Shown here piece after piece: positions 1 through 64,000 of a DNA stretch of 64,000 nucleotides. The notes beneath the pieces are model-generated. The model had not been told where the DNA came from, did no database searches, and saw only the letters and a list, made by a program, of their open reading frames with translations. The number at the start of each line of letters is the position of its first letter. The stretch's first letter is position 1. Source of the DNA: Candidatus Sericytochromatia bacterium (lineage in GTDB: Bacteria; Cyanobacteriota; Sericytochromatia; S15B-MN24; VGJW01); contig JAYKHS010000030.1 of NCBI GenBank assembly GCA_035285865.1, positions 32,001 to 96,000 on the forward strand, read 5' to 3'. A program made the translations under genes and the position numbers.

Positions 1-2
1 CC

Positions 3-755
3 GGGTTCACCGAGGCGGATCTTTCGAGCGTGCGCTTCTTCATTACCGGTGGAGCGCCGTGTCCCGTGCCGCTGATTCACCTCTACGACACCCGCGGCAT
101 CGTCTTCAAGCAGGGCTATGGCCTGACGGAGGCGGGCCCCAACTGCTTCACGCTGGATGCCCGGGATGCCGTCCGCAAGGCCGGTACCGTCGGGTTCCCC
201 AACATGCACGTGGAGATTCGCGTCGTCGACGAGGAGGGGCGCGACGTGCCTCGGGGTGATGTCGGGGAGTTGCTCATCCGCGGGCCCCATGTATTCCCGG
301 GCTATTGGCGCAACGAGCAGGCGACGCAGGCTGCCTTGCGGGATGGTTGGCTGCACACGGGCGATCTGGTCTGCCAGGACGACGAAGGCTACATGCGCAT
401 CGTCGATCGCAAGAAGGACATGTATATCTCCGGTGGCGAGAACGTCTATCCTGCCGAGGTGGAGCGGGTCCTGCTCCAGCACCCTGCCGTGCGCGAGGTG
501 GCCGTCATCGGGGTCCCTGACGCCAAGTGGGGTGAGGTCGGCCGGGCCTTCGTGGCGCTGGAGGCCGGGATGAAGGTGTCCGCGACCGAACTCGATGCGT
601 GGCTTTCGGGGCAACTGGCCCGCTACAAGGTGCCGCGCAGCTATGCCTTCCCGACGGCCCTGCCCCGCACCGCCACCGGCAAGGTCCACAAGCCCGGACT
701 CTCCGGCCTGGACCTCGAGTGCCACGTTGCCGATCGTCCCCGTACCCGCGCCTGA
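3..755 (+). CDS. Acyl-CoA synthetase / AMP-binding enzyme, C-terminal part (5' end outside window)
   Basis: GYGLTE, GWLHTGD, DRKKDMYISGGENVYPAEVE and PRTATGKV adenylate-forming motifs; frame open back to window start. Confidence 0.9.
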   Translation, partial: GFTEADLSSVRFFITGGAPCPVPLIHLYDTRGIVFKQGYGLTEAGPNCFTLDARDAVRKAGTVGFPNMHVEIRVVDEEGRDVPRGDVGELLIRGPHVFPGYWRNEQATQAALRDGWLHTGDLVCQDDEGYMRIVDRKKDMYISGGENVYPAEVERVLLQHPAVREVAVIGVPDAKWGEVGRAFVALEAGMKVSATELDAWLSGQLARYKVPRSYAFPTALPRTATGKVHKPGLSGLDLECHVADRPRTRA

Positions 756-782
756 AGCGCATCACGCAAGGAATCGTTCATC

Positions 783-1529
783 ATGACCACGCTCGCTTCC
801 CACGTTGCCCTCGTCACCGGCGGTGCCCGGGGCATCGGTCGTGCCACCGCAGCCGCCCTGGCCGGGGCCGGGGCCCGGGTTTCCGTCTGGGATCGGGATG
901 CCGCAGCCGTGGATGAGGCCGTTGCCGCCCTCGCCGCAGCCGGTCATGACGTCACCGGCATGGCCGTGGACGTCACGGACCGGACGTCGGTGCAGGAGGC
1001 CGTCGCGCGGCTTGCCGAGGCAGAGGGACGGCTCGACATCGTCGTCAACAATGCAGGCATCACCATGGATGCGCGCCTCGAGAAGATGACGGAAGCACAA
1101 TTCGATACGGTCATCGACGTCAATCTCAAGGGCGTGTTCAATGTGACGCAGGCGGCCATCGGGCCCATGATCACCGCAGGCAACGGGGGGGTCGTCCTCA
1201 ATGCGTCCAGCATCGTGGGTCGTTTCGGCAACTTCGGACAGACGAACTATGCGGCCACCAAGGCCGGAGTCATCGCGATGACGCAGACCTGGGCGCGCGA
1301 ACTTGCCAAGCATCGCATTCGCGTCAACGCCGTGGCCCCCGGTTTCGTCCTGACGGACATGACCGGGAAGATGCCCGAGAAGGTCCTCGGGATGATGGCA
1401 GACAAGACTCCGCTCGGCAGACTGGGAAGCCCCGAGGACATTGCGGCGGCCTACCTCTTCCTTGCGGGGCCCGGTGCGTCGTTCATCACGGGCCAGGTGC
1501 TCGGGGTCGATGGAGGACTGGTCCTGTGA
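783..1529 (+). CDS. fabG: 3-oxoacyl-ACP/CoA reductase (SDR)
   Basis: TGGARGIG, NNAGI, GNFGQTNYAATKAG, NAVAPGF motifs. Confidence 0.85.
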   Translation: MTTLASHVALVTGGARGIGRATAAALAGAGARVSVWDRDAAAVDEAVAALAAAGHDVTGMAVDVTDRTSVQEAVARLAEAEGRLDIVVNNAGITMDARLEKMTEAQFDTVIDVNLKGVFNVTQAAIGPMITAGNGGVVLNASSIVGRFGNFGQTNYAATKAGVIAMTQTWARELAKHRIRVNAVAPGFVLTDMTGKMPEKVLGMMADKTPLGRLGSPEDIAAAYLFLAGPGASFITGQVLGVDGGLVL

Positions 1530-2788
1530 CGACGGGCCTCGTCCCGGCCACGGTGCCGGCGGGCGGGCACGCCGCCCGATGGCTGGTCGAGGCACTCATG
1601 TTCCTGACCTATGCGGCCTTCGGTCTGTCATGGGTCGCGACGACGCCGCTGATGGCGGACCTCAAGGTCGCCTATGGGCTTACGGATGCCCAATTGGGCC
1701 TGCTGTCGACCGCCGTGTCGATCGGCAAGGTCGTGGCACCGCTGCTGACCGCCTGGCTGGCTTTGCGCGTCGGGGTCGCCCGTGCCATCGGCATCGGGTC
1801 GATCCTGATCTGCGCGTGTGCGTTGACGCCTCTGACGACGGAGTTCGGAGGCTTCCTCATCACCCGTTTCGTCTTCGGGCTGGGCGGGGCCATGGTCGTC
1901 ACGCTGCTGTCCCCGATGGTGATGCAATGGTTCGGTCACGCAGAACGGGCGCTGGTCAATTCGATCAACAACGTGGCCGTCAACACCGGCATCACCGTGA
2001 CCCTCTTCGCGACCGTTCCCTTGTCCGAAGCACTTGGCTGGCGTCGCACGCTCATGGTCTACGCCGCCGTCTCGCTGGCGCTGTGCTTGGCCTGGTGGCT
2101 CTTCGGCAAGGATGCCCCCGGCGAGGCCGCCCCCGGCGAGGCCGCCCCCTCGTCTCCGCAATCCGGCACGGCCGGGGATGAGGCTGCCCCGGGCTATGGC
2201 GACGTCTGGCGGCGCACCGAGACGTGGCTGGTCGCCCTCGCGTTCGCCGGTCCTCTGGCCCTGTACCTGTCGCTCAACACCTGGTTGCCCCGACACCTCA
2301 TGGAGACGGCCCACCTCACCAAGGCGACCGCGAGCCAATACACGGGCCTGTTCAACCTGGTCGGGATACCGACCGCACTCGTCATGGGCGTGCTGGTCCA
2401 GCGCGTCGGCCTGAGGCGTCCCTTCATCATCGCGGCTGGGGTGGTCATGGGCCTGGCTTCGCTCGCGCTGGTCTTTGGCGGCAGCCCTGTCTTCTGGTGG
2501 CCGGCGGCCATTCTGCTGGGAATTTCCTTCTTTACCTACACGGGACCGCTCTTCACCCTGCCGATGGAACTGGAGGGCTTCACGCCTCGGCACGTGACGC
2601 TGCTGATGGGGACAGTGTTCAGCTTTGCCTACACGGTCTCGTCCTTTGCCCCAGTGGCTGTCGGTTACCTTCGGGACCTGACGGACTCATTCCTGCCAGG
2701 GCTGGGCATGTGGTGCGTCTTCTCGTTCGTGTTGGCCGGTGCGGGGATGCTCCTGCCCGAGACAGGGCGAAGGACTGCGACGAACTGA
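1526..2788 (+). CDS. MFS transporter
   Basis: About 12 hydrophobic segments in 6+6 arrangement; GTGA overlap with upstream stop. Confidence 0.85.
   Translation: MTTGLVPATVPAGGHAARWLVEALMFLTYAAFGLSWVATTPLMADLKVAYGLTDAQLGLLSTAVSIGKVVAPLLTAWLALRVGVARAIGIGSILICACALTPLTTEFGGFLITRFVFGLGGAMVVTLLSPMVMQWFGHAERALVNSINNVAVNTGITVTLFATVPLSEALGWRRTLMVYAAVSLALCLAWWLFGKDAPGEAAPGEAAPSSPQSGTAGDEAAPGYGDVWRRTETWLVALAFAGPLALYLSLNTWLPRHLMETAHLTKATASQYTGLFNLVGIPTALVMGVLVQRVGLRRPFIIAAGVVMGLASLALVFGGSPVFWWPAAILLGISFFTYTGPLFTLPMELEGFTPRHVTLLMGTVFSFAYTVSSFAPVAVGYLRDLTDSFLPGLGMWCVFSFVLAGAGMLLPETGRRTATN
2114..2149 (+). repeat. 15-bp in-frame tandem repeat (GCCCCCGGCGAGGCC x2.4)
   Basis: Seen directly; encodes APGEA-APGEA-AP in the MFS central loop. 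Confidence 0.9.
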
Positions 2789-2824
2789 GCGTGGCCGGCT
2801 CAAGGGGCGCGCTTGTCCCAGCCA

Positions 2825-2852
2825 TGGCATACTAATGCAACATGCTTGCATT
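2825..2852 (+). promoter_or_regulatory. Extended -10 (TGgCATACT) followed by Zur-like palindrome AATGCAA-N5-TTGCATT
   Basis: Perfect 7-bp inverted repeat 2834-2852 in front of metal-uptake genes. Confidence 0.7.
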
Positions 2853-4107
2853 TATGCTGCCAGCTTTTCTGCTGGCCCAGACACCGGCTGCGCCGGATGC
2901 CGGGGCTGACCCTGAGCTGGAAGAGGCGCTGGGAGGGGACGCCCGAGTCCTGAAGGGGCGGACGGTTCCGGTCATGGCCGATCCGGCCGCCTCGGCCGAC
3001 CCTTCCGGGATGTCCGACGACGGCAGCGTAACGACCAGCCCCCTGATGCCGTGGCCTACGGGCCAGGGCGCTGGCGGCGGTGCTTCGGGCAATCCGGATC
3101 TGTCGTTCATCCTAGACGTGGCTGCGGCCATGTTCGATACGGAGCGCGGTCGCCAACTCGGGGCGCACGATCCGCGTGAGCCCGGCTTCAACCTGCAGCA
3201 ACTGGAACTTTCCATCGGCTCGGCCGTGGATCCATTTTCGCGCTTTGACGGCAATCTCGTCTTCTCGCCCTTCGGCGTCGAGATCGAAGAAGCCTATGCC
3301 ACCACAACGGCGTTGAGTTCGGGCCTGCAACTCAGGGCCGGACAGTTCCTGACGCGATTCGGGCGGTCCAATGCCACGCATCCCCACACGTGGGACTTCG
3401 TGGACCAGCCCTTGTGGATGGGCAAGTTCTTCGGCGGTGAAGGCAACCGGGGCCTCGGAGCCGAAGGCTCGGTCCTGCTGCCCTTGCCGTGGTACGTCGA
3501 GGCCGTCGCCTCCGTGACGGATGCGCGGGGTGCCGCGACGAACCGCACGTTCCTGGGCACCCGTCTCGAGCCACCGCGGTCGCCGTTGGACCTGCTGGCC
3601 GTCGGTGCCGTGAAGCAGTTCTTTCCGTTGGCACGTGACTGGTCGCTTTCGGCCGGCGTATCGGGTGCATCGGGCCCATCGGCCCTCGGTGCGCGGGATC
3701 GCGCCGATCTGCTGGGCACGGACGTGTACCTTCGGTATCGTCCGCTCGAGGCCGGAGATCCCACGGTCGTCACCCTGTTGCTTGAGGGGGCGCATCGTCG
3801 TCGCCAGGGGCCCGGCGTGCTGCTCGAGGATACGGGCTGGACGCTTGCCGGCGTCTGGCGTTTCGACTTCCGCTGGGGGGCTGGCCTGCGGTTGGAGCAG
3901 GTTTCGGGCCTGTCCTCGGATCCGCTCGACCCGTCGTGGACGGGGACGCGGCGTCGTCTGAGCGCCCAGTTGACGTTCTGGCCATCCGAATTCTCGCGGA
4001 TTCGCGGCCAACTGGCCCGTGACGAGGCCGTCGGCCTGCCGGTGAGCCACGCCGCCTTCCTCGCACTCGAGACCGTCGTGGGAGCGCACGGCTCCCACGC
4101 CTACTAG
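2842..4107 (+). CDS. Zinc-regulated outer-membrane beta-barrel protein
   Basis: Signal peptide, IEEAY, GRSNATHPHTW and C-terminal GAHGSHAY motifs seen in barrels encoded next to metal ABC transporters; alternative start 2854. Confidence 0.75.
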   Translation: MLAFMLPAFLLAQTPAAPDAGADPELEEALGGDARVLKGRTVPVMADPAASADPSGMSDDGSVTTSPLMPWPTGQGAGGGASGNPDLSFILDVAAAMFDTERGRQLGAHDPREPGFNLQQLELSIGSAVDPFSRFDGNLVFSPFGVEIEEAYATTTALSSGLQLRAGQFLTRFGRSNATHPHTWDFVDQPLWMGKFFGGEGNRGLGAEGSVLLPLPWYVEAVASVTDARGAATNRTFLGTRLEPPRSPLDLLAVGAVKQFFPLARDWSLSAGVSGASGPSALGARDRADLLGTDVYLRYRPLEAGDPTVVTLLLEGAHRRRQGPGVLLEDTGWTLAGVWRFDFRWGAGLRLEQVSGLSSDPLDPSWTGTRRRLSAQLTFWPSEFSRIRGQLARDEAVGLPVSHAAFLALETVVGAHGSHAY

Positions 4108-4117
4108 GAGACTTGCC

Positions 4118-5038
4118 ATGCGCCCCATGTCTCGCCTGTTGATCCTGCTGCTGGTCCTCGTGGCCGCGCGACCCGCCGAGGCGGCGCGGAGGGTCGCCGT
4201 CGTGGCGACGGTACCCGACGTCGGGGCCGTCGTCTCGGCCGTGGGCGGCGAGGACATCGCGCTGGTCGTCATGGCCGAACCGACGCAGGATGCGCACTTC
4301 GTCGATGCGCGACCCCATCTGGCGCTGCAACTGAGCAGGGCAGACCTGCTCGTGGCCATTGGTCTCGACCTCGAGGCCGGCTGGCTGCCGCGCCTGCAGG
4401 TCGGGGCCCGGCAAGCCGACATCCAGGTGGGCCGCATGGGCTACCTCGAGGTCGGTCCCTTCGCCCAGTTGCTCGAGATCCCGCGGATGCGCATGGACCG
4501 GTCGTTCGGGGATGTCCACGCCAGCGGCAATCCGCATGTGCTGCTGGATCCGCGCAACGCCGGACGGATTGCCATCGGCGTGGCAGACCGTCTTGCGCGG
4601 CTTGATCCCGAACGTGCCCAGGCTTATCGGGACCGTGCCCGCCGATTCAGGACCGAGGCCGAGAAGGTCGCGGCAGCGTGGCAGGCCCGCGCACGCGACA
4701 TCCCGGCGGCCCGGCGCAAGATGGTGACCTACCATCGCTCGCTGAGCTATCTTGCGAACTGGCTGTCCATCGAAGTCGTGGACACGCTCGAGCCTCAGCC
4801 GGGCATCGCGCCGACCCCGGCCCACATCAAGGACGTGCTGGTCCGGATTCCGGCTCTGGGCGTCCCGCTCATCGCGCAGGAGCCATGGTACCCCGAGCGC
4901 GTGGCCGACCTCGTGGCCAAGCGTGCAGGCATTCGCCGCGTGACGCTGCCCGTGCTCGAGGAGCCGACGCGATCGGGTGCCTACCTTGCGTGGATCGAGG
5001 CCACGGCCCGGATGGTCTGCGGAGGGCTGGCACCCTGA
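4118..5038 (+). CDS. Zn/Mn ABC transporter substrate-binding protein (ZnuA-like)
   Basis: QDAHF, DVHASGNPHVLLDP, TYHRS His ligands; AGGAG RBS. Confidence 0.88.
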   Translation: MRPMSRLLILLLVLVAARPAEAARRVAVVATVPDVGAVVSAVGGEDIALVVMAEPTQDAHFVDARPHLALQLSRADLLVAIGLDLEAGWLPRLQVGARQADIQVGRMGYLEVGPFAQLLEIPRMRMDRSFGDVHASGNPHVLLDPRNAGRIAIGVADRLARLDPERAQAYRDRARRFRTEAEKVAAAWQARARDIPAARRKMVTYHRSLSYLANWLSIEVVDTLEPQPGIAPTPAHIKDVLVRIPALGVPLIAQEPWYPERVADLVAKRAGIRRVTLPVLEEPTRSGAYLAWIEATARMVCGGLAP

Positions 5039-5904
5039 TGAACCGGATTGCGGGTTTCCTGCCGGTGTTGCTGGCTGGATGTGCCTCGGTTCCGGGGCAG
5101 GGCTTCGGGACGGTCGCGGATGCCACGCTGGTCGTGCGGTGGCAGGGGCAGGGCCGCGCGCCAGTGGCCGAGCCGACCACCTGGTTGACGGCCGGCCATC
5201 GCTTCCGGATTGCCGATCGGGGGCTGAGGCTGAGAACCGGCCCGCTGGTGCTCGAAGGGACTGGCGGTTCGACGACGTCGACGGGGCCTGCCGCGGCCTT
5301 CGATCCTGCTCGACCGCCCACCGGCTTTACCCTATGCCACAACGGGCACTGTCATGCGACGGATGGTCGCCTCGTGCCCTACGAGCAGGTCCCGCTCGAG
5401 TTGGCCCGGAACTCGGGCAGCCTCGTCACGACGCCCTTCATGAGCCTGCTGCCTGCAGGTTCGGGGTCGGGCGTGGGCCCCGGTGCCCCGGAATCCGCGA
5501 CTCCCTTTTCCTGCGTCGGATGTGCCATGCCGGAGGGGCAACTGCTGTCTGTCGCCCTGCCTATCGCCGAGGTGACGCTCGAAGGTTCCCTGACCAGCCG
5601 CGATCCGGGTGCCCCGCTCGTCGGGGGTGCACGTGCCTTCGCCGTGGCGCTGACCGATCCCGGTCTGACGCTCCGGGATGTCGCCCCGCTCACGTTGCGC
5701 TGGGCGCGTCCCGAGAGAATCCGGGTCGAAGCGACGCTCTCCGTTCCGGAGGCCCTGCTCGATGGCCTGCCGTGGGAACGGCTCGCCGCAGACCAGCCTG
5801 CCGGAACCCTGGCACCCGGGGCGGATGCGGCCTCTCGCGAGGCGCTTTTGGCCGCACTCGCCCTGTCCCGACTCTCGGTCCGCTACAGTTCCCCCACCCC
5901 CTGA
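5038..5904 (+). CDS. Hypothetical lipoprotein with CHNGHCH motif
   Basis: TGATG coupling; lipobox LLAGC; PPTGFTLCHNGHCH and CVGC motifs. Confidence 0.7.
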   Translation: MNRIAGFLPVLLAGCASVPGQGFGTVADATLVVRWQGQGRAPVAEPTTWLTAGHRFRIADRGLRLRTGPLVLEGTGGSTTSTGPAAAFDPARPPTGFTLCHNGHCHATDGRLVPYEQVPLELARNSGSLVTTPFMSLLPAGSGSGVGPGAPESATPFSCVGCAMPEGQLLSVALPIAEVTLEGSLTSRDPGAPLVGGARAFAVALTDPGLTLRDVAPLTLRWARPERIRVEATLSVPEALLDGLPWERLAADQPAGTLAPGADAASREALLAALALSRLSVRYSSPTP

Positions 5905-5924
5905 AAACCCGAGGAGTTTTCACC

Positions 5925-6500
5925 GTGCAGAACCTGAGTCTCCACTTGGCATGGCCCCTGTTGGCCGTGGCCGCCGTAGCCTGCTCTCCCGCGGCAACGG
6001 GGCCTGCCGCCACACCGTCTCCTGCCGCCAGCGCGACGGCGTCTCCTGTCGCCACGCCCAGCCCTGCGCCCACCCAGCCCACCTACCAGACAGCCTATGC
6101 CGATGGTTGCGAACATCTCGGAGAGGTGGCCTCGGTGCCGCTTTCCGCAGGGGCCAGCCGGGATGCTGCGGTCACGGCTCCCGTCGGGCATGACCGCCTG
6201 CTCGTGACGATGCCGGCTGCGCGGGAAGGTTGGTTCCGTCTGTCTCCGGCCCATGAGGGGCAGGTCTTCATCTTCACGTCCGAGCCTGCGACGTTCTCCG
6301 TCCGTACCGTAGAGACCGGACGAGCGGTAACCGTCGTGCCCGTGGTTTCCCCGGGAGCGGCGACGTGCCCGGACATGAAGGCCGCCGCGCGCTTTCCGTG
6401 GTCGCTGGCGGATGGGAAGATGGACCTGCAGCTTCTCGCGCCCGTCGCCACCTTGTCGCTGGTGGTCTTCGACGAGACGCCGGAAGCAGAAGAGGAATAG
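5925..6500 (+). CDS. Hypothetical lipoprotein (Pro/Thr linker, GCEH motif)
   Basis: GAGGAG RBS + GTG; lipobox AVAC; PSPA-rich linker. Confidence 0.7.
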   Translation: MQNLSLHLAWPLLAVAAVACSPAATGPAATPSPAASATASPVATPSPAPTQPTYQTAYADGCEHLGEVASVPLSAGASRDAAVTAPVGHDRLLVTMPAAREGWFRLSPAHEGQVFIFTSEPATFSVRTVETGRAVTVVPVVSPGAATCPDMKAAARFPWSLADGKMDLQLLAPVATLSLVVFDETPEAEEE

Positions 6501-6535
6501 TGGGTTCGAGCGGGCATCCGGATTCCGGTTCGCCG

Positions 6536-7267
6536 ATGATCAAGGCCGAGGGCCTGGTCATCGGCCGTTCCGCTCGTGCTCTCCTGCCGCCCATCGATCT
6601 GGTCCTCGAGCGGGGGCGGGCGCTGGGAGTCCTCGGGCGGAACGGTTCGGGCAAGAGCACGCTTCTGGCCACTCTGCTCGGCTTGTTGCCGCCTGTCTCG
6701 GGGCAGGTTCGCCGGCAGGCCTCGCGTCTTGCCTGGGTGCCGCAGCGGTCGCCACTGGCGCCTGATCTGCCCTTGCGGGCCGCAGACGTCGTGGCCCTCG
6801 GCTTCGGACATCGGACGGCCTGGGAGCGCTGGCGTCAGCGTGCTGAGGTCCGGACCCGGATCGCGGAGGTCCTCTCCGTGCTGGGCATCCCGGATGTCCG
6901 GGATACCTCGTTCCACGCGCTTTCCGAAGGGCAGCGCCAGCGTGTCCTCCTGGCACAGGCCCTGGTGGTCCCCCCAGACCTGATGGTGCTCGACGAGCCC
7001 ACCGCCGCGATGGACGGGATGGCCGAACAGGTCGTGCTCGACGCGCTCGACACGCTGCGGCGCAGCCATGGCACGGCCGTGATCCTCGTGTCCCACCGGA
7101 TTTCCAGCGTGATGGCCCGGATGGACCAGGTGTTGTGGCTGGACCGGGAGCCGCCCCGCATCTGGCTGGGCCCACCCGAGCGCCTCGAGGCCCAGCCGGG
7201 CGTGTCCGAGGTGCTGCGGCTGGCGACAGGTCCGCTTCCCGAGCCGGGAGGCTGGGAGCCGCGATGA
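6536..7267 (+). CDS. Metal ABC transporter ATP-binding protein (ZnuC-like)
   Basis: GRNGSGKST, WVPQ, LSEGQRQR, VLDEP, VSH; could start at GTG 6500. Confidence 0.88.
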   Translation: MIKAEGLVIGRSARALLPPIDLVLERGRALGVLGRNGSGKSTLLATLLGLLPPVSGQVRRQASRLAWVPQRSPLAPDLPLRAADVVALGFGHRTAWERWRQRAEVRTRIAEVLSVLGIPDVRDTSFHALSEGQRQRVLLAQALVVPPDLMVLDEPTAAMDGMAEQVVLDALDTLRRSHGTAVILVSHRISSVMARMDQVLWLDREPPRIWLGPPERLEAQPGVSEVLRLATGPLPEPGGWEPR

Positions 7268-8073
7268 ACGCGCTGCAAGAGCTCTGGACCCTGTTTCGCG
7301 ATCCGCTGTTGACCTCGGCGCTGCTCGGGATGGCACTCGGCCTGCTGGGCGTGCATCTCGTGGCCCGTCGTCTCGTGTTCGTCTCCGCGGCTCTGACGCA
7401 GGTCGCGACGATGGCCGTGGCCCTCTCGTTCCTTGCGGGTGTCCTGCCGGGACTTCCCGGTCCGCGCTGGTTCGCCCTTCTGGCCACGCTCGTGGCCTTC
7501 CGCCTCTTGCTGGCGTGGACGGGAGGCGGATCGCGCGAAGGCAAGCTGGCCTGGGTCCAGCTGATGTCCGGGGCGGTCGCCATCGCCATCGGCACACGGC
7601 TCGCCCGGGAACGTCACGACCTCGATGCGCTGCTGTTCGGGACCGGCGTGCTCGTGGCCCCGGAGGATCTCGTCTGGGGCGCCGTGGTGGCGGCCATCGT
7701 CGTGCTGCCGACGTGGTGGCTGGCTCCTTCCGTGCTGGCGATGTCGGCCGACCCGCGCGGGGCTCGCTTGCGCGGATTGCCTGCAGGACGTCTCGAGTGG
7801 CTGTTCGTCGGACAGGTGGCGCTTGCCGTGGCGGTCGGCACGCGGGTACTGGGCGCCATGCCCGTGCTGGCGCTGGGCGTCTTGCCGGCGTTGGCAGCCG
7901 GTCGGCTGGTGCGTGGGCCGGTTGCGGCCCTCGGATTGGCGGGCCTTCTGGGTGCCGTGGTGGGTGTTGCAGGCTATGCCGCGGCTTATGCGCTCGACTT
8001 GCCGGTCGGTGCCAGCCAGACCCTGCTGGCGGGTCTGCTGGTCCTGATGGCCACGCTCGTCCGCCGTCCCTGA
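7264..8073 (+). CDS. Metal ABC transporter permease (ZnuB-like)
   Basis: ATGA overlap; multi-TM, LLFG and DLPVGA motifs. Confidence 0.85.
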   Translation: MNALQELWTLFRDPLLTSALLGMALGLLGVHLVARRLVFVSAALTQVATMAVALSFLAGVLPGLPGPRWFALLATLVAFRLLLAWTGGGSREGKLAWVQLMSGAVAIAIGTRLARERHDLDALLFGTGVLVAPEDLVWGAVVAAIVVLPTWWLAPSVLAMSADPRGARLRGLPAGRLEWLFVGQVALAVAVGTRVLGAMPVLALGVLPALAAGRLVRGPVAALGLAGLLGAVVGVAGYAAAYALDLPVGASQTLLAGLLVLMATLVRRP

Positions 8074-8136
8074 ACGGACGTGTCCCGGGGCCGCGGATGT
8101 GGCCATGGGCTGCCACAGGGTATAAGGGGAGGACTT

Positions 8137-9393
8137 ATGGCCACCTTTTCACTCTGGCTCGTCCTGGTCGTCGTCGTGCTCGTGCTGCAGGGCCTCGGTC
8201 TTCTGGTCGGCCTCGCCGGCGGCGCCACGGTGCAGTCCGTGCCCTTGCTTGCCTGGTTGGTGCCTCCCGTCGTGGCGGCCCTCGCCGCGCTCGCCGGCAC
8301 GTGGCTCTTCCGCCAGCGTTGGGAGCGCGCGGCGCAGCGCCTTGCCGACCAGCTTCACGCCATGGCCGAGGGTGACCTGAAGCCGGTCGATCACGGTCGT
8401 CTGCCTCCGGGCTTGTCCGAGGTGGCCAGCCAACTTGGCGAGACGCGTGCCGGGTTGGTGCAGTTCGTTCACGAGGCACATGGGGCCTCCGGAACGCTCG
8501 TGCGCCTGCAGGAGGAGCTTCACGGCGTCTCCGAGCGGGGCTCGCGCGGTGCGCGCGGCCTGTCCGGGCAGTCCCAGCGCGTGCTCGAGATGGTGGTCAA
8601 GCAGGCGGAGCTGATTCGCGAGACCATCGCCAGCCTGATGGCCTTCGAGGCCGTGATCCAGTCAGCCGAGCGACACGCGGTGAATGCCGAACAGTTGTAT
8701 CGCCGGACCCACGACACGGTGACCCAGGGCAAGGAGTCGCTCGACAAGCTGCTGGACGCCATTGCCGACCTGCGCAACTCGGTTCATCGATCGACTGATG
8801 GCGTCGTCGAACTGTCCCGCGAGGTGCTCTCGATCGGGGACATCGTCCAGACGGTCCACAACATCGCCAAGAAGACCAACCTGCTGGCCATCAATGCCGG
8901 CATCGCGGCGGCCCAGGCCGGCGAGAAGGGTCAGGGCTTCGCCATCATCGCCGATGAGATTCGCTCCCTGGCGACGCAGACGTCGAGTGCGCTCGCGAGC
9001 ATCCAGGACATCCTGCTGCGGGTCCAGGGGCGTACCAAGGAGGTTGCTTCCGCGATCGGCGTGGGGACACGCAAGGTCTCCGAGGGCGAGACGGCCGCGA
9101 AGGATGCCGGCCGCGCCATTGCCGAGACCCGGACGGCCATGGGGCGGTCAACCGACCAGGTCACCGAGATCCTCAAGGCCACGGCGCAGATCCGCAGCGC
9201 ATCGGATCGCTTGGTCGAGACATTGACCATCATGTCGAACCTGTCCGAAGAGACCCAGAAGGGAACCAAGCAGATGGCCTCTCAGGGAGACGATCAGGTT
9301 CGGGCCCTTGCCGAGGTCAGTGGCGCCGTGGGTGCGCTCGCCGGACAGGCGCGCAGCCTCGAGAAGCTCATCGGACGCTTCCAGCGTGCCTAG
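8137..9393 (+). CDS. Methyl-accepting chemotaxis protein, two TM helices, no periplasmic sensor domain
   Basis: TNLLAINAGIAAAQAGEKGQGFAIIADEIRSLA hairpin; HAMP-like segment; GGAGG RBS. Confidence 0.85.
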   Translation: MATFSLWLVLVVVVLVLQGLGLLVGLAGGATVQSVPLLAWLVPPVVAALAALAGTWLFRQRWERAAQRLADQLHAMAEGDLKPVDHGRLPPGLSEVASQLGETRAGLVQFVHEAHGASGTLVRLQEELHGVSERGSRGARGLSGQSQRVLEMVVKQAELIRETIASLMAFEAVIQSAERHAVNAEQLYRRTHDTVTQGKESLDKLLDAIADLRNSVHRSTDGVVELSREVLSIGDIVQTVHNIAKKTNLLAINAGIAAAQAGEKGQGFAIIADEIRSLATQTSSALASIQDILLRVQGRTKEVASAIGVGTRKVSEGETAAKDAGRAIAETRTAMGRSTDQVTEILKATAQIRSASDRLVETLTIMSNLSEETQKGTKQMASQGDDQVRALAEVSGAVGALAGQARSLEKLIGRFQRA

Positions 9394-11512
9394 GCAGCCC
9401 CGGCGCGGGGTGCGCACGCCGTACCTCAATGCCGAGATTTCCTGGCTGGACTTCAATGGGCGCGTGCTCGAGGAGGCTGCCGACGCTACCCTTCCGGCAC
9501 TCGAACGTCTGCGATTCCTGGCCATCAGTGCCACGAACCTCGACGAGTTCTTCATGATCCGGGTGGCCGGCCTGCAGCAGCAGTTGGCCAGTGGTCGGCA
9601 CGTGCTGTCGCCAGATGGCCTTGCTCCCTCGGCGCAGCTCGAGGTGATCCGGGACCGGGTCCTCGAGATGACCCGGCGGCAGGAGGCCATCCTGACGCGT
9701 GAACTGCTGCCCTCCATGGCCGGCCATGGCATCCGTGTCCTTCGTCATCAGGATCTGCCGGTCCCCGAGCGGGAGCGTCTGGCCCGCTGGTACCACGAGG
9801 AAGTCTTCCCTGTCCTGACGCCCCTGGCGGTAGACACCAGCCATCCTTTCCCCATCATCTCCAACCTGTCCCTGAACCTCGGTATGCTGGTGGATGCGCC
9901 CCACGGGGGCGAGGCTTTCGCCCGGGTCAAGCTGCCGCCCAATCTGCCACGCTTCGTCCCGTTGCAGGGGGGGCTCGGCTTCCTGCCCCTCGAGGAGTTG
10001 GTGGCCGCCCATGTGGATGCCCTGTTTCCCGAAATTCGGGTGCGCGCCATCCATCCCTTTCGGGTGACGCGCCATGCGGATATCGAGATCGCGGAGGATG
10101 AGGCGGTCGATCTGCTGACGGTCGTCGAGCAGGAAGTCCGCAAGCGTCGTTTCGGCCGGGCCACGCGTCTCGAGGTCACGGATCGCATGCCGGCCGGCAT
10201 GCGGGACATGCTCGTCCGGGCCCTGTCCCTTAGCGAGATGGATGTTTATGCCACGGATACGCTGACGGGCCTCGGCGACCTGATGCAGTTGGCTCGCCTG
10301 CCCGTGCCGGACCTCCAGATCCCGGCGCACTTGCCCTCCGTTCCCAAGGCCTTCCGGAGAGAAGAGGACCTCTTCGCCGTGATCCGCGAACGGGATGTGC
10401 TCGTCCATCATCCCTTCGAGGCCTTCGACCCCGTGGTGGATTTCATCTGGCAGGCGGCCGAGGACCCGAATGTCCTCGCCATCAAGCAGACGCTCTACCG
10501 GACGACGGGAGACTCCGGCTTCATCGAGGCCCTCGGCGAGGCGGCCGAGCGGGGCAAGCAGGTTGCCGTGGTGGTGGAGCTCAAAGCGCGCTTCGACGAG
10601 GAGAACAACATCCTCTGGGCCAAGCGGCTCGAACAGCGCGGCGTGCATGTCACCTACGGACTCGTCGGCCTGAAGACCCACGGCAAGCTGGCCCTTGTCG
10701 TCCGCCGTGAGCCCGACGGCATTCGGCGCTATGTGCACATGGCGACCGGAAACTACAACCCCAGCACGGCTCGCGGCTACACCGACCTCGGTCTCTTCAC
10801 GGCCGATCCCGACGTGGGGGCCGACGCCAGCGACCTCTTCAACACCCTGACGGGGTACTCCCGCAAGCAGGCCTACCGGCGCTTGCTCGTCGCGCCCGAG
10901 GGCATGCGCAGCAGGCTTGTCGCGCTGATTCGCGAGGAGGCGGCCCGCAAGGAACAGGGTCGTATCGTGTTCAAGTGCAATGCCTTGACGGACATTCCCA
11001 TCATCCGGGAGCTCTATGCAGCTGCGCAGGCAGGAGTCGCGATAGACCTCGTCATCCGCGGCATGTGCTGCCTGCGACCGGGCGTGCCGGGTTTGTCCGA
11101 GCGGATTCGGGTGCGCAGCGTCGTGGGTCGTTTTCTCGAGCACTCGCGCGTCTTCGCGTTCGGGCATGGCGACGAGGCGCGAATCTGGATCGGCAGTGCG
11201 GACATGATGGCGCGAAACCTGGACCATCGCGTCGAGGTGCTCTTTCCTGTCCGGGATCCGGCTGCAGCGCGAAGGATTCGCGAGGAGGTGCTCGCCTCCT
11301 ACCTGGCCGATGACGTGAAGGCCCGAATTCTGGATGCCGACGGCAACTGGAGCAGGCCGGCACGCGCCTCCGGGGCCTCGCCGGTCGATGCCCAGGCCTA
11401 CCTCATGGAGGCCTCCCGGCCCCCGGCGAAGTCACCCCGCGTGCGTCAGGTCGGAGGAAAGGGGAAACGACGCAAACCGGGCAAGCAGGTTTCGCGCAAA
11501 CCTCGCCTATAA
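9386..11512 (+). CDS. ppk1: Polyphosphate kinase 1
   Basis: SWLDFNGRVL, NLDEFFMIRVAG, AIKQTLYR, ELKARFDEENN, LKTHGK, GRFLEHSR. Confidence 0.97.
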   Translation: MPRQPRRGVRTPYLNAEISWLDFNGRVLEEAADATLPALERLRFLAISATNLDEFFMIRVAGLQQQLASGRHVLSPDGLAPSAQLEVIRDRVLEMTRRQEAILTRELLPSMAGHGIRVLRHQDLPVPERERLARWYHEEVFPVLTPLAVDTSHPFPIISNLSLNLGMLVDAPHGGEAFARVKLPPNLPRFVPLQGGLGFLPLEELVAAHVDALFPEIRVRAIHPFRVTRHADIEIAEDEAVDLLTVVEQEVRKRRFGRATRLEVTDRMPAGMRDMLVRALSLSEMDVYATDTLTGLGDLMQLARLPVPDLQIPAHLPSVPKAFRREEDLFAVIRERDVLVHHPFEAFDPVVDFIWQAAEDPNVLAIKQTLYRTTGDSGFIEALGEAAERGKQVAVVVELKARFDEENNILWAKRLEQRGVHVTYGLVGLKTHGKLALVVRREPDGIRRYVHMATGNYNPSTARGYTDLGLFTADPDVGADASDLFNTLTGYSRKQAYRRLLVAPEGMRSRLVALIREEAARKEQGRIVFKCNALTDIPIIRELYAAAQAGVAIDLVIRGMCCLRPGVPGLSERIRVRSVVGRFLEHSRVFAFGHGDEARIWIGSADMMARNLDHRVEVLFPVRDPAAARRIREEVLASYLADDVKARILDADGNWSRPARASGASPVDAQAYLMEASRPPAKSPRVRQVGGKGKRRKPGKQVSRKPRL

Positions 11513-11513
11513 T
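11508..11513 (+). promoter_or_regulatory. Consensus -10 TATAAT overlapping the ppk1 stop, probable amylase promoter
   Basis: Exact TATAAT about 80 bp upstream of the amylase start. Confidence 0.5.
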
Positions 11514-11589
11514 CGTTCATAACCCGTTCTTGAGCCGTGGGGGCTAAGGGGTCGGGTCCTGGACAGGTTTGCGAGGGGGCATCAGGAGC

Positions 11590-13209
11590 GTGACTGGGGG
11601 GCATCGGGTTCGCGGCCGCTGGGCAAAGGCTCTGGCGTGTCTGGCGTTGGCCGGGTGCGGTTCCGCCTTCGCGGCGCCATCCGGACCTTCGGCTGCTTCG
11701 GGCGATCTTCAGGCGCAGGCGGCAAGGCGATCGGACCTTGTGGCGCGCAAGGACTTTCGGGCCGAATCCATCTACTTCGTCATCACGGATCGCTTCGTTG
11801 ATGGCGACACCCGCAACAACAAGCTGTACGGCGACGAGTACGCGCCTGGCGACCTGTTCCTGAACCAAGGGGGCGACTTCAAGGGCCTCATGGCCAATCT
11901 GGACCACATCCAGAAGATGGGCTTCACGGCGCTCTGGATCACGCCGCCCGTGCTGCAGCCTCCGGGTGCTTACTACTCGGCCAATGGTACCTATCGTGCC
12001 AGCGGCTACCATGGTTATTGGGCATGGGATTTCTCCAAGGTCGATCCGCATCTCGAGTCGCCGGGGGCTACCTATGACGATTTGATTCGGGCTTGCCACG
12101 CCCGTGGTCTCAAAGTCATTCAGGATGTCGTCTGCAATCACGGTCACGGCGTCGAGGTCGGAGCAGCGACGCGCTGGAAGGACCGTTCCGGCTACATCGC
12201 CGGCAATGGCGAGGAGCTCGACTTCCACGACGATCGGCGGAATTTCTTCCATCACGACGGCCAAGGGCTCTATGACCTGATGGACTTCCGCGACGACTCA
12301 TCCGAGGTCCTCGATTGGCTGTCGCGCATCTATGAGAAGTGGCAGGACCGTGGTGTCGATGCCTTCCGGATCGATACGGTCGGTTGGATGAAACCCACCT
12401 TCTGGGCCGGATTCACGGATCGGATGCACCGGCATCGCAGCAACTTCTTCATGTTCGGTGAGGCGTGGACCAACTCGGACTTCTCGTGGCTGGCCGGCTT
12501 CACGCGACTTCCCGGCACGCAGGGGTCCCCCATGCAGTCGGGCATGAGCATGCTCGACATGCCGGGCTCGTCCATGGGTGGCTGGGGACGCCTCGAGCAG
12601 GTCTTCAAGGGCGGCGACTACCATGCCGTGGATGAGGTCCTGCGTCACGACTCCCTGTATCGGGATCCGACGTGGCTGGTCACCTTTCTCGACAACCACG
12701 ACAAGCCTCGATTCAACGGGAACGGCGACGAGGGCTCACGTCAGGCTACTTCAGTCCAGGCCAAGGACGCGCTCAACTGGTACTTCACGGCGCGAGGCAT
12801 CCCCTGCGTCTACTACGGTACCGAGGTCCTGCTGCAGGGGGGCAGCGAACCCGACAACCGCCGCATGCTGGGCCAATCGGGCATCAAGGCCTCGCGCAAT
12901 CACACCGTGGGCCTGCATCTGGCTTTCCTGAACAAGCTTCGGGCCTCCAGCGCCGCACTTCAGGGCGGTACGCAGCATCGTGTCTTGGCCGGTCGTGACC
13001 ACTACGTCTTCCGGCGGCATCTGGCCGATGAGGATGCCCTCGTCCTGCTCAACAAGGGCGATCAGCCCGTCACGTTGGTCGTGCCCGCCCGAACCGGCAA
13101 ATGGTTCGACAGGGTCACGGGTGAGGAACGTCTGGCCGCCGGGGGGCGTCTGACCGTCACGGTGCCGGCGCACGACATCCGCGTCGTCTCCGATCGCCAG
13201 AGCCGCTGA
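11590..13209 (+). CDS. GH13 alpha-amylase family lipoprotein
   Basis: Lipobox LAGC; YHGYW, FRIDTV, MFGEAW, FLDNHD catalytic regions. Confidence 0.92.
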   Translation: MTGGHRVRGRWAKALACLALAGCGSAFAAPSGPSAASGDLQAQAARRSDLVARKDFRAESIYFVITDRFVDGDTRNNKLYGDEYAPGDLFLNQGGDFKGLMANLDHIQKMGFTALWITPPVLQPPGAYYSANGTYRASGYHGYWAWDFSKVDPHLESPGATYDDLIRACHARGLKVIQDVVCNHGHGVEVGAATRWKDRSGYIAGNGEELDFHDDRRNFFHHDGQGLYDLMDFRDDSSEVLDWLSRIYEKWQDRGVDAFRIDTVGWMKPTFWAGFTDRMHRHRSNFFMFGEAWTNSDFSWLAGFTRLPGTQGSPMQSGMSMLDMPGSSMGGWGRLEQVFKGGDYHAVDEVLRHDSLYRDPTWLVTFLDNHDKPRFNGNGDEGSRQATSVQAKDALNWYFTARGIPCVYYGTEVLLQGGSEPDNRRMLGQSGIKASRNHTVGLHLAFLNKLRASSAALQGGTQHRVLAGRDHYVFRRHLADEDALVLLNKGDQPVTLVVPARTGKWFDRVTGEERLAAGGRLTVTVPAHDIRVVSDRQSR

Positions 13210-13217
13210 GCCTGACT

Positions 13218-14402
13218 TCAGGCCGTGACGGCCTCTTCCGCGGGAGCAGGGGACTCGGTCGCCTCTTCGGTCGACGGGTCCTCGAGTGCCTCGAGCGCCC
13301 CTTGAACCTCAGTCCACGAGCCAACCTGCCGATGCGTCTGCCGTGACGCCTCCGTGAGACTGCCGGACAGTTCGCGGACCCACTGGCTCAGGCCTTCGGA
13401 CTGGACGACCAAACCGGAGGCGAGGTCCCCCATGGTTGCGCGCTCCTTCTCGACCACCATCATGCCTTCCACGACCCGAGCTGCCTGCATGCCTGTGGCC
13501 TTTGCGGCCTCGAGGATATCCTTTATGGCGCGATCGGCCCCCCCGGCAGCCGCCACGCCGGCCCGGACGGCCTCTGCAGAACTGCCCATCGATTGCTGGG
13601 CGGTCTCGGCTTCCTTCACGGTTGCCAGCAGGATCTGGTCGATCAACTCGACGCTTCGTGCACTTTCCTCGGCCAACTTGCGAACTTCCTCGGCGACAAC
13701 GGCGAAGCCGCGGCCCTGCTCTCCGGCCCGCGCCGCCTCGATGGCGGCGTTGAGTGCCAGCAGGTTGGTCTGGCTGGCGAGGGCCCGGATGGTCGTCGTG
13801 ATCTGCGTGACCTCGGCCGAACGCTGCGTCAGGTGGTCGAGGGTCACGGTGGCCTTGCTCATCAGGCTCTCGACGCCGCGCATCTCGCTCACGAGGCTGG
13901 CGACCGCCTTGCTGCCCGTCTCGGCTTGCCTCTGGGCCTGTGTCGCGGCGTCTCCGAGGCTGCGTGACCGCATCAGGCCCTCCGCCACGGTCTCTCCCAG
14001 CTGCCGCATGCCCTCGGCGATGTTTCGCGATCCTTCCGACTGGCGCCTGGCCTCACTCTGCAGGCGGTCGTTGGCCCTGCCGATCTCACCCAGAACGCCC
14101 AGAAGATCGCGGCTGGCGAGGATACCCCGATCGACCTGTTCGATGAGCGCGCGGACCCGTGCCTCCTGCGGCCTGCCGTGATTCAGTCTGCCGGCCATGG
14201 CCTGCCAGAGTCCGTCGTCCTCAAGACCTTGTCCCGCCTGACGCCAGGCCACGATCGTGGCTGCAGCCATGGCCACGGCGGCCGCCAGGATCGCGACGGC
14301 ACCCTCTCGGTGGCTCAGGGCTCCCGACAGCGCCAGAAGACCGAGGGTCGCGGTGACGAGGCCGAGGACGAGGAGGGCGAGAAGCCAGCGTTGTGCATGC
14401 AT
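13218..14402 (-). CDS. Methyl-accepting chemotaxis protein, two TM helices, no periplasmic sensor domain
   Basis: Canonical [34 protein letters not shown]; start overlaps mutL stop (TAATG). Confidence 0.88.
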
Positions 14403-16222
14403 TACCGTGTCTGCATACCCCGCAGGCACCGCCGGTGCAACTCGTCCATCGAGACGAGCACGGACGTCGGCCGGCCATGCGGACAGGTGAAGGGCTGGTC
14501 GCACTGCCGCCAGAGTTGCAGCAGGCGCTCCATCCGCGGCATGTCCAGGCGGTCCCCGGCCTTGGTCGCGCCGTGGCAGGCCAGCGTGACCCGCCATCGG
14601 TCCGACGGGTCGAGGTGTGCGAGTTCCCCCCCATCCCGGGTCTGTTCCAGAAGCCGGGCAATGATGGCTGGACCTTGTCCCTCCGGCAGGAGAGCCGGCA
14701 CGGCCGTCATGTTGTCGTCGGCATCGAAGGCGAAACCCATCCGCGTGAAGGCTTGGCGATGTTCCGCCAGCAGACCGCGCCATTCCGGCGAGAGGTCGAG
14801 GGGCTGTGGCAGCAGCAGGGCTTGCGATACGGCCTCTGCTTCGCCCAACTGCTCATACAGGTAGCGCTCGTGCGCGTTGTGCTGGTCGATGAGCAACACC
14901 CCGTCGGGATGGATCGCGATCATGTAGGTCTCGTGCAGTTGGCCCACGATCCTGAGGGCATCCCACGGATAGGTCCGCCCGTCCGGCACGGGGGCACGCC
15001 GGACTGTATCCGGATTCGGCGAGGACCAGGACAGACGCTCCTGGACTGCTCGGCCTTCGAGCACCAGCGGGGGCGGCATGGTTGCCATACTTTGTGATGA
15101 TTGCCAGCCGCTCGAATCCGTCACCGTGGGCACGGGAGTGGCGCCTTGCATGCCGGGGACGAGGCTGCGCGGATGCGCGGCGGGCAGCGTGCGCGTCATT
15201 TCGAAGGTCCCGCGCTGCGGTTCCGAATGTGCAGCATCCCGCTGGCGCATGGCGGCACCCACGGCTTGCCGGATGAGTCCGTGCAGGGCGCCCGCATCGG
15301 CGAGCCGAACCTCCCGCTTGGTCGGATGCACGTTGAAGTCCACCCGGGTGGGGTCGAGCCGCAGGTCCAGGACATAGATGGGATGCCTGCTGGGGGGGAC
15401 GTGGCCAGCCATGGCCTCGTCCACGGCTCGGGCAAGCGCGGGATGACGGATGGGCCTGCCGTTCACGAACAGCCATTGTCGGCTGCGATCGCCCCGAATC
15501 ATCTCCGGTGGGCACAGCAGCCCCGTGAGCTCGCCGATGGGTGTAGCCGCGTGCACCGGCAGGAGGCGGTCCGAGGTGCCCGGTCCGAGGATATGGGCAA
15601 GGATGGAGCCCATGTCGGCGAGCCCGTGGGTATCGAGCACGACCTTGCCTTGGACCGTGATCCGGAAGTTCACCTCGGGGTGCGCGATCGCCACGGCGGT
15701 CAGGGCTTCGACGACGTGGCCCGTCTCCGTGGAGTCGGTGCGCAGGAATTTCAGTCGTGCCGGCGTGCCGGCGAAAAGATCCGTGACCTGAACGCTGGTT
15801 CCCGGTGCGCCAGCTGCCGGGGTCAGCGCACCCAAGTCACCCATCGCGCACGTCAGGCTCCAGGCCTGTTCCAATCCGGGGGGGCGTGAACGGATGGTGA
15901 CCCGTGCGACGGCACCAAGGGCCGCGAGGGCCTCGCCGCGAAACCCCATCGTTGCCAAGGCCTCGAGGTCCGACAGCGCACGCACCTTGCTCGTCGCGAA
16001 GCGCTCGAAGGCCATCGGCAAGTCCTCAGGCGCGATGCCGCAGCCGTCATCGACGACTTGGAGCGTTCTGCCGCCATCGGCCACGAGGACCTCGATGCGG
16101 GTTGCGCCGGCATCCAACGCGTTGTCCACGAGTTCGCGCGCGGCATTGGCCGGACGCTCGACCACCTCGCCCGCGGCAATCTGGTTGGCGAGCACGTCGG
16201 GTAGTCGGTGGATACGCGGCAT
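14402..16222 (-). CDS. mutL: DNA mismatch repair endonuclease MutL
   Basis: [48 protein letters not shown]. Confidence 0.97.
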
Positions 16223-16283
16223 GGGGCCGATCCTAGCCCCGGAGAGCCACGGCGGCAACCTGGGTATGATGCCCCGGGACGTC

Positions 16284-16985
16284 ATGGAAGAGCCGTCGGA
16301 AGATCGCGTGCATCCGCTCTGGTTGCCTCCTGTGGGGGGTGGGCCCCTGCAGCCGCATCTCGCCATTCTGGACCTGGCGCGTGAAAGCGGCGAGGAGGCC
16401 GGCCGCGTGGTGGAGGCCCTGCTGTCCAGCGGTCAGTTCCATCAGGCGGCGCGTTGCCTCGAGGTGCTGGCCCAGGAGGGCCTCGGTCTCGAGACCGCCG
16501 GCAGGGATCGACTCGACCCCGAGGCACCCGAGTTCGGGGCATTCCATGCCACGATCCTGCTGCTTTTGCGTTCCGGGGTGCTGTATGGCCGTGCCGGGCG
16601 CCCGAAGACGGCAGGTGCCGTCTTTCGTCGGGCCCTGATCTTCGTCGAGGATACGCTCCGTGAAGTTCCCGGGCAGCCTGCTCCGGGCCGGGGTGGCTTG
16701 TGGAGTCTCGGTGTCACCTTCGAGCTTGCGGGTCATGTCTGTGTCGCGCTTGGCGAGCAGGACGGCCTTGCCTACTACGGGGCCGCGCTCGACTACTGGG
16801 AGCGGGCCGAACGGGCACATCCCGAGGACCTGGGGACGTTGACGGGCCATCCCGTCACGCGTACGGTCATCTCGTGCCTCGAGCCCGCTACGGCGCGCCT
16901 TGACCTGGATGAGGCCTGGCGCACCCTGCTGCTCACGGCCGATTACCCCACGAGGCTGGATTCAGCCAGAAGCCTGTTGCGATGA
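16284..16985 (+). CDS. Hypothetical helical (TPR-like) protein
   Basis: Fills gap after -10 TATGAT (16265-16270); stop overlaps next ATG; alternative start 16266. Confidence 0.6.
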   Translation: MEEPSEDRVHPLWLPPVGGGPLQPHLAILDLARESGEEAGRVVEALLSSGQFHQAARCLEVLAQEGLGLETAGRDRLDPEAPEFGAFHATILLLLRSGVLYGRAGRPKTAGAVFRRALIFVEDTLREVPGQPAPGRGGLWSLGVTFELAGHVCVALGEQDGLAYYGAALDYWERAERAHPEDLGTLTGHPVTRTVISCLEPATARLDLDEAWRTLLLTADYPTRLDSARSLLR

Positions 16986-17695
16986 CGATGTCGGCACCTA
17001 CCGAAGACCTTTACGCGATCCTGGGTGTTTCCGAGGATGCCGATGATGCGGCCCTGAAGGATGCGTTCCGCCGCTTGAGCCGGGAGCTGCATCCCGATCG
17101 CTATGTGGGTGACGTCGACAAGCAGGAAGAGGTCCAGGCCCAATTTGCCAAGGTTTCCGGTGCTTACAACGTCCTGAAGGATCCCGAGCAGCGTTCCGAG
17201 TACGACTTCACGCGGCGTCTGCTGGGCAACACCCAGTCGGCACCATCTGCGGCCCCTGCCTCTGATTTCCGCAACTCCCGGGCCAAAGCCTGTTACAACG
17301 CCGCCATGGCCTTGCAGGCCGAGGGCGAGATTGGCAAGGCGATCGAGTCGGCCAAGGAAGCCATCTCCCTTGATGCCAACGAGGCGACCTACCGGACCTT
17401 GCTGGCCGCCCTCTATGCCCGCAAGGGCTGGAGCAGCTATGCCAAGGCGGAACTGGACGTGGCCCTGCGCCTGAACCCCGAGGACGAGGCGGCCCAGAAG
17501 TTGATGCGGCGCTTGCAACGCGAGGCCCAGGAGGCGGAGGCTGGCCAGGTCGAGGAGCGGCCGACCAAGGGGCGGGGAAAGAAGGCCAAGCGTCGGCCGG
17601 ATGTCGAGGTCAAGGGCGTGCGCAGCCTCAAGCGCCGTCGCAAGACGGTGTGGGAGATGCTTTTCGGCTGGATGTCGCGCAAGAAGGCACGCTGA
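16982..17695 (+). CDS. J-domain (DnaJ-type) protein with TPR repeats and basic C-tail
   Basis: DLYAILGV...LHPDR...AYNVLKDPEQRSEYD followed by TPR-like helices. Confidence 0.9.
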   Translation: MTMSAPTEDLYAILGVSEDADDAALKDAFRRLSRELHPDRYVGDVDKQEEVQAQFAKVSGAYNVLKDPEQRSEYDFTRRLLGNTQSAPSAAPASDFRNSRAKACYNAAMALQAEGEIGKAIESAKEAISLDANEATYRTLLAALYARKGWSSYAKAELDVALRLNPEDEAAQKLMRRLQREAQEAEAGQVEERPTKGRGKKAKRRPDVEVKGVRSLKRRRKTVWEMLFGWMSRKKAR

Positions 17696-17697
17696 AG

Positions 17698-18282
17698 ATG
17701 CCAGCCAAGTTCCGCTATCGCATGGCGACGGTGCTGGACCTGCGGGTGAAGCGCGAGGACAAGCTGACGCAGGAGAAGGCGAAGCGGGAGCGCGAGCGAG
17801 ATCAGGAGCGTGACTTGCGCGATGAGCTCAAGGCGCGGCTCGCGGCGGCACGGCGTTCGATGGGGGCGTCGCTTGCCTCGGGCCAGGCGGCCAACGTGCA
17901 GATGGGCAATGACTATGCCGCTGTGCTCGAGAAGAAGCTTGAAGCTCAGGAAAAGCGCCTGCGCGAGGCCGAGGGTGCCGTCGACCAGGCGGATCAGGAC
18001 CTCAAGCTGGCCAAGCGCGAGGTCAAGATTCTCGAGAAGCACAAGGACAAGGCCAAGGAGCGTTGGTCGGCCGAGATGGCCCGCAAGGACGCGATGCTTC
18101 TGGACGAGATGGCCGTGCAGGGCTACCTGAAGAAGGAGCGCTTGCGCATCGAGGAGGACGAGCAGGAAGCGGCGCGCGAGGCAGCCCTCGAGGCTGAATC
18201 GGCTTGGATGGCCGGGCTGATCCAGGCCTCGGAGCAAGCCGCGCCGCGTCGATTGGGTCTGGTCAGGAAGGAGCAGTCATGA
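17698..18282 (+). CDS. fliJ: FliJ/SctO-like type III export stalk protein
   Basis: KFRYRMATVLDLR N-terminus, long coiled coil, KILEKHK...LDEMA C-terminus. Confidence 0.7.
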   Translation: MPAKFRYRMATVLDLRVKREDKLTQEKAKRERERDQERDLRDELKARLAAARRSMGASLASGQAANVQMGNDYAAVLEKKLEAQEKRLREAEGAVDQADQDLKLAKREVKILEKHKDKAKERWSAEMARKDAMLLDEMAVQGYLKKERLRIEEDEQEAAREAALEAESAWMAGLIQASEQAAPRRLGLVRKEQS

Positions 18283-19061
18283 TTCCCGTTCCCCCCATCC
18301 AGCCGCCCAAGGCGCCCAAGGTGGCTCCGCAGGACGTCGAGAATCCGGATCATGACCGCAAGGTCGAGGAGGCTCGCGAGGATCGCGAGGCTGTCGAAAG
18401 GCGGCCGTTCCTGCACTATCTGGCCCAGATCGTGCCCGGCTTGCTGCCCGGTACCCTTTCGGACGAGGCGTTGGCTGCGGCGGATGCCGCCGGAGCCGTG
18501 GCCGGTCTCGTCCTCGACGTCGACACGGACAAGGGGGCAGATGCGTCGCGGGCGTGGGAATCGTGGTTCCAGCAACAGCCTCACCCGGGCCTGCAACCCC
18601 TGGTGCCGCCCGATATGGGCGTTGCGGTCGACGATGCGCCTGCCGTGCGCATGCGGCCGGGCCTCGAGGTACCGGCTATTCCCGGGCTGGTGCGCGCCGA
18701 AATCGTGCGTGCGCAACCAGGCGAGGTGCCCGCCACCACCTTGCGATTCCAGTTGGCACCTGAGCATCTGGGGAAGCTGGATCTCTCATTCACGTATGCG
18801 CAGCAGAAAGTCAGCGTGACCATCGTCGCGCAATCGCAGGCCGCCCGTGAACAACTCGCCGAGAAGCTTGGCCAGATCCGCGACATCCTCCACCAACATC
18901 GGCTGCAGGCCGACAAGGTCGAGATCGCCGTAGAGGGCCGGAGCAGATCAGGTGGCGCGCGTCAGGATGCGGACCTGGGGGCCGGCGGAGCGGGTGGACG
19001 GTTGCCACGCCGCAGACTCAGGAAGCCCACGGCAGAAGGTGAAGACATCACCATCTCGTGA
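18279..19061 (+). CDS. fliK: FliK/SctP-like length-control protein (C-terminal T3S4 domain)
   Basis: LRFQLAPEHLGKLDL...AREQL...IRDIL pattern; AAGGAG RBS; ATGA overlap. Confidence 0.7.
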   Translation: MIPVPPIQPPKAPKVAPQDVENPDHDRKVEEAREDREAVERRPFLHYLAQIVPGLLPGTLSDEALAAADAAGAVAGLVLDVDTDKGADASRAWESWFQQQPHPGLQPLVPPDMGVAVDDAPAVRMRPGLEVPAIPGLVRAEIVRAQPGEVPATTLRFQLAPEHLGKLDLSFTYAQQKVSVTIVAQSQAAREQLAEKLGQIRDILHQHRLQADKVEIAVEGRSRSGGARQDADLGAGGAGGRLPRRRLRKPTAEGEDITIS

Positions 19062-19095
19062 GATTCGGCCCGTCCCGCCCGGGCGGGTCGCGGGC

Positions 19096-19371
19096 TCAGC
19101 GGGCCGCGAGCGAGAAGGGCCAGAGCGCCCGGCGTGGCTCAGGGCTGCGGAAGGCCTGCAGCAGCACGGTCCGCTCCAGATGCTCCTCGCGCTCTGCCAG
19201 GCGACACTGGAGGGCCTCGCGTCCGCGCTCAGCCGCCACCAGTGCCTCGCGCAGACGGGCGATCTCGGCGTGTGCTTCGTGGCGGTCGCGCTCGAGCCGC
19301 GCGATGCGCGTGCGCAGACGTCCGGCCACGGCGGACGGAAGATGGGGTGGTGCGACGACGTCGGGGGTCAA
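19096..19371 (-). CDS. Small coiled-coil hypothetical protein
   Basis: GGGAG RBS + TTG; heptad pattern; upstream TGtTAACTT extended -10. Confidence 0.5.
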   Translation of the reverse strand: MTPDVVAPPHLPSAVAGRLRTRIARLERDRHEAHAEIARLREALVAAERGREALQCRLAEREEHLERTVLLQAFRSPEPRRALWPFSLAAR

Positions 19372-19442
19372 GTGGCAGGCTCCCTAGGACTGAACCTTGT
19401 GCAACGGTCACAAAGTTAACACGCTCTTTTCGGGCTTCGGAA

Positions 19443-19523
19443 GGTGGATATCCCCGATTGATGGTGGATAGCTGAAAGTTTCTCGGTGGAAATTTCAGGA
19501 GTACCGGTGGACTGCGGTGGAAA
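19443..19523. repeat. Five direct GGTGGA(T/A/C) repeats, DnaA-box-like
   Basis: Copies at 19443, 19463, 19485, 19506, 19516. Confidence 0.75.
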
Positions 19524-19538
19524 AGGCCGGGAGACCTT

Positions 19539-20510
19539 TCACGGGGCGTTGGCGATCTCGACTTCCACCGGTTCGCTGGCCCGGTGACGTCCCTCGTGGG
19601 TCCAGGCATAGAGTCGGATGCGGTGGGTGCCGTCCTCGATACCCGTGGTGTCCAGGGGCACCTCCATCTGTGCCGAGAGACGGGTTTCCGAGACCACGGC
19701 GCGGCCATCGACCGCGACCTGCAGCAGACGGAAGGCCTGGGGATTGTCCAGTCTGACCTTGAGGAAGGTCGTGTAGCGCAGGGTGTTTCCGGCCGTCGGC
19801 CAATTGAGTGCCACGTTACCCGTCGTCCGGGCCTGTTCCCGAGGGGCTTCTTCAGGAACAGAGGCCAGGGCCTGCGGCGGCTCACGCCGAGGATCCGCGA
19901 TGCGCTCCGCCTCCACTGCGGCCGGCTTGGCTGCCGTGGCACGCCGGACAGCCGCGGCGACGCGCGCATCGATCAGCGCCTCGAATCTCTCTGCCGTCAA
20001 GGCGGGTCGATTCGCGACACGCGGGGCAGGACGGGAAACAGGTTCTCCCGAGGGAGCGTAGACCGTGTCGACAGGGGCAGGCACGGTTGCCGCCCGAGGC
20101 TGGATCATCGTCTCGGCGACGGTCTCGGTGGCGACCGGAGCAGGCGCTTGCGGGGCGGGAGCAGTGGACTCCTGCGAGCCGCCCCAGGTCCGCCCAAGCA
20201 CGAAGGCAGCCAACAGCGCGGCAAGCGTCCAGCCAAGCGTCGCATCGCCCTGGCTCCGCCGCCGAGCGCGCGGAGCGCTGGCGAGGCGTTCGGCTCTGGC
20301 CGCGACGAGTCTTCTGGTGACGGAACGGACGCGCGGCGTGTCGACGAGGCGCGCCGGCCTGCTGCCTGCTGCCCGTTGTCCAAGGGCCTGGTCACGCGCG
20401 GCCCGGCAGGCCTTGCACACGTTGTCCTGGCCGCAGGGTTCACACAGCGGGATGCGGCAGCGCTGACACTGGACGGTGCCGGGCTCGTGCTGGTGATAGA
20501 TGCAGATCAC
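19539..20510 (-). CDS. Membrane protein: N-terminal B-box-like Zn finger, TM, Pro/Ala linker, C-terminal Ig-like domain
   Basis: CIYH...CQRC...CEPC...CKAC; LDTTGIEDGTHRIRLYAW; GAGGAG RBS. Confidence 0.7.
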   Translation of the reverse strand: MICIYHQHEPGTVQCQRCRIPLCEPCGQDNVCKACRAARDQALGQRAAGSRPARLVDTPRVRSVTRRLVAARAERLASAPRARRRSQGDATLGWTLAALLAAFVLGRTWGGSQESTAPAPQAPAPVATETVAETMIQPRAATVPAPVDTVYAPSGEPVSRPAPRVANRPALTAERFEALIDARVAAAVRRATAAKPAAVEAERIADPRREPPQALASVPEEAPREQARTTGNVALNWPTAGNTLRYTTFLKVRLDNPQAFRLLQVAVDGRAVVSETRLSAQMEVPLDTTGIEDGTHRIRLYAWTHEGRHRASEPVEVEIANAP

Positions 20511-20531
20511 GTGGCGCTCTCCTCTTCGGAG

Positions 20532-20558
20532 TTATCGGGTCACGCCGCCCGAACTGCC
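20532..20558 (-). promoter_or_regulatory. Sigma28-like promoter GGCAGTTC-N11-CCCGATAA
   Basis: Matches spacing of TAAAGTTT-N11-GCCGATAA consensus, 21 nt upstream of start. Confidence 0.5.
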
Positions 20559-20637
20559 CCAAGGCCGGGTTAAGTCCCGGCGAAGAATCGATGCAGATGC
20601 ATCCGGGGGCTGCCGGTGCTAGGCTTGGGGCCGAGCC

Positions 20638-21792
20638 ATGGTTTCCGAGCGGCACGAACTTCCTTCTCTCGCCAATCTCCGCGGTGCGTGGCTGGAGATT
20701 GACCTGGGGGCTTACCGGCACAACGTTTCGGCTCTGCGTGGCTGGCTTGCCCCCCACACCCACCTGATGGCCGTCATCAAGGCCGACGGCTACGGTGCAG
20801 GCGCACTGCCCCTCGCGCGAACGGCCGTCCAGGCGGGTGCTGACCGCCTCGCCGTGGCGACGGTCGGCGAGGGCATCCGCCTCCGACAGGCAGGTATCGT
20901 CCACCCCATCCTGCTGTTGTCCCTGGTTCCGCCCGAGGCCTGGGCCTCGGCTCTGCGCAACGGGCTCGAGCTTACGGTTTCCGATGCCACGGCACTTGCG
21001 CGGCTCGCCGAGGTCGCGGGGGAGGTCGGCGTAAGGGCTGCCGTGCACCTCAAGGTCGATACCGGCATGGCTCGGGTAGGCACGGCCCCGGACGACCTCG
21101 GCAAACTGCTGGCAGCCTTCGATAGCGAGGGCAATATCGACCTCGTCGGGCTCTCCAGTCACCTGGCCTCTGCGGATGATCCCGACCCCTGTGCGCTGCA
21201 CGCTGCGCATGACGCCTTTCGCCGCGCGGTTCTTGCGCACGCCTTGCCTGCCGGCACGCTCCGCCACCTCGCCAACTCCGCCGCGACGTTGCGTGCTCCG
21301 GAGACGCACTGGGACATGGTTCGGCCCGGATTGCTGCTGCATGGCGTCGCACCTGGCGTCGCCGTACCGGCGGAACTGGGCTTGCGGCCGGTTTGGACCC
21401 TTCGGGCTCGTTTGATGCAGGTGCGTGTCTTCCCGGCAGGTACCCGGGTGGGTTACGGGGGGAGACATGTCGTCGTGCACGAGACCCGGCTGGGAGTCTT
21501 GCCTGTAGGTTACGCGGACGGGCTGCCGCGTGCGCTCGAGGGGCAAGGACAGGTCCTTGTCGGCGGTCGGCGACGGCCGATGGTCGGTGCCGTCTCGATG
21601 GATCAGGTCGTGGTTGACCTGGGACCCGGCGAACTTGCGGAGTACCCGCCCGGAACGGAGGCCGTGCTGGTCGGTCGGCAGGGTGCGGAGGCGATCGAAG
21701 TGACGGATCTGGCCGATTGGGCCCATACGATCCCGTATGAGATTCTTACGGGCTTCGGCCGTCGCCTGCCGCGGGTTTATCCGGGGTCATGA
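20638..21792 (+). CDS. alr: Alanine racemase
   Basis: MAVIKADGYG, HLKVDTGMAR, HLANSAA, GYADG, SMDQ, TIPYEIL. Confidence 0.96.
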   Translation: MVSERHELPSLANLRGAWLEIDLGAYRHNVSALRGWLAPHTHLMAVIKADGYGAGALPLARTAVQAGADRLAVATVGEGIRLRQAGIVHPILLLSLVPPEAWASALRNGLELTVSDATALARLAEVAGEVGVRAAVHLKVDTGMARVGTAPDDLGKLLAAFDSEGNIDLVGLSSHLASADDPDPCALHAAHDAFRRAVLAHALPAGTLRHLANSAATLRAPETHWDMVRPGLLLHGVAPGVAVPAELGLRPVWTLRARLMQVRVFPAGTRVGYGGRHVVVHETRLGVLPVGYADGLPRALEGQGQVLVGGRRRPMVGAVSMDQVVVDLGPGELAEYPPGTEAVLVGRQGAEAIEVTDLADWAHTIPYEILTGFGRRLPRVYPGS

Positions 21793-21813
21793 CTGCCGAA
21801 GCCCGTATCAACA

Positions 21814-22119
21814 TCAAGTGTTCTTGATACGCTTCGCCTTCTTGAGGGCGCTGAGTTGCGCACGCACTTCCAACTCGCGCGCAGCAATCTCCTCTGGCGT
21901 CATCGACTCGAGGATTCGGGCCACCTCGATGCGATCCTGATGACGCGTCTGCAAGGACTTGATCTTAGCGTCGAGCGTGGCCAGCTTGTTTTCATACTGC
22001 GAAACGAGCTGGCTCCTCTTGGCTTCAAGGTCCTGGAGCAACTCGTAAGCGGTCCGCCGAGGCTTGCGCTGAGTTTGTACTGCGTTCTTGGCAGCGGGTT
22101 TGGTCTTCGTTCTCGGCAT
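21814..22119 (-). CDS. Small basic coiled-coil protein
   Basis: AAGGAG RBS; Lys/Arg-rich termini; visibly lower GC than neighbours. Confidence 0.75.
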   Translation of the reverse strand: MPRTKTKPAAKNAVQTQRKPRRTAYELLQDLEAKRSQLVSQYENKLATLDAKIKSLQTRHQDRIEVARILESMTPEEIAARELEVRAQLSALKKAKRIKNT

Positions 22120-22397
22120 CCATGTCTCCTTGACCTTGTTTGGGATGTCACCGTTGCGAATCATGGTGGCAGTCCCTGACATATTGAGTTTCCTCATCAA
22201 TAGTCCCCTTATAACGTGGAATCTGACAAGAGCTTAGCTGGCTCTGTCCTGTCTGATCGCAGCAAATTGACCGAAATGTCTTTCCGTCCAGCTCCTGCTG
22301 CTGCCGTCGGATTTCTGGTGCTGCCTCGGGCGCGTCAAGCACGATCGCCTCCCCTCCGGCCGATAGCATGGGGTCCGCCTCAGGAGGGTCCCCTGCC

Positions 22398-22937
22398 ATG
22401 CCGAAGCCCATCGGTTCCTCGTCGTCGGCCGCGCCGGTCGTTTCGGCACCTGTCGTCGCCGAGCCTTGGCCGCAGGTACTCGACAGGGTCCGCACCACGT
22501 TGGCCAGGGATTCAGGAAAGCTTCCTGCAGACGCGGCGGGTCGCAAGGCGTGGGTGAGCCGTGAGACGGCGGTGGTCGCCACGCTCGACAAGGACATGAA
22601 GGTCCTCCGCGATGCCTGGTTCGCCGACAAGATCGATTTCGACACCTTCACCGACCTTTCAGGCAAGGTTTTCGACCGGCACGTGGCCCTCGACCGGGCG
22701 CGCGTGGCCCTTGCCCCCCCCAAGGCTCCGGCAACGCCCGGCAAGCCCGGAACCGGCAAGGAGGCCTGCTCCGACTACATGTCGCCTGACCTGCTCAAGT
22801 TCATCGAGGGCAACCAGCAGAACGGCCTTGGCCTTATCGGTGCCGTCGTCCTTCCTGCCGCGGCCCTGGTCGATCTCGCCACGGTCCTCGGCAAACTGTC
22901 GGCTGCTTGCGAGGCCAAGCCCACGAAGCCTCGTTGA
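22398..22937 (+). CDS. Hypothetical protein
   Basis: AGGAGG RBS; GC3-rich codons; upstream GCCGATAG element. Confidence 0.65.
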   Translation: MPKPIGSSSSAAPVVSAPVVAEPWPQVLDRVRTTLARDSGKLPADAAGRKAWVSRETAVVATLDKDMKVLRDAWFADKIDFDTFTDLSGKVFDRHVALDRARVALAPPKAPATPGKPGTGKEACSDYMSPDLLKFIEGNQQNGLGLIGAVVLPAAALVDLATVLGKLSAACEAKPTKPR

Positions 22938-22965
22938 CTCGGGGCCGGTGGGGTATGCAAAGAGC

Positions 22966-23994
22966 ATGACCACCGGCACCACGCAGACCCCCGATTCTGT
23001 TCCCTCCACGCCTGCCCGGAGGGCGTGGACCCAGGCCTTGCGCCAAGCCATAGCCGCCCACGGAAGCGGGCGTTGGATCGAGGCAGAAACGGCTGGACGA
23101 AAGGCCGTGGAGCTTGCACGTGGGCTGCCGATGCCCGAGGGGGGCGCGGACCTTGCGGCCTCGCTCAATCTGCTTGGCAATGTTCTGCAGGGTCTGGGGC
23201 GCGCGCAGGATGCCGCCTCGTGTTACGCAGAGGCCCTTGATCAAGCCGACGAGGTGCGGGCACGCGTGGTCGCCTTGGCGAACCTGGGATCGGCCAGGCG
23301 CGAGGCAGGTGAATTCGTCGTCGCCGAAGAGCATCTTGTCGAGGGTCTGGCGCTTGCGCGCGATGAAGTGCCGGATCAGGTGGAAGGGCTGCTCGACAAG
23401 CTGGGGCGGCTGTTCCAGCAGACGGAGCGTGCCGAGGAAGCGCTGCGCTTTTTCGTGGAGCGGGTGGAGCGCACGGCCCCGCCCGACGGGGCCGAGGGAG
23501 ACCTCGCCAAGCCGACGGATGCCCACCTGGATGCGCTCTTTCATCTGGCTGCCGCTGCACTCGAACATGGGGATGCGGTTCAGGCCGCGAACTGGTTCCG
23601 GGATCTCTCGGACAAGATGACGGTGCGCGGCGGTGCACGAAGCCTCGGGCGTGCTCAGGCGCTTACGGGACTTGCCCGCGCCCATCAGCTCGCAGGTCGG
23701 CATGCGGAAGCGGTAGCCTCCGCGCGCGAGGCCCTGGAGGTCCGTGAGGCCATGCTGGGCAGGGATCATCCCGAGCTGCTCTCGGCCCGCCACAATCTGG
23801 CCCACGTCCTTCTTGCCGCGGGCAAGGCGCGGGAGGCCGAGCCTCTGGCCCGGGCGGTCATGGATGCTGTCGCGGGCCTTCCTGCCGATGACGGGCGCCG
23901 GACGGCTGCTCTGGAGGTGCTCGTCGGCGTGCTCGAGAAGACGGGGCGGCTTCGCGAGGCGGCAACCTTCAAGAAGCAATTGTCGAAGTCTTGA
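22966..23994 (+). CDS. Tetratricopeptide repeat protein
   Basis: AASLNLLG, LGRDHPELLSARHNLA kinesin-light-chain-type TPR motifs. Confidence 0.85.
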   Translation: MTTGTTQTPDSVPSTPARRAWTQALRQAIAAHGSGRWIEAETAGRKAVELARGLPMPEGGADLAASLNLLGNVLQGLGRAQDAASCYAEALDQADEVRARVVALANLGSARREAGEFVVAEEHLVEGLALARDEVPDQVEGLLDKLGRLFQQTERAEEALRFFVERVERTAPPDGAEGDLAKPTDAHLDALFHLAAAALEHGDAVQAANWFRDLSDKMTVRGGARSLGRAQALTGLARAHQLAGRHAEAVASAREALEVREAMLGRDHPELLSARHNLAHVLLAAGKAREAEPLARAVMDAVAGLPADDGRRTAALEVLVGVLEKTGRLREAATFKKQLSKS

Positions 23995-24007
23995 TCAGCT
24001 TCTGCGG

Positions 24008-24061
24008 TTGACGCCGGTACGGGCGCTGGTATCCTGAAAGGGTACTCATTTGGTCCCGTTT
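24008..24061 (+). promoter_or_regulatory. suf promoter TTGACG-N16-TATCCT plus imperfect palindrome AAAGGGTAC-N7-GTCCCGTTT
   Basis: Seen directly; palindrome 24037-24061 lies between -10 and rrf2 start. Confidence 0.6.
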
Positions 24062-24064
24062 AGC

Positions 24065-24568
24065 GTGTTCCGCATCAACCGACTTACCGACTACGCCCTG
24101 GTCATCCTGGGGCGCCTCGCCGCGTCCGGGAAGGGCGCCAGCCAGAGCGCGGCCGAACTGGCCGAGGCCACCCAGTTGCCTTTGCCCACGGTCATCAAGG
24201 TGCTCAAGACCCTTGCTCGCGAAGGCGTTCTGGATTCCGTCCGGGGCGCGCGCGGCGGTTATCGCCTGGTGCGGCCGGCCGAATCCCTGACGGTGCTCGA
24301 GGTTCTGGAGGCCATGGAGGGCCCCGTAGCGGTCACCGAATGCGTCGAGCCGGGGACGGAGGCCGGTTGTGCTTATGCGTCCGCTTGCGTGGCGCGTGGG
24401 CCTTGGGGCCGCATCAACGTGGCCTTGCGCGCGGCGCTGGCCGAGGTGGTCCTCGCCGATCTCGACACGCACGCGGGCGCTGCGCCGATGGTGCCGATGC
24501 CGGCGCATGCAGGGTCATGTTCTTCCGGGGGCTGCGCAGCCCCTTCTGCCGCGGGGGCCAGCAGATGA
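24065..24568 (+). CDS. Rrf2-family SUF Fe-S assembly regulator
   Basis: [17 protein letters not shown], three-Cys cluster motif; first gene of suf operon. Confidence 0.9.
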
Positions 24569-26016
24569 GCGATGCCGCAACCCTGAAGGGTATCACCGAG
24601 CAGGAGTATGCCTACGGCTTTGTCACGGACGTGGAGACCGAGACGTTGCCCAAGGGGCTTTCCGAGGACATCGTCCGGGCCATCTCGGCCAAGAAGGGCG
24701 AACCCGAGTGGCTGCTCGAGTGGCGTCTGAAGGCCTACCGCCAGTGGTTGCGCATGCTGGAGCGCGACGGCGAGCCCACTTGGGCCAGGCTTGAGGTGGC
24801 AAAGGTCGATTATCAGGACCTGCATTACTACGCGGCCCCGAAGGCTGCCGAGGCGCCGAAGAGTCTGGATGAGGTCGACCCTGAGATTCGCAAGACCTTC
24901 GACAAGTTGGGCATTCCGCTCGTCGAGCAGATGCGCCTTTCCGGCATTGCGGTCGATGCCGTCTTCGACAGCGTGTCCGTGGCCACCACCTTCAAGGACA
25001 AGCTGGCCGAACTGGGCATCATCTTCTGCAGCTTCAGCGAGGCCGTGCACGACCATCCTGATCTGGTGCGCAAGTACCTCGGCAGTGTCGTGCCGCCTAC
25101 GGACAACTTCTATGCCGCGCTGAATTCGGCAGTCTTCAGCGACGGTTCGTTCTGCTACATCCCGCCCGGCGTGCGCTGTCCGATGGAGCTGTCCACCTAC
25201 TTCCGGATCAACGCCGCAAGCACCGGCCAGTTCGAACGAACCCTTCTCGTTGCAGACGCGGGAGCCTACGTCAGCTATCTCGAAGGCTGCACGGCACCTC
25301 GACGGGACGAGAATCAGTTGCATGCGGCGGTTGTCGAGTTGGTCGCCCTTGAGGACGCCACCATAAAGTATGCGACGGTCCAGAACTGGTATCCGGGGGA
25401 CGCCGAGGGGCGTGGCGGCATCTACAACTTCGTCACCAAGCGCGGCAAGGCTTTCGCACGGGCCAAGATCAGCTGGACGCAGGTCGAGACCGGGTCGGCC
25501 ATCACGTGGAAGTATCCGTCCGTCATCCTGTTCGGTGACGACTCCGTCGGCGAGTTCTACTCCGTGGCGCTGGCCAACAACCGCCAGCAGGCGGATACGG
25601 GCACCAAGATGATTCATGTCGGGCGCAACACGCGCAGCACGATCGTCTCGAAGGGCATTTCGGCCGGTCGTGGTCAGAACACCTATCGCGGCCTGGTCAA
25701 GGTGCTGCCCGGGGCTGACGGTGCCCGGAACCACGCCCAGTGCGACTCGCTGCTGATGGGAGATCGCTGCGGGGCCCACACCTTCCCGACGGTGGACGTG
25801 GCCAATCCGACAGCCATCATCGAACACGAGGCCACGACCTCGAAGATCAGCGAAGACCAACTCTTCTACTGCCAACAGCGGGGCATGTCCGCCGAGGATG
25901 CTGTCTCGCTCATCGTCAACGGATTCTGCAAGGACGTGCTGCGCGAACTGCCCATGGAGTTCGCGGTCGAGGCTCAGAAGCTTCTGGGATTGAGCCTCGA
26001 AGGCAGCGTGGGTTGA
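24565..26016 (+). CDS. sufB: Fe-S cluster assembly protein SufB
   Basis: [44 protein letters not shown]. Confidence 0.98.
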
Positions 26017-26022
26017 GGAAGG

Positions 26023-26780
<758 letters not shown>

Positions 26781-26784
<4 letters not shown>

Positions 26785-27992
26785 CGCATCCCGTTCTGGA
26801 TGGGTTGCGCCCGGGCACGGCGTCGCCCGTGTCTGCCCCGTGGCGTCAGGGTGCGTGGTCGCGCCTCGAACGCGATGGTGTGCCCCATCGGCGGCAGGAG
26901 GCGTGGCGGACGACGGATCCGGCTCCCTTCCTGGATCGTCTCGCGCAGGGTCAGGCAGCAGTGGCCCAGGAGCCCCCGACAGGTGCACTTGTCCTGAATG
27001 CGGACGGTACTTGGACGCTGCCAGCGGAAGATATCCCGGGCATTCGTGCGCGCAGCCTGGAGGATGCCTGCGAAGAGGGGACCGCGGTGTCGGACTGGCT
27101 TGCGGGAACCTCCGGGGCGATGGGGCTCGCGGATGTGGTTCGTGCCGGTGCATCGGGCGGCGGTGTCCTCGAGATAGCGGGCATCATCGAACAGCCTTTG
27201 CGCGTGTGGCGGACGCCGGCTGCGGGTGCGGCGATCCTGCCGCCGCTGCTCGTCGTGCTGGCTCCCGGTGCCCGGGTCGTGATCGAGGACCTCGGCGGTG
27301 CGGCAGGTACCCTGCTTACGGCCGGCCACGGCGTGGTCGGCCCTGATGCGCGCTTGCACTGGGTGCGGCATGTCTCGGCCGCCCTCGGGACGACCTGGTG
27401 GCAGGACACCCAGTCCTTCCGGGTAGAGGCCGGGGGGGAGCTGGATGTTCACGTGGTGGTCACGGGCGCTTCCTGGCTGCGGATGGATTTGCCGGTCGCG
27501 CTCGTCGGCGAAAATGCATCCTTCAGTTATCGTGGGCTGATTGCCAATCCGGCCGATGGCCATGCGGACCTCCGGCTGGATTTGCGCCACCGGGCCTCGC
27601 GGACGACCAGTCGTCAGGTGCATCGCGGCTTGCACGGTCGTGGTGCACGCGGCATCTTCACCGGATTGGTTCACGTGGTCGAAGGCGTGGGGGCCGTGCG
27701 ATCGGATCAGGAGTTGCGGGCCCTGATGCTGGCCGAGGGTGCCTCTGCCCTGTGCCAGCCCCAGCTCGAGATTCTCGCCGACGACGTTGCCTGCAGCCAC
27801 GGTGCGACGGTCGGCCAACTGGACGAGGATGCCTTGTTCTACCTGCGTGCGCGTGGCTTGGATGCTCCAACGGCGCGGGCCCTTCTGGCCGCCGCCTTCG
27901 CGCAGCCTGCCTTGGAGGGCTTGCCTTCCGGAACGGCACAGGCCGTGCGGACCGACCTTGCTCGTGCGGGGCTGGCGGAGGTGGGATCATGA
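26781..27992 (+). CDS. sufD: Fe-S cluster assembly protein SufD
   Basis: EAWR, PQLEILADDVACSHGATVGQLD, LFYLRARG. Confidence 0.92.
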
Positions 27993-29230
27993 GCGGCGTG
28001 ATCCGGGAGGTCGCGGCGGATCCTGCCGCGTGGCGTGCGGACTTTCCCATCCTGAGCCGAACCTTTCGAGAGAAGCCGCTTGTCTATCTCGACAGTGCTG
28101 CGACGACGCAGAAGCCACAAGCCGTGATCGATGCCGTGACGCGGTTCTACGCCTGGGAAAATGCGAACGTTCACCGCGGTGTCTACAAGCTGTCCGAGGA
28201 GGCCTCTGCGCGATTCGAAGCCGTGCGACCGCAGGTTGCACGCTTTATCGGTGCTCCTGGGCCACGTGGAGTCATCTTTGTCCGGGGGGCCACCGAGGGC
28301 ATCAATCTCGTGGCCAGCACGTGGGGCAGAACCCACGTCGGCGAGGGTGACGAAGTGCTCATCACCGGCATGGAACACCACGCCAACCTCGTGCCCTGGC
28401 AGCAGCTCTGCCTGCAGTCGGGGGCTCGGCTCGTCGTCGCGCCGCTGCTGGATGACGGCTCGTTGGACCTTGAGGCGTGGCAGAACCTGCTGGGTCCGAA
28501 GACCCGCATGGCGGCCATGGTGCATGTCTCCAATGCGCTGGGCACCGTGAACCCCGTCCGGGACATGGTGTCGGCCGCGCGCGCGGCGGGTGCCGTGACC
28601 CTGGTCGACGGCTCTCAGGCTGCGCCCCACATGTCAGTCGACATTTCCGCCATCGGTTGCGACTTCTACGTCTTCAGCGGCCACAAGGTCTACGGTCCGA
28701 CCGGGATCGGCGTGCTCTGGGGGCGTGAGGAACTGCTCGAGGAGATGCCCCCGTATCACCTTGGCGGCGACATGATCCTGTCCGTCACCTTCGAGGAGAC
28801 GGTATTCAACGAGATTCCCCACAAGTTCGAAGCCGGGACCCCCCACGTCGAGGGCGTTCTGGGCTTGTCGGCGGCCATGACCTACCTCGAGTCGTTGGGC
28901 CTCGACAGGGTGCGTGACCATGAGGATGCCTTGCTGGCGTACGGGACGAACCTGCTTCAGGACGTGCCCGGATTGCGCATGGTCGGTACAGCCACGCACA
29001 AGGCGGGCGTGCTCGGCTTCGTGATGGACGGGGTGCACCCCCACGATCTCGGCACGCTTCTGGATGCCCGGGGCATCGCCATACGGGCCGGTCACCACTG
29101 CGCACAGCCGGTGATGAAACGCTTCGGCGTGCCGGCCACGGCTCGGGCATCCCTTGGCCTCTACAACAGGCGCGAGGATCTGGAGGCGCTTGCGGAAGGC
29201 CTTCTGGCGATCCGGCGCATGTTCGGTTGA
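27989..29230 (+). CDS. sufS: Cysteine desulfurase SufS
   Basis: YLDSAATTQKP, FSGHKVYGPTG, RAGHHCAQP. Confidence 0.97.
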   Translation: MSGVIREVAADPAAWRADFPILSRTFREKPLVYLDSAATTQKPQAVIDAVTRFYAWENANVHRGVYKLSEEASARFEAVRPQVARFIGAPGPRGVIFVRGATEGINLVASTWGRTHVGEGDEVLITGMEHHANLVPWQQLCLQSGARLVVAPLLDDGSLDLEAWQNLLGPKTRMAAMVHVSNALGTVNPVRDMVSAARAAGAVTLVDGSQAAPHMSVDISAIGCDFYVFSGHKVYGPTGIGVLWGREELLEEMPPYHLGGDMILSVTFEETVFNEIPHKFEAGTPHVEGVLGLSAAMTYLESLGLDRVRDHEDALLAYGTNLLQDVPGLRMVGTATHKAGVLGFVMDGVHPHDLGTLLDARGIAIRAGHHCAQPVMKRFGVPATARASLGLYNRREDLEALAEGLLAIRRMFG

Positions 29231-29240
29231 GGAGTGCAGG

Positions 29241-29690
29241 ATGGACGAACTCAGGGACCTCTATCAGGAAGTGATCCTGGACCACAACCGCAGCCCGCGT
29301 AATCGTCGCCCGCTGGCGGACGCCACGCATCGAGCGAACGGCCACAACCCGCTGTGTGGAGACCAACTCGTCGTGCAGTTGCGCTGCGCCGACGGTCGTG
29401 TGCTCGAGGCCGCCTTCGAGGGAGATGGGTGTGCCATTTCCACCGCATCGGCTTCACTGATGACGGAAGGCATCCGGGGGCGCAACGAAGATGAGGTCCG
29501 CGCCATGCACGAGCAGTTCCATCGCCTGGTGACCACCGGGGATGCAGATCTGGACCGGCTGGGCAAGCTCGCCGCCTTGGCGGGAGTCGCCGAATACCCG
29601 GCGCGCGTGAAGTGCGCGAGTCTCGCGTGGCACACCCTTCTGGCCGCGCTGGACCGCAAACTGGACGCACCTGTCTCGACGGAGGCCTGA
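29241..29690 (+). CDS. sufU: SUF sulfur-transfer/scaffold protein SufU
   Basis: LYQEVILDH, NPLCGD, GCAISTAS, ARVKCA. Confidence 0.95.
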   Translation: MDELRDLYQEVILDHNRSPRNRRPLADATHRANGHNPLCGDQLVVQLRCADGRVLEAAFEGDGCAISTASASLMTEGIRGRNEDEVRAMHEQFHRLVTTGDADLDRLGKLAALAGVAEYPARVKCASLAWHTLLAALDRKLDAPVSTEA

Positions 29691-29693
29691 CGC

Positions 29694-30062
29694 ATGTCGG
29701 AACTGGAATCGAAGATGCCCCCTGTTTCGGCCCGAGCGCCTCTGGGGTCGGAAGAGATGGCGCGCCTCGAGGAAGAGATGGTCGCCGTCCTCAAGACCGT
29801 CCATGACCCCGAGATCCCCGTGGACATCTACGAACTCGGCCTGATTTACGAGCATCGGGTGGCTGCCGATCGGACGGCGTACGTCGTGATGACGCTGACC
29901 TCCCCTGGATGCCCGGTTGCCGGCAGCATGCCCGGCGAGGTCCGGCAGAAGATCGAGGCCATCGAGGGCATCGACGTAGCCGAAGTCGAGGTCACGTGGG
30001 ATCCGGCATGGACCCGCGACATGATGTCGGAAGTGGCCAAGCTCCAGCTCAACATGTACTGA
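29694..30062 (+). CDS. sufT: DUF59/SufT-type Fe-S assembly protein
   Basis: DPEIPVDIYELGLIY, MTLTSPGCP, WDPAW. Confidence 0.88.
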   Translation: MSELESKMPPVSARAPLGSEEMARLEEEMVAVLKTVHDPEIPVDIYELGLIYEHRVAADRTAYVVMTLTSPGCPVAGSMPGEVRQKIEAIEGIDVAEVEVTWDPAWTRDMMSEVAKLQLNMY

Positions 30063-30088
30063 GGGGGGCACCAGCCGGCATCCCCCTC
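30061..30088. terminator. Hairpin between convergent genes
   Basis: GAGGGGG...CCCCCTC stem; no U-tract. Confidence 0.35.
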
Positions 30089-30103
30089 GTCGGCGCGTGG
30101 CCC

Positions 30104-30985
30104 TCAGCGGAAGCCGAGGCCGAACGAGATCGTGACGGTTTGCAGCCAGTTTTCGGCGAAGCCATCGCTGAACGGTTGCTTGATGCGCTCGGTGCCCTTG
30201 GCGCCGCCCCCCAGATAGCGCAGATTGGCGAATACGTCATAGGACGGGGACAGGGCAAGACCCGTTCGCAGCGAGGCATCGAGCAGTGCTCCCTCGAAGG
30301 GGAAGTCCACGCCGTTGAAACCGGCGCTGGTGGCGTAGGAACCGTCGGCATCGACGGCCCACCACGCTCTGCCACCCAGGGGCTGGCGTGCGCGGAACTT
30401 CAGCAGGGGCACGGGACCGAGGTCGGTGCGGACGACGCGCTGTTCGCCGTTGGCCGATGAAAAGACGGACACGGCGTTTCGAAGCTGAAGACTGAGGCCC
30501 AGACCGAGTTCACGGTCTGGGTCGAGGTCGAAGTCATACAGGTAGCTGGTGCGGTAGAAGTCGAAGCCGTAGCGCACATCCAGCGGTGTCGCTCGCTTGA
30601 AAGTGATTTCCTCGACGCGCTCGTCCTTGGTCGTGACGGTCTGCGTGCGCAGATCGATGGGCTGGTAAAGGAAGGTCCACTTGTGCCGCTCACCGAAGGT
30701 CAGCCCGGCCTGCAGGCGCTGGAACGGGAAGAGCGTGTCCTGTCTGCCATCGGCGACATAGTCGAATACCGTGCCCTGCGAGCCGTACTGGATCTTGTGG
30801 GTGATGACGCTGACAGCACCAAGCTCGATCTGGCCATCGATACGGATGTCCGTACCGGGCGGGTTGGGCACGGGAAAGCCCCACTGTCCGACGACCGACC
30901 CCTGCGAGAGTTCGACCTCCGCCCCGAATGCCGGCGTACCCGGAAAGCCCAGCAGGAGTGAGGCGACCAAGGTTTTGCGCAGCAT
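30104..30985 (-). CDS. Hypothetical outer-membrane beta-barrel protein
   Basis: Signal peptide (PAFG-A), alternating amphipathic strands, C-terminal ISFGLGFR; GGGAG RBS. Confidence 0.7.
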   Translation of the reverse strand: MLRKTLVASLLLGFPGTPAFGAEVELSQGSVVGQWGFPVPNPPGTDIRIDGQIELGAVSVITHKIQYGSQGTVFDYVADGRQDTLFPFQRLQAGLTFGERHKWTFLYQPIDLRTQTVTTKDERVEEITFKRATPLDVRYGFDFYRTSYLYDFDLDPDRELGLGLSLQLRNAVSVFSSANGEQRVVRTDLGPVPLLKFRARQPLGGRAWWAVDADGSYATSAGFNGVDFPFEGALLDASLRTGLALSPSYDVFANLRYLGGGAKGTERIKQPFSDGFAENWLQTVTISFGLGFR

Positions 30986-31019
30986 GACGTTCTCCCGTTA
31001 AGTCAGGGGGCTTTCCGCC

Positions 31020-31059
31020 ATGCTGCACCAGTCGGCTGCGATTGTCCAACAATTGTCTA
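31020..31059 (-). promoter_or_regulatory. Promoter TGGACA-N17-CAGCAT overlapped by CarH-type repeats TAGACA/TGGACA
   Basis: TGTCCA 31043 and TGTCTA 31054 on + strand, 11 bp apart. Confidence 0.7.
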
Positions 31060-31084
31060 GATTATTGAGCAACGGGGGCATGCC

Positions 31085-32308
31085 CTAGCTTGAGGGGACG
31101 CCAGCCCGAGCGCTGACGCGCACGTCGTCGGGTGGTGCAGCGAAGAGTCCCGTCTCCCCCAAGCGGTCACGGAAGTAACCACTGATCGTGCCGGGTGCCT
31201 CACTGTATGTGCCGTCGGGTCGCCGGCCCATGCGGTCGTCGTATTTGGCCCAGTTTCCCTTGCCCTCGCGCAGCACGGGGTAGGTGCCTGCCGGATCGTG
31301 TATGGCAAGCCCGCGTGACGCAGAACCGAACTCGCGCATCACTTGGTCGAAGATCGGCTGCAGGACGTTCTTCTGCTCGTGAATGCCAAGCAGCAGGTTT
31401 CCCCGGTGCATGGCCGCCGCACGCGCAGCGGGTTCCGAGGTCCTGCGGGCCTCCTGATAGGCGGTGAAGGCGTCCCGGATCAAGCCATCCGGATCCCTGA
31501 TCTGGCCCGAGGCATAGCCTTCTGCGGCCAAAGCCAGAACACCGTCCCGGCCCTTTGATTCCGCATCGAGGAAGATGGCGAATGCCGGAGCGATATGGTC
31601 ATGGACCGTACGGTTCCCCTGCTCCAGTCGGATGGCCATCGCCTCGACGGATCGGGATACCCTGGGGATGGCGCGGAGCAATTTCGCGGCTGGCCATAGG
31701 CCGGGGGCAAGCAGGTCCATGGTCTTCAGGTCGGCCTCTGCGAGGACCATGGATACCGCTTGTCTCAGGGCACCTTGCTGAGCCATGATGCCCGCCAGGT
31801 CATCGGCAACCTTGGGTCCCCACTGGTGCACCCGATGGGGTTCCCGAGACAGGCCATGCTTGAGTTCCGCGAGCAGGCGCCTCGTCAGTGCCATGCTGCG
31901 CAGGGCAACGCCCACTTCATGCGAAGCATGCTGACCGAAGGCCATCCAGCTCGGGTGCTCGGGTTGCCCGAGCCAGGCCCTGAATGATTCCGACAGGGCG
32001 TGGTAGTCCCGGGTAACCTGCGTGTTCTGTACCAACGGATCGCGGCCTGCCGCACCGAGCAACGCGATATGGGGCACATCGAATGCCGATTTCTCGGTGG
32101 TTGCCGCCTTTGCGACCGCAACCACGGACGCGAGGTTGCCAGAACTCGCGAGGGGCCTCGCGGTCGGGACGCCTGACCTCACAAGGCTATCGGACGGGAT
32201 CCCCTTTGGCTGCACGGGATCGACCCGGTCGGCTGATGGACCGACACCCGGCCCGCCCTGACGTCCGAAGGGGGACAGGGCTCCATGGTCGTGCAGACGT
32301 GGCTTCAC
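31085..32308 (-). CDS. Hypothetical protein, DUF2515-like motif series; start uncertain
   Basis: N..VT..Y..LS, W..F...AS..VG, GN, HEQ..LQP, W....DRM; low-complexity N-terminus. Confidence 0.6.
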   Translation of the reverse strand: MKPRLHDHGALSPFGRQGGPGVGPSADRVDPVQPKGIPSDSLVRSGVPTARPLASSGNLASVVAVAKAATTEKSAFDVPHIALLGAAGRDPLVQNTQVTRDYHALSESFRAWLGQPEHPSWMAFGQHASHEVGVALRSMALTRRLLAELKHGLSREPHRVHQWGPKVADDLAGIMAQQGALRQAVSMVLAEADLKTMDLLAPGLWPAAKLLRAIPRVSRSVEAMAIRLEQGNRTVHDHIAPAFAIFLDAESKGRDGVLALAAEGYASGQIRDPDGLIRDAFTAYQEARRTSEPAARAAAMHRGNLLLGIHEQKNVLQPIFDQVMREFGSASRGLAIHDPAGTYPVLREGKGNWAKYDDRMGRRPDGTYSEAPGTISGYFRDRLGETGLFAAPPDDVRVSARAGVPSS

Positions 32309-32370
32309 GGGGCTACCTGTCCAAGTTGTACCCTGCACTTGACTTGCACTTGCCTGCAGCGCGCCCGGGT

Positions 32371-32398
32371 TGGACGAAATGCGGGCAAATGCTTGACA
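32371..32398 (+). promoter_or_regulatory. CarH-type autoregulatory site TGGACG/CGGGCA/TTGACA overlapping -35
   Basis: Hexamers at 32371, 32382, 32393 (11-bp period). Confidence 0.55.
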
Positions 32399-32448
32399 AG
32401 CCCTGCGGTGCTGCCGGAGGATGGATTGTCCCGCGGCGAGGCCTGTCT

Positions 32449-33411
32449 GTGCGTGAACTCGGTCCCTACAAGATGAGCTCGGTGGCCCGGTTGACCGGGT
32501 TTTCACCGATGTTGCTGCGCGCTTGGGAGAAGCGGTACGACCTGTTGCGGCCGATCCGCTCCCCCAAGGGGCATCGGCTGTATACGGACCAGGACTTGCA
32601 GGTTCTCCGTCGCGTCAAGGCCATGATCGACGAGGGGCGTTCAATCGGTGAGATTGCCGGTCTGGGTATCGAGGCCCTGCTGGCCGAGCCCTTGCCTCTA
32701 CCCCCTCGCCAGCAGCCTTCCGCGAAGCTGCTCGAGCCTGCAGATGACCGCGGGACGGACAGCGGTCGATCCGCAATGCTCGAGGCTCTGATCGAACGTC
32801 TGGTGCAGGGTGCCGTGCAGATGGACGAGATGGCGCTCGAGACCGCGCTGGACCAGGCCTTCGCCCGCTACAGCGTTGCCGTGGCCGTGGAGAATGTCAT
32901 CCGGCCGGCAACCATTCGTATCGGGGATCTCTGGCACGAGGGCGTGTGCTCGATCTCTGGAGAGCATCTGGCCAGCCAGGCGTTCACGCGCCGCCTGCAT
33001 CGCCTCTTGGACATCTCGCGCAACCGCGATGTTTCGCTACCGTACATCATCACGGCGTGTTTCCCCGACGAATGGCACGAGTTCGGCGCGCTACTCGTGG
33101 CCTTCTACATCTCTCAGGCGGGTGCACGGGTCCTGCACCTCGGGGCGTCGGTGCCCTTCGACGATCTGGAGCGTGCGCTCGAGAAGCTGGATCCTCAAGC
33201 GGTCTATCTGTCTGTGACCCGAGACAGCCTGTTTCGCGGCAACCGGGAGGCATTGGCCAGCCTCGCGACGCGTTGGGGCGATCGCGTGGCTTTCCACGTC
33301 GGTGGGCAGGGTGTCGGGTCCGATGAGGGTCTGGCAGCCTCGGGAGTGCGTGTCTGGCACCCCGGGTCATCCATCGCCCAGCTTGCGCTTTCCGAGATAC
33401 TGAAGCGATGA
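32449..33411 (+). CDS. carH: MerR-family B12-dependent photoreceptor/repressor (CarH/LitR)
   Basis: LRAWEKRY...GHRLYT HTH; W-x9-EH (WHEGVCSISGEH); ExHxxG (EWHEFG); SVT; VGG. Confidence 0.88.
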   Translation: MRELGPYKMSSVARLTGFSPMLLRAWEKRYDLLRPIRSPKGHRLYTDQDLQVLRRVKAMIDEGRSIGEIAGLGIEALLAEPLPLPPRQQPSAKLLEPADDRGTDSGRSAMLEALIERLVQGAVQMDEMALETALDQAFARYSVAVAVENVIRPATIRIGDLWHEGVCSISGEHLASQAFTRRLHRLLDISRNRDVSLPYIITACFPDEWHEFGALLVAFYISQAGARVLHLGASVPFDDLERALEKLDPQAVYLSVTRDSLFRGNREALASLATRWGDRVAFHVGGQGVGSDEGLAASGVRVWHPGSSIAQLALSEILKR

Positions 33412-34481
33412 GTGGTCGCGAATCCGCTAGGTCTGTCAAACAGGGCGTGCTATTGGTGAACCTCGGCACCCCCAATGCCCCGAAGGCTCCGGAAGTTCGT
33501 CGCTATCTCGCCGAGTTCCTCTCGGATCCACGCGTGCTGGACATTCCTGCGGTCGCCCGAGCACTGTTGCTTCGCCTGGTCATCCTGCCTTTCCGGCCGA
33601 GGAAATCCGCAGAGGCGTACCGCAAAATATGGACCGATCGCGGGTCTCCGCTGCTCGTGCATGGGCTGGACTTGGCGGTGGCCGTGCGTCAGCGTGTCGG
33701 TGCGGAGGTGCCCGTCGAACTCGGCATGCGGTACGGCCAGCCATCGCTTGGCGATGCGATGGCTCGGCTGGCTGCCGCCGGTGTCGATGAGTTGATCGTG
33801 CTGCCACTCTATCCGCAGTATGCGTCCTCATCGACCGGTTCCACGCTCGAGCGGGTCTACGCCTTGTTGGCGCAGGAGTGGAACGTGCCGCAGGTTCGCG
33901 TTGTCGGTGCCTTCTATGACCATCCGGCCTTCATTGCAGCCATGGCCCGGCATGTCGCCAAGGCACTCGAGGCTCTGCCTGGTGCGCACCTGTTGCTCAG
34001 TTACCACGGTCTGCCCGAGCGCCAATGTCGCAAGTCCGATCCGACCGGTCGCCATTGCCTCGCCTCCACGGAGTGCTGTGCAGCCATCGTCGAGGCCAAT
34101 CGGCATTGCTACCGGGCTCAGTGCATGGAGACGTCCCGCCGTCTTGCGGAGCGCCTCGATCTCACGGAGGAAGCCTGGACTGTTTCCTTCCAGTCGCGAC
34201 TCGGCAGGACTCCGTGGATTCGTCCATACACGGATGAGGTGCTGCCCGAGATGGCCCGAAGCGGCTGCAAGGATGTCGTCGTGGCTTGTCCTGCATTCAC
34301 TGCGGACTGTCTCGAGACGCTCGAGGAAATCGGCATGCGCGCAGCCGAAGACTTCTCGGCGGCCGGGGGCGGACGCCTGCATCTCGTGCCGGGCCTGAAT
34401 GCCGAGGCGCACTGGGCTGATGCCGTGGTGCAACTCCTGCGCGAGCAGGGCCTGAGGACCGGCGTCGCGGTCGGCGTCTGA
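33408..34481 (+). CDS. hemH: Ferrochelatase with C-x5-CC-x9-C insertion
   Basis: LLVNLGTP, FLSDPRV, PLYPQY, SYHGLP, FQSRLG, DCLETLEEI. Confidence 0.96.
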   Translation: MSGRESARSVKQGVLLVNLGTPNAPKAPEVRRYLAEFLSDPRVLDIPAVARALLLRLVILPFRPRKSAEAYRKIWTDRGSPLLVHGLDLAVAVRQRVGAEVPVELGMRYGQPSLGDAMARLAAAGVDELIVLPLYPQYASSSTGSTLERVYALLAQEWNVPQVRVVGAFYDHPAFIAAMARHVAKALEALPGAHLLLSYHGLPERQCRKSDPTGRHCLASTECCAAIVEANRHCYRAQCMETSRRLAERLDLTEEAWTVSFQSRLGRTPWIRPYTDEVLPEMARSGCKDVVVACPAFTADCLETLEEIGMRAAEDFSAAGGGRLHLVPGLNAEAHWADAVVQLLREQGLRTGVAVGV

Positions 34482-35272
34482 TGCCGGTCGAGGAGCTGGC
34501 GTGGACGCTCGGCGTCTCCGTGGCGATGTTTGCCCTGATCTGGGCTGTCTCCCTTCCTCTTCGCAACGCGTCCATCATCGATGCGTTCTGGGGGCCTGCT
34601 TTCGCGGTCATCGTCGGTACCGTGCTGTTTCGAGTGGGCGTCGCGGGGCCGCGTGCGGGCGTCCTTGCGGCCTTGGTGCTGCTGTGGGCCATGCGTCTGG
34701 GTGTCTATCTTGGACGGCGGCAGTTCGGTCATGCCGAGGACCCGCGGTATGCGGCCTTCCGTGCGGCGGATGGAGCGCATTTCTGGTGGCGCTCTTTCTT
34801 CAAGGTGTTCATGCTGCAGGCCCTGCTCGCCTGGGGACTGTCCCTGCCGATGCAGGCCGCACTGCTGGCACCTGACGCGGCGCATCCGACGGCGTGGGAT
34901 TTTGTCGGTTGGTGCTGTTTTGCGCTGGGCTTCGGTTGCGAGGTCATTGCGGACGCCCAGCTGGCTCGTTTCCGCAGGGAACGGACAACTCCGGACGCGG
35001 TGCTGGATCGAGGCCTGTGGCGTTACAGCCGTCATCCCAACTACTTCGGCGAGTCCTTGCTCTGGTGGGGCTTCGGGGCCGTGTCTCTTGCCGCGACAGG
35101 ATCATGGTGGGTCTGGCTGGGTCCTGCTGCGATGACCTTCCTGCTGTTGCGGGTTTCGGGCGTGACGCTGCTGGAGTCGGGTCTGCAAGCGAGAAAGCCA
35201 GCCTATGCGGCTTATGTGGCGCGTACGTCAGCTTTCGTACCGTGGTTCCCGCGCAAGACGGACGCTGCCTGA
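34481..35272 (+). CDS. DUF1295 membrane protein (steroid 5-alpha-reductase-like)
   Basis: NASIIDAFWG, EDPRY, ADAQL, GLWRYSRHPNYFGE. Confidence 0.9.
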   Translation: MPVEELAWTLGVSVAMFALIWAVSLPLRNASIIDAFWGPAFAVIVGTVLFRVGVAGPRAGVLAALVLLWAMRLGVYLGRRQFGHAEDPRYAAFRAADGAHFWWRSFFKVFMLQALLAWGLSLPMQAALLAPDAAHPTAWDFVGWCCFALGFGCEVIADAQLARFRRERTTPDAVLDRGLWRYSRHPNYFGESLLWWGFGAVSLAATGSWWVWLGPAAMTFLLLRVSGVTLLESGLQARKPAYAAYVARTSAFVPWFPRKTDAA

Positions 35273-35321
35273 GCCAGCGGGCGGGCCTGGAGTGGCCGAT
35301 TGCGCAGAGGGCATGTCGTGC

Positions 35322-35344
35322 TAGGCTTGTGTAAATATTGTCTA
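35322..35344 (+). promoter_or_regulatory. -10 TAGGCT followed by CarH-type repeats
   Basis: TGTGTA 35328 and TGTCTA 35339, 11 bp apart. Confidence 0.7.
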
Positions 35345-35357
35345 CATAGGAGGAGCC

Positions 35358-36113
35358 ATGGCGCGACATGTCCTGATCGTGGGTGCAGGCGGCGGCATCG
35401 GCTCTGCTCTGGCCCGTCGTCTCGTGGCAGCAGGGGATCGCGTGACGCTTGCGGGACGGCGCTCCGAGGTTCTGGAGGGTCTGGCCGGTGAACTGGGTGA
35501 GCGGGCTTTCCCGGTCGCCGGAGATGCCGGCGTGGCCGGCGAGATGGAGCGTGTCGTCCAGGAGGCCGAGGCCGCGCTTGGGCCTGTGGACGGGCTGGTC
35601 CACGCCGTCGGTTCAATTCTGATCCGGCCTTTGCATCTGACCCGCATCGAGGATCTCGATGCCGCGTTCCATGCCAATGTCAGGACGCTGTGGCACGCCA
35701 TGCGTGCCGTACTTCCGGGCATGCAGGCTCGCAAGGCGGGGGCCGTGGTGGCCTTCGGCAGCGTGGCGGGGCAGACCGGCATGGCCAGCCACGAAGCCAT
35801 CGCTGCAGCCAAGGGTGCCGTCGCTGCACTTGTCAGGAGCGCCGCGATCACCTATGCCTCGAGCGGTATTCGCATCAACGCCGTCGCGCCCGCTCTGGTC
35901 GACACGCCACTGGCATCGGGCCTCTTGCGTTCGGAGGCTGCGCGGGCCGCTTCCACCGCGATGCATCCCCTGGGACGCATCGGCCAACCCGAGGAGGTCG
36001 CCGCGCTTGTGGCCCATCTGCTTTCCGAGGATGCATCGTGGATCACGGGCCAGATCATCGGCATCGATGGTGGACTTGGTGCGGGTATCCCCAAGCCGGT
36101 GCGTCCCGGCTGA
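35358..36113 (+). CDS. SDR-family oxidoreductase
   Basis: GAGGGIG, HEAIAAAKGAV (atypical, no catalytic Tyr), NAVAP, ITGQIIGIDGG; AGGAGG RBS. Confidence 0.9.
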   Translation: MARHVLIVGAGGGIGSALARRLVAAGDRVTLAGRRSEVLEGLAGELGERAFPVAGDAGVAGEMERVVQEAEAALGPVDGLVHAVGSILIRPLHLTRIEDLDAAFHANVRTLWHAMRAVLPGMQARKAGAVVAFGSVAGQTGMASHEAIAAAKGAVAALVRSAAITYASSGIRINAVAPALVDTPLASGLLRSEAARAASTAMHPLGRIGQPEEVAALVAHLLSEDASWITGQIIGIDGGLGAGIPKPVRPG

Positions 36114-36148
36114 CCGCCATCGGCGGAAGGTGTCCGTCCGGTGTCGGG

Positions 36149-37363
36149 CTATGGAGCAAGCACGCGTTCGGCAGCGCGGATGCCGGCTTCCAGGGCCCCG
36201 TCGATGCTCGACCGCACCTGGGCATCCGAGGCGAGGAACACGCCCTGACGCGGAGTCTCGAGGGATGGACGGTCCGCGGTGGGCCAGAATTGTGCAGCGA
36301 GGTCAGTGTGGACGTGCCCAAGACGCGCATGGATGGTGTCTGCTGGCGAGAAATCCGAGAGCACCTGCCGTAGCCATGCTTCGCCATCCTCGGGTACTTC
36401 GGGCACTTGGAACACCGTCTGGTGGAGGCCATCCGGTGCGTAGGCCGGAGCAATGGTCGAGACGGGGCAAGCGACCCTGAAGGGGTCTGTCGGACGGCCC
36501 AGCAGCAACCGGCGTCCCGGTACCAGCGGCTTGTCGCTGTAGATGTGCAGGCTGACGGATTTCCGACCCTCAGGAATCGTGCATTCCGGAAGCAGCGTCC
36601 GCCAAGCGGAGGGATGGCTCGCGACAACCACGGTCTCGGCCTCGATGGATTCGCCGTCCGCAGTCCGGACGCCCGTCACCCGATCTCCGTTCATCATCAG
36701 GGCGATGACCTTGCGGCCGGTTTCGACTTCAGCCCCGCATCCGATGGCCAGGGCATCCGCGACGGCCTGCATGCCCCGTGCCGGCAAGGCAGCGCCGCCC
36801 TCGGCCAACATGCGCCAAGCCACCAGCATCTCCGCCGCGGGAGCTTCGAGCGTGTCCGAGAGTTGGACTCCGCCGAAGAAAGGCCGGAAGAAGGCTTCCA
36901 CGAGGCGGTCGGATACTCCCGCCTCGCGAAGGAGGGCGGCCGTGCTGCCGGTCCGCAACGTGGCGTCTCCCCTTAGCGCCAGGAGCGTCAGGCGCAGGAG
37001 GGCTCCCGCATCCGAGAACTGCCACCACGGGGCAGTCAGCAATCCTGACAGCGCGAGCGGGTCCTGGCGCGGATCCATGAGTCGCCGCCAGCGGCCATCC
37101 GGGTCCCGGATCCACGCTCCTCGGTCGACGGGGCGCAGGTCGAGACGGCGCACGTCCATCAGGCTGCGCAGGTGAGGATATGCGGGGAAGAGCACCTGGA
37201 AACCCGCATCGCGCACGTGATCATGGCTACCCGTTCCGCCGACCCGTCCACCGACCCTGTCGCCGGCCTCAAGAATCCGCACGGTGCGTCCAGCCCGAGA
37301 CAGTACGGTGGCTGCAGCTAGGCCGGCCATGCCGGCTCCCACGATGATGACCGACTGTCGCAT
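36149..37363 (-). CDS. FAD-dependent oxidoreductase (amine oxidase/protoporphyrinogen oxidase-like)
   Basis: IIVGAGMAGL, EAGDRVGGR, DAGFQV, FFRPFFGG, SSIDGALEAG. Confidence 0.88.
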   Translation of the reverse strand: MRQSVIIVGAGMAGLAAATVLSRAGRTVRILEAGDRVGGRVGGTGSHDHVRDAGFQVLFPAYPHLRSLMDVRRLDLRPVDRGAWIRDPDGRWRRLMDPRQDPLALSGLLTAPWWQFSDAGALLRLTLLALRGDATLRTGSTAALLREAGVSDRLVEAFFRPFFGGVQLSDTLEAPAAEMLVAWRMLAEGGAALPARGMQAVADALAIGCGAEVETGRKVIALMMNGDRVTGVRTADGESIEAETVVVASHPSAWRTLLPECTIPEGRKSVSLHIYSDKPLVPGRRLLLGRPTDPFRVACPVSTIAPAYAPDGLHQTVFQVPEVPEDGEAWLRQVLSDFSPADTIHARLGHVHTDLAAQFWPTADRPSLETPRQGVFLASDAQVRSSIDGALEAGIRAAERVLAP

Positions 37364-37365
37364 CT

Positions 37366-38766
37366 TCAGGACATTGCCCCTCGTCTGTCGGCCAGCACGG
37401 CAAGTGCACGCCGGCGTGCCGCGGCATGGTCGACCATCGGGGCCGGATAGGCCGCGATCCGAGCCAGCGGCGGGGCTGCCGCAGGTTCGTGGCGCCATTC
37501 GGCAGGAAGGTCGGCCAACTCGGGTACCCAGCGGGCAATGTAGCGGCCTTCCGGGTCGAATTTTCTGGCCTGAGTGGTCGGATTGAAGATGCGGAAGAAG
37601 GGCGCGGCGTCGGCCCCGCATCCGGCAGCCCACTGCCAGCCCAATGTGTTGCTCGCTGGGTCGGCGTCGACAAGCGTGTCCATGAACCAGCTTGCGCCTT
37701 CCTGCCATGGCAGCAGCAGGTCCTTGACCAGAAAGGACGCCACGATCATCCGGACCCGATTGTGCATCCATCCGGTTGCCCACAACTGACGCATCCCCGC
37801 ATCGACGACGGGGAAGCCGGTACGTCCCCGCTGCCAGGCCAGGCGTTCTTCGGGGGCCTGACGCCAGGGAAAGTCGGCTTGGCGGGTATCGAGGGGCTGG
37901 TCCAGCGTATGCGGGAAGTGATGCAGGAGGTGCCAGCCGAACTCGCGCCAGCCCAGCTCGCGGAGCCACGTTTCCGTGCCCGGATCCGGACGACCTGAGC
38001 AGGCCTCCATCGCCGCCCACCACGCCTGCCGTACGGAAATCCCGCCGTTCGCCAACCAAGGCGAGAGTGAAGATGTGCCTGGCTCTGCCGGCAGATCCCG
38101 TCTCTCGGCGTAGGCCCGTATGTCCGTGTCAACGAAGCGGGACAGCCGCAGAAGCCCGGAGGCCTCGTCAGGTGACCAGTGTCGATCCAGTTTGGTCGTC
38201 CAGGGGTGCACGGGGCGCCGCATCCGGCAAGCTGCTTCATCTGAGGGGAAGCGCCTTTCCGGCGGTACCAGTTCCGTCGGCGCGGGCACCGGTTGTGCCG
38301 GAGAAGGCCGCTGGGCGCAAGCTTTCCAGAAGGGTGTGAACACTCGGTAGGGCATGCCGCTACCTGTCGCGATGTCTTCCGGCTCCCACAGTGTCTGGCC
38401 CGGGTACCGCAGGAAACGGATGCCCGCAGGCTCGAGGATACGGGCCAATACCGTCTGGTCGCTGCTGCCGGCCGGGTCAAGCGCCCGCGTGCCGTAAATG
38501 GCCGACGCACCGCACTCGGCTGCCATTTTTTCCAGCACGGGCACGGCAGCTCCTCGGCGGCGGACAAGCGGGCTGCCTAGGCGCTCCAGATCTGCAGCGA
38601 GCGCGTCGATCTGGCGTTCTCGCCACCACGCCCTTGCGCTGCCGCTGTCGGCGTCTTCTTCCTCGATGACGATCGGCAGGACGCGGCCTGCCCTGGATGC
38701 AGCCAGCAGGGCCGGATGGTCCGCGATCCTGAGCGCATCGCGGAACCAGACGATTTGGACGGTCAA
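37366..38766 (-). CDS. phrB: Class I CPD DNA photolyase
   Basis: VWFRDALRIADHPAL, GTSSLSP, ELGWREF, TGWMHNRVRM, DADPASN, FRIFNP; TTG start chosen by hand. Confidence 0.95.
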   Translation of the reverse strand: MTVQIVWFRDALRIADHPALLAASRAGRVLPIVIEEEDADSGSARAWWRERQIDALAADLERLGSPLVRRRGAAVPVLEKMAAECGASAIYGTRALDPAGSSDQTVLARILEPAGIRFLRYPGQTLWEPEDIATGSGMPYRVFTPFWKACAQRPSPAQPVPAPTELVPPERRFPSDEAACRMRRPVHPWTTKLDRHWSPDEASGLLRLSRFVDTDIRAYAERRDLPAEPGTSSLSPWLANGGISVRQAWWAAMEACSGRPDPGTETWLRELGWREFGWHLLHHFPHTLDQPLDTRQADFPWRQAPEERLAWQRGRTGFPVVDAGMRQLWATGWMHNRVRMIVASFLVKDLLLPWQEGASWFMDTLVDADPASNTLGWQWAAGCGADAAPFFRIFNPTTQARKFDPEGRYIARWVPELADLPAEWRHEPAAAPPLARIAAYPAPMVDHAAARRRALAVLADRRGAMS

Positions 38767-38826
38767 CGGGGCGCACGTCTTTCCCGGGCAGGGCTTACAC
38801 TTTACCAGTTGAAGGAGGTCGAGGCT

Positions 38827-39660
38827 TTGCACGATCCGGTGCGCTGGGGTGTGCTCGGGGCCGGCAGGGCCGGGCGAGCGCGGGCCGAAGCCATTCGCGA
38901 CCTGCCCGGGGGCCTGCTCGTCGGTCTGTGGTCCCGCAGGGAGTGGCCGGATCCTGTCCAGCCGATGAGGCGTGCTCGGCCGGATGTCGTGGTGATTGCC
39001 ACAGAGGACGTCGCCCACGCCGAAACCATCGGGATGGCACTCGATGCGGGGGCCGATGTCCTCGTGGAGTATCCGCTCGTCACGGACCCGCAACAAGCGG
39101 CAGAACTCGACGCGTTGGCGCGGTCTCTCGGGCGGGGCATACGCGTCTCGTGGCTGGGATGGCAATCGGCTATCGGAAGGGCTGTGCGCGAAGCCGCCCG
39201 TGTACCCGGTCCGGCTCACTGGGACGTTCGCTTCACGGGGGGCATGGCCGGCTGGGTGGCCGATGGCCTCAAGCAAGGTCGTCATGCGACTCACGCCGCA
39301 GGGCGTCTGCGCATGCTCTGGGACCTGATGTCGGGTTGGCGTCACGCCGAGCTTGTCGTCAGGGAGAGCCGCGAAGGCGTGCGTGCGTGTTTCCGGCTCG
39401 AGGGACATCGCGGTGTCACCGCCGTACTCGAGGAGATCCGCGTGGCCGACGGCCCGCGGAAGGTTGCGTGGGAACGCGACGGAGTGGCCATCCGACCGAA
39501 TGGAGCAGCGCGTGCCTCGGCCTTCGCGGCCGACCAGGCGATCTGGTTGCGGACGTGGAACGAAGGTGGCTGGGGGCTCGGAGTGCAGGAAGAGGAGATC
39601 GACTTCGTGCGAGCTTGCGCCACGTTGGAACGGGATGCGCGGCAAGTGTTCGACGCCTAG
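38827..39660 (+). CDS. Gfo/Idh/MocA oxidoreductase, biliverdin reductase A-like
   Basis: GAGRAGRAR, LVGLWSRRE, VLVEYP; AAGGAGG RBS + TTG; -10 TACACT 38796. Confidence 0.7.
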   Translation: MHDPVRWGVLGAGRAGRARAEAIRDLPGGLLVGLWSRREWPDPVQPMRRARPDVVVIATEDVAHAETIGMALDAGADVLVEYPLVTDPQQAAELDALARSLGRGIRVSWLGWQSAIGRAVREAARVPGPAHWDVRFTGGMAGWVADGLKQGRHATHAAGRLRMLWDLMSGWRHAELVVRESREGVRACFRLEGHRGVTAVLEEIRVADGPRKVAWERDGVAIRPNGAARASAFAADQAIWLRTWNEGGWGLGVQEEEIDFVRACATLERDARQVFDA

Positions 39661-39662
39661 GA

Positions 39663-39700
39663 TGGCATGCTTTGTCTTGCTTCTGTGTTGATTTTGTGTA
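39663..39700 (+). promoter_or_regulatory. Extended -10 TGgCATGCT followed by three CarH-type repeats
   Basis: TGTCTT 39673, TGTGTT 39684, TGTGTA 39695 (11-bp period). Confidence 0.7.
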
Positions 39701-39705
39701 GGTAA

Positions 39706-40353
39706 ATGGCTACGCTGATGAGCATCATGCTGATGCTGACAGCCGGGATGGTCACGATGGCGGGTGCGGGTCTGACGGGCCTGTCGTACGGGGAACTCTA
39801 CATGCTCGTCGATCGGGCTGTTCGGCACCCTGTCCCGCTGACGGGGGTGCTCACGGTCGAGGAGGCCACCAGCGAAGGCTGGACGACTGATCGTTACGCC
39901 GTGCACACGTACCCGGACGGCCAGGTCACCACGGAGGTCGAGCGCAGCAGCCGCCTTCCCCGGGGCCTGCGTATCCGGGAGATTCCGGGGGGAGACCTTG
40001 AAGTGCGTTTGCCGGGCATCCTCGGCGCCTTGCCGATCCGCGTCACTCCGACGGACCCTCGCGCCCTCACCCGTCAGGGATTCCGTGCCTCGGATGTGAC
40101 TCCGGTCGCCCTTGCCAAAGCACTTCTCGCTCAGGTGGATCGCTTGCAACGTGGTGTGCGTTCGGTCGTGCCCGAGGGTCTCGTGGGGGTGCATTTGCCA
40201 TCCACGAGAGGTCTGCCGCCCGGGGTGGACGGTGCGGAGGCCGGTGTGGCCCCGGACGGCACGGTACGCTGGGGGTGTCTGTATCGTGGCGGTGAACCCG
40301 TCTATCGGTTCCGGCTGATGGTCGACGCCGGGACGAGCAATCGGGCCGGCTGA
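39706..40353 (+). CDS. Exported LolA/DUF1571-like protein
   Basis: Hydrophobic N-terminus; LEVRLPG...DPRA...G...DVTP block shared with next gene. Confidence 0.55.
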   Translation: MATLMSIMLMLTAGMVTMAGAGLTGLSYGELYMLVDRAVRHPVPLTGVLTVEEATSEGWTTDRYAVHTYPDGQVTTEVERSSRLPRGLRIREIPGGDLEVRLPGILGALPIRVTPTDPRALTRQGFRASDVTPVALAKALLAQVDRLQRGVRSVVPEGLVGVHLPSTRGLPPGVDGAEAGVAPDGTVRWGCLYRGGEPVYRFRLMVDAGTSNRAG

Positions 40354-40364
40354 TTTTCTGTTCC

Positions 40365-40393
40365 TTGACGAGGGGTTCACGGCTTCTTAAAAT
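40365..40393 (+). promoter_or_regulatory. Sigma70 promoter TTGACG-N17-TAAAAT
   Basis: Near-consensus hexamers and spacing. Confidence 0.7.
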
Positions 40394-40424
40394 ACAGAAG
40401 TCCTCCGACCGGAGCCCCGATCCC

Positions 40425-41180
40425 TTGTTGCCTGTCCCGAAGTTTGCCTTCCGCGCCGTCATGGGTGTGCTGGCGGCGCTTCTGGCGGCGTGCGGCGGCT
40501 CTCCTCCTTCCGGGACAATGCCGGATCCGGTGCTTCCGGGGCCGATGCCGCAGCCTCTGCTGCCTACGCCTGGCTTTCCTCAGCAGGGTCAGGACGAGCT
40601 GGGTGCCCTGCTGGCACGGATCGATGCCAGCACGCGTCCGCTCAGGGCGTACGAGGCCATCAATCAGGTCCAGGAATGGACTGCGTCGAAGCAGCAGCGT
40701 TCTCAGGCCAAGCTTTTGTTCCGTCCTCCGGGCACGGCCCGCAGCGAGTTCATCTCCGGCAACGGGCCGCCGGTCGGGATGGCTGTACTGTCGCACGGTG
40801 GCCCGACGGTCCAGATCAAGCTCCCCGGAGCCCTGTCCTTCGTCAAGATGACGGTCAGCAGCCGCGATTCCAGGTCGCGTTCCCTGATTGGCCTCTATCC
40901 GGACGAGGTGACGCCGGCCAGTTTTGCCATGCTGATGCGCCAACCCACGGCTCGCCTGACGATCGGGGGCCGAGAGCGCCTCGGGCAACGGGATGTCGTG
41001 CTGATCAGGGTGGAGGGTGCGCGCCTGCCCGGTGGGCTGGACGGTGTCACGGTCGGCTTCGATTCGCGTACCGGAGAGTGGTTGCTGGGACGGTACTACC
41101 GTTCACGCCAATTGGTCTACGAGTCCGCATACCTTCGGCGCGTCGAGCGTACCGTCCAGGATCGCGAACTGGAACTCTGA
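40425..41180 (+). CDS. LolA/DUF1571-like lipoprotein
   Basis: Lipobox LAAC, Pro-rich linker, KLLFRPPGTARSE LolA-type strand; start uncertain (40425-40461). Confidence 0.65.
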   Translation: MLPVPKFAFRAVMGVLAALLAACGGSPPSGTMPDPVLPGPMPQPLLPTPGFPQQGQDELGALLARIDASTRPLRAYEAINQVQEWTASKQQRSQAKLLFRPPGTARSEFISGNGPPVGMAVLSHGGPTVQIKLPGALSFVKMTVSSRDSRSRSLIGLYPDEVTPASFAMLMRQPTARLTIGGRERLGQRDVVLIRVEGARLPGGLDGVTVGFDSRTGEWLLGRYYRSRQLVYESAYLRRVERTVQDRELEL

Positions 41181-41181
41181 C

Positions 41182-41700
41182 TCAGGCGTGGAAACCCACC
41201 GCACCCACGGCAAGGCTTGCCGGTCCGGGGCGTTTCCCGAGGACGATGCCGATGCGTGTAAGGCGGCTCAGGTCCAGAATGCCCGTGGTCATCTCCGGGT
41301 GGAAGGCGGCGAAGGGCAGGTCGATCGTCGTCCATGCAGCCGGCGCCCACGCTTCCGCGCAGTAGTGCTCCCACGGGCGACGTTGCTGGAGGGAACGAAG
41401 GTGAACCTGGAACGGTGCCCCCACCCCCCGGACCAGCAGACGCACCCCGCGAAGATGGGTGGCATCGAAGGGGTGCTCCCGCGTCACGAGAGGCAGGGCA
41501 ACCTGGATGAAGCCTCCGCGATTCTCGAGTCGGACTGTGCCTTCGAGATGGAGGCAGGCCCGGCCGTCGATCGTGTCGTAGCGGACTTCAGCATCAGAGA
41601 GCCCACCCATCACCCGGTCCGTGAAGGCCATCCATCGCGTTCCGAGTCTGCTGGTGCCATCGCCGTTGAAGGTGTCGATCCAGAGTGCGGTTGCAGTCAT
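41182..41700 (-). CDS. CIA30/NDUFAF1-family protein
   Basis: W..FTDRVMGGLS, GTVRLENRGGFIQ, IDLPFAAF. Confidence 0.9.
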   Translation of the reverse strand: MTATALWIDTFNGDGTSRLGTRWMAFTDRVMGGLSDAEVRYDTIDGRACLHLEGTVRLENRGGFIQVALPLVTREHPFDATHLRGVRLLVRGVGAPFQVHLRSLQQRRPWEHYCAEAWAPAAWTTIDLPFAAFHPEMTTGILDLSRLTRIGIVLGKRPGPASLAVGAVGFHA

Positions 41701-41706
41701 GGCTTG

Positions 41707-41736
41707 AGCGTAACGCAGTTGTCTGGTTTCTGTATA
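41707..41736 (-). promoter_or_regulatory. Leaderless promoter TATACA-N18-TACGCT with CarH-type repeats TATACA/CAGACA
   Basis: TGTCTG 41720 and TGTATA 41731 on + strand; -10 is 6 nt before ATG. Confidence 0.7.
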
Positions 41737-41796
41737 GGTTTTGGTGCTCTGCGGCGGCCTGCAGTCAGTCTGGGAGTCGTGCTACGATGGAAGCCT

Positions 41797-41869
41797 GCGG
41801 GAGTAACTCAATTGGTAGAGTTCCAGCCTTCCAAGCTGGCTGTTGCGGGTTCGAGCCCCGTCTCCCGCT
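41797..41869 (+). tRNA. tRNA-Gly (anticodon TCC), CCA not encoded
   Basis: GCGGGAG/CTCCCGC acceptor stem, CCAGC-CTTCCAA-GCTGG arm, GGTTCGAG T-loop. Confidence 0.97.
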
Positions 41870-41912
41870 CTCCTTTGCCGGCATCGCGCCGGTGGCCCGA
41901 AAGGGCCGGCAG

Positions 41913-42638
41913 ATGACGATGGACGCTCGTCGCCTGCGCGACCGGGTTTTCCTCGCGGTCGATACCGAGACGACGGGACGCCCGACCTCGGCGGGTGGCC
42001 TCATCGAGATTGCCGCTGTTCGGTTCCTGGGTTCGGGGGAGGTGCTGGACACGTTCAGCCAACTCGTCAGGCCCAGGCATTCGGTTTCTCCGTTCGCCAC
42101 CAAGGTTCACGGTCTGCGCACGGCCGACCTCGCGGATCAACCGCGCATCGAACAGGTGATGCCCCGCTTCGGTGCCTTCCTCGAAGAGGGAGCTCCCATC
42201 GTGCTGGCGCACAACGCCGGCTTCGACCTTTCGTATCTGTCGGTGGCCTTCCAGGCTTCTGGAATGGAACAACCCGCCAATTCGGTCTACTGCACCCTCG
42301 ACATCGCACGAAAGTTGATGCCCGAGGCTCCGGGGTTTCGGCTGGGCGTGCTGGGCGAGAGTCTCGGCTTGCCGCAGGGTGTGCTGCATCGGGCTTTGGC
42401 TGACTGCGTCCTGCTCAAGGACATTTTCGTCCACTGGGTCAATGTCTTCCCTGCCTTCAACACCGTGGAGGAGCTCGAGGCTGGTTTCCGCAAGTGGGCT
42501 TTCGGAATTCGCAAGCGAAAGGTCCGCAGCAGACGTCGGCGGGGAAATCGTCCCGGCGATGATGTTGTCGACAGCGCATCGGAGTCGCCGGACGATGACG
42601 GGAGCCACGAGGATGTCGTGGACACCGCCGACGTCTGA
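41913..42638 (+). CDS. DEDDh 3'-5' exonuclease (DnaQ-like)
   Basis: VDTETTG, AHNAGFD, HRALAD. Confidence 0.92.
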   Translation: MTMDARRLRDRVFLAVDTETTGRPTSAGGLIEIAAVRFLGSGEVLDTFSQLVRPRHSVSPFATKVHGLRTADLADQPRIEQVMPRFGAFLEEGAPIVLAHNAGFDLSYLSVAFQASGMEQPANSVYCTLDIARKLMPEAPGFRLGVLGESLGLPQGVLHRALADCVLLKDIFVHWVNVFPAFNTVEELEAGFRKWAFGIRKRKVRSRRRRGNRPGDDVVDSASESPDDDGSHEDVVDTADV

Positions 42639-42649
42639 GGCGGCTGGCC

Positions 42650-43885
42650 TCAGCCCGAGACAAGCTCCAGCAGCGTGATCTCCGAGGGTGCGCCGAGGCG
42701 CATCGGCGGGCCCCACCATCCGGTCCCTCGGCTGACGTACAGCCACGTGTCGTCCTTCCGGAACAGTCCTGCGACGTGAGGCTGGTCGAGGCGCACCAGG
42801 AAGTTGAAGGGCACGATCTGGCCGCCGTGCGTGTGGCCGGAGAGTTGCAGGCTCACGCCAGCCTTGCGTGCAGCCTCGATGGCGGGTGGTTGGTGCGCCA
42901 GCAGCAGGATGGGAGTCCGGGCAGGACTGCCGGAAAGCGCAGCATCCAGATCAGGTCCCGGTCCCCCGAAGCGACGGGCTGTGAAGTCATCTACGCCTAC
43001 CACGACGAATGGAGCCCCGCCCTGTTCTAGGACGACGTGGGCGTTGCGCAGGACCGTGACGCCTGCTTGCCGCAGATGGTCGAGCCAAGGCTCCACGCCG
43101 GCGTAGTACTCGTGATTGCCGGGCACGAAGTGTATGCCGTGACGCGGTTTCCACGCAAGAAGCGGTGCCAGCTCGGGCGCCAGGCTCGAGACGCTGCCAT
43201 CCACGAGGTCTCCGGTCAGGGCCAGCAGATCCGGGTCAAGGTCCCGGATGCGTCGCGCCAACCGATCGACATAGCCTTGTCGGATCGTATTGCCGACATG
43301 CAGGTCGGAGACCTGAAGAATTCTGAGCCCGTTCCACTCGGGCGGGATGGCAGGATGGGCCACGCGTACCCTGACAAGACGAGGACCGTTCGTTGCGCTT
43401 GCGATGGCCGCAGCTGCCAGCAGCAGGCCGAGACCGAGCGCCGACAGCGTCAGCCAGCCATCCGCCTCGGCCGAGTGGGGGAGTTCGAGGCGAATGATGC
43501 CCGGAAATCGGGCGAGCAGGTCGGGCAGATGGCGGAGCGGTTCGGTTGCCAGCATGGTGCACAGCAGCAGGAAAGACGTGCCCTGCCAGACGTGACCCAC
43601 CCACGCCAGCACCCGGGCCACACCTGCGGGCAGAACGCGTTCAAGCAGGAAGCCGGACAGGGTCGTGGCCCAGAGGAGAATCAGCACCGCGGCTATCGGC
43701 ATCGGTCCTTGGGCCTTCAGGATCGGTGCTTCGCTCAAACGCATGAAGAGATACCCGTGCATGCTGCCCGTAAGCAGCAGAAGCACGCAGAGGAAGACAA
43801 GCCACCCGAGCAGGTCTCCGGGGCCGGGCCGGCGCCTCAGGCGAAGGGGCCCGCCTCGCTCGGCAGGCGATGCCTCGGTGGACAC
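42650..43885 (-). CDS. Membrane-bound metallophosphoesterase (YkuE-like)
   Basis: N-terminal TMs; SDLH, GDLVD, GNHE, LAHQP, SGHTHGGQ. Confidence 0.93.
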   Translation of the reverse strand: MSTEASPAERGGPLRLRRRPGPGDLLGWLVFLCVLLLLTGSMHGYLFMRLSEAPILKAQGPMPIAAVLILLWATTLSGFLLERVLPAGVARVLAWVGHVWQGTSFLLLCTMLATEPLRHLPDLLARFPGIIRLELPHSAEADGWLTLSALGLGLLLAAAAIASATNGPRLVRVRVAHPAIPPEWNGLRILQVSDLHVGNTIRQGYVDRLARRIRDLDPDLLALTGDLVDGSVSSLAPELAPLLAWKPRHGIHFVPGNHEYYAGVEPWLDHLRQAGVTVLRNAHVVLEQGGAPFVVVGVDDFTARRFGGPGPDLDAALSGSPARTPILLLAHQPPAIEAARKAGVSLQLSGHTHGGQIVPFNFLVRLDQPHVAGLFRKDDTWLYVSRGTGWWGPPMRLGAPSEITLLELVSG

Positions 43886-43887
43886 GT

Positions 43888-44778
43888 TCAGCGCTCCAGC
43901 CTCAGGCCGATCATCTCATAGGCCTCCCGAACCGGGTCATAGTCCTTGGAGTTGGCCTTCTGGAAGCCGTCCACACGGAAGATGCGTCGGATCTTGCCCG
44001 AGCCATCGTCCGACTTGGACAGGTTCAGGAAGAAGTCCTGGATACGCGAGACGAGGACCGGGTCCAGATCCTGCCGAACAGCGATGTTGTCGGACGGGAT
44101 GGGCGGAGAGACGCCAAGGATCCTGATCTGGTCCCGAGCACTCTGGTTGGGCAGGACTCCGGGACGGGTCCATGCGGCCTCGAGGGGGTTGGGGTTATTC
44201 AGGAAACACGCACCGGCGTCGACCTTCCCGTGGAAAACGGCCAGCACGACAGCATCATGTCCGCCGGCATTCTGGACCCGCAGGTCGCGCTCGGCCTTAA
44301 GGCCTGCCCGAATCAACATTACGCGAGGGTAGATGCTGCCCGAAGTCGAGTTGGGCTCCACGAAGGCCATGGATTTGCCCTTGAGGTCCTTGAGTGACCG
44401 TATCCCGCTGTCCTTCCTGGTGATGATGGCGGCATGGTAGGCAGAGCGTCCGCGGAAGACTGATTTCAGAATCACCCGGGCGCCAGCCTTGCGCTCGGCC
44501 AGAACGAACGCGGCAGGGGGGAAGAAAGCCATGTCGACTTGCTCGTGGCTCATCGCTTCCACCACCCCGGCGTAGTCGGACGTGATGCGCGGTTCCACCC
44601 GCATGCCCAGCGACTGACCCAACATCCGGGAGACCTCGGAGGCAATTCGTCCGATTTCTCCTGGGTTTTCCCACGGTGCGAAGCCTACGACGAGTTTGCG
44701 CGGCTTGTAGGCTGCGGCTGGTGCCGTGGCCGCGAGGATGCTTGTCGCAAGCACCAGAAGGCCGACGATGGGACGCAA
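43888..44778 (-). CDS. Phosphate/phosphite/phosphonate ABC substrate-binding protein (PhnD-like)
   Basis: DYAGVVEAM, NSTSGSIYP, GGHDAVV, IPSD; TTG start just after yraN stop. Confidence 0.9.
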   Translation of the reverse strand: MRPIVGLLVLATSILAATAPAAAYKPRKLVVGFAPWENPGEIGRIASEVSRMLGQSLGMRVEPRITSDYAGVVEAMSHEQVDMAFFPPAAFVLAERKAGARVILKSVFRGRSAYHAAIITRKDSGIRSLKDLKGKSMAFVEPNSTSGSIYPRVMLIRAGLKAERDLRVQNAGGHDAVVLAVFHGKVDAGACFLNNPNPLEAAWTRPGVLPNQSARDQIRILGVSPPIPSDNIAVRQDLDPVLVSRIQDFFLNLSKSDDGSGKIRRIFRVDGFQKANSKDYDPVREAYEMIGLRLER

Positions 44779-44780
44779 GT

Positions 44781-45125
44781 TCAGAATGCCTCGGGTATGT
44801 GGACGATTCGGGGTTCGCGCCCCATGGGCCATTCGATGCCCAGCACGTCAAAACGGATGTCGCCGTGCCAATGCCTTTTTTCAAGATACCACCGCGCCAG
44901 CAGTCGCAAGCGCCTGGCCTTCCGCGGGCACACGAAGCCTTCCGCCGGTTCATGCCGGCGGCACTTGACCTCCACGAAGCACATCGTGTCCGATTCCCGG
45001 ACGATCAGGTCGATCTCGCCGCGAGGCAGACGGACGTTCCGCGCGACAATCTCGGCACCACGCGCCCGGTACCACGCTGTCGCCACCGCCTCTCCAGCTC
45101 GGCCAAGCGCGATGTTGCGGTGCAT
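44781..45125 (-). CDS. yraN: YraN/UPF0102 family nuclease-fold protein
   Basis: LGRAGE, GEIDLIV, FVEVK, RFDV, HIPEAF; AGGAG RBS. Confidence 0.92.
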   Translation of the reverse strand: MHRNIALGRAGEAVATAWYRARGAEIVARNVRLPRGEIDLIVRESDTMCFVEVKCRRHEPAEGFVCPRKARRLRLLARWYLEKRHWHGDIRFDVLGIEWPMGREPRIVHIPEAF

Positions 45126-45262
45126 CCTGACAGTCTCCTGCTCCCATCGTCTGCTGGTGACTGCCGCCTGGCCAGCTCGGCATGACGGCGAATACGAGCC
45201 GGAACCTTCGCGCGCTGGTGGTCGTCTGCCCTTGCATGTACGATGGCTTAGGGAGGATGGGC

Positions 45263-45895
45263 ATGCGGGGAAGGTTCTGGCAGGTCGGTCTTCTTGCGTT
45301 GTTGCTGCTGCTCGGGGCTTCGGGGGTTGCCCGGGCGGATACGCGTCCCGAGGAAATCGCCGTCCTGCGTGAGCGGGTCCGGGAGGCTGAATTGGACCCG
45401 GATGTCCGTTTCGATCTCGCCATGGGGCTCGCACGCACACCTTGGCTGGAGCAGGGTTGGCAGGAACTGCTCAAGGTGCGGGAACTCGATCCCGCGTATG
45501 CGGACAAGGTCATCGCCCGCTATGCCCCTCTGGTCAAGGAGAACCCCGAAAACATCGAAGCTTGGTTTCGGCTGGCCTTCGGGCATTTTTTCGCCGGGCT
45601 CGAGCGCAAGGACTCCGAGTCGCGCCGACATGCTGTCGAGGCGTTTGGCAAGATCCTGACCGTCGATGCCCGATATGTCTGGGCTCTGAATTATCTGGCC
45701 TATCTGACGCACGAAGCTGGTGATCTGCCCGCAGCACTGGCGCTGGCAGAGCGGGCTGTCCAGGCCGGACCGGACAATGCCGTGGCTCACTTCCTCAAGG
45801 CTCAGGCGCTGGTCCGCCAGAACCGCTACTGGGCCGCGGCTCCTGAGTTGGCACTCGCGATGCGCCTTCGTGCGCAGGCTGGCTTTGGCGACTAG
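45263..45895 (+). CDS. Exported TPR protein
   Basis: Signal peptide ending ARA; TPR helices; GGGAGG RBS. Confidence 0.8.
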   Translation: MRGRFWQVGLLALLLLLGASGVARADTRPEEIAVLRERVREAELDPDVRFDLAMGLARTPWLEQGWQELLKVRELDPAYADKVIARYAPLVKENPENIEAWFRLAFGHFFAGLERKDSESRRHAVEAFGKILTVDARYVWALNYLAYLTHEAGDLPAALALAERAVQAGPDNAVAHFLKAQALVRQNRYWAAAPELALAMRLRAQAGFGD

Positions 45896-45939
45896 CGGAC
45901 ACTGGCGTGATGCTCCATGGGGTGCTAGGATGATGCCCC

Positions 45940-46013
45940 CGGGATGTAGCTCAGCTTGGTAGAGCGCGCGGTTCGGGACCGTGAGGCCGGAGGTTCGAAT
46001 CCTCTCATCCCGA
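45940..46013 (+). tRNA. tRNA-Pro (anticodon CGG), CCA not encoded
   Basis: CGGGATG/CATCCCG stem, CGCGG-TTCGGGA-CCGTG arm, GGTTCGAATCC. Confidence 0.97.
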
Positions 46014-46016
46014 TGC

Positions 46017-46049
46017 AGACGCCGGCAGCTTTAGGGTTTGCCGGCGTCT
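46017..46049. terminator. Hairpin between convergent tRNA-Pro and zinc-ribbon gene
   Basis: Perfect 11-bp stem AGACGCCGGCA/TGCCGGCGTCT. Confidence 0.65.
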
Positions 46050-46065
46050 CGTCGTCTAGCGGTTC

Positions 46066-46380
46066 TCAGGTGGCGTCCCGACTTCCAACAGTGCGCTGAG
46101 CACGGAAGCACGCGGGACAGTAAACAGGTCGCCCTTGAACGGGGCGGAAGGGGACCATCGTCTCCGTGCCACAACTGGAGCAGGTTGCCGGGAAGCGGGG
46201 CCTTGCGCCTTCCGCGGGCGGCACGGCGGGCTGGTTCGTGTTCTGCTTGCGCAAGCGCCTGCAGGATACGCAACGGACCGGAGGGTTGGTGTAGCCCTTC
46301 TGAGCATGAAATTCCTGCTCGCCGATGGAGAAGACGAAGTCCTTGCCGCAGTCCCGGCAGTGCAGCGACCGATCCTGCAT
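46066..46380 (-). CDS. Zinc-ribbon protein with CxxC-x17-CxxC domain
   Basis: CRDCGKDFVFSIGEQEF, PVRC..CR, CSSCG...VPFRP...RPVYCPACF. Confidence 0.92.
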   Translation of the reverse strand: MQDRSLHCRDCGKDFVFSIGEQEFHAQKGYTNPPVRCVSCRRLRKQNTNQPAVPPAEGARPRFPATCSSCGTETMVPFRPVQGRPVYCPACFRAQRTVGSRDAT

Positions 46381-46391
46381 GGTGCTCCCGA

Positions 46392-46865
46392 TCAGGTCAT
46401 TCCCGCGAGGACGTCGACTTCCTCACGGGAAAGGAGGCGGTCAAGGGCCAGAAGAAAAAGGATACGGTGACCCTGGCCTTCCGGAATGCGCAGGATCCCC
46501 GAGAGAAAGGGAGCCCGAGCGCCGGCGGCCGGCGGCACGGGTGCGATGTGCGTGGCATTGACTCGGACGACGTCACGTACCGAATCGGCCACGAGGCCGA
46601 CCTGCTGGCCCTCAAGATGGCTGATGATGATGCAGGGATGCCCCTCACCAGCCGCCAGACGTTCGAGACCGAAACGGGTCCGCAAGTCCAGAACGGGCAG
46701 AATGGTGCCGCGCAGGTCGATCAGGCCATCAATCCAGCGTGGCGCTTCCGGGACACGGATGACCGGGAGCAGCGGGATGATCTCCTGCACGCTCCCGATA
46801 TCCACACCATAGCTCTCGGCCGCCAGCGCGAAGGTGACGACCTGGAATTCGTCCTGGATGGCCAC
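46392..46865 (-). CDS. cheW: Chemotaxis coupling protein CheW
   Basis: YGVDI..VQEI, VPEAP..IDGLIDLRG.ILPVLDLR, GLVADSV. Confidence 0.92.
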   Translation of the reverse strand: MAIQDEFQVVTFALAAESYGVDIGSVQEIIPLLPVIRVPEAPRWIDGLIDLRGTILPVLDLRTRFGLERLAAGEGHPCIIISHLEGQQVGLVADSVRDVVRVNATHIAPVPPAAGARAPFLSGILRIPEGQGHRILFLLALDRLLSREEVDVLAGMT

Positions 46866-46868
46866 GCC

Positions 46869-47969
46869 TTACAGCCGGCGGACGATGCCGAATCCGACCG
46901 CGGCGCGAACCCGGGATGCCATCGCCTCGGCTTCCATTCGGGAGCTGAAACGGCCGACCCAGACTCGGTTCGGACCTGCCGTCGCCGTCGCGGGGATGCC
47001 GTGGACCGACGCATAGAGGCCCTTGGTCGAGAGCCTTCCGGCAGCAGCCTTGGCGCGTTCCTCGGTGGGGTGGCTGCCCAGGAAGACGACGAAGCGTCCA
47101 TCCCGCGACACCACCTGACCTCGGACGCCAGCCTTCCGGAACTGCCGGACGAGGGCCTTGGCCTTCGCCGAGGTGTCCACGTAGTTGGACCACAGAGACC
47201 ATTTTCCGCGGGTTCCGGTGCCCGTTCGCGTCGCCGGAAGCCCTTTTGACTTCAGACGCTGCACCACGGCCTGGGCGTTTTCCGGCACGTTGAATGCGCC
47301 TGCCTGAACGGTGTACACACCGCGATCACCCTTGGCCACGCGAAGGGCACGCGCCTTGCGAGCCGCACGACCCGTCTTGTCTGCAGTTCGTGCCGTGGCA
47401 AGGCTGGTGGCGGAGGTGGCGGCCTGAGCCGGCGGCTTGACCAGTGACCGGGCAACAGGGGCGACCGCAGGCGGAGCCTTGGCAGCGACAGGTGCTGGCT
47501 GATCGGCTGCAGGGACCGGTCGCGCCGCCACGGGAACAGGTTTTTCAGGCGATCCCGCAGGGGGGAGCTCGCCTCTGGGAGCAGTTTCGACGGGTGGTAC
47601 GGCAACTGCAGCCTGAGTCGCCGTTTGTGCCGGAGCCGCGGCAGGAGCTGGCGGAGGCACGGCAGGCGCAGCCGCCTGCGACGGTTGCGCCGCTTCCTCC
47701 GTCGCCGGCATCAAGCCGGAGAGAAACGGAATTTCGATGCCCTGGGACATGGCGGCATACGCACCACCGCCGACCAGGGTCAGGCCCAGAAGGGTGAAAA
47801 GGATGGCACGCCGGGCACCGCCGCCCGAGCCGGAGCCTTCCTCATCATCTTCCTCGTCGTCTTCGTCGTCCTCATCCTCGTCGTCGTAGCCATCTTCGTC
47901 TTCGTCTTCGTAGGCCGATTCATCCTCGTCCTCGAAGTCGAGTTCGTCGTCGTCGTTGTTCCTAGCCAC
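46869..47969 (-). CDS. SPOR-domain membrane protein (acidic N-tail, TM, Pro/Ala linker, about two SPOR domains)
   Basis: YTVQAGAF...NA, RVWVGRFSSR.EA repeats; GGAGG RBS + GTG. Confidence 0.85.
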   Translation of the reverse strand: MARNNDDDELDFEDEDESAYEDEDEDGYDDEDEDDEDDEEDDEEGSGSGGGARRAILFTLLGLTLVGGGAYAAMSQGIEIPFLSGLMPATEEAAQPSQAAAPAVPPPAPAAAPAQTATQAAVAVPPVETAPRGELPPAGSPEKPVPVAARPVPAADQPAPVAAKAPPAVAPVARSLVKPPAQAATSATSLATARTADKTGRAARKARALRVAKGDRGVYTVQAGAFNVPENAQAVVQRLKSKGLPATRTGTGTRGKWSLWSNYVDTSAKAKALVRQFRKAGVRGQVVSRDGRFVVFLGSHPTEERAKAAAGRLSTKGLYASVHGIPATATAGPNRVWVGRFSSRMEAEAMASRVRAAVGFGIVRRL

Positions 47970-48004
47970 GGCTCCTCCAGGAGGTTCTCGGACCACGAGG
48001 GTCC

Positions 48005-48036
48005 GCGTCGCCGCCTATATACCCGTGCGGCGACGC
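48005..48036. repeat. Perfect 10-bp inverted repeat with AT-rich loop
   Basis: GCGTCGCCGC-ctatatacccgt-GCGGCGACGC. Confidence 0.85.
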
Positions 48037-48054
48037 ATCAATCCCACGGGACGC

Positions 48055-48384
48055 TCAGGCGTCCTCGTCGTCCTCGGACATCTGCTCGAGAGCCGCGACG
48101 ACCCGTGCGAACTCCTCCTCGTCTTCGATGTGCGCCAGCGATTCGTCTGCCTCGAAACGCAGGACGATCACGCCGACTTCGCCGGCTTCCTCGCCATCCT
48201 CGGTGTCTTCGGAGGGCCCTGCCTCGCCGCTTTCGTCCAGGGGCAGCAGGAGGGCATATTCACGCCCCTCGACCTCGATGATGTCCAGCAGCTCGAACTG
48301 CTCCTGCTCGCCGTCCTCACCGAGCAGCGTGATGATGTTCTCCGCCTCGTCGGTCTCAGAGTGCTGGGTGTTCGCCGGATCCAT
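48055..48384 (-). CDS. DUF1292-like acidic protein
   Basis: ITLLGEDG...FELL..IEVEGREYALL.P, IEDEEEF..V; follows ruvX; AAAGGA RBS. Confidence 0.85.
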   Translation of the reverse strand: MDPANTQHSETDEAENIITLLGEDGEQEQFELLDIIEVEGREYALLLPLDESGEAGPSEDTEDGEEAGEVGVIVLRFEADESLAHIEDEEEFARVVAALEQMSEDDEDA

Positions 48385-48826
48385 GGGATCGGTTCCTTTC
48401 TTGTCGGTCGCGTCGGTCCAGGTAGCCCTGAAGAATGACCATCGCGGCCTGCTGGTCGATGACCTCCCGCCTCCGGGATCTCGGCACATCAGCCGCGATC
48501 AGGACGCGCTCGGCGATCTTGGTGGTGAAGCGTTCGTCCTCGTGGATGACCTCGAAGCCGAGGTCGATCAGGCGGTCGGTGAAGGTGGTCAGCGATTCGG
48601 CCTGTGGGCCCGTCGTGCCTGCCAACGTCCGGGGGAAGCCTATCACGAGCGTTCGGGACTGGTAAAGGTCCGCGATCTGCTGGACCTCGGCAAGGTCCTT
48701 GGCCAGGTTGCGACGTTCGATGACGCCCGCCCCCTGGGCCGTCCAGCCGAAGGGATCCGAGACCGCAACGCCGATGCGACGGGTCCCAACATCAAGCCCG
48801 ACGATCCTGGGCCGAGGCTCCGTCAT
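48356..48826 (-). CDS. ruvX: YqgF/RuvX pre-16S rRNA nuclease
   Basis: GLDVGTRRIGVAVSD, DERFTT, IDQQAA.VILQGYLD. Confidence 0.95.
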   Translation of the reverse strand: MTEPRPRIVGLDVGTRRIGVAVSDPFGWTAQGAGVIERRNLAKDLAEVQQIADLYQSRTLVIGFPRTLAGTTGPQAESLTTFTDRLIDLGFEVIHEDERFTTKIAERVLIAADVPRSRRREVIDQQAAMVILQGYLDRRDRQERNRSHGSGEHPAL

Positions 48827-51213
48827 GGGGCCATCGGCTCCTGGAAGCGGGCGTCCAGTGCCCATGTCCTCCGCGTGGTCCATCGAGCGAGTCCCGCAAG
48901 GCTTCGCGCCACGGGTTGCCTGCCAGCGAGGGCGTCGGCCACGACCTCAACGGGCCGGCCCCCCTTCCCGTAGAGCAGCACGGCCTCCTCGGTTTTCAGG
49001 CCCGTACGCTCGGCCAGCCACGCCCGGGCCTCGTCGAGACCGCCCAGAGCATCGACGAGGCCGAGGTCGCGAGCCTGTCGTCCGGTGTAGACCCGGCCCG
49101 ATGCCAGCTTCTCGACCTCTGCGAAATCCTTTTTGCGAGCCTGGGCCACCAGGTCGAGGAAGCGCCTGTAGGTATGTTGGACCGAATCCTCGAGCAGCCG
49201 ACGTTCATCCGGCGTGAAGGGCCGGGCCGCAGTATCGGCGGCCGCAAGGCGACCTTCCTGCACGCCGTCGGTGCTCACGCCGATGCGGTTCATCAGGCCG
49301 CCGAAGCTGAACTTGCCGGCGAAGACTCCGATGCTGCCCGTGATCGACCCGGGTTCCGCAAGGATGTAGGGAGCGCCACAGGCCACCCAGTAACCTCCGG
49401 AAGCTGCCACGGGACCGATGCTGACGACCACGGGCTTGGCGGCAGCCAGTCGTTCGACGGCCCTGCGGATCTCCTCCGCGGCATCGGCGTCCCCTCCGGG
49501 CGACTCGATCCTGAGGACCACGCCCGAGATGCCATCCTCCTTGCGTGCCTGGTCGATGACATCCACCGCATCCGCAGCCCCGAGCACCTGACCCATCAAC
49601 AGGTCCGATCCCGAGCGGCCGGACGCCATCGTCCCCTGCAGGGTGATGATGGCCATTCGCGGGCGTGACCAGACCGGGTCCGCCGGCACTCGAGCCAGCA
49701 GCGTCTCCGTTTCATGGACGCCTGCAGCCTTGCAGAGCCGCGCTTCGATTTCATCGGGATAGCCGGTGCCGTCGGCCAGATTCCCCGATTGGTCCGCCCG
49801 CAGCAGGCCTTGGTCCATCATGGTTCGCAGGCGCTCTGACGTAAGGCCCCGCGCGGTGGCAAGGCCGTCGAGGATCTGGTTCGCGTGGTCTTTGAGGAGG
49901 GTCGCCATCTGCTCCCGGGCGCCTTCCGACAGGCGATTGCGCAGGTAGGGTTCCACGGCAGACTTGTAGGGACCTGTGGCGACGAAATCGGCATGCACGC
50001 CGATCTGCCGGAACAGGTCCCCGAACAGCAGGATCTCGTCGGCAAATCCGGAGATATCCAGTTGGGCGCCAGGGGCGAGGAACACCTGGTCTGCCGCAGA
50101 CGCGAGGTACAGCTCAGGGAGGCCACCACCCGAGACGTGGGCCACCAGCTTCTTGCCTCGGCCACGGAATCGGGCCAAGGCATCTCGCAGTTCTTGGAGC
50201 TCGCCAAGCGACAGGTCGAGCGGATCGATCCGCAGGAAAAGACCGTGGACCTCGGTATCCCGTCCATTGCGTTCGAGTGCTTCCAGCAGAGTGGCCGTCG
50301 CCGGCCTCGGTGGCTGGGCCTGCAACAGCCCGACAAGGCCGCCCGAGGGCTGCAAGCTGCCTCCAAGACGCGCCGCCAGCACCACCTTGTCCGGCCAGAC
50401 GGCTGAAGGGGCAGGTCTGTCCACGTACCGCCATCCCGCGGCTCCGGTCGTGCCAAGTGCCGCATCCCCGTCGACGACGGCGCTCAGGCGATGGCGCCCA
50501 TGTCCCAGCGTCACGCCCAGACGCAATTCATCGATGGCCGTTGCGGGCAGGGACAGATCCCTCCCCACTTGCGCCAGCAACTCCAGGCCTGGGGCCAGAG
50601 ACCACTGGAGGCTCGCGGAGGTCCGGCCCCGATCCAACTGACCACCCGCCCACGCGTGGTCGGTGCTCAGTGTGAGGCGTTCATCCCACGGGCGCCACGC
50701 CACGCCGAACTGTTCGGTCGAGGGCCCTGCAAGCGTCCCCGTGAGACCGCGATGGGCATAGCCCAGCGACCACGAGGTTCCGGGGCGCCACAGCAGCCCC
50801 AGATCAAGATCCTGCCCTGCCACCCCGGCTTGCCGGCCCAGGCGCCACGTCGCACCCGCCTGCAGGCCCGAGGACAGGGGTACGAGGGTGTGGATGCCGG
50901 CTTCATCCGATTGCCGAACACCATTGCGCTGACGCAGCGACAGACCGAAACCTCCACCGGCGAAGCCTGCGCCAGTTGCGCCTCGGCCGTTGGCGAGGAT
51001 GCCAAACTCGGTCGCACCATCCATGGTCAGGGCGGCCGGATTGAGCCACGCCGCCATCAGTCCGTCCGCGCCGGCAACCGTGCGCGCACCCAGCGTCTCG
51101 GGCAGGTCCTGTACGGCGGCGTTGGCTGGCATGGGCCCGGTAACGACAGTGCCAGCCAGCACCAGGGCGAGCCAGCGTCCGGAGTCAGACAATGAGACGG
51201 CCGGCTTGTGCAT
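48823..51213 (-). CDS. sppA: Signal peptide peptidase SppA (tandem S49) with long N-terminal beta-rich extension
   Basis: LYLASAAD, GPYKSAVEP, RIESPGG, AASGGY, ITGSIGV, GRVYTG. Confidence 0.9.
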   Translation of the reverse strand: MHKPAVSLSDSGRWLALVLAGTVVTGPMPANAAVQDLPETLGARTVAGADGLMAAWLNPAALTMDGATEFGILANGRGATGAGFAGGGFGLSLRQRNGVRQSDEAGIHTLVPLSSGLQAGATWRLGRQAGVAGQDLDLGLLWRPGTSWSLGYAHRGLTGTLAGPSTEQFGVAWRPWDERLTLSTDHAWAGGQLDRGRTSASLQWSLAPGLELLAQVGRDLSLPATAIDELRLGVTLGHGRHRLSAVVDGDAALGTTGAAGWRYVDRPAPSAVWPDKVVLAARLGGSLQPSGGLVGLLQAQPPRPATATLLEALERNGRDTEVHGLFLRIDPLDLSLGELQELRDALARFRGRGKKLVAHVSGGGLPELYLASAADQVFLAPGAQLDISGFADEILLFGDLFRQIGVHADFVATGPYKSAVEPYLRNRLSEGAREQMATLLKDHANQILDGLATARGLTSERLRTMMDQGLLRADQSGNLADGTGYPDEIEARLCKAAGVHETETLLARVPADPVWSRPRMAIITLQGTMASGRSGSDLLMGQVLGAADAVDVIDQARKEDGISGVVLRIESPGGDADAAEEIRRAVERLAAAKPVVVSIGPVAASGGYWVACGAPYILAEPGSITGSIGVFAGKFSFGGLMNRIGVSTDGVQEGRLAAADTAARPFTPDERRLLEDSVQHTYRRFLDLVAQARKKDFAEVEKLASGRVYTGRQARDLGLVDALGGLDEARAWLAERTGLKTEEAVLLYGKGGRPVEVVADALAGRQPVARSLAGLARWTTRRTWALDARFQEPMAP

Positions 51214-51544
51214 GCAATTTCTCCTCGGTCGCGGCGTTGGCCGGACAGCCTTCATTGCGACAACGGGTGCAGATGGCCTCGTCCTGCCACGTCTGCGTCG
51301 CCAGCACCAAGGTGACGTGCGTGCGCTCCGAGACCACGGCCGCTCGGGCACGCGCTGCTTCAGGCAGCCCGGTCTTCAGGAACCACACCGGACAGTGCTT
51401 GCCTGCGCGGCCCGCCGCATCCCGAGGCCAAGTCTCGACGGGATACCAACCGGATGCTCCGAAAGGTCCGTCTACCCTGAGGCCATCTCCGCCCGGCGCG
51501 GGCTCGTCCGCAGCCAAGGTGATGCACGCGGTCTCAGGAGTCAT
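51185..51544 (-). CDS. Hypothetical protein with CxxC-x4-C motif
   Basis: GGAGG RBS; overlaps both neighbours within the operon. Confidence 0.55.
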   Translation of the reverse strand: MTPETACITLAADEPAPGGDGLRVDGPFGASGWYPVETWPRDAAGRAGKHCPVWFLKTGLPEAARARAAVVSERTHVTLVLATQTWQDEAICTRCRNEGCPANAATEEKLHAQAGRLIV

Positions 51545-52727
51545 GTCCACCCTCCACGACGGCCCAGACACACTTCAGGTACCGGGACTCGGGTGATCCG
51601 GGCAGGCTCGGATGGTCGGGGCCGGGGCCCGTGACGTCGACGACCCGAATCCTTCTTCCGGCATCCACGGCAGCGGCAGCCAGCACCTCGAGGAAGGTTT
51701 CCGTGTCCATGTGGTGCGAACACGAGCTCGTGACCAGCAAGCCACCCGGTTGGACCATCGACAGGCCGCGCAGGTTGATCTCCTTGTAGCCTCGGATGGC
51801 ACCCGGGATGGATGCCTTGTTCTTGGTGAATGCGGGCGGATCGAGCACGACGATGTCGAATCGATCCCCACGCTTCTGCATCAGGCGCAGGTGGTCGAAG
51901 GCATTGTCCTCGACCCACTGGCAGACTTCGTCGACCTGGTTCTCCCGGGCGTTGCGACGAGCCAGTTCCACGGCATCGGCTGCGATGTCGATACCGGTGA
52001 CCATGCGGGCCCCGGCCTTGGCCGCCGGCATCGAGAAGCCGCCCGAGTAGCAGAATGCGTTGAGGACCGTGCGACCGGCCGCGAAGGTCGCCAGCCTGGC
52101 CCTGTTGGGGCGCTGATCCAGGAAGAATCCGGTTTTTTGGCCGCCCAGCAAATCCACGTGATAAGCTACCCCGTTCTCCGTGATGCGGACCGTGCCCTCC
52201 GGCGCCACGCCAGCGAGGAGGCCATTGCGGGGCTCGAGTCCCTCGAGCTTGCGGGCGAATCCTTCGCTGCGCTCGATGATGCCCCGGGGCTGGAGCAGGT
52301 CCTGAAGGGCAGCCACAATTCCCGGCAGCAACTGGTCGCTACCCCACGACATCGACTGGACGACCAGCCAGTCGCCATAGCGGTCCACCACGAGGGCCGG
52401 CAGGCCGTCCGCTTCACCGTGCACGAGGCGCCACGCCTCGGCATCGGGAAGCCACGACTTGCGCAAGGCCAGAGCCTCGTCGAGCCGACGCCTGATCCAC
52501 CCGGGCTCCGTCGTGTCCCGGCTGCCGCCATGCATCCGCAGACACAGGCCGGTTGCAGGATTGTAGCTGGCCACACCGAGCGGCCGCCCCTTGCGATCCA
52601 GCACGTCGACCCATCCCGCGATATCGATGTCGGCGTGCGCCACGTCCGCCCCAAATACCCAAGGGTGCCCCTGCCGAAGGCGATCTTCGCCCTTCCGCGT
52701 CAGGACGACGGTGGGGCGGCCCGTCAT
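51534..52727 (-). CDS. rlmI: SAM-dependent rRNA methyltransferase (RlmI-like)
   Basis: GHPWVF PUA domain, GEADGLP.LVVDRY, GQKTGFFLDQR, LDPPAF, SSCS, YLK. Confidence 0.9.
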   Translation of the reverse strand: MTGRPTVVLTRKGEDRLRQGHPWVFGADVAHADIDIAGWVDVLDRKGRPLGVASYNPATGLCLRMHGGSRDTTEPGWIRRRLDEALALRKSWLPDAEAWRLVHGEADGLPALVVDRYGDWLVVQSMSWGSDQLLPGIVAALQDLLQPRGIIERSEGFARKLEGLEPRNGLLAGVAPEGTVRITENGVAYHVDLLGGQKTGFFLDQRPNRARLATFAAGRTVLNAFCYSGGFSMPAAKAGARMVTGIDIAADAVELARRNARENQVDEVCQWVEDNAFDHLRLMQKRGDRFDIVVLDPPAFTKNKASIPGAIRGYKEINLRGLSMVQPGGLLVTSSCSHHMDTETFLEVLAAAAVDAGRRIRVVDVTGPGPDHPSLPGSPESRYLKCVWAVVEGGHDS

Positions 52728-54052
52728 CGGGTGGACTCCGCAGGGATCGGTCCACCCAGGTCCATGAACAGAAGTCCCGTAGGGACCTTCGGGTCGAAGA
52801 ACGTCGATTTCTGGGGCATCACGGCCCCTTCTGCCGCGACGTCGGCGACTTCGGAGGCTGTCGGACGGGGCAGCAGGAAGCCGGCCCCAAAGGAACCTGA
52901 CTCCAGGCCGATGAGGACTTCGTGCGCTTCGCGGGTGTAGGTCAGATCGCCGCCTTTTGCCCACTGGGCCTCGGTCATGCCGAGGACAGGGGCCAGCAGT
53001 CCGTGGTGCAGTTGCACCACGGCCAGACGCGCGAGGGATGCCTTGCCTGTCCTGGCTGCCAGGTCGTCGCGCAGGGCGGCGCGGGGCACCAGCGTCCAGC
53101 GGCGCTTCTCGCCCGGTAGGAGCAGGCCGATGGCCCCACGGTCCGTCAGTTCGTCGACCCACGCTTCGAGGGAAGCTTCCACGGCCTTGTCCGAGGTGTC
53201 CCACGCTTCCTCCGTGACGGAGAACCCGGATTCCAGTTCAGGCAACCATTCGGCCGCCGCGGGCAAGGTTCCCTTGAGCAGGCGATGCGTCGGCAGGACC
53301 GCCAAGGCCGGGTCTTCCATCCGCAGGACGCACACGAAGGCGCTGGCCCAAGGGGCTTCGGAACTCCCATCGGCCAGACGATCGCGTTCGGCTCCGTAGG
53401 CGAGGGCGGTTTCATAGCGGTGATGCCCGTCGGCAACCGTCAGGGGGCGGTCTCCCAGCAGGCGGAGGATGCGGTCCTGCAGCGCTCCCGGGGTAATGGT
53501 CCACAGCTCATGCCGATCGTCTCCGTCGCTGCACGCCAAGGCCGGCGGGCTGTCCGTCATGACCTGTTTCCACAGGTTCAGCACGGATTGATCCTCATCC
53601 CGGAAGAGCAGCATGACCGGGCTCGTCGAGATGCCAACATGGCGGAAGAGCAACAGACGGTCTGCCTTGGGGCCATTGAGCGTACGCTCATGCGGACGGA
53701 CGGACTCGCCCCAGGGTTCCAGGCCGAGCCCTGCGAACAAGCCGAGGCGCGCTCCCCGTGGCGTCGTGTGCCGATGCAGGTACAGGCATGCCTGCTCTTC
53801 CTGCGCGACGATTCCGGCTTCCCGCCATTCGGCCAGCGTCCTCGCGGCTCTGTGGTAGCGGTTCACACGGGCGTCGTCCCCTTCCATGTCCCGGCCAAGT
53901 TCCAGGCGGATCGCGTTCTGCGGATGGCGCAGGTGAAGCCGGACTTGCTCCTGCTGTGCGATCACGTCGTACGGGGGGCACAGGACCGCGGCGAGATCCC
54001 CGACAAGGGGTTCCGCGTATCGCAACGCCCGGAAGGGGCGGATGTCCGGCAT
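52724..54052 (-). CDS. DUF1015 family protein
   Basis: IRPFRALRY, PPYDVI, PHERT, ADGHHRYET, MPQKSTFF.PK. Confidence 0.93.
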   Translation of the reverse strand: MPDIRPFRALRYAEPLVGDLAAVLCPPYDVIAQQEQVRLHLRHPQNAIRLELGRDMEGDDARVNRYHRAARTLAEWREAGIVAQEEQACLYLHRHTTPRGARLGLFAGLGLEPWGESVRPHERTLNGPKADRLLLFRHVGISTSPVMLLFRDEDQSVLNLWKQVMTDSPPALACSDGDDRHELWTITPGALQDRILRLLGDRPLTVADGHHRYETALAYGAERDRLADGSSEAPWASAFVCVLRMEDPALAVLPTHRLLKGTLPAAAEWLPELESGFSVTEEAWDTSDKAVEASLEAWVDELTDRGAIGLLLPGEKRRWTLVPRAALRDDLAARTGKASLARLAVVQLHHGLLAPVLGMTEAQWAKGGDLTYTREAHEVLIGLESGSFGAGFLLPRPTASEVADVAAEGAVMPQKSTFFDPKVPTGLLFMDLGGPIPAESTR

Positions 54053-54090
54053 AGAGGAAGCCTCCGAAGCCAACATCCTAGCACCTGTCG

Positions 54091-54150
54091 CATGAGCCGG
54101 TTCATGTGATCCATGTCGCACATGATTTCATGTCCATATGTCACGATGTT
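54091..54150. repeat. Cluster of CATG/ATGT repeats in divergent promoter
   Basis: CATG at 54091, 54103, 54112, 54121, 54129; ATGT at 54138, 54146. Confidence 0.75.
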
Positions 54151-54156
54151 GCTGAA

Positions 54157-54519
54157 ATGGGTCAGATTCTGCACGGCAGCTTCCGCTTTCCGCCCTATGT
54201 CGCTCGGGTGTTCGTGGTCGCCGCTTTCGCCCTGTTCCTGTATCAGATCCTGATGGCGGCGAGACAGTTCGTGGATCTGCTGCAGGTTTCCCACCGCTAC
54301 GCGCGCGAGGAGCAGCAGCTGGAAGAGCGCTGGCAGACGGTTCGACGGGACCTGGAGCGTGCCCGGGATGCGCGTGGGGTTTTGCGCGTTGCGCGCAGGG
54401 ATCTCGTCATGGTACGCCCGGGCGAGGTGCCGGTGGTGTTCCAGGAGGGAGTCCGGGGCCACGTCATGGACGTGCCTTCCGCGGCGGCCACGCCCCGGGC
54501 AAACGCCGGCAAGGACTAG
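54157..54519 (+). CDS. FtsB/DivIC-like septum formation initiator
   Basis: Single TM, coiled coil, ARRDLVMVRPGE. Confidence 0.7.
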   Translation: MGQILHGSFRFPPYVARVFVVAAFALFLYQILMAARQFVDLLQVSHRYAREEQQLEERWQTVRRDLERARDARGVLRVARRDLVMVRPGEVPVVFQEGVRGHVMDVPSAAATPRANAGKD

Positions 54520-54561
54520 CGGATCGGGGAGGTATCATGGGGACCTGAAGGGAGGTCCTCG

Positions 54562-55956
54562 ATGCCGACGACCACCGCGTGGCAGCCTGCGCTGGACCGG
54601 AACACGGTTCGCGATGTCCTCGCCGAGGCCGTGTCCTGTGGGGCCGGCTTCGCGGAGCTTTTTCTCGAGGACACGCGTTCGCGCCGCATCGCACTCATCG
54701 ATCAACGCATCAAGGACGTCTCCTCGGCCCACGCCTTCGGGGTCGGCCTGCGGATCGTCCGTGGCCATCGCGCGACCTACGGTTTCACGAGCGACACCTC
54801 CCGGCCGTCCCTGATGGCCTTGGCTCGTGCTCTCGCGACGTCGGATCCCGGAGCTGGGCAGGTGGTGCCCGCGCCATTCACGGTGCCCGCGATCGACCTC
54901 GGGGGAGACGCGGACTGGGATGCCGCTGCACGGGTGGACCTGCTCCGGCGTGCGGACCGCGCGGCCCGCGCCCGCGACGCCCGCATCGCCCAGGTCGAGG
55001 CTTCCATCGAAGAGAACACGCAACGGGTGCTTGTGGCCAATACCGAGGGTGTCTGGGTCACTGAGGCACGGCCATATGCCCGCATGTTCATCCAGGCCAT
55101 CGCGGCCGAGGGGGGCAGCCAGCAGGTGGCGTCCCGCTCTCCCGGCCGCGCCGAGGGAGCCACCTTCCTGTTGGGCCTCGATGTCGAGGCCTTGGCGGAG
55201 GATGCAGCCGAGGCTGCCGCGGTCATGCTGGCGGCTGACCACTGCCCCGCCGGGCGGATGCCGGTCATCATCGACAAGGGTTTCGGCGGGGTCATCTTCC
55301 ACGAGGCCTGCGGCCACTTGCTCGAGACTACATCGGTGGCGCCGGGTGCCTCGATCTTCGCAGGTCGTCTCGGCGAGGAAATTGCCCATCCCGCCGTGAC
55401 GGCCATCGATGACGGCACGCTTGTCGGCGAGTGGGGTTCCATCGGCCACGACGACGAGGGCATGCCGACACAGCGGACGGTCCTGATTCGCGAGGGCCGC
55501 CTCGAGGCCTATCTCGCTGATCGCATCGGCTCCGAACGTGTCGGGGTACCTCGGTCCGGCTCAGGTCGCCGACAGAGCTACCGATTTGCCCCGGCGTCAC
55601 GCATGCGCAACACGTTCATTGCCCCCGGGGACGCTTCCCTCGAGGAGCTCATCGCCGACGTTCCCTATGGCCTCTATGCGCGGCGGATGGGCGGTGGCTC
55701 GGTGGTGCCGGGGACGGGCGACTTCAACTTCTCGGTTCGCGAGGCTTTCATCATTCGCGACGGACGCCTTGCCGAGCCCGTGCGCGGGGCGACGTTGCTG
55801 GGCAATGGTGCGGATATCCTGAAGCGAATCAGCAGGGTCGGCAAGGACCTTGAACTGGCAGCCGGGATGTGCGGCTCCATCAGTGGCAGCATTCCGGTCA
55901 ACGTGGGACAACCCCCGCTGCGCGTCGACGAGATCACGGTCGGAGGTCGGTCATGA
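54562..55956 (+). CDS. tldD: Metalloprotease TldD
   Basis: FHEACGHLLE, DDEG, GSGRRQSY, RMRNT, GMCG. Confidence 0.93.
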   Translation: MPTTTAWQPALDRNTVRDVLAEAVSCGAGFAELFLEDTRSRRIALIDQRIKDVSSAHAFGVGLRIVRGHRATYGFTSDTSRPSLMALARALATSDPGAGQVVPAPFTVPAIDLGGDADWDAAARVDLLRRADRAARARDARIAQVEASIEENTQRVLVANTEGVWVTEARPYARMFIQAIAAEGGSQQVASRSPGRAEGATFLLGLDVEALAEDAAEAAAVMLAADHCPAGRMPVIIDKGFGGVIFHEACGHLLETTSVAPGASIFAGRLGEEIAHPAVTAIDDGTLVGEWGSIGHDDEGMPTQRTVLIREGRLEAYLADRIGSERVGVPRSGSGRRQSYRFAPASRMRNTFIAPGDASLEELIADVPYGLYARRMGGGSVVPGTGDFNFSVREAFIIRDGRLAEPVRGATLLGNGADILKRISRVGKDLELAAGMCGSISGSIPVNVGQPPLRVDEITVGGRS

Positions 55957-57332
55957 GCATGTCCCCGGTTGCGGCGGAGCATCCGTGGCTCGGGGCCTCG
56001 GGCGATGCCCTCGTCGAGGCCGGTCTCGCCGAAGCGCGTCGGCTCGGTGTGGGTGTCGAGATCTATCTGGCGGCATCACGATCGACCCAGGTCCGGGTGC
56101 AGGAAGGCAAGGTGGAAAGCTTCACCGTTGCCGACTCTCGAGGAGCGGGCGTGCGTGTCTTCCGCGACGGGCGCATCGGCGTGGCCTCAACCGAGGTCAC
56201 GGAGCCCGGGGCGTTGCGCGAGGCCGTGGCCGAGGCTGCGGCCATCACGGAGTGGCTCGAGCCCATGGCCGGTCAGGATCTGCCCGACATCACGGGAGAG
56301 TTGCCCCAACTCGATCTCTCCTCGGCGTCGCTGCGCCGCGTCTCGGTCGAAGACCGCATCGCGCGCGTGCTCGAACTCGACGCACTTGCCCGTGAGGCCG
56401 ACCCGCGGGTCAAGACCGTGGTGGGCGCCTCCTGGGGCGACGTGGCCGCGCACATGCGCATCGTCTCTTCCTCGGGACTCTCCCGTGCATGGTCCTTGGA
56501 TACCGCATGGGCGGCCGTAAGTCCGCTGGTCGCCGATGGCAACCAGACCAAGAACGGCCGCAAGGTCGTCGCAGCCCGTGACTTCGCGGCATTCGTGCCG
56601 GCACGCATGGCCCGGGAGGCCGTGGATGACGGGCTTGCCCAACTCGGAGCCACGGAGATTCCCTCCGGGCGTTATCCCGTCGTCTTCGCGGCCGAGGCGT
56701 GGGCAGACATGCTTGGCGTCTTCGCCGGCCTCTTTTCGGGGAAGGCGGCCGAGGAGGGCAAGTCACTCCTGCGGGGGCGCGAAGGGGAACTGCTTGCGGC
56801 CCCTTGCCTGACCATCGTCGACGACCCGCTGATTCCTGAGGCCATGGCCTCGCGCCCGTGCGATGACGAAGGCTTGCCGTCCCGGGCGCATGACCTGATC
56901 CGCGAGGGGCGACTCGGCGGTCTGCTCCACAATGTCGCGACGGCAGCACGGGCGGGCGTTCGGCCTACGGGTCATGCCGCACGGGCGTCCTACAAGGGTG
57001 GACTCGGTGTCGGGACCAGCAATCTCGTCGTGGCTCCGGGGTCGGAGACGTCGGCAGGATTGCGGGCCGGGGCGTCCGTCATCGAGGTGCGCGACGTGAC
57101 CGGTTTGCATGCCGGTGCCAATGCCATCAGCGGGGACTTCTCCCTGCAGGCCCATGGCCTGTGGCATCGCGAAGGTCACGCGCCAGTTCCCATCCACCTC
57201 TTCACCGTGTCCGGGAACTTCGTCGACATGCTGGCGCAGGTGGAAGCCCTTGGTGCTTCGACCGAGGTCCTGCCGTCCGGAATCATCACGCCCGAGGTCC
57301 GGATCGCCACGCTTTCCGTGGCTGGTACCTGA
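55953..57332 (+). CDS. tldE: TldE/PmbA partner subunit
   Basis: DDEG, TGHA.R, GLHAGANAISGDFS; lacks HExxxH; ATGA overlap with tldD. Confidence 0.9.
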   Translation: MSMSPVAAEHPWLGASGDALVEAGLAEARRLGVGVEIYLAASRSTQVRVQEGKVESFTVADSRGAGVRVFRDGRIGVASTEVTEPGALREAVAEAAAITEWLEPMAGQDLPDITGELPQLDLSSASLRRVSVEDRIARVLELDALAREADPRVKTVVGASWGDVAAHMRIVSSSGLSRAWSLDTAWAAVSPLVADGNQTKNGRKVVAARDFAAFVPARMAREAVDDGLAQLGATEIPSGRYPVVFAAEAWADMLGVFAGLFSGKAAEEGKSLLRGREGELLAAPCLTIVDDPLIPEAMASRPCDDEGLPSRAHDLIREGRLGGLLHNVATAARAGVRPTGHAARASYKGGLGVGTSNLVVAPGSETSAGLRAGASVIEVRDVTGLHAGANAISGDFSLQAHGLWHREGHAPVPIHLFTVSGNFVDMLAQVEALGASTEVLPSGIITPEVRIATLSVAGT

Positions 57333-57341
57333 CCCCGATAG

Positions 57342-58313
57342 TTACCAGGGATCGACGAGGTTGGGGTCCGGAGTACCTGAGGGTGCCTCGCGCGCGATTT
57401 CCGACAGGCCGAGGTACCAGAGGATACGCTTGCGGCTGCTGCCCGGACCTCCTGGCAGCAGTCCGAGCACCGGATCGCCCTCCCGCAGGTTGATGGCCAT
57501 CTGCTGGAGGCCCCAGCGACGGAGCTCTCCGGCCAACCCGCTCAGGAGCAAGGCGATGGCGTCCCATTGATCCGGCTTGTATGCCAGCACCCGGACGTGG
57601 CCTGTATTTCCTCGTGCTCCGGGTCGCCCGGCCGGCCAAGGTGCGTGACGGCCCAGCAGGCTCGAAGCGCTCAGCGCGGCTCGGGTCAGCGGACCCGGCC
57701 CCGGAGCCGCTGACCGATGGAAGGCCCCCGGGGCCCACAAGCCTGCAAGGGCGACCAGCGCGCCGTCACGGCGGACAATGCGAAAGGTGTCCAGATCGAG
57801 GCCCGGACAGAGGGCGAGCCCCTGCTGGAACTGGGCGGCATCGGCCGTGGGCGCGAGCGCCAGGCCCGTGCGGTGGCGTTCGAGATGCATGGCAAGTGCC
57901 TGCACGTCGGTCTCGCTGACGCGATGGATCTTGTGGCCCGGGACGTGCAGCGTGCGCCAGAGCGGCACGCGCCGTACCTGGACGACATGACCCAGCGCCT
58001 GCCACGAATGCGCGCCCGCTGAAGCCGGAGCAGGAGTACCGGCCGCAGCCTCGTGAACGAGTGCATCAAGGCCGAGCTCCGCGGCCTTGGTCATGACGGT
58101 CTCGACGGGAAGGCGACCGGTCAGGTCCCGGATGATGCCGATGCGAATCAGGCGATCCTCATCGTGGCGTGCCTGACGAACGGCAAGGCCCAACGACGCG
58201 TCGCCGTCGGACCAGATCCAGCCGGATCCGGCCAAGCGGTAGGGAAAGCCCGGATCCTGCCAAGGGCTGGCCAGCGCCCCCGCCCCCAGAGGAGCCTCCT
58301 GCCAGGTGCTCAC
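57342..58313 (-). CDS. Hypothetical protein, possibly tandem GNAT-like
   Basis: GTGA overlap with pepA stop; fills gap; no clear motif. Confidence 0.5.
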   Translation of the reverse strand: MSTWQEAPLGAGALASPWQDPGFPYRLAGSGWIWSDGDASLGLAVRQARHDEDRLIRIGIIRDLTGRLPVETVMTKAAELGLDALVHEAAAGTPAPASAGAHSWQALGHVVQVRRVPLWRTLHVPGHKIHRVSETDVQALAMHLERHRTGLALAPTADAAQFQQGLALCPGLDLDTFRIVRRDGALVALAGLWAPGAFHRSAAPGPGPLTRAALSASSLLGRHAPWPAGRPGARGNTGHVRVLAYKPDQWDAIALLLSGLAGELRRWGLQQMAINLREGDPVLGLLPGGPGSSRKRILWYLGLSEIAREAPSGTPDPNLVDPW

Positions 58314-59806
58314 GCCGAAACGGGCAGGCCCTGCTCGAGGGCCTCGACGAGCAGGCGAATGCCCACCCCCACGCCACCCTGGGTCAGGTATCCCTTCGGT
58401 TCGTCGGCCCACGCCGTGCCGGCGATGTCCAGATGGACCCACGGAGTCGGATGGACGAAGGCCTTGAGCATCGCGGCAGCCGAGATGCCGTCGCTGTGGC
58501 CCCGCGCGCCGGCGTTCTTGAGGTCGGCAATCTCGCTCTTGACGATCTCCTCGTGTTCCGGCCACAGGGGCATCGGCCAGCAGCGCTCCCCGACGCGTTC
58601 CCCGGCCTGTCGCACGGCTTCTCCGAGCTTCTCGTCGTTCGTGAAGAGTCCGGTGGCCTGTGTGCCGAGCGCCACCCACACCGAACCGGTCAGCGTGGCG
58701 AGATCGATCACGGCCCGGGGCTTGAAGCGCGAGACCACGTAGGACAAGGCATCGGCCAGCACCAGGCGACCCTCGGCATCGGTGTCGATGACCTCGATGG
58801 TCTTGCCATTGTGCGCGCGCAGGATATCTCCGGGTTTCAAGGCGGCGGCACCCGGCATGTTGTCCGTCGCGGCCACGATGGCGACGATGCGACCGGGCAG
58901 GTTCAGGTCGGCGGCGAGGCGGATCGCGCCGAGCACGGCAGCACCGCCTGACATGTCGTCCTTCATCTGGCCCATGTTCTCGCGCCCCTTCAGGCACAAG
59001 CCCCCGGTGTCGAAGGTGATTCCCTTGCCGACGAGGGCAACGGGTGCGGTCTCGGTGGTGGCCGGACCCTCGTGGGTCACGATGATCATCCGAGGGGGAC
59101 CCTCGCTGCCCGCGTTGACGCCAAGGAGACAACCGCATCCCAGCGCCTCGAGGGCGGCCTTGTCGAGAATCTCGGCCTTCAGCGAGGGGCGTGTGCGCGT
59201 CATCTCGACCGCGGCCTCGGCAAAGGTCTCGGCCGTCAGGACATTGCCAGGTTCATTGATGCGGGTCCGCGCCCAGTGGACGGCGTCGGCAAGCGCGCGC
59301 GCCCGAGCGAGGCGCGGGGCTGCTTCGGCTGCCAGGGCGTCAGGCACGGCAACGGCAACATTGTCGAGCACCTTGCGATCGGCGAGGTCTTCGGTCCGGA
59401 AGACGTCGTGGGTGTAGGCACCCATCAGAGCGCCTTCGAGCGTCCATGCGGCCGCATCGAGCCAACCGAGCGGTTCCGGAGCACCGAGCGGGGAGAAGAG
59501 CACCCTGCGCGCACCCGTCTCGCGCGCGGCGCGAACGGCGTCTCCGGCAGCGTGCCGGATCCGTTCCGCATCGAGCTCCTCACGCTTGCCGAGGCCGATG
59601 GCCAGCACGCGAGCCACGGGGCCCGAGGTCGGGTAGAGCAAGGTCGACGATCCTTCCTTGCCGGTGAAATCGCCAAGTGCCCAGACACGCGCCAACTGGG
59701 CCGACCAAGGATCTTCGCCGTCCGGCGAGGGGCCGGCACCTTCGGCATAGCCGACGATCAGCAGGTCGTCGACCGTGCCGGGATTTTCGTGCAAAGATGA
59801 CGTCAT
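58310..59806 (-). CDS. pepA: Leucyl aminopeptidase (M17)
   Basis: VGKGITFDTGG, MKDDMSG, DTDAEGRL, DLATLTG, HLDIAG. Confidence 0.96.
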   Translation of the reverse strand: MTSSLHENPGTVDDLLIVGYAEGAGPSPDGEDPWSAQLARVWALGDFTGKEGSSTLLYPTSGPVARVLAIGLGKREELDAERIRHAAGDAVRAARETGARRVLFSPLGAPEPLGWLDAAAWTLEGALMGAYTHDVFRTEDLADRKVLDNVAVAVPDALAAEAAPRLARARALADAVHWARTRINEPGNVLTAETFAEAAVEMTRTRPSLKAEILDKAALEALGCGCLLGVNAGSEGPPRMIIVTHEGPATTETAPVALVGKGITFDTGGLCLKGRENMGQMKDDMSGGAAVLGAIRLAADLNLPGRIVAIVAATDNMPGAAALKPGDILRAHNGKTIEVIDTDAEGRLVLADALSYVVSRFKPRAVIDLATLTGSVWVALGTQATGLFTNDEKLGEAVRQAGERVGERCWPMPLWPEHEEIVKSEIADLKNAGARGHSDGISAAAMLKAFVHPTPWVHLDIAGTAWADEPKGYLTQGGVGVGIRLLVEALEQGLPVSA

Positions 59807-59902
59807 GAATCTTGGGGTCCGGATCGGAGTGAGCGGCCGAGCCGCCGCTTCGCTGGGCATCCAGCATAGCACGGCCGCCGGGACCGAATCCCTGCCTTCG
59901 TC

Positions 59903-61891
59903 ATGCCGTCGTCCTGCCTGAACGCACGATGTAGTGCCCCCCTGCCTCAGGGGAGCGTTCGCTGTCCGCGATGCGAACTGCCTGCGCCAGGTGCGCTGCT
60001 CGGTGGGGGAGTCCGCATCGAGGCGTCCGGACGAGCTCGGCCGGGTGGGGTCATCATGGAGGGTCGAATCGAGGCCACGGGTGAACCGGTCCGGGTCCGC
60101 CTGATGCTGCCCGGAAAGGGCGCTGCGCGGGATCGGGCCCTTGGGATGATGCGTGCGATGGCTCAGGGCAACTTGTCCGGATTCACGCCGGTCCGCGCGG
60201 CCGATCCGGACGATGCGTGGCCATGGGTTGCCGAATCCTTGCCCCCGGGAGCGTCAATCGGGCGTGGGGGCAGGGTCTTCTCGCCCGAGGAGGTGCGTGG
60301 CTTGTTGCGCCGGGCCGCCGAGCTGCTGGCGCCATTGCATGGCCGCGGTTTCGTGCATCTCGAGGTCCGGCCCGAGAACTTCTGGTCGCGTTCGGATGCG
60401 GCCCCCGGGCTCTCTGGCCCGGGATGGGAGTGGCTGATGATGGCGCCGCCTGCGGTGCGCGCAACACGCGACCAGCCTTTCGTTCCTCCTGAGGGGTACG
60501 GTAACGACTGGAGCCCCGCGCACGACCTCTTCGCCCTGGGGGTCTGCGCCCTGCAGTGGCTGACGGGCCTGCCGCCGGAAAGTCTGCGGCAGGGGCGCTC
60601 ATTCTCGTGGCGTGCAGCCGTTCGGGAGCCGGGAGAGGTCGGTGTCATCATCGACCGATTGATTCATGCCGACCCGGACATGCGCGTCGCATCCATCGCG
60701 GTCTTGCGTGAACTGCTTGATGCTCGCCCCAAGCCGGAAAGTCCGGAGGAGACCACGGGCGATGGGGCGCGCAAGGACCCCGAGCGTCCGGCATGGTTGG
60801 CCTTGCTGGGCCTCTTGCCCGTAGCGCTGCGGTTCTGGCCCCTGGCGTCCGGAACCGGGTGGGCGTGGCCCGGGCTGAAGATCCTCGTCGCGCTCGGCTT
60901 GCTGGGGGGCGGGGCTACAGTGGCCTGGCAGCGCCTGGTGCCTGCTGCGCCGGCACTGCTGCCTGCCCCGGCTCGAGGCGGTAATCCGGGAGTCGGTCTC
61001 TTCGATCCTCCCCCGTGGCATGCCATGGGTCGCCTGTTGGCCGATCGCATGTCCGGAGCGACCGGGTCCAACCCATCCGCGAGACCGGACTTCGCCGCGG
61101 GGGGCACCCCGGCGTCGGGTTCCGAGGCGATGGCGGGTGTCGGTGGGACTCCGGGTGACGGTCACCCAGGCCAGCTTGCGGGTGCATCAGGTTCCTCATT
61201 GTTTCAAGTGCCGCGCGCCGGGGAGCCTGTTGATCCGGCTTCGACAGGGCGACTCCCGGAAGGCGGGCAGGGTGTCGGGGATCCGAAGGTTCAAGGGGCT
61301 CCCCCGACGGCGGGCGGTGCAGGCGAAGGGCGGGCGGCCGGGGCACGCGCGGATGGTCTTCCTGCGGGTGTCGCCGGCGATCGTCCGCGTGCACCCGCTG
61401 CCGCAGGCAAGCCCGAAGGTTTGCCGGATGACGCTCGGGTTTCGGGTGTGGCACCTTATGACGAAGTGGCCGAACCCGGACAGAATCCGGACGATGCTTC
61501 GGGGCTCGTGCCCGGTACACCGTGGTTCGTTCGGGTCAACAAGACTTACCGCACACTGACGGTCTACCGGGACGGGCGATTCCTTGCCCAATACCCCGTG
61601 ACCATCGGCCAGGGGGCCAGCACACCGGAGGGCCGATTCGTCATTCGCAACAAGGTACAGGCACCGCCCTTCGGCAAGATTGCCGGTGGCGACCCGCGCA
61701 ATCCGTTCGGGACACATTGGTTGGGGCTTGACGTGGCCTATCCCGGGGGCAAGGGAATCGGCTTGCATGGCACCAACCGCCCTGAGGAACTTGGCTTCGG
61801 GACCTCGGGCGGGTGCATTCGTCTGCGCAACGAAGACATCGCGGAACTGTATCCGTGGCTGCCCGAGGGCACGCCCGTGGAGATCCAGTGA
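59903..61891 (+). CDS. Zn-ribbon + Hanks-type pseudokinase + TM + linker + YkuD L,D-transpeptidase fusion
   Basis: CLNARC..CPRC; HLEVRPEN, PPE, DLFALG; STPEGRF, NPFGTHWLGL, LHGT...SGGCIRL. Confidence 0.85.
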   Translation: MPSSCLNARCSAPLPQGSVRCPRCELPAPGALLGGGVRIEASGRARPGGVIMEGRIEATGEPVRVRLMLPGKGAARDRALGMMRAMAQGNLSGFTPVRAADPDDAWPWVAESLPPGASIGRGGRVFSPEEVRGLLRRAAELLAPLHGRGFVHLEVRPENFWSRSDAAPGLSGPGWEWLMMAPPAVRATRDQPFVPPEGYGNDWSPAHDLFALGVCALQWLTGLPPESLRQGRSFSWRAAVREPGEVGVIIDRLIHADPDMRVASIAVLRELLDARPKPESPEETTGDGARKDPERPAWLALLGLLPVALRFWPLASGTGWAWPGLKILVALGLLGGGATVAWQRLVPAAPALLPAPARGGNPGVGLFDPPPWHAMGRLLADRMSGATGSNPSARPDFAAGGTPASGSEAMAGVGGTPGDGHPGQLAGASGSSLFQVPRAGEPVDPASTGRLPEGGQGVGDPKVQGAPPTAGGAGEGRAAGARADGLPAGVAGDRPRAPAAAGKPEGLPDDARVSGVAPYDEVAEPGQNPDDASGLVPGTPWFVRVNKTYRTLTVYRDGRFLAQYPVTIGQGASTPEGRFVIRNKVQAPPFGKIAGGDPRNPFGTHWLGLDVAYPGGKGIGLHGTNRPEELGFGTSGGCIRLRNEDIAELYPWLPEGTPVEIQ

Positions 61892-62739
61892 CCCGGCTGG
61901 TCCTGGGACTGTTCCTGGCTGCCACCACGGGAGGCTTCATGGAAGAACCGGACAGGGCCATCCTGAAGCGCAGGGCCTCCGAGGCGGGCAGGCCATCCGG
62001 TCTGGAGCCGGGCGCCTGGCTGGCCAGGGTGGGGATGACGTTTGTCGGTACACCCTACGTGGCCGGCAGGCTGGAGGAAGGCACCGTCGAGCGCCTCGTC
62101 TGCGACCTCGAGGCGCTCGACTGCGTGACGTTCATCGAGGTGACACTGGCCCTGGCGACCTGCCTGTGGCAGGGCGAGACCCCCCTGGATCGGGCCTTCG
62201 CAACGGAACTCGCGCGCTGGCGGTACCGGGCAGGTCGCCCGGAAGGCTGGTCCAGTCGGCTCCATTACTCCTCGACCTGGGCTGCGGTGCACCAGGATCG
62301 GGGCAGGCTCGAGGACGTGACGGGGCAGCTTGGCGGCCGACCGGAGGCGCGTGCGATCCGATTCATGACGGATCATCCGGACAAGTACCCTGCCCTTGCC
62401 GACCCGCTGAACCTTGCGGCCCTGCGCGAAGAGGAGCGTCGCCTCTCCGATCGCGCGGAGCCCTCCTTGCCCGTGCGCGCCCTGCAGCCTTCAGGTTCCG
62501 GATTGAAGGAAGGGGACATCATCCTCGTGCTCTCCGAGCGCCCCGGCCTGGATGTCCAGCATCTCGGCATGGCCGTCCGGCGTGGGCAAGGCTCCCTGGC
62601 CTTCCTGCATGCTCCGAGACCCGGCCGCAAGGTTTCCGTCGCGCCCGGTACGCTTGCCGATTATCTGGCCTCAGGCCGCGACGTCCGGGGTGTCCGCGTG
62701 TTGCGCTGGCAGCCCCCGGCGAGGTCCGGGCAAATATAG
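61888..62739 (+). CDS. DUF1460 / NlpC-P60-superfamily amidase-like protein
   Basis: GTPY, LDCVTFIE, RLHY, EGDII, GLDVQHLG, LHA; GTGA overlap. Confidence 0.85.
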   Translation: MTRLVLGLFLAATTGGFMEEPDRAILKRRASEAGRPSGLEPGAWLARVGMTFVGTPYVAGRLEEGTVERLVCDLEALDCVTFIEVTLALATCLWQGETPLDRAFATELARWRYRAGRPEGWSSRLHYSSTWAAVHQDRGRLEDVTGQLGGRPEARAIRFMTDHPDKYPALADPLNLAALREEERRLSDRAEPSLPVRALQPSGSGLKEGDIILVLSERPGLDVQHLGMAVRRGQGSLAFLHAPRPGRKVSVAPGTLADYLASGRDVRGVRVLRWQPPARSGQI

Positions 62740-62750
62740 GCTGGATTTAA

Positions 62751-62777
62751 CCGAGTTCTCCGGACATGCGGCGATGA
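62751..62777 (+). promoter_or_regulatory. Sigma28-like promoter CCGAGTTC-N11-GGCGATGA
   Basis: Same architecture as element at 20532-20558. Confidence 0.45.
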
Positions 62778-62801
62778 TCAGGTGACAAGGGAGGTGGCTT
62801 C

Positions 62802-63572
62802 ATGCCGCAGGTGTCTCGTCTCGGGGGTGTGCCGGCCTTCCTGCGCGATCTCGCGCAGGCACTTGGTGAGAACGGTCCTGATGCGGCTCCGGGTGCGGCG
62901 GATGCACCCGGGCAGGCTCCCGCCCGCAGACCTCAGGTCCCCGACCGTCCTCCCGCGTTGCCCCCGGTCGTTCGCGATCGCCGTGAAGTCACGGCGGGGC
63001 AGGGGGCCGCGGCCATTCGGGACACTCGTCCCCGAACCGAGCGATTCAAGCTCCAGATCGACTTGGTGGCCAACCGCATCTACGTCATCAACAAGGACAC
63101 CGGCAAGCCCATCGACAAGTTCCTGACGTCGCCGGGAACGGCGGATCACCCGACGGCGGGCGACAGCTTCGCCATCAAGGACATCTACTCCTTGCCGACG
63201 TGGTACCCCCCGAAGTCCAAGTGGGCCGAGGGGCTGAAGCCGGTCGGTCCCGGACCGGACAATCCCCTGGGCCTGCTGGCGCTGGATCTGGGCCAGCATC
63301 ATCAGTTGATCCACGGGGTCGGCAAGTCCAAGTACAAGCTCCTCGGTCAGCCGGCATCCCACGGCTGTCTGCGGATGAGCAACGAGAATGTCCTGCTGCT
63401 CTACAGCAAGTACGCCGCCCGAGGCATGCAGGTGGAGGTCAATCGCGATCCCGAGAAGTCCAACTTGCTCAGGGCGCAGGCTTCGGCTGCCGGGGTACGG
63501 GATCGCAACCTTGCCGACGGGTCCGAGTTCTATGCGGACGCGGTCAAGGGCAAGCTTCCGCCGCTTCAATAG
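62802..63572 (+). CDS. YkuD L,D-transpeptidase, no evident signal peptide
   Basis: PTWYPP, PGPDNPLG, IHG...ASHGCLRM; GGGAGG RBS. Confidence 0.9.
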   Translation: MPQVSRLGGVPAFLRDLAQALGENGPDAAPGAADAPGQAPARRPQVPDRPPALPPVVRDRREVTAGQGAAAIRDTRPRTERFKLQIDLVANRIYVINKDTGKPIDKFLTSPGTADHPTAGDSFAIKDIYSLPTWYPPKSKWAEGLKPVGPGPDNPLGLLALDLGQHHQLIHGVGKSKYKLLGQPASHGCLRMSNENVLLLYSKYAARGMQVEVNRDPEKSNLLRAQASAAGVRDRNLADGSEFYADAVKGKLPPLQ

Positions 63573-63999
63573 TCGGTTTCGGCAAGGCGAAGAGCGCATC
63601 GGTCAGGGCGTCGAGTGCTTCGATGGCCGATGATGCGTATTGGAAGCCCAGCGAGATTCGCAGGGTGCCCGGATAGCCGACGAAGCTGCCCGGCACCACG
63701 AAGATCCCGCGGCTGGCGAATTGCTGGGCAATGGCAACGTCATCACCCAGGGCCGGGCTCTCGACCAGCGTGGACAGGCCTGCATCAGGAACGCGGACGA
63801 GGAAGCCGCGTTCCGCCCACGTGTCGATTTGTGCCGCAAGAATGGAGACCAACTCGTCGGCGAGACGGCGCGAGGTCGCCTCCCAGGCCATCAGTTGCTC
63901 CCAGTGGCGGACGAGCCACCGCGTCGTGGCCCAGGGGAGGCTGTGCGCCAGGTGCTCTTGAGCGTCGTGCAGGCGCCCGAGCATGTCGCTGTCCGTGGT
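63544..63999 (-). CDS. PLP-dependent aminotransferase class I/II, C-terminal part (5' end outside window)
   Basis: GIFVVPGSF...LRISLG; frame open to window end. Confidence 0.65.
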   Translation of the reverse strand, partial: TTDSDMLGRLHDAQEHLAHSLPWATTRWLVRHWEQLMAWEATSRRLADELVSILAAQIDTWAERGFLVRVPDAGLSTLVESPALGDDVAIAQQFASRGIFVVPGSFVGYPGTLRISLGFQYASSAIEALDALTDALFALPKPTIEAAEACP

Positions 64000-64000
64000 G

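Follow-up and report, generated by a model that had tools for sequence, protein, structure and literature searches.

Introduction

The B12-dependent CarH proteins characterised so far act mainly as switches for carotenoids (PMC9758184). The operators of the Thermus thermophilus and Bacillus megaterium proteins (TtCarH and BmCarH) carry three or four repeats, and the published CarH repeat is 5′-nnnnTnnACAn-3′. According to PMC9304148, Wx9EH, with a His after it, caps the adenosyl group, D/ExHx2G-x41-SxT/V-x22-27-GG forms the B12-binding motif, loss of Wx9EH marks CarA, and an Arg-Asp salt bridge with a three-repeat operator (tetrameric, Thermus type) is common in CarH, not universal. The class II LitR proteins of Pseudomonas (PplR/PmlR) control phrB, folE, a short-chain dehydrogenase/reductase (SDR) and an FAD oxidoreductase (PMC9758184). 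A paper of 2012 named RpoS1 as the one regulator of pR expression known at that time (PMC3380642), and the literature matches that we obtained for rhodopsin-expression regulators were, judged by their titles, reviews, tool papers and unrelated studies.

Here we analyse a 64,000-nt stretch of DNA (the window) from Candidatus Sericytochromatia, non-photosynthetic relatives and an uncultured sister class of the cyanobacteria, in which a motif-complete CarH, encoded in a cluster at 30104..41736, seems to govern a carotenoid-free regulon whose members include an energy-harvesting rhodopsin.

Genomes and scans

The window genome (G000) was compared with three congeners (G001, G002 and G003); the four assemblies are 83–98 % complete and are kin rather than independent samples. 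The scan matrix was trained on sites from the window locus only and applied to the rest of G000 and to congener promoters, while the consensus TnnACA-N5-TnnACA was counted at period 11 and, for comparison, at periods 8–10 and 12–16 across 1424 predicted upstream regions. Only two RNA runs matched (8–10 % of words), as short low-depth pieces on the assembly, many of them from other organisms. A scan of seven sources revealed no cobalamin riboswitch.

The CarH homologue and its neighbours

The N-terminal MerR helix-turn-helix of the window CarH (PF13411, E 1e-16) reads RAWEKRY in all four genomes, one Arg-to-Lys change from RxWERRY, and the closest PDB matches of the protein are TtCarH 3whp and 5c8d (E about 1e-30). 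A first-pass annotation of this DNA had stated that the AdoCbl motifs are retained, which holds for the genomes compared: Wx9EH (WHEGVCSISGEH and variants) and ExHxxG are present in 4/4 genomes, and the B12-binding motif of the G000 protein, counted on the sequence, is EWHEFG-x41-SVT-x27-GG, with the congeners reading SVM at the SxT position. A cobA/btuR adenosyltransferase is encoded in 4/4 genomes, and G000 has a BtuB-like receptor with a score below the cut-off. The window CarH is the sole MerR-B12 protein of G000, the other B12-binding_2 match sitting in a 1152-aa frame. The NCBIfam CarH equivalog NF052513 scores 142.9 bits against a cut-off of 400, yet is the top NCBIfam match. In the alignment, Trp and Ser stand in place of the Arg-Asp dimer pair of TtCarH, located by what we take to be the residue numbering of its head-to-tail salt bridge. 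Judged by its motifs, the homologue is likely an adenosyl-B12 photoreceptor.

Table 1. Genes and predicted control elements in and beside the carH cluster (window coordinates)
Feature	Position	Strand	Remarks
Outer-membrane beta-barrel (293 aa)	30104..30985	-	Predicted 10 strands; predicted CarH target
Barrel operator	31043..31059	-	TAGACA-N5-TGGACA; second repeat is likely -35 of barrel promoter
Hypothetical gene (346 aa)	31085..32125	-	Syntenic in genus; no box (best matrix score 4.5), outside assigned regulon
carH promoter trio	32371..32398	+	TGGACG / CGGGCA / TTGACA (DR-like, dr, DR = -35)
carH	32449..33411	+	CarH/class I LitR homologue; MerR HTH + B12-binding_2 + B12-binding (Pfam)
hemH (ferrochelatase)	33408..34481	+	Overlaps carH stop codon; PF00762 E 1e-101; TIGR00109 above cut-off
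DUF1295 membrane protein	34481..35272	+	Coupled to hemH; PF06966
SDR operator	35328..35344	-	TAGACA-N5-TACACA, immediately past extended -10-like TGCTAGGCT; 4/4 genomes
SDR	35358..36113	+	PF13561
FAD-dependent oxidoreductase	36149..37363	-	Amino_oxidase family; below crtI and hpnE cut-offs
Photolyase-family gene	37366..38766	-	No box at promoter
GFO/biliverdin-reductase-like oxidoreductase	38827..39660	+	PF01408; no box
215-aa gene operator	39673..39700	-	Three phased repeats AAGACA/AACACA/TACACA (39673/84/95); 4/4 genomes
215-aa paralogue of LolA-fold lipoprotein	39706..40353	+	Direct predicted target of 39673 box
LolA-fold lipoprotein promoter	40365..40393	+	Sigma70-like TTGACG-17-TAAAAT, no box; also in G001, G002
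LolA-fold lipoprotein (251 aa)	40425..41180	+	LAAC lipobox-like; predicted LolA fold, pLDDT 80
CIA30-family protein	41182..41700	-	PF08547
CIA30 operator	41720..41736	-	TATACA-N5-CAGACA across likely -35 and spacer; 3/3 genomes examined
tRNA-Gly(TCC)	41797..41870	+	Divergent from CIA30; right edge of cluster

The cluster itself has no recognisable carotenoid genes, as the annotation had said, the FAD oxidoreductase falling below the crtI cut-off (Table 1). Homologues of this oxidoreductase adjoin carH in three other genomes (G012, G018 and G024), whose carH clusters also contain SDR homologues. Among PDB entries, the biliverdin-reductase-like protein best matches biliverdin reductase 5b3t (E 6.5e-7), though over its N-terminal part alone. 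Relatives of the 346-aa protein occur at genus level only, and it gave no informative Atlas match.

Phased repeats in the window

The repeats are real: all twelve hexamers of the first-pass annotation lie where it had placed them, at an exact 11-bp period. Its claim of five phased promoters stands for the barrel, SDR, LolA-like paralogue and CIA30, each with a tandem TnnACA pair, and is weaker for the carH trio, which reads TnnACG / CnnnCA / TTGACA in 4/4 genomes with four different nn pairs and reaches a matrix score of 10.1 only. Autoregulation of carH through this trio is likely. The barrel operator is kept in G001 and G003 (3/4 genomes), G002 having one repeat only, while the 215-aa gene operator has a partial fourth repeat in the congeners. 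A third repeat is absent at 7/8 sites examined in G000; two perfect repeats are typical, and the 215-aa gene has three or four. Some boxes point with their genes and others against them, which would be unexpected of a sigma element.

A pattern derived from these same sites, and hence a circular test, gave 4 matches in the window against 0.04 expected, with 0/100 shuffles reaching 4. In an independent test, the published consensus was enriched at period 11, in 17/1424 upstream regions compared with 1–6 at the other periods. These 17 regions represent 13 distinct sites, five of which resemble a second motif found before secreted hydrolases.

The divergent photolyase/biliverdin-reductase-like promoter, where the annotation had seen no clear repeat, indeed has none (best matrix score -2.9). 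The classic targets photolyase and FAD oxidoreductase carry no box here; for the latter, the matrix scan detected no box of its own.

Predicted regulon members outside the window

The genome-wide scan that the annotation had proposed extends the predicted regulon. The window-trained matrix finds further conserved boxes before genes for a xanthorhodopsin, folE2, a glutathione peroxidase (gpx) and a lipoprotein-TolC-RND operon, with a weaker one at a TonB-ExbBD-receptor operon. The held-out congener promoters scored 28.7/20.2/20.7 (rhodopsin), 20.7/20.0/24.6 (folE2), 17.0/19.0/15.2 (lipoprotein-TolC), 16.0/13.8/18.9 (exbB) and 13.1/17.4/12.4 (gpx), each of these scores lying in the highest 2 % for the 1404 upstream regions of G000, whereas 8/9 negative-control promoters scored below 0. 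Column-shuffled matrices equalled the real count in 1/30 cases at a score of at least 16 and in 0/30 at 18 or more. The rhodopsin box, TTGTCTA-N4-TTGTAT, is identical or nearly invariant in 4/4 genomes, and its spacer varies. A strict pattern gave five hits versus 0 control hits in G003 (barrel, SDR, 215-aa gene twice, rhodopsin); a looser one gave 18 versus 12 in G002 and is hence uninformative, folE2, rhodopsin and the 215-aa gene being among its hits.

Weak or patchy sites, which we do not claim as targets, precede genes for a nitroreductase (9.5/15.0/-2.7), a cytochrome c peroxidase (10.2/11.1) and an SRPBCC-epimerase-DUF1731 protein (12.8/12.8/-3.3). The same applies to further candidate sites from the G000 scan (C30:134005/134205, C28:53171 and C22:135950), and the site at C20:27889 presumably represents DnaA boxes before dnaA.

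The annotation had described the targets as tetrapyrrole clean-up plus envelope lipid handling. Its carH-hemH-DUF1295, barrel, SDR and CIA30 members are boxed, but this description is too narrow, since the conserved boxes before the xanthorhodopsin, folE2, gpx and TolC/RND genes imply a wider regulon. In distant Sericytochromatia, carH is clustered with folE, an FAD oxidoreductase, an SDR and the barrel; that FolE2, which is unrelated to FolE, lies under a box 33 kb away in this genus is an independent convergence.

Envelope proteins

The AlphaFold model of the barrel (pLDDT 89.6) has 10 long strands and aligns with OpcA, Legionella porin I and OmpT at VIA Z 17.8–18.2 and 10–14 % identity, a likeness at fold level only. 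Among 102 members of its family (501 relatives), no Pfam family was matched except for one weak match, and there was no Pfam Omptin match. A metagenome scan returned three loci only. Outside the class, 8/11 loci have no light-related neighbour; in a Bacteriovoracaceae genome, a barrel homologue is divergent from a xanthorhodopsin-blh cluster.

The annotation had also placed a box at a LolA-like protein. That box precedes the 215-aa paralogue, whereas the 251-aa lipoprotein with the predicted LolA fold has its own box-free promoter; the two proteins share 25 % identity (BLASTP E 9e-6). Foldseek matches of the lipoprotein fall in the LolA superfamily (VIA Z 12–14.7), including Porphyromonas gingivalis LolA (VIA Z 14.1, rmsd 3.4, 170 aligned; unclosed beta half-barrel with a helical lid) and the sponge protein 8i34 (VIA Z 13.2), in which this fold binds carotenoids (PMC10470211).

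Rhodopsin and carotenoid genes

The top PDB match of the rhodopsin is xanthorhodopsin 3ddl (E 3e-91), and the alignment retains D/T/E, His, Lys and the fenestration Gly, the criterion being Gly at SrXR position 156 (PMC12779958). These residues suggest a fenestrated DTE xanthorhodopsin, for which proton pumping is predicted.

We found crtB (phytoene/squalene synthase) in 0/4 and full-length crtI above cut-off in 0/4 genus genomes, the crtI search being positive in control genome G011. The four genomes likewise yielded no crtY (the cyclase type that the search covered), no blh (in a search with a positive control) and no RPE65-type oxygenase. PF05834 matches over the cut-off were rejected as CrtY because they are Rossmann stubs of 35–61 residues. 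The annotation had allowed that crt genes may lie elsewhere; judging from these searches of four genomes, they are probably absent from the genus. Accordingly, crtB and crtI are not among the predicted targets, unlike in the canonical carotenogenesis regulon. Among 80 related rhodopsin loci, blh stands beside the opsin in 27 and CarH in none; three have divergent MerR genes, all without B12 domains.

Discussion

We consider it quite probable that CarH binds two-repeat TnnACA boxes in the dark and, in the light, frees both a photoprotection regulon without carotenoid genes and a xanthorhodopsin gene that lies far away. In the dark, AdoCbl-CarH would occupy two tandem repeats, probably as a dimer; its release by light would induce hemH, gpx, folE2, the SDR, CIA30, barrel and LolA-like protein genes, the TolC/RND operon and the rhodopsin gene. 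Induction of hemH would remove photosensitising protoporphyrin, and that of folE2 would serve pterin or folate supply, perhaps the photolyase antenna. As targets, hemH, folE2 and rhodopsin fit a light signal. Since no known retinal route was found, the opsin chromophore would come from outside (the environment or other cells) or by an unrecognised route. Against this reading stand the replaced Arg-Asp pair, the NF052513 score below cut-off, a barrel box half lost in G002, the box-free photolyase and FAD oxidoreductase, the one shuffled matrix that equalled the real count, the kinship and incompleteness of the four genomes, and a second 11-bp motif, which implies that another regulator shares the period. 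So do operators that mostly have two repeats and no third, although two tandem repeats are what the Cystobacter dimer binds.

The regulon could be as described and retinal be made by the cells themselves, through genes missing from the incomplete assemblies or an unknown enzyme, for which the regulon SDR, the FAD oxidoreductase and DUF1295 are candidates. Aurantimicrobium offers a precedent, holding endogenous retinal without blh, but it has a C50 carotenoid pathway (PMC7734400), whereas phytoene/squalene synthase was not found in any of the four genomes here and no C40 precursor route is therefore visible; we regard self-made retinal as unlikely. Similarly doubtful is a "borrowed-pigment" phototrophy module, gated by CarH, in which light would induce an apo-xanthorhodopsin along with the means to import foreign retinal or carotenoids: the 10-stranded barrel and the LolA-like carrier, possibly with the TonB and TolC/RND operons. 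The Bacteriovoracaceae barrel homologue beside xanthorhodopsin-blh and the carotenoid-binding fold of 8i34 hint at such a module; if it exists, the supply of rhodopsin chromophore would for the first time be linked to an outer-membrane importer, namely the barrel family.

It is less probable still that CarH controls its own operon only and that the boxes are read by a different regulator with an 11-bp direct repeat, for example a response regulator of the OmpR/PhoB family. The direct repeats in PhoB-type boxes are likewise 11 bp long, around a TGTCA core, two OmpR-like regulators are present, the carH promoter scores weakly, and the second period-11 motif (TGTT(C/A)A-N5-TGT(T/A)AA-like) precedes genes for peptidase M14, subtilase and PLD-domain proteins. 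However, the A-type boxes match the published CarH repeat, with T/ACA fixed and nn variable; they crowd the carH cluster (four sites in 11 kb, none above 14 in the rest of the window); distant Sericytochromatia bear the same TnnACA pair at their carH promoters; and the targets agree with known LitR targets. That CarH binds the boxes but senses B12 availability or redox state, or represses independently of light in the manner of CarA, is just as remote, for although the lost Arg-Asp pair and the TonB-ExbBD-receptor box, which could mean cofactor uptake, would suit it, the Wx9EH lost in CarA is intact in 4/4 genomes and the rhodopsin, hemH and folE2 targets suit a light signal.

With the light-released regulon that we favour, the gene of a proton-pumping rhodopsin would have an identified sensor that responds to light directly. 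Its co-regulated envelope proteins would form a short candidate list for chromophore supply in rhodopsin bearers without retinal genes, the two-repeat operators are a simple natural system in which to probe CarH binding as a dimer, and the entire switch could be rebuilt in E. coli.

Comparison with known systems

The window CarH shares with Thermus CarH/LitR (5c8d, 3whp) and B. megaterium CarH the MerR HTH and AdoCbl domain, Wx9EH and ExHx2G, as well as 11-bp TnnACA repeats over promoter elements and likely autoregulation. It differs in its predicted non-carotenoid targets, in mostly two repeats, in the lost Arg-Asp pair and in a regulon spread over several contigs, rhodopsin included. Cystobacter fuscus CarH (PMC9304148) is an AdoCbl-dependent dimer on two tandem repeats, which suits the two-repeat boxes here; it has a CarS antirepressor and controls a crt operon through five repeats, and we found no such operon.

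In the light regulon of Pseudomonas class II LitR, genes for FolE, an SDR, an FAD oxidoreductase and a photolyase likewise lie near the regulator, but class II LitR does not bind B12 and receives light via a short LOV protein, and rhodopsin has 0 mentions in that account (PMC9758184); in the present genus, the GTP cyclohydrolase is of the FolE2 type and the photolyase has no box. The rhodopsin has the DTE motif, His-Asp pair, Schiff-base Lys and Gly 156 of the xanthorhodopsins (Salinibacter XR 3ddl, Kin4B8 7ytb, Gloeobacter 6nwd), and differs in the CarH box at its promoter and in a host genus that yielded neither carotenoid nor retinal genes. Saccharibacteria (bioRxiv 2022.02.13.480300) and Aurantimicrobium (PMC7734400) also have an opsin without known retinal genes, and uptake from other cells or an unrecognised route has been proposed for them; here, by comparison, we predict that a specific photoreceptor gates the opsin and jointly controls candidate carriers of the envelope.

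The CarH regulator and its locus

The cluster lies in a 2.8-Mb assembly (G000, 83 % complete), and its gene order is the same in three congeners (G001, G002 and G003; completeness 86, 94 and 98 %, respectively), with protein identities of about 45–92 % and 208 of 619 intergenic columns identical across the four genomes; the G003 cluster is cut by a contig end within the 215-aa gene. The nearest named relatives of two locus proteins and of the distant rhodopsin (91 % identity) are Ca. Tanganyikabacteria/Ca. Sericytochromatia, and Ca. Sericytochromatia are called non-photosynthetic in PMC12779958. An Rrf2-regulated suf operon runs directly up to the barrel gene.

The regulator contains MerR_1, B12-binding_2 and B12-binding domains (Pfam), and its best PDB matches are to TtCarH. 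As the first-pass annotation had stated, the AdoCbl motifs are retained, with Wx9EH and ExHx2G present in all four genomes. RAWEKRY is likewise kept in 4/4, and because all three motifs are conserved, the regulator is classed by its sequence as CarH and not CarA under the criterion of PMC9304148, which separates the two by motifs such as Wx9EH. In this protein Trp and Ser stand at the positions of the TtCarH Arg-Asp dimer pair, and its score is below the NCBIfam CarH equivalog cut-off. AdoCbl supply in the genus is plausible, given an adenosyltransferase in 4/4 genomes and a BtuB-like receptor, scoring below cut-off, in G000.

Candidate operators at the locus

All twelve phased hexamers noted previously were found in place. 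Of the five promoters said to carry them, four have tandem TnnACA-type pairs with an 11-bp period; the trio at carH scores weakly with our matrix, yet its elements (TnnACG, CnnnCA and TTGACA) are present in 4/4 genomes. A pattern drawn from the four pair sites matched the window four times against 0.04 expected, a circular test on the same sites. An independent test in G000 used the published CarH repeat consensus, 5′-nnnnTnnACAn-3′ (PMC9304148), which at period 11 matched 17 of 1424 upstream regions predicted with a crude gene caller, compared with 1–6 at periods 8–10 and 12–16. The 17 regions represent 13 distinct sites. Five of these resemble another motif, found before genes that include a peptidase M14, a subtilase and PLD-domain proteins, and the uncorrected enrichment is therefore an overestimate for CarH.

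Across the four genomes, the box positions T and ACA show little change, while the nn positions vary. Boxes were found at the SDR and 215-aa genes in 4/4 genomes, at CIA30 in 3/3 examined and at the barrel in 3/4. Matrix scoring found none at the photolyase/BVR-like promoter, in line with the original caveat, nor at that of the 346-aa gene. The LolA-like target was only partly correct: the boxed gene is the 215-aa paralogue, and the 251-aa LolA-fold lipoprotein has its own promoter, where matrix scoring found no box. Of the eight sites examined in G000, seven carry a pair of repeats without a third. A Cystobacter CarH dimer binds stably to a tandem pair of repeats (PMC9304148), and we infer that this CarH would likewise bind its two-repeat boxes as a dimer.

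Boxes beyond the window

A genome-wide scan, proposed in the first-pass annotation, was performed over G000 with a matrix built from 15 window-locus sites from four genomes. At scores of at least 18, 15/1424 upstream regions matched at period 11 (four being training regions), against 0–8 at other periods and 0–10 for 30 column-shuffled matrices; at scores of at least 16, one shuffled matrix tied with the real count. Held-out matches were afterwards examined in the congeners, and five sets outside the window were kept in all three (see table), while candidate sites at a nitroreductase, a cytochrome c peroxidase and an SRPBCC-epimerase were patchy. Scores were below 0 at all but one of nine negative-control promoters. 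A strict pattern, designed with the sites already known, matched in G003 only the barrel, SDR, rhodopsin and 215-aa gene, the last of these twice, at two contig ends; there were no control matches. We give no combined P value because the four genomes are kin and not independent.

The earlier reading was right in outline and its observation confirmed, but incomplete, as boxes also occur at rhodopsin, folE2, glutathione peroxidase and TolC-RND genes. We consider it probable that these genes form a light-released class I CarH regulon that includes the rhodopsin.

Other repeats and paralogues were seen in G000. High-scoring repeats upstream of a ribosomal protein cluster may belong to a metal regulator. 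A second period-11 motif, TGTT(C/A)A-N5-TGT(T/A)AA-like, precedes genes for secreted peptidase M14, subtilase and PLD-domain lipoproteins; its sequence suggests the binding site of another regulator, perhaps of PhoB/OmpR type. No box was seen at the C4 pair of photolyase-related genes.

Candidate boxes and associated features (C, contigs of G000; L, loci)
Feature	Position	Detail	Conservation
Rhodopsin box	C20:52127	TTGTCTA-N4-TTGTAT invariant; second inverse pair upstream in G000	All three congeners
folE2 box	C30:97667	1.7 kb past window end; second site upstream	All three congeners
Glutathione peroxidase box	C17:112781	Gene divergent from ahpC-ahpF	All three congeners
Lipoprotein-lipoprotein-TolC-RND operon box	C11:150383		All three congeners
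exbB-exbD-tonB-receptor box	C4:82477		All three congeners, more weakly
Second 11-bp motif	C5:39068, C12:38087, C17:118833, C22:87150, C22:135952, C28:93112		
Repeats upstream of rpmB-rpmG-rpsR	C30:134005-134205	Scores 22.5, 20.1	
DPRP photolyase-related gene, two further photolyase/cryptochrome paralogues	C4:104195-109812, C10:56596-58125		
suf Fe-S cluster operon	Window 24050-30062		
Matrix site before Rrf2 gene	Window 23979	Score 13.6	
Second, more distant barrel paralogue	C11:172412-173044	No matched box	All four congeners
ORF directly upstream of rhodopsin (C20)	L038:5398-6027	Unannotated; same strand; LolA-like-looking C-terminus; no Pfam match	Similar DNA before rhodopsin in G001 and G003, not G002
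Barrel homologue locus (Bacteriovoracaceae, G054)	L284:394-6711	Divergent from xanthorhodopsin, blh, GT2 glycosyltransferase and desaturase/ketolase-like gene	
MerR genes (three distant genomes)	L141:181-1134, L145:4984-5892, L170:4846-5835	No B12 domains; C-terminal ECEC motif; divergent from xanthorhodopsin-(crtY)-blh operon	

Rhodopsin and the search for pigment genes

A search of 41 genomes found the opsin in four, all belonging to the window's genus. It aligns best to xanthorhodopsin, keeps D95/T99/E106, H61 and the retinal Lys, and has Gly at SrXR position 156, a criterion taken from PMC12779958. Sericytochromatia xanthorhodopsins are noted in the papers found, which give no regulation of them; our literature search on CarH/LitR (B12) and control of rhodopsin or proteorhodopsin, covering few subscription papers, returned reviews, papers on tools and studies of other subjects, and no link was seen in PMC9614035.

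The suggestion that crt genes may lie elsewhere probably does not hold within the genus: phytoene/squalene synthase (11/41 in the whole sample) and over-cut-off crtI (control G011 positive) were found in 0/4 genomes, and CrtY searches returned nothing but Rossmann stubs. RPE65-type oxygenase and blh (control G041 positive) were also found in 0/4, and a local profile that detected blh in 27/80 related opsin loci detected none in G000. In Saccharibacteria, the opsin chromophore may be retinal from the host (bioRxiv 2022.02.13.480300), and Aurantimicrobium is described as making retinal without blh, but with C50 carotenoid genes present (PMC7734400). The MerR proteins encoded beside rhodopsin operons in three distant genomes are candidate B12-independent rhodopsin regulators.

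Envelope members

The barrel family (501 representatives) has no Pfam name; its model is 10-stranded, like OpcA, Legionella porin I and OmpT, a likeness of fold only that shows no function. The barrel occurs in 26/41 class genomes. Among ten wider regions read, it lay within or close to a carH cluster in four (G012, G014, G018 and G024) and adjoined a photolyase in G013, with no light-related neighbour seen in five. It was also present in 10 of 50 rhodopsin-locus genomes examined (from 80), at 11 loci: one divergent from xanthorhodopsin-blh, a second with a crtI-like gene 3 kb away, a third with an SRPBCC-epimerase 3.5 kb away and eight without such a neighbour. A LolA fold is predicted for the 251-aa lipoprotein, and the sponge carotenoprotein EPD-BCP1 is a LolA-superfamily member (PMC10470211). 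These observations would allow, rather than demonstrate, a role in chromophore import for the barrel and LolA-like members, and we think it unlikely that they import the chromophore of the rhodopsin.

Comparison with distant relatives and LitR

Distant relatives offer independent support for the proposed regulon. In three genomes of another family (G012, G018 and G024), carH is clustered with FAD oxidoreductase, SDR and barrel genes and, according to ORF lists (Pfam-confirmed for G012), with folE, a DPRP photolyase-related gene and an SRPBCC-epimerase. A TnnACA pair occurs at carH in these three and in G009, G021 and G028, and none was matched there in G011, G013, G014, G032 or G035. Several distant carH promoters (L010, L016, L018, L019, L023 and L028) have two inverted, interleaved TnnACA pairs in the intergenic region that separates carH from a divergent folE or another gene. 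Since all ten genomes of family f6 (G028, G029, G031-G035 and G037-G039) have a long CarH-like match and none has phytoene synthase, carotenoid-free CarH seems common in Sericytochromatia. The boxed GTP-cyclohydrolase-type gene of the window's genus is FolE2, unrelated to FolE; judged by sequence, FolE2 under a box here and folE in the distant carH clusters represent convergence on the same function.

By analogy, the protective core of the regulon is already known in kind, because Pseudomonas class II LitR controls phrB, folE, SDR and FAD oxidoreductase (PMC9758184).

Follow-up and report, generated by a model that had tools for sequence, protein, structure and literature searches.

A gene at 59903..61891 (+) of the window, the 64,000-nucleotide stretch of Candidatus Sericytochromatia DNA that was analysed here, encodes a 662-aa protein (translation, Pfam, AlphaFold) in which a four-Cys ribbon, a Hanks-fold pseudokinase, a membrane region, a Gly/Ala/Pro-rich linker and a YkuD domain follow one another from the N- to the C-terminus. 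This fusion is real and conserved, is undescribed in the literature searched, and has a narrow range of one order. The reading that we favour, at a probability of about 0.5, is that of a periplasmic YkuD enzyme acting on stem peptides, held on a flexible tether and connected to a non-catalytic docking module in the cytoplasm.

Domain structure of the fusion protein

Translation bore out the first-pass annotation in that the gene forms a single stop-free frame, and every sequence motif listed there was found. The public gene call begins at residue 52 (P0002, 611 aa), leaving out 59903-60055 and with it the conserved four-Cys motif; since the four cysteines are kept in 18/18 members with a complete N-terminus, the ATG at 59903 is favoured as the true start. 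A promoter scan returned 0 sites. Misassembly, a caveat attached to that annotation, and chance read-through are ruled out by the intact one-frame fusion in 8 of 47 genomes of the class, by the existence of 20 distinct two-domain proteins, and by a contig from an independent study which bridges 60027-62970, where the sole indel within the fusion gene is a 1-base loss offset by a 1-base gain. A decaying pseudogene remnant is ruled out by the dN/dS values given below. The AlphaFold model of the window protein, built on 15 sequences and with a pTM of 0.47, shows the kinase and YkuD folds with confidence and residues 346-537 with low confidence.

The four-Cys motif (C5, C10, C21 and C24; 59915..59974, +) is a probable zinc ribbon with putative metal binding. 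It resembles the 4-Cys prefix domain of NCBIfam (NF045510) by eye only, with matches in 0/5 fusion proteins scanned; the cyanobacterial-type kinase P0039 does match this model. The pseudokinase, approximately residues 32-275 (59996..60727, +), is recognised from Pfam, AlphaFold, structure search, tree and alignment. On the window protein the Pfam Pkinase match is sub-threshold (residues 124-233, E 0.004, 16.9 bits vs a cut-off of 31.7), while the orthologues P0007, P0158, P0010 and P0022 exceed the cut-off. Residues 11-270 form a block with pLDDT mostly between 80 and 95, and structure searches with the kinase fold returned PknA/PknB-type kinases, such as S. aureus PknB (Z 21.6, rmsd 3.4, 240 aligned), so that the proposed Hanks fold holds.

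In the window protein GxGxxG is absent, VRVR places Arg66 at the position of the beta3 Lys, the catalytic loop HLEVRPEN has HLE in place of HRD, and GPGWE stands in place of DFG; PPE, DLFALG, Asp208 and Arg261 are retained. The beta3 Lys is found in 0/19 aligned family members (Arg in 18, Ile in 1), as is the DFG Asp, with Trp following the DFG position and then Glu/Asp in 19/19. The catalytic-loop Lys is Arg in 17/19, the catalytic-loop Asn is present in 3/19, and the alphaC Glu is kept in 15/19. Among 50 comparison kinases, DFG occurs in 46 and Lys in or beside the beta3 column in 49. The annotated loss of catalytic motifs therefore stands for the window protein, but its HLE is restricted to the window's genus, g1, and is not family-wide: the HRD Asp is kept in 12/19 members, and replaced by Glu, Gly, Ser or Ala in the other 7. 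In g1 the alphaC Glu is gone as well, and the genus sits on a long branch (1.75) in the kinase tree. In a quick tree of the kinase fold, the 15 placed pseudokinases form one clade (SH-aLRT 98), divided into types corresponding to families f1 (the window's) and f3.

The available part of a 2025 review (PMC12599244) defines a pseudokinase by loss of at least one of the beta3 Lys, HRD Asp and DFG Asp, and the window protein lacks all three. We infer from these replacements that the domain has lost phosphate transfer; residual nucleotide chemistry is conceivable outside g1, given the retention of the HRD Asp and alphaC Glu in most members. No Ser/Thr acceptor column is conserved across members in the activation segment, nor was any found in the wider search, in which the juxtamembrane stretch aligns poorly. 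Within g1, for four of the six possible pairs, with dS near saturation in three of these, the kinase fold has a dN/dS of 0.08-0.14 and the membrane region one of 0.06-0.09, while YkuD comes to 0-0.04 and the linker to 0.23-0.62 (one pair saturated); the membrane region is also more similar than the kinase fold, at 83-87% vs 77-79% identity. Judged by the fixed replacements together with these ratios, the N-terminal domain is an old, selected pseudokinase under purifying selection, with its own fixed motif pattern, rather than a decaying one. A separate kinase-fold clade in the class, family f2 (L011:793-2376, L014:1294-2790, L065:1093-2967), carries HLD and DGA for HRD and DFG and is likely to be another pseudokinase family; L011 and L014 also begin with four Cys and end in a tail rich in Pro. 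Genome G000 also encodes a four-Cys kinase-like domain that is highly degenerate and precedes what by eye appears to be a beta-propeller (G000:C30:116322-118211, +).

The linker (60938..61447, +), annotated at about 190 aa, measures 195 aa at residues 346-540, with 20% Gly, 18% Ala and 15% Pro, and has low model confidence and variable length; across the family 100-350 variable, low-confidence residues separate membrane from enzyme. It is followed in f1 by a conserved motif, PYD..AEPG..P.DASGL (61448..61513, +), which has no confident fold in the model, and then by the YkuD domain (61520..61888, +; PF03734 at residues 542-661, E 1e-24, 88 bits vs a gathering cut-off of 23.4). As had been noted, its catalytic residues are intact: His622 (61766-61768) and Cys638 (61814-61816) lie in the pattern HG...S.GC.R, which holds the catalytic His and Cys in 18/18 members having a C-terminus. 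The closest solved structure is B. subtilis YkuD (E 1e-16). The assignment of 3-3 cross-linking as the reaction, made in the first-pass annotation, does not follow from this site, which serves L,D-carboxypeptidases too.

Distribution and genomic neighbourhood

Both domains occur together in 20 distinct proteins, database proteins included, of which two are N-terminally partial. The named homologues come from Candidatus Sericytochromatia or unclassified cyanobacteria, and their database records label the fusion merely as "L,D-transpeptidase family protein". All copies that could be placed belong to f1 and f3, two families of one order: the eight class genomes with the whole fusion in one frame are seven of f1, the window's included, and G010 of f3, while G027 has four contig-cut pieces, indicating two copies, with one piece joining part of the kinase to YkuD, and G011 has a contig-cut C-terminal half. 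Whole or in pieces, the fusion is present in all 8 f1 genomes. In a phylum sample, where just two candidates were scored per genome, 13/401 genomes match at E ≤ 1e-44, all of them f1 or f3, and outside the class there is no match at this threshold in 354 genomes. A search of 50% clusters gave both domains in 11 of the best 150. With the pseudokinase profile at E ≤ 1e-30, 12/12 long proteins matched carry PF03734, among them the window protein itself and members of the query set. None of 79 YkuD frames from 78 loci of other taxa has a kinase match; 3/80 metagenome loci have both domains, all of the fusion family; and none of the Atlas clusters listed has both kinase and YkuD families. It should be kept in mind that these searches were seeded on the fusion family, so that unrelated kinase-YkuD fusions could escape them.

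In g13 (3 genomes) YkuD falls in the same clade as that of f3 (support 97) with no kinase nearby, and these kinase-less orthologues (L049:1114-2112, L050:96-1094, L051:1021-2049) consist of a short N-terminus, one anchor, a linker and the f3-clade YkuD. A split kinase gene can be rejected, as no remnant was present in loci L149, L150 and L050, and in the 99% complete g13 genome G014 no kinase domain is orthologous, the best match having E 2e-9 at 28%. The f1 and f3 YkuD domains sit in separate clades; a small tree groups f1 YkuD with the signal-bearing family f7 (support 92, on a long branch), a grouping which a second tree leaves unresolved. Proteins of f7 (L054:821-2539, L055, L056, L057, L062, L066) have a signal-like start, a zinc-carboxypeptidase-like domain named MpaA-like by eye, a Pro/Thr linker and YkuD, and represent another peptidoglycan-peptide fusion in the class.

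Immediately downstream of the fusion lies an AmiA-like (DUF1460) amidase gene (61888..62739, +; PF07313, E 2e-36; PDB 2p1g, 4h4j/4q5k), whose GTG is overlapped by the fusion stop by 4 bases, in line with the GTGA coupling proposed initially. It directly follows the fusion in 7 of 8 f1 genomes, the eighth ending at a contig end, and was not found in g11 or g13 genomes (0/5). Its N-termini are signal-like by eye in most copies, that of G023 being ambiguous, which suggests that the amidase is secreted. The substrates of AmiA are anhydro-muropeptides. A second YkuD gene, which lacks any hydrophobic segment (62802..63572, +; maximal KD19 0.64), comes after the amidase in the window and in two other genomes of the genus where the stretch is assembled; it has a Pro/Ala-rich N-terminus, with close relatives (E<1e-45) in 7/47 class genomes. 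Genome G000 has just 2 YkuD genes, the second of them without a hydrophobic segment. On the other side, a divergent leucyl aminopeptidase gene (M17; 58310..59806, -) adjoins the fusion in g1 and G027, though not in G022. The gene at 57342-58313 (-) has no Pfam match; its G022 counterpart (30% identity) matches GNAT acetyltransferase families, and in g1 and G022 it stays near the fusion with TldD/PmbA.

FHA genes occur in 5/5 genomes tested and, as these include G014, which has no pseudokinase, no MviN-like circuit is indicated. In G000 a cluster at G000:C16:38564-42145 (-) unites the genome's only FHA match, a kinase-like domain fused, by eye, to a PP2C-type phosphatase, and a four-Cys kinase that is intact and anchored at its C-terminus; this cluster is a candidate signalling partner.

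Membrane topology and possible modes of action

Where the first-pass annotation had left the number of hydrophobic segments open, two were found: H1 (residues 297-315; 60791..60847, +) and H2 (324-343; 60872..60931, +), the latter with a conserved K-I-L-V-A-L-G motif followed by small residues. In g1 H1 is about 9 residues shorter and interrupted by Pro/Arg; in the other f1 genera it is clean and 15-22 residues long. Two segments 17-19 residues apart are present in 9/9 non-g1 f1 proteins, in most of which the hydrophobicity of H1 equals or exceeds that of H2 (KD19 up to 2.7); the insertion energies, computed with an ad hoc weighting, are rough. In the window protein model H1 is broken up into three short helices and H2 forms a single helix of 25 residues; the model of P0007 has two long helices with a 5-residue turn between them. 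In the nine proteins, the positive-inside bias is +4 to +7 for H2 as the only crossing segment, +2 to +6 for both, and -4 to +1 for H1 only, with the H2-only value higher than the two-pass value in 7/9, tied in P0007 and lower in P0160. For the window protein the bias was computed by hand, as the script had merged H1 with the loop in the four g1 proteins, and is +4, +2 and 0, respectively.

Proteins of the f3 type have a single short hydrophobic anchor, and the kinase-less g13 proteins likewise have one anchor; in both groups basic residues are on its N-side, so that YkuD is likely to be outside. This topology need not hold for f1, because homology of the membrane regions is unsupported (hhalign of f1 vs f3 is not significant, probability 0.2) and the YkuD domains belong to separate clades. 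In f1 YkuD is probably outside the membrane, a cytoplasmic orientation being the less likely case; the initial reading placed it outside, but two hydrophobic segments also allow a hairpin with both domains inside.

According to our favoured reading, the fusion would be an inner-membrane protein of one Sericytochromatia order, with a periplasmic YkuD cysteine enzyme at the end of a flexible tether, working on peptidoglycan stem tetrapeptides. Its likeliest reaction would be 3-3 cross-linking, with trimming or D-amino-acid exchange also possible, and in f1 it may work alongside the co-encoded, putatively secreted amidase. The cytoplasmic four-Cys and kinase-fold module, presumably without phosphate transfer, would be retained for docking or scaffolding, determining where, and probably when, YkuD is deployed; control would then work through localisation or clustering, with no conformational push transmitted along the linker. 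This is backed by the obligate fusion among the 12 long profile matches, the fixed replacements, the single f3 anchor and the H2-only charge bias; the strong H1 of f1, the two-helix model of P0007 and the dispensability of the kinase module in g13 speak against it. A docking role is made plausible by precedent, as the pseudokinases of MviN and EssB/YukC are membrane scaffolds.

The two-pass hairpin is a possible though rather unlikely arrangement: H1 and H2 would both cross, leaving pseudokinase and YkuD in the cytoplasm, where YkuD would act as an L,D-carboxypeptidase on stem peptides that are imported or lipid-linked, regulated by the pseudokinase from the same side. The paired segments, the positive two-pass bias and the P0007 model are compatible with it, as are the lack of S66 LdcA in 5/5 genomes and the existence of a cytoplasmic YkuD carboxypeptidase, ElsL, described in the available part of its report (10.1101/2021.09.22.461454). 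It is at odds with the short and broken H1 of g1, the single-anchored sister lineage and the tentative grouping of f1 YkuD with signal-bearing f7, and the ElsL model NF040925 gives only 23.8 bits for the window fusion and 22-27 bits for the fusion proteins scanned, vs a cut-off of 270. Furthermore, AmpG was found in 0/5 genomes and Mpl above cut-off in 0/5, the sets for these and LdcA differing by one genome, and the single weak Mpl match per genome is probably MurC; taken with the missing LdcA, the pathway in which a cytoplasmic ElsL-type enzyme usually works was not found in these genomes, though this by itself does not settle the topology.

Other readings give the membrane region a more active part. 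We regard as doubtful, though worth stating, a version in which a re-selected kinase fold reads a cytoplasmic cue and, via the membrane helices, licenses or clusters both the L,D-transpeptidase outside and the amidase that partners it. A receptor kinase lineage would here have been turned around, with the fixed beta3 Arg and the Trp-Glu pocket as input module; if true, this would amount to a one-protein inside-out control of 3-3 cross-linking, undescribed for YkuD in the literature searched. The stricter allosteric switch put forward in the first-pass annotation, whereby a ligand or partner on the pseudokinase alters helix packing or dimerisation and thereby switches 3-3 cross-linking in the periplasm, appears improbable. 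The architecture, impaired kinase fold and intact YkuD site that it presupposed are all there, fusion is obligate among the long profile matches, and the membrane region, with its small-residue motif, is better conserved than the kinase fold; the switch itself fares worse, as direct allostery is unlikely across a long, variable, low-confidence linker of elevated dN/dS, and kinase-less orthologues occur. L,D-transpeptidases of the YkuD type are, moreover, active as isolated domains. The converse, an outside-in receptor in which YkuD senses or is acylated by wall peptide and the kinase fold binds nucleotide or performs non-canonical catalysis, seems still harder to sustain: domain order matches receptor kinases, the activation segment is full-length, the HRD Asp and alphaC Glu are frequently retained, Arg is fixed at beta3 and in the catalytic loop, and some pseudokinases have other activities (SidJ), but the Gly loop and DFG Asp are missing throughout, the HRD Asp is replaced in over a third of members, the g1 branch has diverged further, and YkuD has a complete catalytic site and is kept in g13 with no kinase attached. 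Least probable of all is pseudokinase-gated cleavage at H2, as an internal signal-peptide-like or intramembrane-protease site, freeing YkuD into the periplasm; by eye the H2 of every f1 protein starts with basic residues, runs through a short hydrophobic core and is followed by small residues, yet small-residue triplets are frequent by chance in Ala/Gly-rich stretches, and f3-type anchors keep no such site consistently.

Control of L,D-transpeptidases is usually ascribed to expression, to the supply of substrate or to outer partners. A conserved module on the cytoplasmic side of an enzyme of this family would give a new handle on the timing and place of 3-3 links, and the full fusion, the further-degenerated g1 form and the kinase-less g13 form provide natural variants for comparison. 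The fusion also lengthens the short list of pseudokinase families by one that has a fixed signature of its own, and suggests that little-studied non-photosynthetic relatives of cyanobacteria keep a dead kinase joined to a wall enzyme, probably positioning or controlling wall remodelling from inside.

Comparison with known systems

No description of a kinase-YkuD fusion was found in the open literature searched, and neither "YkuD" nor "transpeptidase" occurs in the available part of the 2025 pseudokinase review (PMC12599244); within these bounds the initial claim of an undescribed architecture holds. The same part of the review treats MviN and EssB/YukC as pseudokinases of the membrane that act in scaffolding or regulation; in mycobacterial MviN a regulatory pseudokinase sits on a peptidoglycan-synthesis protein, and this pseudokinase is dispensable for the core reaction. 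The first-pass annotation had viewed the fusion as inverting receptor-kinase logic, for which mycobacterial MviN, absent from that annotation, is a precedent. As far as that source goes, in MviN/MurJ (Rv3910) too a dead Hanks fold, ActPs3, is joined to a membrane protein of peptidoglycan synthesis; its structure (3uqc) matches the fusion with Z 17.3, rmsd 3.6 and 222 aligned, no better than active kinases do. However, the partner in MviN is a lipid II flippase rather than a YkuD cysteine enzyme, and Pfam finds only YkuD and Pkinase in the fusion, with no MurJ flippase domain. The pseudokinase of the fusion is N-terminal, bears a four-Cys ribbon and is cyanobacterial-kinase-like; the two differ in phylum and in motif replacements, and no conserved phospho-acceptor Thr was found in the fusion, whereas MviN/ActPs3 is characterised by a C-terminal Thr which, once phosphorylated, recruits an FHA protein. 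It resembles MviN in logic and is not an MviN-family member. EssB/YukC, as outlined in that source, likewise combines a cytoplasmic pseudokinase, a membrane anchor and an extracytoplasmic part in a scaffolding role, but has no outer enzyme and is part of the type VII secretion machine, genes for which were not seen beside the fusion.

With B. subtilis YkuD the fusion shares the fold and the His/Cys site, and differs from it in the long linker to a membrane region and in the 280-residue N-terminal module; unlike YkuD and related L,D-transpeptidases (PF03734), it has no LysM or other wall-binding domain. Acinetobacter ElsL, a cytoplasmic L,D-carboxypeptidase in the available part of its report (10.1101/2021.09.22.461454), belongs to the same catalytic family, but is leaderless, soluble and 105-200 aa long, whereas the fusion is membrane-bound, has 662 aa and scores far under the ElsL family cut-off. 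The nearest folds are those of the PknB/Stk1 PASTA kinases and cyanobacterial four-Cys Ser/Thr kinases, which likewise have a kinase fold, a membrane anchor and a wall-related C-terminal domain. The PASTA-kinase model NF033483 gives 30-44 bits vs a cut-off of 450 in 4/4 orthologues, and Pfam detects no PASTA domain in the fusion proteins; in contrast to PknB/Stk1, the fusion lacks the beta3 Lys and DFG Asp, and its C-terminus is an intact enzyme in place of PASTA.
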